Source: Catajapyx aquilonaris (Eukaryota). Taken from it: DNA of 64,000 nt. Below the pieces are notes generated by a model that was not told the origin of the DNA, made no database searches, and was given only the letters and a program-made list of their open reading frames with translations. The position numbers were made by a program, and so were the translations under genes. The stretch lies in assembly GCA_000934665.2 (NCBI GenBank), contig KZ538463.1:1-64000 (forward strand), read 5' to 3'. Each line of letters begins with the position of its first letter. The stretch's first letter is position 1. This document shows, piece after piece, positions 1-64,000 of the stretch.

Positions 1-265
1 GGGCTTTTGTTCCATAGGAACGTGGATTGCTGAAAACAAGTCCATTCCCCACGGAACAAAAGCCCAAGTCCAAATCAGTAAATTTCAAAATACTGTTCCC
101 CTGATTGTTGTATCGATGCGGGAATCTCACCATATATTCGGGTGCCCTTTACGGACCTGTTTCACGAAGTCAAATGCCTAGGCCTCATTGCCATTCCCAC
201 GAAAAAAATATTTCCTTCGTACCCACCCATTTCTTGGACTGGACTTGGGCTTTTGTTCCAGAGGG
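1..265. repeat. Foldback/MITE-like repeat fragment
   Basis: GGGCTTTTGTTCC at 1-13 is inverted at 53-65, and 53-71 is an exact 19-bp inverted copy of 241-259. Confidence 0.55.
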
Positions 266-1690
266 CCATTCAATTGTTCGGGGCGTGAATGCGACGTGTT
301 TGTGCCACAACGTTCGTAGAATTGACTCTTTTTTTACATAAACTATTTATAAGCTAGTACTGCTCAACATCATGAAGCTGGAATATAACTTTTGTTGGGT
401 CAATTGAAAAATGAAAGTACACAAGTCGATAGTAAAACATGGATTCTTACAATATGTACAGTAATTATTTTTTTTTGTTTTGTTTTCAACTTCCAGTACC
501 TATGTGTTCGTTTTCACTTATCGCAAGGATGCAACTTATACATTTAAAAAAATACAGCAACGAAATTACGGTTTCAAAAAGTTTTCCGGGGGAGGAGGAG
601 TTAAAGCACATAAACTCTGCAGAAAACAGTTGGTCACTTTTCATTTCTCCCTCGCGCGCACACACACATACACACGTTTAAAAAAAATGTAACCTTTCAA
701 AGGAACTTGCACTGGGAAATCAAAATTAGGTAACTAAAGTGGAGGGGGGATGAAAAGCCATGTTTTTTTTTTCTGGATTTCAAAAAAAAAATCTTATTTA
801 AAACTCCACGAGTAACTATTATGCTTGATGGTTAACCTGCATTTATATGGGAACTGAGATTCACACACGACTCGTGCGTGACACAAGCGCGATTATTTTC
901 CAATGGAACAAAAAAAATTATTGAAACACAATCAATTGACGGTGACAGGAAAAAAACCGGGCTTAAGAACTAATTAACAACATGTACTCTTCACATCCGC
1001 ACAAACCGAATGCCAAAAAAGGTACGCCCTTCATTACCTGCGATCAACTGGCAAAAAAATGGTTGAAATAATTATGTGTACACAACACGATGTTGTGTCG
1101 TTCAAAACAGAAAAAGGGCAGCTGATTATTTTCCGGCATTTCTTTTGTGTGTGTTACACACGAAACTTCCGCAAGGCAATGCAATTTACTAAGCAAGACC
1201 TATAACCGCAGAAGTTCAATTAAAAACAAATGCGCAATTATCCACACACCCTCTCACTCCATATTTAAGTGTCATGAAAAGAAACACTTGCCCAATGTGG
1301 GCAGGGGTGGGAAGGTCGGGCCAGGTCATCTCAAAATTGTCTTTGTTTTTTTTAGACCATGCCGCTTCCTTTTTTTTTTTTACCTTAAAAAAAGTTGGGT
1401 TGTTTTTCAAACAAAATCCGAAATATCTTTTTTTTTAGTCTCAAAACAGGTCACAGGTAGCACCATTTCACTCGCAACACCATCCCGAGGTGGGGGTTTT
1501 CAAAAATACCTGCAGGGAATGGGCACAACTGCCTTTGGTTTTTAGTTATCCACCGGTGGACAGGCGACGCTGGTTCATACGTCACAAAAAAAACGGTAAA
1601 AATTACTTATCAATAACGTTGTTCTCGTACAATTTTGCGACATGACCGGAACTGTCAGTTTGTAAGCGGCATTTTGTTCATCTGATTCAT

Positions 1691-1765
1691 GCATTTACAT
1701 GTGAGCGATTTGATCAGCGATGTGCAGCGAAAACAATTCTAATCGCTCGCATGTAAACGTGGCCT
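1691..1765. mobile_element. Short copy of a palindromic MITE-like element, downstream of the warts stop (presumed 3' UTR)
   Basis: TTTACATGTGAGCGATT...AATCGCTCGCATGTAAAC inverted termini, the same termini as the element at 3209-3340. Confidence 0.65.
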
Positions 1766-1883
1766 AAATGTGCCTAAGTTAGTATGAATACTGATACAGT
1801 ATTCAGGCTTTTGCGTCCGAATCCAGCGTCACCTGGTAGCAGCTCACCCCCAAACCGCCTTCGTTCTACCCCCTAGAAGTGGG

Positions 1884-12133
<10,250 letters not shown>

Positions 12134-14632
12134 CTCTCACTGTGCCTCTGCCAACCGGGGAACCACAACAATGACTGCGCTACGGTGGCTGGAGACTCTG
12201 ATTCAGATTCAGGCTTGTTGTTGGACCAGTCCTCAGACCAGCCTCCATAGCGGTGGTAGTAATAGTAGTGGTGGTGGCGATGACATTGGTGATGGTAGTG
12301 GTGGTGGTGCCAATAGTTCCCTCCCAGAACCTTCATCACATGAACTGCAGAGAAATACAGATGGATCAGTTTTCATGCAACACGATCGTCAACTGAGCTA
12401 CATTGCAGCTTACAGTTACACCTTCCAAGACACACACACTCTTGCTGCTGGCCGTATCTGCTACGAGCCCATCTTTTAAATTAGAGTGCAACTGCTTTTA
12501 ATCCAAATGTATATCTTGCAGGTATCCAATTCAGATAAGAGACACAGATGGTAGCGGCACTAAGTGCACTCAGCAACAATTCCTCTCAAAGAGAATGAAA
12601 AGGTCACCACATCAAGTCTTGTTGCCATATGGCAGGTTAATTTGACAAATCACTTCCGATAAAATTTAAAAGAGTGATTGGCAGTAATTGTAGTTTCACT
12701 GCCTGCTTTTTTTCGTCAATGACCTATAAAAGCTCTCTTCTGCGCTGACGAGGAAAACATGATGCAAATTGCAAGGATTTTGAATGTACATAGCTCTAAT
12801 TTCTTTCCGCATACTGCCATTAAATGTGTCACGCATTCCACTTAAAAATCATACGGCCTGCTAAGAAGTGGTAACTCGAGAAATTACACCCTTGGTTAAG
12901 TTTTCCACTCCCAGCCAAGTATAACCCATGTACTGGAACACTCCTTGCTCAAATTACAAATTATTGCTGTTTGGCATGGTTCGTTCTGCTGAACACTGGA
13001 ATGTGACTGACGAATACCCAATGAAATTAGCACACCTCAGGTGTGTTCCAGTTGGCTGGCAAACAAAAGCATTCCAAACACCAGCAATTTGTAACTTTTG
13101 ATGCAACATGCTCCAGGCTGCATCGTCATCTAAAACGAGATGCAGCAGGGATTTTTAAAAAAAAATTTATCGAAGTTCAATTGCAGCCTAATGTAATTAT
13201 TTCTCCAAGCACAAACACGTGCAAAATTGATTTCAATAACAATTCATTTGCATTAAGCGCAGCACAAATCTGCCTATACAATGATACGGAAAATACATGT
13301 AATCTACCATAATTATTTTCACCTTACATAACCTCCACAACAATGACTCCATAATCATCCCGACAAGATCTGCCAAAAGCATATTTTCACATGGATCATA
13401 AGAATAAGCAAACTTTCTCTTAACCTTACACAAGAGATGCAAATGAACAACAATGGCTCCGCCTCGAATGGAGTGAGTCAAGAATTTATTTTAATAAACC
13501 GCGTGCCAGACAACATTTCGTTGCGACTCGCATTAAATGAGCCATCAAGACGTCGGATAATTAATGCACAAGTAACAAGGGTCTATTTATGCAAATGAAA
13601 GCCAAATGAGAATGATTTAAAAAATGCAAGGCAATTATTCGAGGATCACTGGCATGTGAAGGTCACTGTCAAGGCCAATGTGTCATACTCAAAGACACAA
13701 TTATAGCTATATATATATATTTTTTTGCATACATTTTAAGCCCTGAAGCAATGCAGCTTAAATTCATTCAGACTTATTTCATAAACCAAGTGCGATGTAA
13801 TTACCTTAATGCAGGGAAGAGTTGCGATCATGTATCCAGGTTTTCACTTTCACAGATAATTCCTATTTTGTGTAATCTTCCTCCGAACAAACTTTTCTTC
13901 CAAACACTGGGATTTTAAAATATATATTAAAAAAAAAAATTGCTCCTTTAAAATAATTCAAGGCACTTGCACTTGAGGCCACACAAATGTTAAGGCACTG
14001 GTTGCACTGTCACTTTAAAAAAAAATAGAGGTCACATTTCTGCAAGGCACTTCACTTCTAGGTCACAATCCAAATCCTCAGTTTCGTCCTGTGTAAACCT
14101 GCGGAGAAAGAACAGCACAACATTGATGAACCAATTTTTAAAAAATACAAATTGTACAGTGTTATTGTCATAAGTGCACAAAGCCTGCTGAGAGGACAGA
14201 CACAGCTGCAATTGTGGCTAGAAATCCTTACTCGTGTGTGATACATTCCCATACCTCAACATGGCATCATCAACAGCAATAGTTTCCTACCCTTATCATT
14301 ATTACAATGGCACGAATAAAAAAAAGGCACATATGCACTTGTTCACAATCTTGAGTTCACCATGCCATTCCGCCCGATTCCATTCATCCGTTCCCCCCTC
14401 CTCGCTTGTGAATGAAAGGCGAACAATTTGAACATTACGAGAGCGAAACCCGCATTTTTGTCTATCCTTACCGCCAAAGTATGCTATCAAAAAGCGCCAT
14501 AAAATGCACCCATAGAAATTATAATACTGAAGGTTACTAGATAAATGTAAACACCCGCATACTTTCCATCCAACAATAGCACGTGCCCTAGTTAGTCCCG
14601 AGTCGCAACTGCAGAACCATTGTGCACATACT

Positions 14633-15070
14633 GTACTTGTCCATTACAAAATGCGGGCAATTTGTACGTAGTGTACAAAATGCGGGTAATACGTAGCGTA
14701 CTTGTCCATTACAAAATGCGGGCAATTTGTACGTAGTGTACAAAATGCGGGTAATACGTAGTGTACTTGTCCATTACAAAATGCGGGCAATTTGTACGTA
14801 GTGTACAAAATGCGGGTAATATGTAGTGTACTTGTCCATTACAAAATGCGGGCAATTTGTACGTAGTGTACAAAATGCGGGTAATACGTAGTGTACTTGT
14901 CCATTACAAAATGCGGGCAATTTGTATGTACTGCACCATGTACATGTACCAGTACCATGTGCTGTACCATTACAAAATGCAGGCAATTTGTACATAGTGT
15001 ACTTGTCCATTACAAAATGCAGTAAATGTGTACAATATGTACTTGTTTATTACAGATTGCGGGCAATTAT
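14633..15070. repeat. 65-bp minisatellite (~4.6 near-perfect copies, then degenerate)
   Basis: Unit GTACTTGTCCATTACAAAATGCGGGCAATTTGTACGTAGTGTACAAAATGCGGGTAATACGTAGT starts at 14633, 14698, 14763, 14828 and 14893. Confidence 0.92.
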
Positions 15071-15289
15071 TGCGTATGTAATCTAGTCCGGAACATGTTT
15101 TCAGTGCGATGTAAATGAACAGTTACCAACACAGTTGTCCGTCGTTCCTTTGCCATTCGGCTGACCGACACTCTTTGCACGAACCCCGCCCAACTTCTTC
15201 ACAACCTAAACTTGCCCCACACAAAACCCACGACCCATTTTTCTCACATCCTAAACACATTTTCCACCTTCAAACAATTTGGGGTGTCC

Positions 15290-15950
15290 AGAGCCGCCAT
15301 CTTGAAATGCCACATCCATTTTTTTTTTTCCTTCCCTTATTCTTATTCTTTGCACTCTCTTTACACACTTCAGCATTACAACCTCTTTTTTCTCTACACT
15401 GTTCGTACCCCACATTTTTAACACGGTACGGCCCCACAGACAGGGGGGGGCATACTCACCAAATTCACGTCCGTTGAATCGAGCCATTTTCGAACACTAA
15501 TTCCACAGTGTTTCATTACGGAACGAACTTATAAAAAAAAAAGAAAAAAGAAAAAAAAAAAGTTGCACTTCCCACCCCTCTACTTCCCGCCCTCCCCCCC
15601 CTCCTTTTTCCGGAGGGGGGTTTTTTGAGCCCCACTCCCGTATTATTTTGTGGTGGTGGCCCACCCGTACAAATCCGGAGAAAAATTGGGGCCCAAATTC
15701 TGTCCGATATTTGGGACTTCAGAAGGGGGGGGATTAAAACTAGTGAATATTGAGGGGGGGAAAAAGGGGGGGGGGGNNNNNNNNNNNNNNNNNNNNNNNN
15801 NNNNNNNTTTTTTTTTTTTTTGACTGGAAATTTTTTTAACAAAAAATCTTGGTGGTTGAAGTTGTGGACGCCAGATGGCAGGAGTTGATGGAACGATGAC
15901 CGGTAGCAGCTGGGTCGGTACTTATCGGTGCCATGGATGTAACGAGGGTA
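15290..15950. promoter_or_regulatory. Putative bidirectional promoter region for warts (-) and NDUFAF4 (+)
   Basis: Divergent genes; YY1/Pho-type GCCGCCATCTTG at 15293-15304; candidate 5' splice donors pointing outward (minus-strand GTGAGT at ~15459, plus-strand GTAAGT at 15948). Confidence 0.5.
15777..15807. other. Assembly gap (31 N) flanked by homopolymer-rich, low-quality sequence
   Basis: Run of n characters with poly-G and poly-T flanks. Confidence 0.98.
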
Positions 15951-16084
15951 AGTAAGTGCGCATGGCTTTGTCTCATTACTTTTGCTATTAAGTACTACTA
16001 GTTCTATTATGGACTATCACTAGGACTAGTTATCAACTATCACTGAGTCTATAATAGAACTAGTTCTTATTATGATAGTAGGTA

Positions 16085-16800
16085 GGCCCACTTCTATTGT
16101 GTACTCGTACTTGTTCTATGACATGTACTATTGTGTACTCGTACTTGTTCTATGACATGTTCTATTGTGTACAGTGTACTTGTACAGTTCTGTTACGTAC
16201 TTGTACTTGGTCTACATTAGAACTAGTTCTATTACATACACTACTTTACATACAGTGTACTTGTTCGATTGTGTATTTGTACAATTCTGTTACGTACTTG
16301 TACTTGGTCTACATTAGGACTAGTTCTATTACATAAATTACTTTACATACACTTACTAGCTAGTTCTAATTATGTACTTGTACTTGGTCTACATTAGGAC
16401 TAGTTCTATTACATACATTACTTTACATACACTTACTAGTTCAAATTATGTACTTGTACTAGTTCTAATATGCACTAATGCTAGTAGGTCGACTAGTTCT
16501 ACTATGTACTATTGCTAGTAGGTGTACTGGTTCTATTATGTACACTTACTAGTTCTAATTATGTACTTGTACTAGTTCTAATTATGTACTTGTACTAGTT
16601 CTATGTACTATTGCTAGTAGGTCTACTGGTTCTATTATGTACACTTACTAGTTCTAATTATGTACACTTACTAGTTCTAATTATGTACTTGTACTAGTTC
16701 TAATTATGTACTTGTACTAGTTCTAATTATGTACTTGTACTAGTTCTACTATGTACTATTGCTAGTAGGTCTACTAGTTCTACTATGTAATAGTTCTCTT
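16085..16800. repeat. Degenerate AT-rich minisatellite with ~23-bp core ACTAGTTCTAATTATGTACTTGT
   Basis: Many tandem variants between 16500 and 16780, plus larger duplicated blocks at 16190-16440. Confidence 0.88.
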
Positions 16801-16932
16801 ATGTACTAATACTCTACTCTGCTGTTGCCAGTTAGTGTTATGTTTAATGGCTACAAGTGTACCTGGTCTAGTCTTAGTTAAGAGGAAAATGAGTTGTTAA
16901 TTGTGATTGCGTGTTTTTGTTGCAGAGTTGAT

Positions 16933-18237
16933 ATGGGAAGTGTGGCGTCGAAGGTGGGTAGGAAGCTTGTGAAGCCGGTGAAGGATTTCAATATTGAAGC
17001 GAGGGTGGAGAAGGTGATTTCTAAGGACAAACCGAGTGCGGCTCCTAGGCATGCGTCGACCAAGAAGGTGCTGGATGACATTGCTAAAGGTGAAGGGTTT
17101 TGGGCAGTTCTTACCTCCGAGATGTCAGATGCGAATTTGGTGTGTCCAGTGTGGACTAGTCACCAACTTTTGAGATAAAATCAGTGACTCAGTTTGTGAA
17201 TAACAGTCTCACTTTTAAGTTTCTGTGACTCAGGAAAAGCTGGCAGTATCTGTGACTCATGTGTCTGTAAAGCAAATTTAGAAAGTCATGTGCATTGAGT
17301 GATTCAGAAATTGTCACATTTTTACTGAAATACCTCAATGTTTCTTGTTGATTTCATGTCAGTTTGGAAATGTGGTCAAACAGCTCTATGTTGTGGTTAA
17401 TAAATAATGCACAGATTATCTGGGAAGAATTGTGAAGCGGAGGTTCACCTAACATTATTTTTGTCCTTAATTAATGTGTGTTATTTCTGTGTCACAATTT
17501 TTGCACTTCTTTGCACAAATTGGGCCTGTTACATGTACAGATTTAGTCAATGAATCTGAAACCAAATTGTTTTCTTCTATGCAGATCACCCTGAGATTCT
17601 AGAAGAGCTGAAAGCCAAAAACCAGCCACTATTGCAGCGATTAAAAGACGTGTATGTTGTTTCCACTGATCCTGAGGTAAGATTTTCTAGGGCAACTTAT
17701 GTTTGTTTAATTATGAAGAGTGAAGTGTCAATTAAATGCCAATGTTATGGGGCCAGTTAGAAGTAATATTGTTGATGTGTTTGTAATGTGTACTAGTATT
17801 TTGCATATGGATAGTTGTCATTTTTACACATTTACCTATACAAAAGTTGAATATTTGTTGTGCAGGTTGAACAGCAACCACAACCTGTAAGCGAAGACCG
17901 CCCTCTACCATTGGAGAGGAAGCCTCCGGTTGAGCCTGAATTTGGCTACCTGGAACCAACCATGATCCCAAGAGGCAGGTTCTCCTTACGGCAAGCCCTG
18001 GAGTTCATTGGTGACCATCAACAGGATCCCCAAAAATGGACCGCAGCTGTCATTGCCAAGAAGCACACCCTTGACGAGAAGCTGACAGAGAAAGTGTTGC
18101 GGTATTTCCGCACTTTTGAGCTGTACATTCCTCCTGATGACAAGCCAGGGAAGAAACCCACCTTTGCGGCTCCTTCAAGGCAGGATCAGGTGGAGAGTGG
18201 CGGAAATGTGAAAATCGGTAGTGATGATAAGACCTGA
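16933..18237 (+). CDS. NDUFAF4: NDUFAF4-like mitochondrial complex I assembly factor. Exons 16933-17089, 17585-17676, 17866-18237
   Basis: MGSVAS...FNIEARVEKVISKDKPSAAPRH, LLQRLKDVYVVSTDP and IPRGRFSLRQALEFI...WTAAVIA...LRYF match the family pattern; GT-AG introns in phase; AATAAA at 18295-18300. Confidence 0.9.
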
Positions 18238-18409
18238 ACTCCTATGCTGTGTAGTCTCAATACTCAAAATGTGATCCGGGCTGGTCCCAAAGTCAATAAA
18301 TATCTGTAGTCATACTAGTGTCATTGATATCCCGAAAGGCCAGAGATTAGATTGCAAGGTCAGCTCCATCTTGGTTTTGTTCAAGGCCAGCACTTTGATG
18401 CTCTCTAAA

Positions 18410-19588
<1,179 letters not shown>

Positions 19589-20612
19589 GCCAGACACCCG
19601 TTTTCATGGAAATGATTGTTATTTTGTTGATTTCTTCTTTTGACCTTAGAACTCTGCTTGAGCAGGGTTCAATAAAATTTTAAGTGCAGCTGCTCGTTAA
19701 AATTGTACTACAATCCCACATCACTTAAAATTCCCAGTCAAGCCTCTCCCTCAACACGTCCGTGAGCATGGGTCATGACTGAATACAATCCCTCTCGACA
19801 TATGTCACGAAAAGGTGAGAAATTCTCTTCCATATTTTGTTGGTCCCTATACATTAGGGGTGTTTGAAGTATGCAAAGTCTCGGAAGACCCTTGTCGCAT
19901 GCTGTGTTTCTGGTTTACTCTGCATTGTTACGGGGACAATCCCCGAATTGAGAAAGGCATCATGTTGATGATCCTATATGGTATTCTGCAACAATGGCGT
20001 TGGAAATGAAGCCTGACCCTGCATATTCTATCCCCTTTGCATGGGCCCCTACTCATTCAAAATTTCTGCAATTATTTGTAATAATTATAAACATGCATAT
20101 ATGAATATGTGATGCACATTAAAAGTTCATTACATAATCTAAATACAGGCCGCACCGGAGTGTAAATAAATGTTGCATGATTGTTACAAATATTCCAGAA
20201 ATCAATGCTTGTTTACTCTCTACTTTCACTTGTTTCAACAATATACTTGGACTACTTGTGGTACAGTCCTATAAAATAGGTCTTTTTCTAGGCTTTATCC
20301 GGTTTTTAAGTTAAAAGCCAACATCTTAACTTGTCATTCAATTACTCTGGTGCACATGTTGCTGACTGCTCCAATGTGAAGCAACGTAAGTAAAGAGCAA
20401 ACGTGAATACAGGCTTTTCTTCTAACAGTGGATTACTTTAGACTGTTTAGAGAGTACAGCGCGTGCTTATTGGCCAGTCCTAATTGTGAGACACTTGCTT
20501 TCAACCGCCCCTAATAAAGCGGGCTGCCTATATTGAAACTATAGATCCCAGTGCTAGAGTAAGTACAAGCAGGGCACCTCTTCTCGACCATTCCCACCCA
20601 ATTCATATACAG

Positions 20613-23600
20613 AGAAGAGAAGACCCCATTCGAGAGTGGAAGTAGAGTACGGTAACATCTGGAACAACCCAGAGGGGCCCGGTCCTCAGCCCAGAGTGTT
20701 GGTCCGCGACCATCCTGGACAGGGCGCCTCCTCGCCTGCGAAATGCGACTGCAAGAGTAAGGGCATCGATGACCCTTCCATACCACCCCCTACGACGTCG
20801 AGGCGGTCGTCAATCCCTCCGTCAAGGCGACAGAGCGATGGGTCAAAAGGGCACGGCTCTTCCGAGGAAGACAGAGACCACTACGAGAAGGTGTTGACGC
20901 CATCGTCCAGGGCGCTTTACGAAGACAAGGATCAGTTCAATTGCACCCCTAGACAGCTCCCTCCCGGCGCGACGGGGTCCCCGGGCCGAGGACGCGTGCT
21001 ATCTCCAGACGACACCCGGGGCCGCCCAGAGACCATGGAGTCGAAGGAGCTGCTGAAGAGCTTCGCCCGGCTGAAGAAGCCCTCGTGGTACAACACCCGC
21101 GGCCCGCTGAAGGACAGTGAGGTGTACGGAAGCGACTCGAGCGAGTGGCAGTCGGCTCCGGGAACCTTTCGCAGACCCAGCAGGGTGTCGTTCTTGCCCC
21201 CGACTGACACCTCCTCAGGGTTGGCGTCGTCCACGCCGACAATCATGGGCGGCTCGTCCAGGCCTCTGGCCAAGTTCAGGAACGAGGCCTACACGCCGGT
21301 CGAGATCTCGATCGCTGACTCGAGCAGCGAGGACTCGTCAGACTGGACCACTGACGGACGCGGAGGCTCCAAGATCATGAACCTGATCATCAAGGTTCGG
21401 GCGGCCATCAACAAGAAGTTCAGCAGGACGAGCCACGACGGCATATCCAACTCGGACTCGCAGGAAAGCAGCATCACTCTGGACCACGGCAGCTCCCTGA
21501 TGAGAGAGCTGATGCGGAAGGACGGCGATAAGGAGAAGACGCCGTGCTGCGGGGTGAAGAAGAACAAGCCCGAGGACATGGAACCGGCCTACGAGCCGTC
21601 CGTGTCCCACGCCACCACGTCTTGGAGGTCCACTGGCATCGCCCCGATCATCGAAGAGGTGCCTTCGGACCACAGCACCGCCACGACGGGGACAACCGGG
21701 GACGCTGACGTGTCGGACGTGGACGAAGAGCCGGAACTCGAGGAACAGGAACCGGAACCCGAGGAACCGACTCCGCCCCCGTCTCCGCCCAAAGGCGGCG
21801 GCGGCGGATGCTGCGGGAAGAAGAAGGACGACGGTGCTCCGTACCTCCCGCACGGAGTGTCCGAGGACGTGTCCAAGTACTTTCCGTCCGGAATCAAGGC
21901 CATCGACGCCGGCCAGCAGTTTCCGAGCATAACGGATCTGAACGGCAAGAACTGCCGGTGCGAACCTCCCCAGGAGCGCGAAAGCAGGGCATCACGGTCT
22001 CCGAGGCAGTCCCAGACTTCACGGCAATCGCAGACCCAGACCCCATCGTCAAAGCAGTCGCAGCAGTCGCAGCCACCACTTCAGAGGATGCAGCAGCAGC
22101 CTCCTCCAGCCCAGGAGCCTCCGCCGCCAAGGAAGCAGTACTCCCGAGAATCCGCGCCTCCTCCAGCCCAGGAACCTCCGCCGCCAAGGAAGCAGTACAC
22201 CCGAGAACCCACGCCTCCCAGGAGAGAATCTCCGAAACCTCCGCTGATTGCGTCCGCAAGCAAGCAGTCGCTTCCGTTCCAGGCGATGCCGGCCATGCAG
22301 GTGACGATGCGTCGGATCAAGGCTTCCCCTTATACCCACCAGTCGTCCCCACCGAAAGCAGAGGTCGACTGGGACAGCGTGAAGCAGAGAATCTCAGTGT
22401 CCAAGGGCAAGGCGCCGGAATCCCCTCAAGGAAGCACCCCGAAGAACGTATCGTTTCGGGTGCCGCCGACGAGGACTGTCGGAAAGACGCTGGACCAGCA
22501 CTGCCCTTGCCCGTCGTCCCGGGAGCGTAGTCCCAGTCAGGAGCGGGCAGAAAAGGCCGCTAGAACCTTTTTGGAGAGCATGACTCCGACGCAGTCGTCA
22601 CCGACAGCGCGAGACAGACCAGCACCGACATCGCCGCCAAGGGAATACTCGAATCCACAGCAGCCGCAGCGTGCACCGCCTCCCACCCGGCAATCCACAC
22701 CCCCGGTGCAAAGACAGCAGCCCCAACGACCGTCTTCGCAGCCTCTGAAGAAGCCGCAAGACTGCGAGTGTCCCTCATCCTACTGCGACGTCCGGGAACT
22801 GTCTTCGAGGCTGTCCACGGGGCAGAGGCAACCACAGCGCGAGCCGTCCCCATCACGCGCTCCAATCAGAGCAGCATCCCCGGCGCGCACTCCTCCCAGC
22901 CAATCACCTGCACGCACTCCCACTCGGGAAATGTCCCCGTCACGCTTGTCTCCTCGCCAGTTATCGCCAGCGTCGAGTCCGAGGGCATCGAATTGCAAGT
23001 GTCCCGATTACTGCGAGGAGCATCCTAACGGCCCATTTGCACAACAAAAACAACCGTCAATTCAGCGACAGTCCCAGCCTCAGAGGCAACCTTCGCCTCA
23101 ACGACAGGCGCCATCCCAACCGGTAGTGCAAAGGCAGCCATCGCCGGTTCAACGGCAAAGTCGGCCTTCACGCCTCGCGGTGCCTCCAGACTGCACATGC
23201 CCGGACGACTACTGCGAGGTGCATCCTCCCAGGCGACGCTCCATGCCTTCAGCCCCATCAGCACCCCAACCGCCAAGGCAGCCTTCGCCTCTGCCACAGC
23301 CAAGCCAACCTCAGCGACAGGCATCCCAACCTCAACAGCAGAGGCAGGCATCATCTCAAAGGCAGCCGCCACCGCAGAGTAAGCCGTCGCCTCAAAGGCA
23401 GCCACCGCCCCAAGCACCAGTGCAAAGGCAGCCGTCAACTGCGCCAAGGCAAAGTAGGCCGTCGCAACAGCCGGTCAAGCCTCCAGACTGCACTTGCCCC
23501 GAAGACTACTGCGAAGTACACCCTGGCTTCCAACAACGGCCCACTTCTCCATCCCCCTCGCCAAGAGCCGTGTCACCAGCTGCTTCGCCAAGACGTGCGT

Positions 23601-24184
23601 CGCCAGCTCCGTCGCCAAGATCCGCGTCTCCGGCTCGATCGCCTCCGCCTTCCCCCAGATCGCAGGAGCCTCCTAGACCCAGCAGAGGGCGAGTGCCCCA
23701 GACCATGCCATCCCAGGAGTCCAATCCCAACTGGCAGTACAAGATCCAGTACGCCGAAAAGCTGTTCGAGGATTCCGAGCCGTCTCTGGCTGGCATTCAG
23801 CCCATCAGAAGAACTCCCAGCTCCTCGATCCTGAAGAGCGGCCCTTCTCGCAAGCCTTCCCCGCAGCAGCCGAGGCCGTCGTCACGAGCTCCGTCGCAGC
23901 CTACTAGGTCGTTGCCATCCCAGCAGAAGCCGGTTTCGAAGCTTACTTCCCCAGCGAAGAAGTGCGGAGCCTACGAGTGCGGTCACGATGATGTCTGCAA
24001 CGAGTGCGGGTCCAGGTCGGCCACTGGAGTGCCGTCCGAGCTGATGCCGGGACAGTCGGTGGCAACCCTGGTCGGAGTTGTGTACGACTTTGACGTGCCT
24101 CAGTGCATGGAGAAGAAGGTCAAGCAGTCGAACCAGATGATGCAGCAGATGCAGCAGCAACAGCGGGCCAGCAGGCGCCGTTGA
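20613..24184 (+). CDS. Uncharacterised ~1190-aa Pro/Ser/Gln-rich protein with repeated CxCPx(1-2)YCxxHP-type motifs (ORF-A); 5' end uncertain
   Basis: Stop-free frame from 20558 to 24184, GC-rich against AT-rich flanks, ATTAAA at 24233. First in-frame ATG is at 21035. A candidate upstream mini-exon (ATG 19802 to donor 19815) spliced to the acceptor at 20612 would give MSRKEKRRPH in frame (inference). Confidence 0.8.
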
Positions 24185-24888
24185 GGAAGTAGCAGCGTTA
24201 CTCAAAGTTGTTACAGTATACCCATGAACCGGATTAAAGATTGATCGGGATTGAAAAATGTGTTGGGGAGATTCTCGTGAACTCCTACAACTTACAACGA
24301 CTGCCATATCATGAAGGAGGGGAAGGGAGACATTGTTGCACGTTCAACAGTGTTGTAACTTGAGGACTTCACGTCAGTCTCTCCGTATGTAGATGTGTTG
24401 CAAACTTTTGGTTGTATGTATGGTATTGTCGGAGTGCATAAATGTACCGTATAGTCCGTACGTGATGTGCTTATTATTAGGTTTCAGGACAGGCGTGTGA
24501 AGAGAGTCAGAGAAGCGTTCCATATGTGTTGATAAGCTAACATTGTGTAAGTTATGAGAGTTGACCCTATTGGTTCATATGCGACGTCTTCCCAAGATAG
24601 CAACCCCAACCGTTTTATCTAACCGCTCTGTTGCAAGTGTTACCTATATAGGCAGTGGTCTATTCCGTAATTTATTTTATGGTATACATGCTACAATATA
24701 CATGACCTACTGTGTTGCAGCATTTTGTATGGATATCCTGATTAATGTTTCGGTTCAAATGTGGTGTGTCCCTGGGAAAGGCGAACAAGTCAGTATTCTT
24801 ACGCGGTTAAGTTGAATATCCTCCTCCACTTACTGAAAATGTATGCAAAAAAAAATGCATCTATCTTGTAGCAAGTCAGACTATTCAC

Positions 24889-27800
24889 ATGCCTGTCCCT
24901 AACGAGAAAGAAAAAAAAACAGAAAACCGAAGTTACCGGCACAACTTTTTTGACTTGTTCACCTCTTTCCCAGGGAGGCGTCCAATGTGGGGAAAGAAGT
25001 TGACACCTCCCGAGTATTTTGACTGGGAGATCATACGGAATTCTGGAGCCATCCGGATCGACCTTAGCCGTCACAACGTGCCTCCAATCAGGGCCAAACC
25101 GACACCTGGGATTGTGTCGCCACTGGCTAAGCTGATGCAGGAATGGCGGAGGAACAAGTTGGGTCTGGCGCCGAGCTACTCCGAGACCGACGTCGACAAT
25201 GTCGGCGACGACAGCAATATCGATGACGACCGCAATATCGATGACGACCGCAATGTCGGCGACGACAGTGGCGATGCTGACGACGGAGCTAACTTGCCGC
25301 CCTGGCTGGCTGACCAGAAGGGACGGAGACTCCCTTCGCCGGACAGGTACGACTGGGGTAAGATACGGAAGGATGAGTGCATTCACGTATCCAGGAGCAG
25401 ACACAACATGGCTCCGTCGAGGGCCAAGATCTGGATTCCGGGAGTGAGCCAAGGCGAAGGTTGCATGTGCAAGTATTGGAAGCCTAAAATTTTGTTCGAG
25501 ACGCCGCATGGGTCTCTGGCGCCGTCGCCGACGCCTACCCCAAGGGGTCCCCCAGCGACACCACCATCACGAACCTTGTCTCCAGCGACGTCTCCGAAGG
25601 GGTCCCCGTATTCATCACTATCAGCGACGCCATCCCCGCAGACTTCGCCTCCTGCTATGTCACCTCGAGCCCCACACGAGGTACGCAAGCTTACCTCGCC
25701 AGATAAGTACGATTGGGATGCAATACGCAGGGCGGGTGACATACGTGTGTCCAGAAGCCGTCACGCCAAGGCACCGTCGAGGGCAAAGTTGACGCAGTTT
25801 GGTGAGCAGAAGGATGAGCAAGAGGGTGCTGGGTGTGGCTGCGACGAAGATGAACCAGAAGTCGAGGACTCGGGGATTCCGCCTGAGACTCAGCAGCAGG
25901 TGAGGAGGAAACTTCCGTCGCCAGATCGGTACGACTGGGATGCCATCAGGCGATCAGGTGGAATACATGTGTCGAGAAGCCGGCACCCGAGAACACCGTC
26001 AAGAGTGTCGCTGGCTCCTCAGGGTGGCGATCAGGACGAAGTGCATGGAGATGAATTCCTGGTCGAAGAACCGGAGGAGGAACCGGAGGAGGAACCGGAG
26101 GAGGAACCAGAGAAGCCACCAGCAGAAACGACCCTTAGACGCCGCGTGCTTACGTCTCCGGACCGTTACGACTGGGCTGCCATACGGAGAGACGGCGGGA
26201 TACATGTGTCGAGAAGCCGTCACCCTAGAGCACCGTCTAGGACAAAGTTGACTCCTCGTCTGGCTGAACCGGAGGACGGTTGTCGGTGCAGCAACGAGCC
26301 GGAGGATTCTTCGTTCCCAATGACCCTTGATCCGGAGGATTCCTCGTTCCCAATGACCCTTGATCCGGAGGATTCCTCGTTCCCAATGACCCTTGATCCG
26401 GAGGATTCCTCGTTCCCAATCACGCTAGAACCGGAGCCTCAGGCTGTGCGTAAACTTCCATCTCCAGACCGTTACGACTGGGACGCCATCAAGAAATCCG
26501 GTGGGATACACGTGTCGCGAAGTCGCCACAACAAGGCACCTTCAATAGCTAAGCTGGATCCATTGCAGTCAGGAGGACTCCAACCCCAAGCTGTGGTCAG
26601 AGCGGAGTGGAACTGCGTCAATGTTGTAGGCATGAAGGTATCGGCCACGACGTTGGTCGGACCGGCAATTGAAGAGAAGCCGGTTAAATTGTGCACTTGT
26701 CCTCCGAAAAAAGATGTGCCGGCGCCGAAGTCCCCGGCGCTTTCTCCGAAGAGGGCTTCTCCCAAAAGTCCAAAGCGATACGACGACTCCTGCCCCATAA
26801 ACGCATGTCCTATCGATTCAATGGAATTGTATACCAAGCGTAAGTCGGACGCTGTCTCAAAACGGCCATCACCACTGAAATCCGGCGTTTTACCGCAAGA
26901 ATCGTCGCAGTGGGGCTACACCATCGATTTCGATCAGAGCGTCTCAAGCGCCTCCGCAGCAGACTTGGGTTCAAGACCGTCGCCGACACGACCGCAGATG
27001 AAGGCACCCCCGAAATCACCCACAGCATCGCCCAGCACACCAAGAGCACAGCCACCAGCAATTGCGCCGATTCGGTCTCCGAAAGGGGCACCAGCATCGC
27101 CCGCACCTAAAGCAGCACCGCCACCAGAAATGGTTCCGATTCGTTCTCCGAGAGGGGCACCAGTATCGCCCACTCTAGGACGATCCCCTCCTGAAATAAT
27201 GCCTGAAGAATCGTCCATGTGGGGATGTTCCATCGACTTTGACGAGAGCTGCACGACCCCCGCCGGAAGCAGCTTTGGCGGTCTTCAAGGCTCAAAAGGT
27301 CCGACAATACCGCCTTCTTCGAGACCGACGTCGACACAGCCCAAAGCGAGAGCACCCAGGCCCGGACCTTCAGCACTATCGGGGAAACCGTACATGGCAA
27401 AATTTCCGCCGAAGACATCCCAGCTCCAACCATTGGCTGAAGAGTCGTCCAGATGGGGGTATGCCATCGACTTTGACGAGAGCTACTCGACCGCCTCCGC
27501 AACAGGACCACCGACAGTGCCATCGAAACCACAGCCTCCGCCAGCACCTTTGAGAAGAGGACCTTCGCAGATGTCACCAGCAGCACCAAAGCCAAAACCG
27601 ACGCTAGCAAAAGATTCGTCAATGTGGGGGTACACCATCGACTTTGACGAGAGTTACTCGACCACCTCCGCAGGCAACAGCCTCCAGAAGGTTCCGACAG
27701 CAGCACGGTCCGGATCGACGACGCCGTCACCCACGTCCTCTCCATCCAGATCATCATCGCCGTCGAACACACCCTCGCCAAGAACACCGACTCAACCTCC

Positions 27801-28230
27801 GATGACTCGTCCGATGCCTCGTCCCACGGTCGCAGTACAGACAAAGAGAGTCACCATTCCTGTGAGCCTGTTGCCGGCGCCAGCAAGTGAGACGGGTAAA
27901 GTTCCGAGGCGGAAGCGATCCAAACATCGAAGGTATCCGCAAACGTCCACCTGCCCTTGCGACCCGGACCCGTGTCACTGCGGCAAAGAAGGTGCCCCTG
28001 TGCACACCCAGCAGCACCTCAAGTCCATCCTGAAGTCGCCCAGCACGTCTCCGAAGGCAGCAGAGTCCAGCAACTGGGGATGCACCATTGAGTTCGACCA
28101 GAGCATGTCCAGCGCCTCGACGATGAACTCGAAGCGGAGCATCGCAATGCCTGTAGGGTCGAGGACGTTCGTCACCAGCAACCAGGAGCTGAGCGATCAG
28201 GCTCGAAATTTTGGAAACAGGATGCGTTAG
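24889..28230 (+). CDS. Uncharacterised 1113-aa Pro/Ser-rich repeat protein with six ~35-aa SPDRYDWDAIRRSGGIHVSRSRH repeats and five ESSxWGYxIDFDES repeats (ORF-B)
   Basis: Uninterrupted ATG-to-TAG ORF; repeat copies keep the amino-acid pattern while codons differ; AATAAA at 28244-28249, 14 nt after the stop. Confidence 0.85.
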   Translation: MPVPNEKEKKTENRSYRHNFFDLFTSFPGRRPMWGKKLTPPEYFDWEIIRNSGAIRIDLSRHNVPPIRAKPTPGIVSPLAKLMQEWRRNKLGLAPSYSETDVDNVGDDSNIDDDRNIDDDRNVGDDSGDADDGANLPPWLADQKGRRLPSPDRYDWGKIRKDECIHVSRSRHNMAPSRAKIWIPGVSQGEGCMCKYWKPKILFETPHGSLAPSPTPTPRGPPATPPSRTLSPATSPKGSPYSSLSATPSPQTSPPAMSPRAPHEVRKLTSPDKYDWDAIRRAGDIRVSRSRHAKAPSRAKLTQFGEQKDEQEGAGCGCDEDEPEVEDSGIPPETQQQVRRKLPSPDRYDWDAIRRSGGIHVSRSRHPRTPSRVSLAPQGGDQDEVHGDEFLVEEPEEEPEEEPEEEPEKPPAETTLRRRVLTSPDRYDWAAIRRDGGIHVSRSRHPRAPSRTKLTPRLAEPEDGCRCSNEPEDSSFPMTLDPEDSSFPMTLDPEDSSFPMTLDPEDSSFPITLEPEPQAVRKLPSPDRYDWDAIKKSGGIHVSRSRHNKAPSIAKLDPLQSGGLQPQAVVRAEWNCVNVVGMKVSATTLVGPAIEEKPVKLCTCPPKKDVPAPKSPALSPKRASPKSPKRYDDSCPINACPIDSMELYTKRKSDAVSKRPSPLKSGVLPQESSQWGYTIDFDQSVSSASAADLGSRPSPTRPQMKAPPKSPTASPSTPRAQPPAIAPIRSPKGAPASPAPKAAPPPEMVPIRSPRGAPVSPTLGRSPPEIMPEESSMWGCSIDFDESCTTPAGSSFGGLQGSKGPTIPPSSRPTSTQPKARAPRPGPSALSGKPYMAKFPPKTSQLQPLAEESSRWGYAIDFDESYSTASATGPPTVPSKPQPPPAPLRRGPSQMSPAAPKPKPTLAKDSSMWGYTIDFDESYSTTSAGNSLQKVPTAARSGSTTPSPTSSPSRSSSPSNTPSPRTPTQPPMTRPMPRPTVAVQTKRVTIPVSLLPAPASETGKVPRRKRSKHRRYPQTSTCPCDPDPCHCGKEGAPVHTQQHLKSILKSPSTSPKAAESSNWGCTIEFDQSMSSASTMNSKRSIAMPVGSRTFVTSNQELSDQARNFGNRMR
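26299..26430 (+). repeat. 33-bp coding minisatellite x4 in ORF-B (PEDSSFPMTLD)
   Basis: CCGGAGGATTCCTCGTTCCCAATGACCCTTGAT repeated nearly perfectly. Confidence 0.92.
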
Positions 28231-30102
28231 TATAAGAGCTTGAAATAAATGAGATTAGAGTCAGCACCACTTTAAAAAAAAAAAATGCGAATTGTTCTAC
28301 GAACCAGTTGTCATAATGTCACCAATTATGATAGTCACTCAGGAGTTTGTGTTGGGTATATGGGGCCGCGGTTGCACCACTGCACTTACAGTGGCATAAT
28401 TTACAACAAGGATTAACAAGTTGTTTAGCACATACTTGTGATGGTATATATGACAGCCCCGTATAGATTGGTTTATTGCAGAAGAGTTGCCTAGTTTGCA
28501 CGATTAATGTGGGTGAATCATATCAATGTAGGAGTTACATTTTGATCCGAATTGTTGTGCAATGCAGTCCTTCGTTCTTACTTATTAGGCCATATGTAAC
28601 TATTTCTTGCACTATAACAATCATGTACGTAAACGGAAATGTTGGAAGAAAATGTAACTTATGTCTGATAATTCAATCTTCAAATTGCGAAATACTTCGA
28701 TTGTGCAAAGCGATGACATTTTGACTAATTTGGCCAATTCTAAGTTTGGCAATTTGTTTATATAATACTCGCCCAAAATATTCTCTGCGGAGAACGTAAT
28801 TACTCCTTCAAAAATCTTGATTTGCCATCAAATAATATTGAACAATGCTTGAAGGCAATAATTTTGACCTAACGTGTCTCTGATCCTTCTGCACATAGCT
28901 GTAGTTTTCGCTTGCAATTTTCGCCAATTACAATCAGGCACATCCTCGAATTCGTATATGTGATTAGGGAAGTTTAACGAGCTTATGTCCCGCATTTTAA
29001 ATAGTTTTTCGTGGGAAATTATGATCCGCTATGCGCCCCAATTTTCGTAAAACTAGCTAATTAAGGCATATGCCGTATAATGAGGGCTTCCTTATACAGT
29101 ATATGAAAATATTCATTCCCTTTATGACTTTAATTAGCTGCAAGACATACATTTACATCAGAAGATTACACATGAAATACGATTGTAACTTGCGGTGCCT
29201 TACATCAGTATGTTATGTATGACTATATTTATATTTCAATTATTCTCCCTTTTTTATGCTGTTGCGATCGTGACAATCCATGTGCAAATTTGCAATTATT
29301 TCCTACTCAATTTATCCCACACAGTAGCAGGAAATATGTACCTACCAGTAATTAATATTACTACGTAACTTGCCGACGCCCTTTGATAATAAGGAGCTTC
29401 GTGCACGACAGAAAAGTCATAGGCGGACATTTTTGAGCACTTTGCAAAAAAAAATGGTAATTGCAACAGTTTTCCCAGAAGATTCAAGTTGGGTCATTAA
29501 TATTCAAATTATGGCCACAATTTCGTGAAAAACACTACTGCTTCACTAGAAATTAAATTTTCAGACACGGATTGTTGGCATGACCCGATTGTTACTATAA
29601 TCAGAGCATTAAAATATGGCAACCCTTGCACCCTCATTGATTATTACCCCATGCGAATTTTTTAGCAGACAAAATATATATATATAAGAGTCGCGCATCA
29701 CAATATTATGAGCACGAAATGTGTGTCAGTCGAGGTCAACGTTCCCATTCCGGTTCGTGACGTCGAATGTGGCCGCAAGGAAGAATAGGATAGCAGGACA
29801 CACATCTGCCTCACATTTTCCTTAGAGTCGGTTGGATCCTCAGGTGAGGTACAAGTAAATGCAAAAACCTCGCAGAAGAAAATATTGCAATTTGTGTGTG
29901 GGAAACTCATGGAAACAATTCAAGGGGGTGTTATCAAGACCGTCGATCGTGTGTGTGTGTACATTGCGGAAGAAAAGGCTTACGTAAGGTACGGCTCCCC
30001 TAGTTTTTTTTTATATGTAGTGTAATTCTCATTTTGTTGTGAGGGCTTGAGCAATAAGCTGTGCGGGGGAAGAAGCCATCAGTGATGAGTTGAGGTTTGA
30101 AG

Positions 30103-32225
30103 ATGGTGGCCGCTAGCAAACTGACTCCGTTGTACTACACGTGCTATGAGTTGGGACACACGTGGACACCATCATGTATGGAGACGATGGCCATCAGCTT
30201 CAAACACAGTGCTGTGTATGGACTCAAGCTCTTCGGGTCTCTTTATCTGGTGAGTACCTAGCAATTCGAGCATTGAAGTCTCTAAAGTTTCATATGAGAC
30301 CAGAAAAATTACTGTTGATGTAATGACTTCCCCAACCATTTTTTTTGTGTGCAGTTATCTCTATTCATGCAATGGAAAAAGGATAAGAAAGGTGGAGGAA
30401 AGTACGTTCAAGAGTATGTGAAGAGCTTGATCAGGTCACTTCTGTTCATATGTTGGATTGCTTCCGGATACAGCGGAGTATTTTGCTTCCTGAGGTTAGC
30501 ACCACTTTTCAAGCATCATGTGGCATTGTTAAACCCCCAAAAATGTGTGATTGTTCCAGGCACATGTTGGGACACTTCAATTTTTACTCGACTGCTTACC
30601 TGCCCGGATTTATAGTGTGCATAATGAGTTATTACATCGAATCGGCTGAGAAGAGACCCATTTTGTTGTGGTATTTCATCAATGCTGTGAGTATTTTGCT
30701 TAATTAAACAAATGTTGTCATTTACACATTGAAGATGATTATTGCAGGCATCTGACACTTTACGTCGCATGTTGTCATCCAGAGGACTGATCAAGCCTGT
30801 CAAAAACGGCGAGGTCATAATGTTTTCTGTGGCTGCCAGCGTCATACTGTATCACTTTAAAAGCGGACAACTGCAAGGACTTATGAACACAATCACCAGG
30901 TATAAACAGCCAGAGTTTTAAAAAAAATCTTGATTTGTTTACCCTCCCCCCCCCCCCAATATTTTTTTTTCTCGAAGGTATGTGATTGGACAGCACGAGC
31001 TAACGAAACCGAAGACGACTACACCACCAGTGTCATCCAACGGGTTTGCTAACCACTCAGTTAACCAATCATCTGGAACGCTTAATAACCTCTGGGAAAC
31101 CGTTAAAAAATACCACAGCACCGTCATGCAGTACCTGAAATCAGGAAAAAGCCATTCGTCATGTAACCATCCCGATAGTTGTTTATACTACTCCATAGAG
31201 GTACACTATATTTTTAAAACTACTACCGACAATGTTTGCTAATTTTTTTTAAAATTTCAGGGTTCGTTGAAGACATTTACTGTTGGTTATGTGGTACAGC
31301 TGGTGGCCCAACTGCTAATTTCGTATAAGAAGATGAAACGAGTTCCTAACCTATTCTACCAGGCTGTGACCAAGAAGAGTACATTCACGTTCGGCACGTT
31401 TCTGGTCGTCTTCCGTCTCGGATTCAGGGTCAGCACTGACCACCTTACTGACCTAAACAAGTCGATCAGTTTTTATATCATATGAAATAACTAGTTTCGC
31501 CACATGTATATACCGTTAGCCAAACTAGTTTTTGCAAATAGGATGGCGAATTTTGATTTGCTCAAAGATATGGTTGCAAAAATAATATTTTTTTTCGTGA
31601 CCCATCAGGTAATGAGCTGTCTTCTGCGTTGGTCTCGTGGGAAAGACGCTTCTTGGCACGCAATTCCAGCCGGAATGGTGGCAGGTACCTCCTTCATGCT
31701 CTGGCGGAACCAAATGGTGTCGTGGTACCTTCTCTGGAAAATGCTGGCCGTGAGTATCACCCATCCGGTTTATATGTTAGGAGACAACAATGCGGTTGAT
31801 AAATTTGCAATATTTCTTTGTAATACAGATAGTGTACGAATCGTTGGTGTCCAGCGGTATGGTACCTCATGTTCCTGGTGTTGGTGTCCTGATATTTGCA
31901 ATGTGCGGAGGTATCCTGACCCATAGTGCTGTGTTTGAGCCTCATAATCTGAACCCTTCGTACTATAACTACATGGACAAGATATCTGGATCCAGGTGAG
32001 AAAACTATGTCATAATCATAAATAATTGCTAAAGTATGGCAGATTAATATTTGGCACAAATTGTTTCTTTTGGACAGGATATGGCAGATGAACAGGTCTC
32101 TTCTGACTGTTTACGGGTTGGACAGCACGCTGTTGTTTCCTGATTTTTGGCCTCAATATGATGGAAGATTTCTGAGTGAAACCATGAAGGATATCATATC
32201 CCAGAGGAAACTAGAAGGACGGTAG
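30103..32225 (+). CDS. TMEM135: Transmembrane protein 135 (PMP52-like). Exons 30103-30249, 30355-30494, 30560-30686, 30748-30899, 30978-31200, 31261-31428, 31609-31749, 31829-31995, 32078-32225
   Basis: N-terminus MVAASKL...TCYELGHTWTPSC, HSSCNHPDSC, CLLRW...WHAIPAGMVAG and HSAVFEPHNLNPSYY match TMEM135; nine exons join in frame with GT-AG introns. Confidence 0.9.
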
Positions 32226-33690
32226 CGTATCAGGTATTTCGAAGAAGATTTTTTTTTTCGGCCTATGAAATGTAACGGAAATGTTTTTGCACGCTCCAAT
32301 GGTGAAAGCAGTGTGTGGAAAAACTTGTAAAATTGAAAAGAAAACTGGTGCGTTGCCTTCCTTTCTTCAAGGCCACAGGAGATTTATAAAATATTTTAGA
32401 ACGGATGGTGATATATCTGTGCAATAAACATGGTTTCTGTAAGTCATTTTTTTTTACTTATTTTAAATAACCATATTTGTTCATTTCAGACCAAGACCGC
32501 AAGCAGATGTGTCATTATACATGGCTTGCTTGATTTCTTAATAATAAATTATACCTCTTGATGCACAATACCTGACCTTGAATATGAAAGATGTGTGCTA
32601 TAATTTCCTACTGAGCTGTCTTAAAAAAATGTTTAAAAAAAAAGGATGACCAAGCATTTTTCACATGCCTGCACAATGGCTCTAAAGTCTAATTACATTG
32701 AATTAAAAATAACACGTTAAAATTCTTACTAGAATACATTTTAAAGCCCATTGTAATAATGATTATGTAAATGGTTCAGAAAAACTTGAGCAAAATATTT
32801 CTGGTGCCATCCTTGTTTTTTGTACCTGCACTGTGGTAACCTTGCCTCATTGGGAAAAGCCACATGCCTTTGGCTTTAGCAATATATGTTTTGGTGGTTT
32901 GTTTTGCATTTGTTTTTGCTCTCTCTTTCAAATTATAGCTTGCAATCTGGGCTAAGGTAAGTAAACATATATTTTTTTTGTCGAAGTGCAAAAGTTGCAT
33001 AATGCAACAAAACCTGTCTGTGGAAAATGTACTGGAAAATTTTGATCATATTGACAGGTAAAAATAAATGATGAAGAAATGATGATAATACAACTGCAGA
33101 ATACTCATGAAAAAGTCCAGGTTGGCTTAGTCAGCATGCTTAGGCTATGGAAGAAGGTATGTGTATTTCATGTCGAATTAGGATAAATAACTTACACTAG
33201 ATGCAACGGCTGCTTGCTTTTAATAGGAAGTGCCGTACGTAGCTAAAATACGAATTTACACATGACAAGTACGTTGCACAGACATTGGCAAAACTCAATT
33301 ACATCACTTTAAGCAGAATATGGCACACACTGCATGCTAACATTTACAAAATCCGTCGAGTTAGGATGAACTTAAGGTATTCACATTCTGCGTACAATTC
33401 CAAAAAAAAAAAAAAAAGACGACAATCCTCGTCATACAAAACGACTGTCTGCAGAACACAATGCAGTCGGTACAAAACACCATGTTTAAAAATGTACCCT
33501 CACTGCTTAATATTAATTTTACAAAACTAACCTCACTGCTTCACACTGAACTTTCACACCAAATACGTGACCACGACACTCACTTCATGCAACTGGGTAA
33601 TATATTTTTTTTCATGAGGTTCTTGATGCTTCCAAACTGATAATTTTTTTACGCCCAGGCATCCACACACACGCGACCATCACACACTGC

Positions 33691-36508
33691 TCAGGGAATT
33701 TCCGAAGGCGGGATCCAGCCTCCAAAGGCCCTCTCCATTTCCATCCCCACTGCTAGGGTCAAGTGGTCATTGTTGATCCCGCTGATGACCTTTAAAATGA
33801 GAAAAAAAGTAATTTGAAAACTTCTCGTTTATCGTAACAATTAGTGTTTCACCTAGCCATTTTTTTTGTACTAAACACGATATTAAAAGCTATTTCCCAC
33901 AGCCATAAAGTCATAAATAGTATATCATTATCTGAAACAGTCACTTCAATTAGAGCTTGCATTACTGATATCAACAACACTGTCCTCATAAAAAGGTGAA
34001 ACCAAACACAATTTTGCGCAACAGACCGGTACATGTTTTACGTCAACAAGCCCACTTGCACAACCATATCAAGGGGTCAAATGGGTCATTCCAGTGGTAA
34101 CTAGAATGGTCTAACCTGTATTCCGAGTGGGATCCCCTCCTCATTGAGTCCAACGGGACATTGCGTAGCCGGCACTCCCAAGACGTTGAAGATGGCCGTG
34201 AAGACAAAGTTTACAGGCTGAAGGAAGGCCTGGTTGTGGTAAGGCGCTGCCGTCGGATGAGTTGGAAACAGGAGGACACCATCATCACCCAAAAGGTCCT
34301 GCAAAGTAGCAGCACTTTGAATAGTAAAATACACTCTCACGCTTAATTTTGGAGAACAGTTCCTTTTTTTTAAAGGTTTCCAAAATTATTAATTCAAACA
34401 CTACTACTTTTTGTGATGCGTGTAAATTTATGGTGAATATACAAAGTTGCTGCTCTCCTTTGTTAAATGCTTACATGAATTTCCTGCTTCAACTCGGCCA
34501 GCTTGTTGGTGATGAAAGCATGCTGCTTGACATAAGTCTCCGTCCCTTTGAATGAGTCGTGGAAGGTGAGGAACAGTGCTGGAAGCGTGTAGTTGGAGCA
34601 TCCGAATAGGAACTTCATCCACTCCCATTTCACGTTGATGGAATGCTGAGAAACCAAAAATTGGCATCAGTCGCGTAGGGGGAATTTTTATGAAAGTCAA
34701 AATAGTGTTTACCAACCTGCTTCTGAGTTAGGACATCGCAGATGGTAATATCGCCGCTTTCTAATATCTTGAAGGCCCACATTTCCAGGGCGTGTTGCAT
34801 TTTCCCGAGGTGGATCTGTTTCAAAGGGTAAAATTAAAAAAGTGATTGTCACTGTGCTGTATCAGTTGGGAATGGAACGGTAGAAATGCACTATTTTCAT
34901 TACACGAAAAAAACAACAGGTGTTGTAATATTTTTTGTTTTGTAACACACACCTCAAGGCTATTTACTTTCATCTGACCGGCTTTGTCAGCTATTTCCAC
35001 ACACATCACCATTTTAATTAGACGGCCACTTTTTACCTTTTGCGGCTTAATCTTGTATGCAGTTTCAAAGTGCTTCACCACCTTGTGGATGGTGCCCTTA
35101 AGGTCTGCACTCAGAGGTGTCACCAGAGGAAACTTGATGTCATCGTCCATGTAGTAGAACTTCAGTTTCTTGATGTCCACCTGGTGAAATGCATCATGAA
35201 TTGTAGATTACTCTGCCTCAAAATACTCTTCGTGGCACAATTTCGCAAATTCATCAACAACTTTTATGAAACCAAATTATGAAGCTTACCTTGGTGTCCA
35301 GCTTCAGTCTGGACACGTTTGTGTCCGCCAAAACACGCAAGGTTGGAAGTAGGTCGCATGCATACCGAGACATTGGACCCACACTTATGAAACTGGCCGC
35401 ATCGCCTGGAACCACAGGTATCTGACCTTCCACGGATACGATGCCTGAAGCAGAAAAAAAATCAGTAATTTGAAGATTTCTTTACGGGGGGGGGAAAAAT
35501 GGATCACACAAAACAAGTGCTACGTACCTGTACTAGGTTTGTGGCCAAATATCCCGCAGAAGAAAGCAGGCATTCGGATAGAACCGCCTATGTCGGATCC
35601 AATTCCGAATGGGCAGCCAGCAGCCGCTTGAATGGACGCCTAAAATTGAGAGAAATTTGGTGGTCATGCAGAACATTGGAGAAAATTAGAAAACGCAATT
35701 CATAGGGAAACACTTTTCACCTCGTTGGGTTATCTTTAGCAGCTTTTGATTAGACTCACCTCACCACCTGATGACCCTCCAGGTGTCCTGCTGGTGTCGT
35801 ATGGATTCCTGCTCCTTCCGTACATCAGGTTGTAGCTTTCCCACCAAACACACATTTCAGGAACATTGGTCACTCCCAGTGGTATGGCCCCAGCCTTCCT
35901 CATAAGCCTGACCACCTCAGCATCTTCAGTAGCAATATTGTTTCGTCGAAGGTACGACCCAGATGTGAACTTGACGCCTGAAACAGTCAAATGTGTTCAC
36001 AAGTCTCAAAACCATGGGGGGACATCCAACTGACCTTTGACACCAAATGAGTCTTTAATGGTGAAGGGCACCCCAAGCATGGGCCTGGAAATGGCCAGCT
36101 TCTTCTCATCGTACGACTCTGACTCTAAGAATTGGTCCACTTGCTTAGCCTCAGCCAAAGCAGCCTCAAATCTGTGGTCAACCACAGAGTTCAGGATGTG
36201 ATTGACTTCTTTGATTCGCTGGATGAACGCATCCACAACTTGCTCACTCTTCAGCTGGGGGGGGGGGGGGNGGGACATATTATAGGGTCAGACCTGGATA
36301 ACAGTTAACTTTAAATGTGAATAATTACCTTTTTGGTCCTAATCTTAAATGCGAGACTAGAGGCACTTTCCAGTAGGATAAGGTCCTTGATAGGAGGTAT
36401 GGCTTCACGTCGTCCCCTGTAGATTAGTCTGAAGACAAAGCTAGACGTGGACTCCAGGAGACTGCGGATTATGCGGAATATCAGCATCCAGACTTTGTGT
36501 CGACTCAT
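33691..36508 (-). CDS. FAAH2: Fatty-acid amide hydrolase 2-like amidase. Exons 36508-36329, 36254-36035, 35977-35760, 35639-35528, 35444-35290, 35180-35037, 34815-34717, 34645-34475, 34298-34116, 33789-33691
   Basis: Amidase-signature residues GVPFTIKDS (Lys), TPGGSSGGE (cis-Ser), [16 protein letters not shown] (nucleophile Ser), plus LLFPTHP and C-terminal FGGWIPP; ten exons in phase. Confidence 0.92.
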
Positions 36509-39500
36509 GGCTACCAGAACTGTAAAAAAGGAGACACATGTGTTATTGCAAAATAGTTGATGCCATTTACACAAAACCCATTTGAACTTACAGAGTGCAT
36601 TTGGACATCAATCCAAATCAATTGCGTTCACAAGAGTGCACTTGCAAGTAAGCCAGCATGTCAAATGGGGTGTGGGAAAGTTTTAAGATGTTGGGAAGAA
36701 AGTGTAACCAGGGGGCTCTGAAGCTAACCTAAATGGCAGCCACATCTATCATAGATTTTCTCAACATGCATAGATCAGGCCTGTTAGGTTATATATCACA
36801 ATTATCATATTGCCTTGAAAATTGTAGGCAGCTTTGATTCTATTGCACTATCTAGTGAACTGAAACAAACATTGCCTTGACTCTTTGACATTACACGTAA
36901 TACAGCCTGGTGCAAAAATTTGGGACACATTTGCATATAATTATGGTTGAAAAAAAAAAAAAATTTTGCACTCAAGAGTTGTTTATGGAAATTTCAAACT
37001 CTGTAACAACGCCCATATTTTCGTACTGAACAATTGTAATCATTTCCAGACTGTTCTTGATAACATTCTTCACTATAACAATGATATCAGTTCACACTAT
37101 GCAGGTTATCGCCTTTTTAAAATTTTTAATTCAAAGCCATACAACTATAATGTCAAAAAAAACACACAAATTACTTACTCTCAATTCCGATGAAAAATTT
37201 GAGGCGATGGTTAACGTCCTCCTTGGTTCCTCTGGTTTCCTTAGGGGTTTCCTTGGGAGCTTCAGCAGGTTCCCCAAGGCCCAAGGCTACCTGAACTTTG
37301 GACGGGTTTGAAACCAGTACTTTAGCCCAGCTCAGCATTTTGAAGCCTTTTTCTCAGGACACAGAAGGAAGAGCCAGCTGGAGGCGTTGCTTCGTCCTGA
37401 CCAGACCAAAAAAAAAAGACAACAAATATTGCAAACGCACATTGGCCATGGATCTGCTCACTCGTGATTAGACAGGGTCATACCAGTGTTGACTAGTAAG
37501 AGATCAGTAAACAAGAGGAAAACTTATCTATATCAAACGGGGTGTGATATGGACACGCTGAATGGGAATTTCGCTCAAGTTCATATGCTCCAATAACTGC
37601 ATGACTTCATAAAATAATATCTCTATAACTAGTACTAGTTAGAGATATTATTTGTAAATGGGCCAATGCATGTCGGTTTATTGGGATGTCCCGGAACAAT
37701 TAATTTATTATTATAATAAGTGCAAATAGGTCATTTCCTGGTAATTTTCTCCTTGGCATATAGTTTATACAGTGATCTACCAGGAAGAAGACTAAATAAT
37801 ATTACTGTCATGTCCAACACATTCTGGAGGGATTATATGGCTGTAGCCCACGAGAAAGGAGAAGAAATCATATGAAAAAAATGAGCACATGTCTCTTTTT
37901 TTTGCATTACGCAAATATATTGCGCAATGTTTATTTAGCTATGCTGCCAAGTAGGACGCTATCTTTTCGCAGTAGATGCCGGATATCAGTTCTAAAAGCG
38001 ATTTGGTATCAGAAATGTGCATAGTTTCTTGACACATTTTTTTTCTTCTTCGTCACAATGGCCTTGCTCTCATAACCGGTCAATGAAATTGCTTGGTTTT
38101 TTGAGTATATATCAGAGTGTGTCATCCAACTCTGATGCAACTTGCAGATAACAAGGGCTTAACCTTGAATTTAATTACAAGTTTCAATCGTCATTATTTC
38201 TTCATTTATAAGCTGCAGGGATCCTGGGAATAATCGCAGTTCCTATGGACGTGACTCTCATTAATTCGAAACAAGGGTCATGCTCATTACTCATCAAGAG
38301 AATATCACTTCTCGTTTTCTCACAGGGACCCATAAAAGTGATAGCATCTACAGACAAATTATTGAGTGTGTTAATCGTGAGTCATGACTTAAATGGTTAT
38401 GTCATGCACTTATACTATACTATGAGTGCTACTTGCAGATCTTATTCATCCCTTTTATGATCAAATCAAGGATAAAATAGTGTGGCGATAGAATTAATAA
38501 GTACTATAAAAATTTGTGCGTTTCTTCTGCCGCTTCCTGGTTTTTGATTATGCAACATATAAACGCATAAACCTTCAAATTATGCGACCTTCAACTCCAA
38601 TAAGGCATTGTCTGTGTCTGAGAATATAACCAATTGAGTAGTTGCAGTTGCAAGATTTCACACACATACTGTATTAAATTATAGAGTACGCACTGATGAT
38701 CATTACAACGCCTGGAAATATAAATATTGCATGCATTAGATTGAGCTGTTGTCTCTATACGTAGATATTTTTTTTGTTGCAAAATAAGGTAGCCTACAGA
38801 GTTGTATTTAGCATGACGTGTGGATTACCCTTGAACAACGGACGTAATTGAATTACGGTGTCTTGTTTCCTCATAATGTACAGTGCTATTATATACAATC
38901 TAGCACTATCATATGGTTATGAACGTCAATGGCTTTCAATCTTGTTGTCTTTTAATCGGCATTTTGCAATTGCAGATAACATTGGATTTTTTTAATGCGG
39001 AAAAAACATGTACCCTTCTGTTAGTAGCCTATAGTTAACCCATGGCATTAGAGTAATGAAATTACATACCTATTTCAAGGTAGCCTATACTCGACCTTTT
39101 CTCACTCCCGAAGGTCTAGTCACAATAACTTTATGGCCAGAACTATTAGTACTGAAATGGTCGAGCCAAGACAAAGGCACCAATCCTTTAGTTCAAGGCT
39201 AGACACTTTCTTGGAAAGAGAGAATACTCTCCAGTTTTCCGGAATTGGGAATAGTCTATTGTACTATGGGATTTCTGAGTACAATATTCAGCATATAGTT
39301 ATGAAGCATAGACGATAATGATAATAAATAGTACCAAGAGTGAACTCTTAACCGTAGATGATAATATTCTCTGCACAAGATTGCATTCATCACAGTCGAT
39401 ATAATAGACTATGGCTTTTTTCAGTTTTAAAAAAAATTATAGGCAAAGCCAAATGAAACTATCGCAATTTTTAATCCAAATTTTGCGGGTCTTCTTGACC

Positions 39501-40665
39501 ATATTTTTCCAGTCACAACAGTTGACCTTTTGCAATTGAATGGCCGTCATAGCTCGCACGCAGCAGAAAATAATGTGCACTATAAAACAAGGCGCCTGCA
39601 GCATCGTTATGAATATGCGAATAGTTCATGTACTCACGCATGACGAAAGAGTTTAAAATATCGCCATGCATTACATCAGACTTGGAAATACCTCCTTATT
39701 TCACTATATGGACACACATGTCACTTTGTACCACTTTGTACTGATTAACATGCTGTCACCTTGAGAGAAAGAAAAATATAAATTATTACCATAGTATATC
39801 TACACTGGTTACGATTTTGAAAAAACTATTTACAGTTTGAAAGTAGGGGCTATTACACTGTGACTCTCCTCACCTGCACTATAGTGAGTTCCAACCCGTT
39901 CTGTGCACCATCCTTCAACAGACATGCACACACGATTCAAGACCTTGGACGCCGTATAAAATGATCCCAGCACACACACGCACACACTACATCAGAATCC
40001 CATATGATGGCCCCCTTGTCGGTGGCCCCACCTTTAGCTTCCATCCATCACTCACACACTCTTCTTGGTTTGGTCCATCCTGCTCAACAGCAAGCCCTCA
40101 ACTACCATGCACTTTCCTTTTCACTCGAAAAATATCCCGACCCCATTTTTCAGCTCACCGGCAAACCCCCAATGTGAGGCAGTTCCTCCATTTTGGCCCA
40201 CTTTCCCCTACTACTAACCTCCCCCATACGCACACATATCAAGTCAGCTGAAGAAGATGAAAGAGAGAAAAATAAAAAAATAAAAAATGAGAGAGGATCT
40301 TCCCATGTGAACTTGTGCCTTTGGTTGTTTCCAAACGTCGTGCAAAATTGTGATACGTGTGGGTGGGTGGCCCCGGTGGTAATTAGTGATAATGGGGGGA
40401 CTTTTTAAGCAATGGAGAGGTTGCAAAGGTGCTATTCCGCCCACTTTTGGTGTACACATGTCTTTGTTTGAGCGTCGTGTTTTTTTTTTTTATGTCATAA
40501 TGTCTTTGCAAAATATGGCTGTGTGACTTATTCGAATCGTACATATGGCTTGAGCAATTTTGCGTTAATTGGATACGTGTAGCAGAGGCTTATGGGTGAA
40601 ATTATTATGAGTCACCTTGGAGTTTCTATATACTGAGGCAATATTTGGTGCAACATTTACCAGTG

Positions 40666-40810
40666 CCCAGGTAGCACACTTCGTCGGCCCGACGTCGGCA
40701 AATGACGCCGGGCCAATGTTGGGGAGCGATGTCGGGCCAATGTAAACAGGTTAACTCTTTGTCACATCGGGCCGACGTCGGGCCGATGTTGGCATACAGT
40801 GCTGACCCGA
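40666..40810. repeat. CpG-rich interspersed repeat relic with GTCGGGCCGA-type subrepeats
   Basis: Begins CCCAGGTAGCACAC, followed by several direct and inverted GACGTCGG/GGGCCRATGT units in an AT-rich background. Confidence 0.5.
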
Positions 40811-43800
40811 TCTACATTATACCCTATATATTGTTAATAAATATTGAAGACCGTAGTTTATGACACAAACTGGCCATGATGCCTAAAAATAAGAAGAAAC
40901 GTCCAGAAACTGACCTTACCAAACAGGGGAAGGGTCAGCTAGTCACGAAACTATACGACGTAAATATTACAGCAGAAGCAGGTCATATCAACACAGCAAT
41001 GCGCTTGTGTGCCATTCATTCATCAACAATTACTGCCAGCGGCATTGGGCTTGTGGCAATCTTTTGCATTGCACTGTATGGTACGGTACGCCATGTGAAC
41101 TGTACCGTACAATGCCAATAAGTACTAGAAAAAAATTCGATGGTTTGATGTTAATGGCAATGTAGGTCAGCAGTGTGGACATACATTTACAGGTACAAGA
41201 GAACGTGCTATATTAGTCATAAAAAATTTTTTACTCATTAAGTAAACATACACAAGTGCTTCCCGCATGAATTACATTAATAAACAACCGTTTTAACAGT
41301 TAGCAAATTCATATGAGACCAGCTTCGTCTCCAGTATAACGAAGCAGAAGATAAGACATGATAACAAAGCTTAATAAAGTCTGCCTTACCCATATCGCGG
41401 ATTACACATATCGGTGCAGATATGCGAATATGCCACGCAATTTCAAAGTACCGCTTAACGCAATCTCAAATTAAACAACATTATCTCGTGTGGGTTTGAG
41501 TTACATCAGATATTACAACGTTCAACGGACAAAAGAGAGACATTTTTGTTGGTCGCACAGACATTCCTTGACCTGAATGGGAAAATTTTGAAATTATGTA
41601 AATCGCATCCTGTGACATACGTAACAAAACGTACGGAGAATTTGCGGTCGTGTAGCACCTGAACTATGTGCGGTGCGTGGGAAAACATGGCGTGCGTCTG
41701 CAATTTTTTTTTCTGAGAGTTTAAGTTGGTTGGTAAGCTTTTACAAAATCACCGGAACTGTTCTCTTTGTCGTGAATTTTTTTTGCTTCTTTAATTCCGC
41801 GTTCATTATAATTTTTTTCTGTGTTTTGCTAATTTTACTTCCTGTCCGGTGTATGTTGGACAATATCTGGGACGTATCCAACAATGTCGCTAATTATATA
41901 GACATTGTTGAAGAAGAAGTTAATGCGTTAATTTAAAAAAAAAATCACAACATAATTATGCAAATATTCGGGTCAATAAATAAAACAAAATCACAACAAT
42001 TGCCCAACGCTCACGGTCGATGATCTTATAACATTGCATGCAGTACTTGCTAACTTGTAATATGTAGTTTTAACCGAAATACTGTAATTACATTGCGTGT
42101 TTTCGGTGAAGGTATTGCCACAAAAAAAACTAGAGATTATTCGTATGACCCCGGCCTAAAATTGTAATTACATTCGGCAGTTACCTTGAATAGATTTTTA
42201 CGACTTGATGCTAATTAGCCAGTAACTATTTATAACTATTTCAAGTACGCTTGCTCATTCGGTACGTAATTACTTGTGAGAAGGAACTATGCATTTTTTT
42301 TTGTAGTTCGTGATAATAATGAGCAACTCATTTCAAGTACTGTACAGTACATATTTGTGTGGTTATGTACTTTTTTTTTTCCTTCTTCTTCAGAGAATGC
42401 ATACTTTTTGATACCTAATAACACGTGCCATTCTAAAAAGCAAATTCAGCTTATTGCATCAGCATTGTTTGATCATTATTGGTCACAAACATTCTCTCTC
42501 ACACACACACATTCCAACAAGCCGATGTGCAATCCCGTCGACTTTTCTATTGGGAAATAATCCCCCCGCGAACCCGAACAATAATTGAACGAGTTTTTGG
42601 TGCAGCACCGGTAAAACCACGTATGTAATTAACTGGTGCCAAAAGTGTTTGGAAATATCCGCTGCACTTGTTTATTATTATGAAGAGAAAAAAACATGTG
42701 GCAACACCATTTCGCCCCCCCAATTTTTTTTTAAAGCTCTCTATTATTAGACTAGTACGTAACATTTCTAAAAATGCACATTTTATGTCAGCAATGAAAC
42801 GCCTCAATTGTAATAAGTAGGCTGTTTTTTTTTTCTCCATATAGGTAATATTACGCCACATTACCACATTGTCTCTCTGGAAAAAAAAATACGCGCAGAA
42901 AAATGTAAACAGCCATGTCTTACAACGTATAAGGATTCTCATCTTAAAAAGCCATGTGGCGAGGTATGTACCAACCCTCTTTTTTTTTCTTCTCGAATGT
43001 GGTTTCAACTTTCTCCCATTTTGTAATCGTCTGCCCCCTTCCCAAACTCCCATACCCCCTTAGAAGGCACATCATAAAAATCTGACCAACAGTCATTTAT
43101 CTAACACTACTGCAATAGTTTGAACCTATAGCAAAAAAAAAGACTCACCATTGATAAAAATATTGGGGATGTTCTCATAGAAGTTTTGCGAGCCACACTA
43201 GCCAGGTCAGCAACTCAAACTAAAAATGTGGCTAAACCAGTCAGTGACGCCATCCACACATCCCAAGGGTGTAACGGAGCGCAAACCAAACCAAAAAAAA
43301 ACAACTGCAGCAATGGTGCTAAATATGAAGCATCCTTATATTGTTATAACAATGAGGGTGCAATAAAGGTGATGATGAGCCTTGGAATTTTTTGGTATTA
43401 GAGAGAGAGTACAATAAAAGGCAAGGTCTTAGGTTGGTTCACCTTGGTCGCATTTCTGAATGCCATTGCCGCACATGTGTCTTGGCTTATATCTTCTTGA
43501 ACATGCAGGTCAAGGTGATCTAGCAGCTTCCAAAGAATAGCTAATTACTAGTGGGCATCAATTGATGAGACGACACATCAGGATGCTTTGTACTCTAATA
43601 ATTGACAAGTGACGAGTGGGCTAGACGCTATTTTCAATAGAGTAATACTGAAAGGACCGGACGTGAACCCTGAACCCAAATTGGTCACTCGGTATGTATG
43701 AGTGGTCAGGACTTTCCTTTTCATGGTTAGAGGGTCAGGCAACCTATTTCCTGGGTTACAAAACTTGAGACAGGAACTTATAAATGCAATGAAAAAAATA

Positions 43801-44801
43801 AAAAGGTGCAATATTGTACGCGATGGCAATCTAATAGGAGCAGTAAAGTTTTAGAAAACTGTGAAAGGTGGTGCTGTCAAGGGCAAGTGAACATGTGGAT
43901 CAGGGAAAAAAAATATAAGCATTTTTTTTTAAAAAAAGGCGGTGCTGGGTGCATGTCAAATATAAGGATTTTATCATTAAAAATCAAGTACATGTAAATT
44001 TAAAATTCCATTTTCTTCAGGTTATGAGGAAACACATTACGTGACAACAACATGGCACGAGCTGTCGTTTATTTCCAAGGTTGGGAGAGGGAATTTGGAT
44101 TCAAGTAGATCAGGCAATTTCACATGCAATGTTATTGAAAGATTTCTGACCCCATACATGCCGGAGTAATAATGTACTTGCCTTTCACTGTCAATCAGCC
44201 TTAACCCTGCATGCCCCTCTCACTTGATGATGCTGAGTTTTTTCTAATGCTTCTCGGGAGAATTTTTTTGTCCTTATATCTTGCACATGCCAAAAGAAGC
44301 CTGACAACATTGCAAAACACAAAATGTAACATACAAAAGCTTGGTAAATAATTGAGTTACAATTCAGCACTAAAAGCAATAAATACTGCAGTGAAATCTG
44401 TCTATTTTTCGTTCTGAATATGTTTCGGTAGCACATGACAAAAATACGTCGAATGTCGTCCTGCAGGATCAAACGAGTTGTGTAATCGGCAAGAGTTTCT
44501 GCTGCCTCCAGAGTCGGTTATAAACAAATTTCACTGCCTATGAACATGTCAGCGGAACAAAAATAATTCAACTGCAAAGATTGCATTCAAATAAATCTCT
44601 CTTGTAAGACAATATTTTATTCTGCAATCACACACACAGAGGAAAAACACTGACAAAACATTGCCAACATGAACGAATTCGTAATACATTTCCGCCCTTG
44701 CATACATGTCAATGAGGGACACACTGTCATGTTATATTCTCTTGTCAGTTTATTTTTTTTTATTTTTTTTGTTTCACACCACATTTGAAGTTGAACGCCA
44801 T

Positions 44802-45510
44802 TTAGGACACCCCGGCGTACTTGACCTCATCGAATGCCTTCCTGGCTCTCTTGAGCTCCTCATTCATGGTGAGCAGATCCTTGACTCGGGCAAACTTCCG
44901 CAAGTCTTTGCGCACCAGGAAGACAATATCCTCCACCTGCACCCTTCCCGGCCGCCCCACTTCCATGGCTCGATGAGTCGTCTCGGTGATAAACTCAATC
45001 ACCAGGTCCTCCAGAAGGTCCACGCTCTCCGTGTACGGATTCTGGTCATCCCCAAATCCAAACATCATGCATCGCAGCTCCTTGGAGAACAGGCGTTTGC
45101 GGCCAGCTGCAGTCGCACCCAACTGGGGCTCACTCTCTTCTTCTTCAAACTGAGATTATTGTACGTAAGTGCTTAAGGGTCTCTTCACAAAATACTGTTA
45201 GTGCTCCCATAATTAAAATTAGTAAGCCATTCGATGCAGTTCATGTTACAGGACACCAGCAAAAGAATGCTCAGGGTTACAGTATGCCCAAAGGGGAGTT
45301 CCAGAAAATTTCGACATCCAACTTCAAATGTGGTGATCCACAACCCGAGAAGCCAACAACCCAACATTTCATGCTCTGTACCGATTCTACAAACCGTAAG
45401 GATTAACCCGACATACCATGCGACAAGAAATATTCAGAAATTAAAGTGCTAGACAATTAAAAAAAAGTGAAGAAACAAACCTGATCGAACGTATCGTCAG
45501 CGGTCGCCAT
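44802..45510 (-). CDS. TAF13: TFIID subunit 13 (histone fold). Exons 45510-45481 and 45149-44802
   Basis: MATADDTFDQ|FEEEESE...RKRLFSKELRCMMFGFGDDQNPYTESVDLLEDLVIEFI...RKFARVKDLLTMNEELKRARKAFDE; AATAAA on the minus strand at 44616-44621. Confidence 0.96.
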
Positions 45511-45535
45511 TTTGTCTTTTTTTTAATGTGCAGAA

Positions 45536-45550
45536 TCGATATATCGATAT
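45536..45550. promoter_or_regulatory. DRE/DREF-type core promoter element(s) upstream of TAF13
   Basis: Perfect TATCGATA at 45542-45549 with an adjacent ATCGATA, ~30 nt upstream of the TAF13 ATG; typical of arthropod housekeeping promoters. Confidence 0.6.
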
Positions 45551-45919
45551 TACAAATTCTATCAAAAATACGTGTGACATTAAAAGTTAACTCACTCCTT
45601 CATTTATAAATGTATTTTTAAATAGCAAATAATTTATGACATACTCTTAATTGTTTTTATCGGGATGGAATAAACGAGTGGGTGCGTTCAGATGCGAAGC
45701 AAGTTCTGAACTTCTGGCGGGCTGTTCAAAAAAAAAATCTAGCCATACACTAGTTACCGGTAATAGTAGTTAGGCTCTCTATTACAATAGTCAAAAGTAG
45801 CTACTATTAAAGCTGTGGATTGCAATAAATTTTCAACAGGGATGTTATCACCGTATCTAAATGGCTAACCAATTATTTTAATGCTATAACCCTGTATACT
45901 GTACCGGTATAAATTTATT

Positions 45920-46045
45920 ACTAACCAAGCTGCGCAGTATACTTGTACGTACCATTATAAATGACTAGCCAAGCTGTACAGTACTGTACGTACCATTATA
46001 AATGACTAGCTAAGCTGTGCACTGTGCAGTACTGTGCATACCAGT
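45920..46045. repeat. ~42-bp tandem duplication (2-3 copies)
   Basis: GTACGTACCATTATAAATGACTAGC(C/T)AAGCTGT repeated. Confidence 0.75.
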
Positions 46046-47243
46046 ATATTTGTATCATCGTTGAATTCAAAAGACCAAACATAATAAGGAAATCTATATT
46101 TTATTTGTGAACTCATACAACACTCTGCAGTTTACATTCTGTTGGGGTTGGATGGGGGGAGATATAGAGGGAAGCGACTATTATTTTTTGGAAATCTTGT
46201 TTGATTTCCTTATTCTGTGATTTGGCATGTACTGTATACACACTTTGCTGGGAGAGTAATTACAAAAAGGCACTGGGGGTTGTGTAGTTATGAGGCACTC
46301 GGGTTCTATCCATTTGGAAAATTTGTTTAAAAAAAAAAAATCAAGGGATCGAACATAATTCTTTGGTAGGTGGGAATTGCCAGGATGTGATTGCACGATA
46401 TTGTCATTTTAAATTTATGATAAAATCATTTCCGATTTAAAATAATAATTTACTGGGATTTATATCCTTTTTTTTAAAAAAAAAAAAAAAGTGTTGAATA
46501 TGTACAATGGACTATATTTTTTCATTGGTTCCAAGTTATAAATTATATGCACCTCCGCATAGTCTAACCAGATGCTATCGCACATAGAAAGGAACATTAT
46601 CAATATTCATGGTATTTTTAGCTGTCTTTTTGGGCTGCTTTTTCCACTAGTAAGCAAGTTAGGACTTTACATACATATATGCAAAAAATGGTAAATGCCA
46701 GTGGATGTTTTTAAAAAATATGTTTAAAATTAATAAATGCTCGGTACTGCACCTCTGTGGAAGTCATTATACAAAAAAATTTATTACCGATGCTCTTAGA
46801 TTGTGCCTCTGAGTTTCAATATATTTGCATAAGAAACCCAAATTGTTACAGTACGGAGAATGTACAATGTGGTTTAAATGTGAACTGATGCAGTCTGATG
46901 TAAGCAATGCTTTCCGTTGCGCATAATACGAGTGACACTGCATTTGTCGCACGTCGGTGGAAAATCTGCATACATCAGAATATTGCGCTTCGTATTTTGT
47001 TTGGCAGATCAGGCTCCCTCGCAATTGCATTTAGAGAGCATTAATTACAAGATCAGGTCGGATGTAACTTTCAGAGAGTAGCACCTTGTCTACAAGGGGG
47101 ACACCTAAGTAAGCACAAATCAAACAACTGATCAGTTATAATATTCTCTTATGTCATTCTAGAGGCGCAAACTAAGAGCAGGTAGGCTAGACATCTGAAT
47201 AATTTAGTATTTGCATATATATTCATCTCGGTGCAAGCCTTTA

Positions 47244-50200
47244 TCAAAGGGAAGTCTCAAGTCGCCGTTTGTCAGGCGGGGAGACACTTCCAGTCCTTTT
47301 TGGATGTTCGACTGGACCTATGGAATGACGACTCCTGGGCAAAGAGTTGAACTGCAAGTGTCGCCTAGCACCTACGTCCGATACGGGCTCTTGTTTCGGT
47401 GGGGTTTTTTCCAGGTGATCTCCGCGGTCTTCTTCCTGGATCGGAGTTGAGAGGACGTCTGACCGGTTGAGCATGAATCTCTTGCTGCCCAGCCTGGTTG
47501 CTATCTGGTTGATTCTGGCTGAACTCCTTGTTGGTGTTGTCATGGACTGCTGGCCTTTAGCTGCTAATTTCCCAGCCCTCAGCATCTCCACAGCGGACAT
47601 CCGCTCTTTTGGGTCTGACCGTCCGTGTTGTAGTAAAAGTCGCTTGAAGTCATCAATCGATGTAGGCTTGGTCAAGGCTGGAGGTGGAGTTTGTTGGATT
47701 GAGTCGCCTGCCCAACTGGTCCGGTTTCGTGGCGAGTTGTCCAAGCTCCGGAATGACGGCCCAGGATCACTGCAGATACTACTGACTGATATGGGTGACC
47801 AACTACGCCTATCGGCTGCAATCAAGGTTGATGTCTTTGGCATGTCCCACCAGTTCGAACTAGAGAAGTTAGAACCAGAGAGGTTGCTGCTTAATGAAGA
47901 GGATGTCCCGGAAGAAGTGGTGGAAGCTGGAGATGGACTGCGACTGCCAGCTTGCTTCTCAGCCAGTTTCTTTTTCATCTGGTGTAAAGTGGCGTACAGG
48001 TCTTCTCGTTTGCCAACACGCTGCGGATTAGGAAGTTGCCCAGGGGTGCTGATATTCACAGTGATAGCCCGAGGTGGTCCAGGTATTGACCCAGGGGAGT
48101 TGGAGTTGGCAGAGGACCGTGGGCCAATCACCTGCCCAGGCGACCTGAGGTTGAGGGAAGTGCGCAGTGGTCCTGACGGCTGCAGTTTGGATGTGTTTGG
48201 TACTGCGGCTGCTTTGGGAGAAGAAAACACCAAAGCAGCGCGTTCACCATTGGCCACTGGGTTCCTCGGTTGCATCATTTGCTCTGGAAGCTTATTTTGG
48301 AGGTGAAGTCCATCTGCAAAACGGACATGTTTTGGGATTGTAGCGGCACGTAATGTGCCGTAATGGTTCATGGATGGGGGAGGAGCGGAGTGGGCACGTT
48401 CAGGGTATGACGGTGTAGGGTATGTTGGCTTTTGGTATGGAAATGTCGGATGTCCAGGTACCGGATATGTTGGGGTAGGATGAACAGGTTGCGGAGGTGC
48501 CTGGTAGGAAGGAGCTGGGTATGTTGAGGTAGGATAAGAAGCTGGATGATCAGGTGCTGCGGAGGTAGAAGCACGACGTCCTGGTAACGTCCAGTAACCA
48601 GAAGGTTGCGGATTTGCATGTGCAGTAGAGTTCCACTGTTGAGTGTTTCTCTCTCGGGTTGCATTTGGAAGAATGGACGATTGCGGAGGAGACGAGGTCT
48701 GCCCTGAAACTGCAAATGGCAACGTTAGTGCACAATCACACTCGGAAGCAAGGAAGCAACAAAAAATGGAATTGAACAGCGAAGAAAAAGAAATAAAAGG
48801 TGGAAAAAAAAAGTACCTGGTAGCTCACTTGCGACTTCACAATTCTTCAATTTTAGGTGCAGGTGATGGTTATAGGAGTGCAGGTGTTTTTGAAATAAGG
48901 GTGCTGTGCAGGGTGCTTTTGTAAATAAACAAACAGTGCATGCTGCCTATGTAGAGAGAAAGATTGTACTTCACATTTTTTTTTTTGTAAATGGCCAATT
49001 ACAATTTTTGCGGCTTATATCGCAGATTTTTGGGGCTCTTGGCAGACAACATGCACTTGATAGCATCATCCAGGAAGATTTTTTAAAAAATATAACCTAC
49101 CCATAAAAAAAAGGTGTCAAATCCAACTGGATGACTCATGGTTAGGGGGTGCGTTTCTATTAGTTTTAAATTTGGCACTGATTGTATCAACAAGCACACC
49201 CAAAAAAACGACAAGCAAAAGCGGAAAGACAACACGTTTCAAATTAATTTTCTTTCACCACCTTACCCCTTCTCTCTCTTTTTTTTTGGCATGGCCCCAA
49301 AAGCCTGGATTTACAAGAGTCAAATGCTTTACACGACAGTCTACAAGATGACTATAAAAGCAAGCAGTCTCATAAAAGTCTTCCTCAAGTCTTTATACAG
49401 TCTGTTTCCTAAATACAATAAGCTGGTTTGCAGTTAAGAGAAATTGCAGGTACATATCGGTTTATAAATGCACAATATGAACACGATTTTTAATATCAGT
49501 TCTTATCTGTCGATATTAGTCAGTTAGTGTTTACTGTGGTCAGTTAGGAAGATTTTGTTATTAGGTCGTTAAGTGTTAGTTTACAGTATGGTTGTCTATA
49601 TATATTTGTTTTAAAATTTTAGAACATGTAAAATATATATTTTTAAATTAACACAAATGTGCGCAGTGCACTGAAGAAGAAATTGGTGCCGAAAAATAGT
49701 TCAGAAGTGGCATGCAATAGTAATAATAAAGTGAAGGTGACTATGCAGAGAGGTAATAAGGATCGACTACTGGTCAGATTATTTAAATGCAGGGGTTTCA
49801 ACCCATAAATGCACGTTTTACCTGCCATGCGATGTCAAAGGACAAACACAAAATGCTGAACACACACACATGTAGGTTGACAAACAAAACAAAGGAAATG
49901 CATCGACACACACAACACAAAGACATGACATGCAACACACGACTCACGACATGGCACACAGCTCACCATATCTCCGTGTCATTACCTGATTTGTAAAACG
50001 ACGGCGTTTCGTCTCCCTTTGTAGCAGTCCGAGCCATAACATTAATTGGCGACACACTTTTCACTGTCTTTCCTTGCATAAGCGATGGATTCACTAACAC
50101 TTGCGGACCATAGAACCTCCTTCCTTGGACATTGGGATTAGATACTGTCCGGAAAGCAGAGTCCGGATGGGACAGCTCACTCGGACTCACTTGTCGATAC

Positions 50201-53200
50201 TGGTTACCAGGCGACATAGGAGATTGTCTGTTGTTACCAGGATTTTGCGCAGGTGTCAGCGACAGGGTGGTGTTGGCAAGGCGGTAGCTGTCATTGCGGC
50301 GGAGGGTGTTTGACAGAGGTGATGTCGGTGACTTTGGACTTATGGGGTCTTGCATGTTCACGTATGCGCCTGGTCTCTGCTCAACCCTAGGTGACATGGG
50401 GCCAGGTGATGCGGCAACAATCATCCTGTTTGTGTCTGGGCTCTTCTGGTTCCACACAGGTGCCGTGAAAGGTGGTAGTGACTTTGGAGGTGTCAGGCGT
50501 GGTTGCACCGGTTTATTAGTGGTTGGTACAGGTCGGATGAATGACTTGGTTGCTCTGGGTGGAACCGGACTTGGTGGTATTTCCCTTACGTTAGGACCTG
50601 GCTCAAAACTGGATGGCGCTCTGGTTTGAGGTGGCTCGGAGCTGAATATTACCCTGCCTTCAGGGTCCAGCCTGACCCTAGCACCTCTTCGGCGACGTTC
50701 AAGGGAGCTGCCAGGACTGCTGATCTGGCTATGTGGCGAAGAGCTCCGTTCTGACCCTTTGACATCCTGGTCCGAAGTCCCACTGTCAGGGCTGCCCAGC
50801 AGTGCATTGGCCTTAACGAACGATATCTTTCCCTGCGAAGTGAGCCTTGGCAGCTGCTGCAGTGTTACATACTCCGGAGTCCTGATCTTGGGTGGAGGCT
50901 CCACCTTCGGCTTCATCTGCAGCCTCTTCAGGTCATCCATCGTAATGTAGTTGGTCTCACGCTTCGGTGGTTGGGCACCAACCGGGCTCTTCCTGATCAA
51001 ATGGCTAATACTGTCCAGAGTCACATACGCACTGGGTCCGTACACCTCCTTGGTAGCAGCTTCCTTGCTGCTGTCACTGCCCCGGACACTCTCATCATCA
51101 CTGGGTGGCGGCGTGACAACACACAGCGACGGGATATGGCTAGCGTTGATGGTGGTCTTAACCCGCAGTCTCTCTTGCCTCTCCAATCCCTCCAGATCCG
51201 ACTCAGAGTAGTCACCCTCAGGACTCGGCATCTGCAAGTAACCCAGCAATGAGCGTGACAATCAAGGAAAACACAGCGCGCACACACTCTGACATTTGCA
51301 CCCCAACACCCATTCGCAACGCCCCATAAAATGCAAGAATGGTTAAGTAGGCATGAAATTGTTTACCCCCACCAATTTGTTTGACGTGAAGCTTATTGCT
51401 GAGGTAAACAATTAGTTTCTTCGCACAGGAATCATCCCGTTGGTATGACAACCCCGTTGCTATGGACACAACGTTTCTACGGTAACTCAATTGCCATGGT
51501 AATCTGTTGCCACGATAACCCCGTTGCTATGGCAGAATGGGGCGGTAGGTGGGACATACCGACAAACTTTCCCCTTTATATACGTAGCCTACATATAAGA
51601 TTAAAGATTAATGTCTTCTTCACATATCAAACGCACTTGTGTGTCCCTGGGGCTTGTTGGCTCCATCGGAGAACTGGAGGTCTCTCTTCCGCTGTCTCCA
51701 TCCCTGCCGTCGGTGGCGTCACCGGAGTCGGTGCTGTTGGCACCGGCTTCGATGACGGTAATGATGCTGTCCCTGTTCTTCCGCCTCTCCAGGGAGCTGG
51801 TCCTTGGAGGAGGTGCCGGAGGAGGTGCCTTATTGGACTCCTGCTGGTCCAGATGAAGATCCTCTCTTAGAACCACGGTGCCAGCAGAGCTGGTGGTGGT
51901 ACTGGTACTGCCGTGTCCGTACAGCTCGTACTCGTTCTCAGCCGTCAAAGCACGGTTGCTCCCCTTATTCTCCTGCAAGAAAACAGAATTAGGCGATGGA
52001 AGTATCATACCCAGTATTTTTTAAGCACACCAACCATTTTCCCCATACCTCAAACAATGGCTCTCCAGTGAAAAAAAAAAAAAGCTTTATTCTCCAGCTA
52101 GGTAACAAAATGAATCAGTCTGCACGCAATGCTCTCATCTCCCTCCCCACATTTTGATAATTGAGCATTATAGAGTGATAGGAATGGGGGGAACGAACGC
52201 ACATTTCGTGTCTAGTCGGTTCAAGTGAAGGCAGCAGCAGAGAGGCCCCCCCACCAACAGTCGACAAGAGATAACAACGTAGAAATTCGATTAGAGTTTC
52301 CATAATAGCGTCGGAGGTAGGGGAGGGATTTTGTATTGCTCTGCAACCAAAATGGGGTGCACGTTGCTGCTTCGAAAGTGTATCGAAAATATAGTCGCGA
52401 AAATGAGTAAGGTAGCAGACCTGAAGTTTCAATGAGTAAGGTAGCAGACCTGAGCCTCCAAGAGTGGGGTAGATCGCCTCTCTTGGAGGCTAATTTAAGC
52501 TACAGGTCTGCTACCTTACTCATCTGTGTCGCACAGTTTCAACAATTTGCCATGCTATAATTATTGTTAGGTTTAATAATGCGAGTTGGTAGATGAATGA
52601 TATCGTGCAGCTCTTTCCAGTTGTGTTGTCAGAATGATCAGTGCTGATGGCCATTAGTGGCCGTACATTTGTAAAAACAGACTGTCACTCGGAGGCATAC
52701 AGTGTGTGGATTTAACAAGGGAGGGATTTACCATTTACATGGGAGGGTTTTCCACGCGTCAGTAGCCTATAGTGCGTTTGCAATCGATTTTTTTTCTTCA
52801 AACATTCAAGCTCTTGATTCAATTGAAACTATCAGCCGCGGATATCTGCACCACCCTGTACATAGTCAACAACCTTGGCTTGTAAAAACCCGGTCCTAAA
52901 AACGGCTGCCTAACTAATACTTGTCGAAAAACACCGTCGAGGTTTTTACGACCCAACAAAAAAAAAAATCCGGCACCAATTTTTACGTCCTATCCATTCA
53001 TATAGTGTTGCGAAAGCGACAGTGAGCCGTCGGGAAGTCCAGGGGAAAAGGCGCAATAACGACCCGAGAGCGTGAACCCTCCGGACGGGTCAACGGCCCC
53101 CCATTTTCTATACGTACAGCACAGTACAACACTGCGCTGCTAACATCTGCAGGGGGCAAACGCGATCGAGACGCGATCGAGATGCGGTCAAACCGGTCCG

Positions 53201-56200
53201 ACAACGTCTGACTTGCAGTCTGGAAGCGCGGACGCGACTCATTTCGCAGGCCGTACATCTAAGCGCGTCTCGACCGCGTCTCAGCCGCGTTTCGACCGCG
53301 TCCGAGCCGCGTCCAGTGTAACTACACCGACAGACGCGGCTCCCACATCCCATACGACCAAGTGTCGTCGCTCAGCGTTTCGACCGCGTCTCAGCCGCGT
53401 TCTCAACACGTCTCGAACGCGTCTCGACCACGTTCCCAACGTCTCAACCGCGTTTCGACCGCGCTTGGGCCTCCAGTGTAACTGCACCGCTAGACGCGAC
53501 TCACACGTCCCATACGGCATAGTGTCGTCACTGAAACAGCGTTTCGATCGAGTCTGAGCCGCGTTTCGACCGCATCTCACGTAACTTCACCGGTAGACGC
53601 GATCGACTCACACGTCCCTTATACGACCAAGTGTCGTAAAAACAGCGTTTCGACAGCGTCCAGGTCGCTTTAAGAACACATCTCGACCACGTTCCGACCG
53701 CGTCTAGTGTAACTTCACATGTAGACGCGACTTACACATCCCACACGGCCAAGTGTCGTCACTGAAACATAGCGTTTCGATCGCGCTTCGACCACGTTTC
53801 GATCGCGTTTCGACCGCGTCTGGTGTAACCACCGGTACACGCGACTTACACGTCCCATACGGCCATGTCGTCACTGAAACAGCGTTTCGGTCGCGTTTCG
53901 ATCGCGTTTCGACCGCGTCTAGTGTAACTTCACATAGACGCGACTTATTACACGACTTACACGTCCCATACGGCCAAGTGTCGTCACTGAAATGGCGTTT
54001 CGACCGCGTCTCGACCGCGTCTCTGCCCTATAGTACAACTGACCTGCACGTCGTCCTTGAGCGTCCTGATCCCGCTGTCGATATGGAAGGATGTGTAGTA
54101 CCCCTCCGTGTCGCACGAGTATGCTGAGCTGGTCTCGTCGTCCACAAAAGGTATGTCCTGCAGTTCGGGCGTCAGCGTACCTTCTCCCTCGCTGGTCTGC
54201 GAGGAGAAGGAGCTGTCGTGTGGTGGTCCGATAGGCTGGGAGTGCGACGACGAAGAGGTCGAGGCCGGATGCGGTCCCGTCCCTTCAGACACGGCCGAGT
54301 CCTGGTCCGATCCGGATCCGGCCTGTTCGGCCTTGTGTCTCTGCAGCGGTTCGGACTCCAGCGAGGCTCTTGCGCTGGAACTGGCGCTCCAGTTCCCGGA
54401 GGATGATCTGGCTGCTTCGTCCGTGGTCCTCTCCTCTCGCAGCTTGACTGCCACGTGCAGGGCGCTGGTGGCAGACGAAGAGCAGGAGGACGACGGGCGC
54501 AGGCGTCTGGCGCCGGCGCCTCTGTCCGGTATCGCCTCGTACAGGTTCTCCCTCACTGGGCTGGGCTCTCGGTGGACGTCAACCTGGACTGGGACAGAGG
54601 GCAGGTTGGCTCGCTTGGGCTTCGGGTCTCGTCGGGTATGGATCACCAGGCAGCCTCCGCTCCATGTCGATGAGGACGTTGGTCTCCTCTGCTGCTCCAC
54701 GTCCGAGCTTATCGCCTCTATCTCGCTGTGGAATGCACAGAATAACATATATGCAATCCCTCTGTGTGTGTTTTTAGGGGGGCGATATCCCTCGGAATAA
54801 ACATTGGGTGTCAATATATAGGATTTGAAGCCGCAGGGTGACACTTATCATCAAAAAATTATCCGCCAAGGTCAAGTCTACAGGCGGATGTCCTTGGGTT
54901 CCTCTGTGCCGTTGTTGTCCAATTTTAAATTACCTTGGCAATTAGAAAAAAAAGTCTACTCGAATCACGCCAATTTGCCAATCTTGGTTTAACCTTTAAC
55001 ACTTTAAAAAATTAGCATGAATCACAACTCTTAACATTAAATATCGTGAAATGGTTTGAAAAGTTGCGACATGATCATTGCGAAACTTCAGGAAAAAAAG
55101 CAAGATATCATAAAACCTTGCTTACTCCTCCCACTCTGCAACTTTATGGCGGACCATTAATAAGTAGTTTAATGGGAAAAGCTAAGAGCAGCAGGTCTTA
55201 CTTTTTTATGAGCTGCACTTTGGAGACTGCGACATTTTTTTTGCAGAGGTAATCATAAGGAGGAATTTCGTCACAGTCTTCTAGTGACACATGTAGCACC
55301 TTACGTGTGTAAATTAGACCACTAGGCCAACGATGTTCTGCTGAAGTCACGCTAAAATGTTAGTAGGCCCATGCTCTATTTTTTTGTGCACAAAAAGCGC
55401 CTACTTCACGGCTCTCACTTTTGCTATTCAACTACCCTTGAAGGCTACTAACGTTTAATTTCCTACTATCAAAAGTGGAGCATATTCGCTCTCGAAAACT
55501 TCTTGAAAAAATATTTCATTTTGATAACGACCTCCCCAACATCGCAAAAGTGAAGCGTACTCTTGTCCTTTTCACTCAAATGATATGATGAAGACTGGCA
55601 GCCCATTGGGCTTAAAAGAGCGGGTTTTTAATATTATGATCCAACGTGAAAGATTATCTCCAAAACCGTCTGATTACACTGGATTACACTTTACCGCGCA
55701 ACCCCAAAGATTACATGCTCATGCTTCAAGCCACAAATATCTAATCCCATGTTGTTTGAGAGTGAATAATAATAGGCAGTCTCCCCCTTATCTAAAAAAA
55801 AACTCGTTCCACCGCCTTTATATGCCGACAAAAATGAGTAACAAAGATCCTCACATGGTTGCGTTTAATCCTGATTGAAATCCTCTTATTAGAATCAGAA
55901 CAGCTGTGCTTTTCGCAGATTATAGTTTGTAAAAAAAAAAAATTGGGAGGGGGTAATATGACAACATGGCACTTTTGTGGCGCTTCATTTCAAAACACTC
56001 CCTCTTGAAGCGCTTTTAAATTGTGTCATGTAACTTTGACGTACCTGTTGGCTTCCTGTTGCCTGAGTGCTCTTTGGATCTCCTTAGAGTCGGTTCCAGT
56101 GATGGTGTTCCTCCTTCTGCTTTTGCCCTTCTTGCGCCTCTTCTTGTCCTCTACGTAGTCAAAGTGGAGGAGAGAGCGGCGGAAGCGGGTCATTCTCTCG

Positions 56201-59200
56201 AAGCGACGTCCTGTGACGTCTACTGTCACCAACTCTGGAGGAAACCGGATGACCATTGCTGCTGTCTTTTCATCTGGTGATGGTAGCTTGTGGAGACTCT
56301 CCTTTTCGGTTAGGGTCGGGGTCAATCCGTGGTCAACCGGGCTGGTCGGGGGCAGAGGTCGAATGGACACCAATTCCTCCTCGGTCCAATTACGGAGGTG
56401 GATCAGACTTGACGGCTGTGAAAATAGGGGACCAATTGTTATTTATGACTTTTGATAAAATAAAAAAAGGTGTCCATGAGTTGATCAAATGATTTGTGTC
56501 CCACTTCCCGCCAATTATTGTTGGAACCCGCGCGCACAGATTTCAAGGTCAAACCGGGGTCAACACGTGGACCGGAAATTTTCTGAGGCTGAACAAAGGC
56601 GACAAATGTTATATTATTCGTTTATTATTCACAGCAGTTGGTCGTTTAGAGCCGGTTGCACCATGAACAATAATTTTTTTTCCCCGGTTGGAAACTGACA
56701 TGAATATTAATAACTGCAATAATTGCACAACAATATGACGCCAAAAATCACACGTTAATTTTTCCACCTAAAAGCAAATTAAATATTCATAAAAGTGTGT
56801 CGAACCAAGTCGCGTATTGTTGCAAACCGCTGTATAATTCCCATTCTCTATACATTTTCTTCTTTGACTTTTTCCCAGCCGCCCTCGACTCATTTGCTTT
56901 TCATGAGTTCTTGGAAAGAATGGTCTTCATTTCAAAAAAAAATTGCACGAGGGGGGTGTTTCTTGAAGCATCAGAATGAGTTCGAATGATGGGGAAGGCT
57001 GGTAGGTCCCCGTATAATTTTCCGCATGCCTCGCAACATTTTCTTGGCACTCGACGAATCTCAGTTTGAACGTCTCTCGAACACTGCCATATGAAGATTA
57101 ATGGTCCCCAGCAGCCCTAGAGAGGACCCCCAAAATGGCACGATGTCAACCACCCCTATAGTTAAGGGAACAAAAATGCAGATCGAAGCCACATTATTTA
57201 ATAATATATTATTGTAAATATTACGTTACGTTCGGGGGGAAAAAAATCTAATCTTCAATTAAGCTAAGTGCCAGCTTTTCTGCTGGGGTCGTTGTTTGTC
57301 GTTGGGTCACAACTTGTGGGATTAACTGTCGCAGTTTGTTCGTTTTTTTTAACCCAGCCAGAGAACATGCTTACAAAGTGGAAGTTGAATTACGATGTCA
57401 GATTGAGTCGAAATTTTCGTGCACTTGCTCGGAATCCCCATGATTACACGAAGCCCGTATATTTCCCATCCAAAATGGTACCTGTCCAAACCCCCAAAAA
57501 AGTGGTTTCCTCCGAATTATTTTTTCGGATTAAAGTATGTGCAATTGGGGAATTCCGATAGCTATATTCCTTTTTTTAAACGAAAAATCTATGTAATCAA
57601 CAATGATCGTGCAACTGACTTATCTGGAACCAACCCAACGTCCTACATAATTATTTGGGGGGAGAGCACATACATCACAGTTTAAATGAATTTGCCTCTC
57701 GTAAACAACTCTAGAAATAACTCTTGAAAATTAGGTAAAGAAATACCAGAAGTCGGCCACATATCGATTCTGGCTACGCACGTGGAAAGGAAAATACCTT
57801 TGCAAGCCGCACAAATTTCAAGTATTTCCACCGGTATCTCTGTCGTACCTGCACTACTATCTAATCTAGTATTTTGTCCTAACCCGGATTTTGATATATC
57901 ACAGGCAAGCCTCCATTACGAGGCACACCCGTGAAAAATGGTAACCAGAGAGCAGTACACGCCCGACCCAAAATAATGTACGAGGCCATTGTAGTCCAAA
58001 TGCCCCTTTCGGCAGACCCAAGAAGCAATCCCAGGAGGACAATGCTTCCTTGTCCATTCTCGAGTGGTGCCAGCATCATCCCTGCTACGTACTTCATCAA
58101 GGGCAGTTTGTTTGTCCCCGAGAGCATCATCCCAGGTCGGGTTAGGGCAGTGACCCTCCAGATAATTTCAAAGAGACAGCAGCTGGGGCGCGTGGTCGAG
58201 AGAATACCTTCCAAGTTGCACCTGGTTTTCCTATTATTGTTGTTCCCTTGGTGTCTCTCTAGGGTATTCTATGCAATGGGAGTGAGGTGATACCCTAGAG
58301 AAACGTTGTGCACACAAATCGATGTTTGTTTAGAGAAGATGTCTCCACTTGTAATTGAGCGATTTTGGAAGGAAGACGAGAGCTTCAGTCAGATGCCAGG
58401 TTTAACTTGGATCCGGTTTTATGCAGAAAGCTGGTTTGAGAGGTTAAGAAAAGGCAATGATATGCACACAAAAAAATCGTCTACAGTTGTACGAAAGAAA
58501 ATTAGCGAAAAGCTGCCAGTACATAATCAGTACACACTCATGAGAAACATAATGTACAGTACAATCATCAATGTGCATTACATTTATTTTCGCCTCAATT
58601 TGCGTTTTGTACAATGCCGGACAAGCAACATGCAGTTATGCCGTTTTTTATGCTAATTGAGCCTGAAAAGTTCCCCTAATCACGATTTGTATTATAATTT
58701 CTTGCGTTTTGTAACTTGCAACCATTTATTTCTTAGCCACTTCCTCCCACATTTCCGGTGCAATGACCTGTAATTGGACGCATGATCTTGTTAAAGCATT
58801 ATGCAGCGTGGACTTATTCATACCGCTTTTTACTGGAGTTGTTGAAGTTTTTTTAAATGCAACGTACACACTTACGGTCTATAAATGTAATTAAATAATA
58901 AAAATAAATTACATAATAAATGTGGGTCCTGTTTGAAACCCATTATTTCCCTAACTATATCCTTCGGAAACTAACACCTGCACACTGCTACACAGGAACT
59001 TCCCGATAACACCTGTCTATGTATATAGGCCAGTGTACAATATATTTTTTTTTGTATGTGATATGCACACTTCCATCATAAATACCTTAACACGTCAGTT
59101 CAGGATGACCAGCTAAGCGCATAACTCATTTCGGCACAATGTGAAAACCCTCCCTGGTTTATTCAGCTGCGAAATTAGTTTGCAAGCCTCCCTTGTACAG

Positions 59201-60632
59201 TTACCTTAATTGCTCATGTAAATCACAGCTAACTGGGTTGGACAAAATGACAGATAAGCCAGGCTAAATTTTTCAAAAAAAAAATATTGTCACACGTTCA
59301 GATCGACATGTAGGAACATTTTCATGTATGACAGGCCAATAGGTTATATGTAATATTATAAAAATATTACAACATATTGGCTTATATCTCTGGAGCTAAC
59401 GCATTCTGTTTGTCCTGAAATTTGTAATTTTCTTTTCCAAGCCCTAAGTTTGGGGGCCCAAAGTTTTACATCCCGATTTTAATGATCAATTTAAGAGAAA
59501 TGACTTTGGGTTCGCGTGACGTGTCTCGTGATCGATGGAATTAGGAAAAGGGCTGAAAGTTTCCCACCTTCCATCCCCCCCCCCCAAAAAAAAATATTTT
59601 TTAAGGTAAAATAAGGGGGGTCTTTGACCTGACCGTCCGCCTTCATGGAAGCCAATTGGAGACCAGGCACGATGCAGAGCGTGAAGAACAAACGGAGCAC
59701 AATGATAGGCGGGGAATCCAACCTTCCAATCGTGGTAATTTCCTCTCCCAGATCAAGCCTCCGCAAAAGTTTTAACCCTCTAAACTGGGCCTATTTTTGG
59801 AAAAAAAAACCCTCATGAAGAGCCGCCCTTGTATGGGTGTATTCTTGTCTTGCTTTCTAGCCACTATATATCCATTAAGACTGGAGGCTCTTGAAATCTC
59901 ATCCAACGAACAAAAAAAAACCCACCCAGAAGGCTCTTAGGAGAAACATAATTCTGCGAAGCTTCAACAAAAGCTAGAGTAAAAGCTTGAAGGCTTTCCG
60001 TCGGATGTCACGCGCTAACTTGCTAAATGGGGGTGTCGTAAAATATACGCTATAGAATCCGGGCGATTTTCTGGTACGTGCGACATGCGATCGCACGCGC
60101 TATCCGGAAGCGATATTTCTCGAATAATTAGTTTAATAGGGACTAATATTCCCACCCTTTGTGAAGGTACAGCCTCGCACGGTTGCCGTTATGTTGCAAT
60201 TATGCCCCCCCCCCCCCGACTGTCTATGTAGATGGCGCAAGTTGCCACAAGGTGACAGTGGTTCCATCCCCACGTTGGGCGCCATTGTCACAATGTGACA
60301 GTGGTTCCAGCCCCACGTTGGGCGCCATTGTCACGTACTGCGTGAAACACTCACCCTCCTGGTCTCAATGTCGAGATTGAGGTTGGCTTTCCTTCTCTTG
60401 GTGTTGTCTCCGATTACAGGCACGCAAAGGAATAGCGTGGAGCACGCTATGCCGTCTTCCCTGTATCGGTCCAGTTGGTTCATGAGGTCCAAGGGTGGTC
60501 CTGAGGTGGCTTGTGCGTAGAGTCGCCGGACGTGGGCTGGTCTGTTAGCAGGAGACAAGATCTGGTCCTCAAACACGTGCTGGATGTGGAAGTGCTCTTT
60601 CACCTCGCTGAACCTCGTCAGGTCTCCAGCGG
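47244..60632 (-). CDS. gukh: NHS-family/GUK-holder-like WAVE-homology-domain actin regulator, 5'-partial. Exons 60632-60355, 56415-56045, 54725-54044, 51972-51637, 51231-49986, 48703(or 48709)-47244
   Basis: WHD-like segment (EDQILSPANRPAHVRRLY...PPLDLMNQLDRYREDG), NHS-type block LPSPDEK...VTVDVTGRRFERMTRFRRSL...RRRNTITG, SSAYSCDTEGYYTSFHIDSG, and a C-terminal class I PDZ-binding-type ETSL. Splice phases are consistent. I did not find the start exon(s) in the window. Confidence 0.82.
51439..51536. promoter_or_regulatory. Array of six RFX X-box-like 14-mers at 16-17 bp spacing in a gukh intron
   Basis: GTTGGTATGACAAC, GTTGCTATGGACAC, GTTTCTACGGTAAC, ATTGCCATGGTAAT, GTTGCCACGATAAC, GTTGCTATGGCAGA compared with the X-box palindrome GTTGCCATGGCAAC. 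Confidence 0.6.
52403..52523. repeat. Nested inverted repeat (hairpin/MITE-like) with a duplicated left arm
   Basis: ATGAGTAAGGTAGCAGACCTG at 52403 and 52432; exact reverse complement at 52503-52523; inner AGCCTCCAAGAG/CTCTTGGAGGCT pair at 52453-52464 and 52480-52491. Confidence 0.85.
53151..54029. mobile_element. TIR-bounded non-autonomous element with an internal CpG-rich composite tandem array
   Basis: Left end AGGGGGCAAACGCGATCGAGACGCGATCGA resembles the reverse complement of the right end (AGGGCAGAGACGCGGTCGAGACGCGGTCGA); ~6 internal units made of a conserved core plus a variable number of 11-bp CGCGTTTCGAC repeats. Confidence 0.72.
60252..60334. repeat. 40-bp direct duplication, each unit bounded by GTGACA/TGTCAC inverted ends
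   Basis: GTGACAGTGGTTCCA(T/G)CCCCACGTTGGGCGCCATTGTCAC at 60252 and 60295. Confidence 0.85.
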
Positions 60633-63600
60633 CTGTGAAAATTAAGAAGAAGAAAGTCAAGGGGGCTGCCCTAATTAGAATTAGACAGGGTGAGTCAGCA
60701 CGTGCTAACAATTATTTATTTATGCCAGAATTACTCAATCTTCGTCCCCCCTATCCATGGGTGTCTGAGGGATTTCATACCACCCAGGCTGTTCCCTAAT
60801 TCACCCTCTAGATAGCATACAACGACGGCACCCTAGAGGCTTCCCCTACCCCCCAAAAAAGTGCGTCGCGTGCTTGGCACATTTTGGGGAAGAATACCCC
60901 CCATCATATAGCCCTGGACACACGTCCAAGAATGATGAGAATTCATTCAACGCCTCTCCATTTCATTTTCCTAGAACCCGGACAATTTGACGGAGCCAAC
61001 CACGGGGGGTTCTAATACATATTAATTTCCTGTGGGGGGAACCAACCGAACACTTTAATTAAATGTCAGCCCCCCTATTTTTTTCCGGAGCACAAATGTT
61101 ACACAGCATGTAATGACAGTGTTTATAGGAATTGGTAATAAGATCAGCAATTACCCAGCTGACACATTGAAAGGCTACACGTCGCCCACACGTCCTGAGA
61201 TTAACCGTAAAGACGACTCCGCCCCTGACACAACCGTGGGCGTCGACCATTTTTCTGGGCAAGGTGACTCACACAAGTGGGCAATACAAACTAGTCAAGT
61301 GTGGAATCAATGAGGAAAAAAAGTCCATGTTTCAAGGGCAAGTAATTCGAAATGGTATGAGTCGGAACTGATCCGAGTTATGGTCCATAAGGAGAAACAA
61401 ATGATCGTGAAAACCGCGCAGTGTTGATGCTGAAAGTAGTTCTCGAACTTCACTGCTCTTTTTATTAGTAACGTGATCAAACCCTCGAATCTTCCTTCAT
61501 CCACGGTCTGCTTGCTTGCTTGTGCCTGCCTGCCTGCCTGCCCGAAGAAAGGAATCCGAGGCGTCTTCATGGCTTTGGCACCATTGTGCCAGAACTTTCG
61601 CTTGTCGTGAGCAGGAATTACCTTTCTGCTCACTTGAAAGGAAAGGCAGAAAAAGACAAGCAACGGAGGAAAAGGGAAAGCCCGGAATGTCGCTGTTGGC
61701 TGGAAACCATCCAACGACGATAGACCTACAGCTCCCAGATAAGAGGCAGTCTCCTATAATAATTCATATAAGGCTTAAAAGGAGCCGTACCATTTGGTAC
61801 CGATATCTAGGGTGTAAAGTTGCCATTGTGGTAGATCTGATCTTGCCATTTATACTGGTGCACTTTCTATTTACGAGGAGGCTGTACCGACAACAGATTT
61901 CCCTCGGGGACAACAGTGGCTCCCTGCTCATCTTTGAAACAATCCATAACTGGTTTTTGGTCCTTTAATAATTCAAAATCCGCAGCTGGCTGAGTGTCTC
62001 CGGATGTGACCATCTATCCGGATCAGCCCTTTCCGGTCGTTTCCTCAATGTTTAGGGTCCGGGTTTACACTCGGAGTTTTTTTTTTCATACGTGCTGGAA
62101 CTTCTTTTCGATGGTGGGCTACCACGCCATATTCTGGAGAAGTTTGGACCTCCAAATGGCTGCCTGGAAGTGCTGCTTGGGATCACAGATCACGTCACTT
62201 CCAAGATTCAAGAAAGTGTCCATTGTTGTTCCCTCCTCTGTGATGGTTTTTTTAAAAAAATAATTCCTCTCAGCCATCTGCTACTATGTACCAACTCGTA
62301 TGTCACATCTTGGCTAACCAATACAATATGGTCCTCTCAGACTCCGGAAGGAACTAGCACCCTCATTTCCAAATTCGGACCAGGAGCTCAAAATACGCCT
62401 AACTGTTAGAGGGGTTAGGGAGAAGAAGCAGCACTCATGTGGCCATGTGTCTGTCGAGAAGGTAATCTTCGGAGGTCAAAATGCATATGTGAAAGATAGT
62501 TGCCAGGTTGCAGTAGCAACTCACAATTTTTTTCCCCCACCAATTTCATCAAAAAAAAAGATGTTGCCTCAGCAAACTTTGCTGGGTTTCCACCTGACCC
62601 AACCACATCTAGACTCCAGGAAAGAAAGCAAAGGAAAAAAAACGGATATTTGTGAAGACTCTTCTTCAGAGGAGTCGCTTTCATGTCCTCCGACTGGATC
62701 CTCTGAGAATTTTAAGCAGGGAAAGAACCCAAGGTTGCCAACGTTCCCTTGACCGATGAAGCGGATTCTTCCAACGCTTCATCTGGCACACTGGAGCATT
62801 CTTGTACCGTTAACGGTACTCTGACTCTGCATGAAATAGGCGAGGTTGACTTTAACAAATGAACAGGTGGAGCATATGAAGTGTGGGAAAACTTGAAAGA
62901 CTTATCCCCCCCAAGGAGATATTCTAAAATAGCAGCTTATGAATAGTTAGCAATACTTGCCCGACTTTGAATTATTTGAAGCAGCTAGCAGCCCATGGAA
63001 TTTCAATAGGGTTCATTTATAGCCCTGACCTGAATGTCTAATCCATATCTTAAGCCTATTGCTATTAACCAGATATGTCTGAATTAATTTTCTTTTACTT
63101 ACCGACGTAGTACCATATCCCTCACATAGATTAGGTACATGAACCTTCGTCCCCCTTCCATATAGAAAGTGTCAATATTCCCAGAAAGGGAAATGAAATA
63201 GCGAGGATGACCGCATCCTGTTTGCTTTTGGCCCCTGCGCCTTTATGAAATTGGCAGCTAACCTTGTTTATTATCAGCTCAGGAGGAGGGGGGGTCATCA
63301 TGGTTTGACAGGATGACGACCCGGAATGTCATCGATTCGGAGGGGGGGCTGCTGTGACCAAAATGAAACGTGCTATCCAAAAGAGGCTGAGGCATTACCA
63401 CCTTTTTCCAAAGAAAAAAAAATATCGGAAGTGGTCGGGCCACATTGACAACAGAGCGGCCCAACTGCATTCCTAAAAAGGAGGGGTGTCCCAAAAGGAA
63501 GTTTTTGGGAGGTGCCCCTCCCTCTGTAAGCTCCTTGAAAATATACAGACAGGAGAAATGGTTTTCTTCACACACAAAAATATGACCCAGGTATTTTCTG

Positions 63601-64000
63601 GCGGTTGTAAATTATCTTTCCCAGAGTTCAATGTCTTAACGATTTTTTTTCTTCTTCTTCTCTTCCGTCTTTTCTAGTGTAACCACGAAATCGATAGAAA
63701 GACTATTTCCTGCTGCATAGAACCTGGCACGTGTGGTAGCTGCATAATGTATGTGCGGTACTTGTAGCCAGCCCCAGTTTGCCAAAGTGTTAAACTCCTG
63801 CCAACATGTACGACCATTCCAATGTTTAATTCCGGTTCATAAACAGCGAAACATGAATGCAATTTGCCCATTTTGGGGAGGATTTGGCATGCATTGAATT
63901 TCCATACCAATTAGGTGCATAGAAAAGAGCCAATTCCGATTTTAATAATAATTAGGCAAACATGAGCCTATATTTCAGCCACAGCAACCGAGAGAATAAC

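Follow-up and report, generated by a model that had tools for sequence, protein, structure and literature searches.

Do two very long neighboring reading frames with no recognizable relatives encode proteins, and if so, of what kind, and do they share an ancestor? The question is posed by a 64,000-nucleotide stretch of Catajapyx aquilonaris DNA (contig KZ538463.1, positions 1 to 64,000; hereafter, the window), in which a sequence-only reading had noticed two co-oriented, uninterrupted ORFs, ORF-A and ORF-B, separated by 704 bp from the stop of the first to the ATG of the second. It took them to be diverged members of one family and tentatively suggested a structural role in the germline or sperm. 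The stated distance of 704 bp agrees exactly with that found here (Table 1 gives the coordinates), and the neighbors are indeed split, appearing as many short ORF pieces that match Pkinase, UPF0240, adh_short, Amidase, TFIID-18kDa, and NHS. We think it probable, though by no means assured, that each frame is a genuine coding gene with its own termination and one very large exon, and that the two encode orphan disordered modular proteins.

Table 1. Features of the ORF-A/ORF-B locus, in coordinates of the window
Feature	Position	Strand	Remarks
ORF-A, open frame from stop to stop, 1208 codons	20558..24184	+	stop codon 24182-24184
ORF-A single DWD-like site, residues 597-623 (of 1208), PPKAEVDWDSVKQRISVSKGKAPESP	22346..22426	+	
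ORF-A five CxCP sites	22493..23530	+	66-99 aa apart, P/Q/S/R-rich linkers
ORF-A QESNPNWQYKIQY site and SILKS, residues 1051-1094	23708..23839	+	
ORF-A poly(A) signal ATTAAA (variant)	24233..24238	+	49 nt past ORF-A stop
5' copy of 12-nt direct repeat AAAAAAAAATGC	24847..24858	+	31 nt 5' of ORF-B ATG
ORF-B from first ATG, 1113 codons plus stop	24889..28230	+	open frame from 24811
ORF-B six 34-aa basic DWD modules	24994..26550	+	74-120 aa apart
ORF-B in-frame 33-bp tandem repeat (PEDSSFPMTLD), young	26299..26436	+	4.2 copies, 95% matches
ORF-B five acidic W-modules [DE]SSxWG[YC]xI[DE]FD[EQ]S	26896..28110	+	
ORF-B SILKS, residue 1046 of 1113	28024..28038	+	
ORF-B poly(A) signal AATAAA	28244..28249	+	14 nt past ORF-B stop
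A12 run plus TGC	28274..28288	+	holds 3' copy of AAAAAAAAATGC (28277-28288)

Limits of the two frames

The length claimed for each frame, more than 1100 codons, is right for ORF-B and, counted from stop to stop, for ORF-A. However, the first in-frame ATG of ORF-A, at 21035, gives a protein of 1049 aa, so for this ORF the claim is true only if an ATG comes from an upstream exon. No start codon lies at position 20613. That base comes directly after a pyrimidine-rich tract closed by CAG (20610-20612), so the site is a plausible splice acceptor on the 5' side of ORF-A. At the other end, each frame has a poly(A) signal of its own, as claimed, that of ORF-A being the sole poly(A)-signal hexamer within the A-B gap.

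Perhaps both ORFs are the large exons of gene models with more 5' exons, or even alternative terminal exons of one transcription unit with one or more 5' exons in common. The 159 codons 5' of the ORF-A ATG are open and coding-like (no in-frame stop, as against 2-5 in the five other frames, and a GC3 of 0.64), and the acceptor-like tract ending at 20612 is matched in ORF-B by ctctttcccag, whose last base is 24973, with a second ATG at 24985. There is also an in-phase candidate first exon for A, with an ATG at 19775 or 19802 and a donor AAG/GTGAGA at 19814/19815, though the splice sites were picked out visually or with a crude script, and the scan for first exons gives dozens of chance candidates. 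Against additional exons stand the strong Kozak context of the ATG at 21035 (gagaccATGG) and the fact that ORF-A has its own ATTAAA and, as judged by eye, no donor-like site directly 5' of its stop. We consider such gene models rather unlikely, if still a serious contender.

Coding status and selection

Are the frames translated? They could instead be ORFs that arose by chance or survive as relics in GC-rich DNA of low complexity (a pseudogene, a noncoding locus, or an assembly artifact), and the low-complexity composition, the lack of homologues, and the presence of ORFs of 216-240 aa in other frames and on the opposite strand would fit such an origin. The real ORFs, however, are 3-5 times as long as the longest found in shuffled sequence: when each region was shuffled 300 times by mononucleotide, the longest ORF averaged 205 codons for A (maximum 372, as opposed to 1208) and 166 for B (maximum 358, as opposed to 1139). 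The five other frames over A and B have 20-42 stops each. GC3 is 0.70 in ORF-A and 0.59 in ORF-B, and the gap between them shows 0.39-0.44 by codon position. Codon usage agrees with that of conserved neighboring exons in frame only. For ORF-A the RSCU correlation is 0.79, as against 0.06 and 0.24 off frame; for ORF-B it is 0.50, as against 0.29 and 0.17.

The internal repeats speak to the same point, in that their copies vary chiefly at synonymous sites, which is unexpected of noncoding sequence. Overall, synonymous sites are nearly saturated, with pS at 0.6-1.0, yet the peptide is conserved, with pN at 0.03-0.22. For the DWD copies of ORF-B at residues 146-521, pS is 0.56-1.01 and pN 0.13-0.22 (0.75 and 0.25 with all DWD modules pooled), and for its pooled acidic-module (ESS) copies, 0.66 and 0.20. 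In the DWD pair 340/521, 16 of 25 synonymous sites are changed and 10 of 77 nonsynonymous sites (Fisher p=2e-6); the CxC copies of ORF-A at 876 and 975 differ by 5 synonymous changes and 1 nonsynonymous (pS 0.63, pN 0.03; Fisher p=4e-4). These values come from copies inside one gene, so the pairs lack independence; saturation affects the synonymous sites, and pS might be skewed by codon bias. The short modules of A and B are under purifying selection, and since their synonymous sites are near saturation, the copies are old. A and B look like real protein-coding frames, and their being untranslated is very improbable.

Modules and the question of kinship

Both proteins are rich in Pro, Ser, and Arg and bear Cys, as the earlier account had it (P 16.7%, S 14.5%, R 9.1%, and C 2.3% in A; 14.7%, 12.6%, 7.9%, and 1.7% in B), and the motifs it quoted are all present: DWD strings in both, QESNPNWQYKIQY in A, QESSQWGYTIDF in B, and SILKS near both C-termini (in A, at residue 1090 of 1208). 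In ORF-B, basic DWD modules alternate with acidic linkers. Their consensus is RKLPSPDRYDWDAIRRSGGIHVSRSRHxxAPSR, with invariant residues L..P...DW..I.....I....SRH...P. Downstream of three of the six lies GCxC (C192, C316, and C465), and CTCP follows the sixth by 71 residues. In ORF-A, CPCP lies 44 aa downstream of the single DWD-like site, and four of the five CxCP sites are Cys/His knuckles of the type CxCPxxYC[ED][VE][HR].

It has been proposed that one undescribed family gave rise to both frames by tandem duplication followed by divergence, with different motifs amplified in each copy and common descent betrayed by short motifs alone. The two are neighbors in the same orientation, similar in length and composition, with one large exon each. 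A contains two copies of the invariant B core [DE]SS.W (of 5000 shuffles of each kind, 1 global and 1-2 local ones match this) and one of DW[DE].[IV] (equalled in 20-40 of 5000), and SILKS is common to both (equalled in 6-13 of 5000), though these patterns were picked post hoc, with the data already seen. None of the three appears in five control segments of disordered ORF from the window (1735 aa). From DWD to CxC the distance is 44 aa in A; in B, three of the six modules have 36-40 aa and one more has 71 aa. Finally, A 597-623 is the best-matching site by both hhalign and Smith-Waterman, with a score by the latter of 49, which 34 of 1000 shuffles reach.

Alignment statistics do not support kinship. 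BLASTP of A against B gives a best E of 0.52; the DWD profile aligned to A with hhalign gives E=0.2 and a probability of 0.3%; and local shuffling of A attains the whole-protein Smith-Waterman score of 228 in 31 of 200 cases. HMMs of the two B repeat types score against A no better than against shuffles (equalled by 447 and 809 of 2000), and in 1653 six-frame segments they produce no cross-hit with E<=10. A and B share five 5-mers, SILKS among them, where 4.3 are expected (198 of 500 shuffles have at least 5), and their level of shared 4-mers is reached by 52 of 500 local shuffles. DNA similarity is absent beyond low-complexity GAG/CCG runs. Both [DE]SS.W sites of A lack the remainder of the B module, the counterpart proposed earlier (ESNPNW) requires an insertion, and the score of the QESNPNWQYKIQY site against the B ESS repeats is reached by 252 of 1000 shuffles. 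Kinship had been made to depend beforehand on significant similarity, and with alignments that are not significant, that claim fails as far as alignment goes. Supported parts of the sequence-only reading are the real-looking coding frames, the motif arrays, and the lack of a characterized family in the libraries searched. Judging from the short motifs, the two could still descend from an old tandem duplication, at about an even chance or somewhat less.

Or perhaps ORF-B is a processed retrocopy, an mRNA reverse-transcribed and inserted 3' of A. This would explain the missing introns and make its site beside A accidental. In LINE-mediated retroposition, target-site duplication gives the order flank, repeat, insert, A run, repeat, flank, and the layout of ORF-B agrees with it: the unit lies between two copies of the 12-nt repeat, the second at an A12 run that starts 24 nt past the end of the AATAAA hexamer, about where a poly(A) tail would start. 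TGC follows just 2 of the 39 runs of at least nine A's on the + strand of the whole window, and those two are the repeat copies. But the repeat is mostly A run, and such runs occur about once per 1.6 kb; the direct-repeat test was post hoc; the acceptor-like site ending at 24973, inside the unit, suggests ordinary splicing; and landing beside a paralogue would be an odd coincidence, if the motifs common to A and B are real. On balance a retrocopy is unlikely.

Search for relatives and predicted disorder

That the pair belongs to no characterized family is borne out in the libraries searched. Pfam yielded no family for ORF-A and two sub-threshold matches for ORF-B, and nothing at its cut-offs for each of six 60-aa ORF-B modules alone. 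A search of PDB sequences gave no match for A and four for B, all with E of at least 0.11. Three word-indexed searches found no relative, the ESM Atlas no usable match, one metagenome scan nothing credible, and an exhaustive phmmer search of ORF-B against 1.84 billion proteins no credible relative. A and B are thus without detectable relatives, orphan here meaning unmatched in these libraries. The lone phmmer match of ORF-B (E=5e-5) is to a 222-aa protein with an FPFPIDPKDGK tandem repeat, which aligns only to the PEDSSFPMTLD repeat of ORF-B; it was judged spurious.

Both proteins are predicted to be intrinsically disordered. On a charge-hydropathy plot, most 50-aa segments lie under the folding boundary (21 of 24 in A, 18 of 22 in B), the other seven being 0.01-0.09 above it. 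Single-sequence AF2 gives a mean pLDDT of 33.3 for B and 34.8 for A, weak evidence for disorder because many real folds also score low in this way, and places helices only in A, at 112-128 and 1021-1047 (ATG numbering). Charge is blocky, more so in B (z=8.7) than in A (z=3.5), and B has 47 [ST]P sites, as against 30.6+/-4.5 in shuffles (1 of 1000 has as many).

A model of modular scaffolds

Most likely, A and B are lineage-restricted, multivalent disordered scaffolds. According to this model, each product, of about 1050-1200 aa, would be disordered, net basic, and rich in Pro and Ser, with fast-evolving linkers dotted with short modules kept by selection. B would present its six basic, W-centered 34-aa modules between acidic linkers and its five acidic [DE]SSxWG[YC]xI[DE]FD modules; A would present Cys/His knuckles (CxCPxxYCEVHP), four to five in number, set among P/Q/R/S linkers, and a C-terminal helix. 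To judge from this architecture, the modules would serve as repeated docking sites, making A and B multivalent scaffolds or adaptors. The blocky positive and negative charge of B may help it associate with itself or bind a charged polymer, and the many S/T-P sites could permit regulation by phosphorylation.

Comparison with known systems

The microtubule-associated proteins Tau, MAP2, and MAP4 are disordered and carry imperfect basic repeats of about 31 aa. B resembles them in its serial basic modules, each about 30 aa long, its small Gly turn (SGG), its richness in S/T-P, and its predicted disorder, and by analogy a basic module array is a plausible means for B to bind an acidic polymer. B modules, however, have no sequence match to theirs (Pfam), are centered on W, and lie 74-120 aa apart with strongly acidic linkers, whereas repeats of the tau type are contiguous. 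Animals also have orphan disordered repeat proteins, low-complexity ORFs in a single large exon with conserved short motifs and fast-evolving linkers. A and B are like them as long single-large-exon ORFs without detectable homologues, but their motif copies are demonstrably old and under purifying selection, evidence that many orphans lack.

The DWD module might be a known linear motif, either an ATG8/LC3-interacting region (LIR) or the tryptophan-acidic motif bound by kinesin light chain (KLC), which would make B a multivalent adaptor of autophagy or of kinesin-1. As described in PMC7615515, the LIR core is [W/F/Y]-x-x-[L/I/V], with acidic residues preferred ahead of the aromatic. W-x-x-I with D at -1, in agreement with this core, is found in all six B modules, and the single site of A has WDSV, so that ATG8 interactors and both ORFs have D-W-x-x-I/V in common; the match carries little weight, because the LIR core is highly degenerate. 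The kinesin motif, according to PMC5450233, has a central W flanked by D/E, and KLC binding depends on negative charge. Four of the six B modules have D-W-D/E, and B shares with the kinesin-1 cargo adaptors SKIP and calsyntenin-1, as that text presents them, a D/E-flanked W in several copies within a disordered region. However, L or M at W-2 is found in none of the six B modules, which have Y or F instead, and the flanks of the B motif are basic, not acidic, with 9 K/R to 3 D/E in the reference copy by direct count. Conservation moreover spans 34 residues (I20, S25, R26, H27, and P31 are invariant), far beyond either motif, and the C-terminal half (IHVSRSRH..AP) has no counterpart in LIRs. The identification with either motif is quite improbable.

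Like the PP1 interactors that combine SILK with RVxF (PMC3792071), both A and B have SILK, and matches to the RVxF pattern are present as well (RVSF and KNVSF in A, KILF in B). In that source, SILK is placed N-terminal to RVxF, but in A and B it is C-terminal to every RVxF-like match. The SILK and RVxF patterns are both short and common.

Reading frames and gene structure

Two long open reading frames, A and B, lie uninterrupted and co-oriented on the forward strand (see table). The stop codon of A (TGA, 24182-24184) is separated from the ATG of B by 704 bp, exactly the distance reported by the earlier reading of this DNA from sequence alone (the sequence-only reading), and each frame is followed by its own poly(A) signal hexamer, as that reading also had it. 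Every peptide string it quoted could be located in the translations, as could SILKS, a pentapeptide near the C-terminus of both proteins.

The frame of A is open for 1208 codons, on which its residues are numbered here, and the first in-frame ATG, in a strong Kozak context (gagaccATGG), would give a protein of 1049 aa. The 159 codons on its 5' side (20558-21034) contain no stop in frame, as against two to five in the other frames, and they are coding-like, with a GC3 of 0.64 and a CDCK motif. Position 20613, put forward earlier as the start of A, survives as a putative exon start and not as a start codon, because it is the base directly 3' of a pyrimidine-rich tract ending in CAG. The table also gives a candidate first exon in phase with A and an acceptor-like site within the unit of B, whose protein counts 1113 aa.

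Processed retrocopies are intronless copies with a poly(A) remnant after the poly(A) signal and flanking target-site duplications. B may be one of these, as its two ends match that layout: a 12-nt direct repeat, AAAAAAAAATGC, which would be the target-site duplication, brackets the frame, and the 3' copy sits in a run of 12 A's that starts 24 nt past the end of the AATAAA hexamer. Among the 39 runs of at least nine A's on the forward strand of the window, TGC comes next in two, and both of these are the AAAAAAAAATGC copies. However, AAAAAAAAATGC is of low complexity and the test of the repeat was post hoc.

Features of the window discussed in the text
Feature	Position	Strand	Remarks
Kinase gene	1884-12136	-	Pkinase match, PPxY-rich exon, UBA-like N-terminal exon
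GC-richer stretches	2-6 kb; 50-56 kb
Assembly gaps or ambiguous bases	7659; 15777-15807; 36271		33 N in total
Head-to-tail repeats of about 65 bp	14588-15046		Intergenic
UPF0240 gene	from 16882
Candidate in-phase first exon of A	ATG 19775 or 19802	+	Donor AAG/GTGAGA at 19814/19815
Open frame of A	20558-24184	+	1208 codons
Acceptor-like CAG, 5' side of A	ends 20612	+	Pyrimidine-rich tract before
First in-frame ATG of A	21035	+
ATTAAA after A	24233
Open frame of B	from 24811; ATG 24889; stop ends 28230	+	1113 aa
AAAAAAAAATGC, 5' copy	24847-24858
Acceptor-like site inside B unit	ends 24973	+
33-bp in-frame tandem repeat, PEDSSFPMTLD	26299-26436		Within B; 4.2 copies, 95% matches
RRKRSKHRR basic cluster	27904-27930		B residues 1006-1014
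AATAAA after B	28244
AAAAAAAAATGC, 3' copy	28277-28288
NHS-like gene	47244-56442	-	Two exons with Pfam NHS matches
Repetitive DNA in NHS-like gene region	53000-54100	both

Organization of the two proteins

B is built on two kinds of module. The first, basic and centered on a tryptophan (the DWD module), is 34 aa long and present in six copies, with the consensus RKLPSPDRYDWDAIRRSGGIHVSRSRHxxAPSR and with L3, P6, D10, W11, I14, I20, S25, R26, H27, and P31 invariant. Successive copies lie 74-120 aa apart, separated by acidic linkers (DDDRNIDDD, EEPEEEPEEE, and four copies of PEDSSFPMTLD). GCxC follows three of the six copies, and after the sixth, CTCP occurs 71 residues from the W. After this array come five copies of an acidic module, also containing W (the ESS module, [DE]SSxWG[YC]xI[DE]FD[EQ]S), set in linkers rich in P, S, and A. 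Charge is strongly segregated along the protein (z=8.7 relative to shuffles), and S/T-P sites are enriched (47 vs 30.6+/-4.5). A basic cluster, RRKRSKHRR, which we take to resemble a classical nuclear localization signal, lies just ahead of a cysteine cluster (CPCDPDPCHC) and SILKS.

The N-terminal third of A is of moderate complexity and is followed by linkers rich in P, Q, S, and R. Within the linkers are five CxCP sites, four of which form a Cys/His motif, CxCPxxYC[ED][VE][HR] (the CxC knuckle), whose C-x-C-x4-C-x2-H spacing suggests metal binding. A also carries SILKS and single DWD-like and ES..W sites; its C-terminus is rich in cysteine, and the final element is a predicted helix.

In a charge-hydropathy plot, 39 of 46 windows of 50 aa fall below the folding boundary, and the other seven exceed it by 0.01-0.09. 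Single-sequence AF2 models B with a mean pLDDT of 33.3 and A with one of 34.8; apart from short helices, the only element is a mini-hairpin, of low confidence, at the first DWD module. The models are weak evidence, though consistent with disorder in the two proteins.

Evidence that A and B are coding

Several properties of the frames point to translation. The longest open frames in mononucleotide shuffles were 205 codons (maximum 372) for the region of A and 166 (maximum 358) for that of B, as against 1208 and 1139 in the real sequence, and the five alternative frames carry 20 to 42 stops each. GC3 is 0.70 in A and 0.59 in B, while the intervening gap gives 0.39-0.44 by codon position. Relative synonymous codon usage correlates with that of conserved neighboring exons better in frame than out of frame, both for A (0.79 vs 0.06 and 0.24) and for B (0.50 vs 0.29 and 0.17).

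We take A and B to be genes, however, chiefly on the evidence of their internal repeats, which is the strongest. Among the five well-conserved DWD modules, synonymous differences per site (pS) range from 0.56 to 1.01 and non-synonymous differences per site (pN) from 0.13 to 0.22; in the pair 340/521, 16 of 25 synonymous sites have changed, as against 10 of 77 non-synonymous sites (Fisher p=2e-6). The five ESS modules give a pooled pS of 0.66 and pN of 0.20, and the two best knuckles of A differ at five synonymous sites and one non-synonymous site (p=4e-4). In all these tests, copies are compared within one gene, the pairs are not independent, and synonymous sites are saturated. Since the copies differ chiefly at synonymous sites, they are evidently old and their peptide has been kept by selection, and selection on the peptide implies translation in that frame. 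Such a comparison of synonymous with non-synonymous change among repeats within a gene can serve as evidence for translation of an orphan frame for which there are neither orthologues nor RNA data.

The PEDSSFPMTLD repeat is young, unlike the DWD and ESS modules, which are old and saturated at synonymous sites. The match level among its tandem copies indicates that B has undergone recent expansion as well.

Search for relatives

The sequence-only reading had called both proteins orphans, and this was borne out within the libraries searched. Pfam-A gave no family at the gathering threshold for A and none for B, the nearest for B being HTH_21 (15.2 bits, cut-off 28.1) and BppU-like_C (11.3 bits, cut-off 27). 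When the six DWD modules were scanned singly, one had a sub-threshold match (CofB_C, E=0.077). A sequence search of PDB with both proteins returned no match below E=0.11. Word-indexed searches with whole proteins gave no relative among about 8000 low-complexity candidates, a saturated result in which relatives could be missed, and none among 2052 candidates when residues 150-400 of A were used. No literature match was found, in what was searched, for six motif strings, and Rfam had no match in the window.

Three candidates came up and were set aside. An exhaustive phmmer search with B against 1.84 billion representatives yielded a single match (E=5e-5), which was rejected as an artefact of repeat aligned to repeat. 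The ESM Atlas returned nothing usable for B, and its best match for A, a cluster named 'Treacle' at 0.77 (lead level 0.9), was read as likeness of composition only. A scan of metagenomes with the DWD alignment found 36 stretches that fit the pattern, one of which, on a GC-rich contig, passed tblastn; there, the first part of an ORF reads ...LPSPDRYDWMQYRRCGRSG.... To us it resembles the N-terminus of a bacterial oxidoreductase, and the match was rejected as chance. The orphan status of A and B evidently holds in the sense that they have no relative in the libraries searched, whose coverage of the source lineage is uncertain.

Relationship between A and B

The sequence-only reading went further and made A and B diverged tandem paralogues of one family, a claim that stays unproven and fails by standard statistics. 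BLASTP of A against B gives a best E of 0.52. Their Smith-Waterman score is 228; 2 of 200 globally shuffled sequences do as well, and so do 31 of 200 shuffled locally with composition preserved. When modules are aligned with whole proteins, the shuffles that equal the real scores number 34, 252, and 143 of 1000. Profiles do no better: with HMMs of the two module types of B, 447 and 809 of 2000 shuffles score at least as well as A, there is no cross-match at E<=10 among 1653 six-frame segments, and hhalign of the DWD profile with A gives E=0.2. Shared 5-mers are at chance, with five found, SILKS among them, and 4.3 expected by an unbiased count.

Some coincidences of short motifs speak for it, in patterns that were all picked after inspection. 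[DE]SS.W, the invariant pentapeptide core of the ESS module, occurs twice in A, a count reached in 1-2 of 5000 shuffles whether these are global or local; DW[DE].[IV] occurs once (reached by 20-40 of 5000), as does SILKS (6-13 of 5000). All three are absent from 1735 aa of control disordered ORFs in the same window, where the large exons of the NHS-like gene (526, 432, and 286 aa) provide natural controls for motif counts. The spacing from DWD to a following CxC is also alike in A and B, again as noted after inspection. On these sequences, we would give paralogy of A and B somewhat less than an even chance.

Possible function and significance

The architecture of the proteins, an apparently disordered chain with arrays of selected short modules, leads us to infer multivalent docking. 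In B, basic modules that take turns with acidic linkers could promote self-association or binding to charged polymers, and phosphorylation of S/T-P sites might tune either one.

Three known classes of motif invite comparison. Motifs of the RVxF type follow the pattern [RK]-x(0,1)-[VI]-{P}-[FW]. Matches are present in A (RVSF at 209, KNVSF at 629) and in B (KILF at 200), and they carry little weight with so degenerate a pattern. In the PP1 regulators covered by the part of PMC3792071 drawn on here, SILK is N-terminal to the RVxF site, whereas SILK in A (1090) and B (1046) is C-terminal to every RVxF-like match. The LIR core, as described in part of PMC7615515, is [W/F/Y]-x-x-[L/I/V] with acidic residues just upstream; D10, W11, and I14, invariant in the modules of B, match this very degenerate core, as does DWDSV in A, but the DWD module is far longer than a LIR. 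Finally, the kinesin-1 W-acidic motif, in the account taken from PMC5450233, has a central W flanked by D or E, with L or M at W-2 and a negative context. The modules of B have D at -1 in six of six cases and D or E at +1 in four of six, but Y or F at W-2 in all six, and the reference module has nine K/R against three D/E. None of the three readings is established for A or B.

A bolder reading would make A and B founders of a family of multivalent scaffolds that is lineage-specific and so far undescribed, with two new modules (the basic DWD module of 34 aa, possibly a small beta-hairpin, and an acidic module of 17 aa, ESS-W-G-Y-x-I-D-F-D) and Cys/His metal knuckles, forming a charge-patterned condensate or decorating a polymer of the cytoskeleton or of nucleic acid, with germ cells as a possible setting. 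We consider this unlikely.

Lineage-restricted disordered repeat proteins are common among animal genomes, and A and B seem to be proteins of this kind in which old, selected modules are unusually clear, an interesting case and an unsurprising one. As it stands, the pair is a modest finding. If confirmed, it would enlarge the known set of short interaction motifs by two well-defined, long-selected peptide modules. It would also illustrate cleanly that a long disordered protein can stay functional when a few anchor motifs are retained and the remainder drifts past recognition.

Neighboring genes

The region of A and B is a GC island (0.52-0.62, vs mostly about 0.40 in the rest of the window), and two other stretches are GC-richer. 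The neighbors are, as had been described, genes split small: they appear as many short ORF pieces, with Pfam matches to Pkinase, UPF0240, adh_short, Amidase, TFIID-18kDa, and NHS. The UPF0240 gene we take to be of the NDUFAF4 type, and the adh_short gene to be BDH2-like; a weak Tim17 match in a neighbor is consistent with the earlier label of TMEM135. Taken together, the neighbors indicate a gene set of the animal type. The kinase gene, which we read as LATS-type, has poly-Gly insertions in the exon of its kinase domain. Between its 5' end and the UPF0240 gene lie head-to-tail repeats with near-identical, overlapping ORF translations on the minus strand (WTSTL.ITRILYTTYKLPAFCNGQV...). The assembly has gaps or ambiguous bases at three places in the window.

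The NHS-like gene is another large, disordered, multi-exon gene, and its two NHS matches score 30-33 bits. DNA in its region is repetitive, with translations resembling RSRFDRVSTAS and ETRSKRG in several frames.
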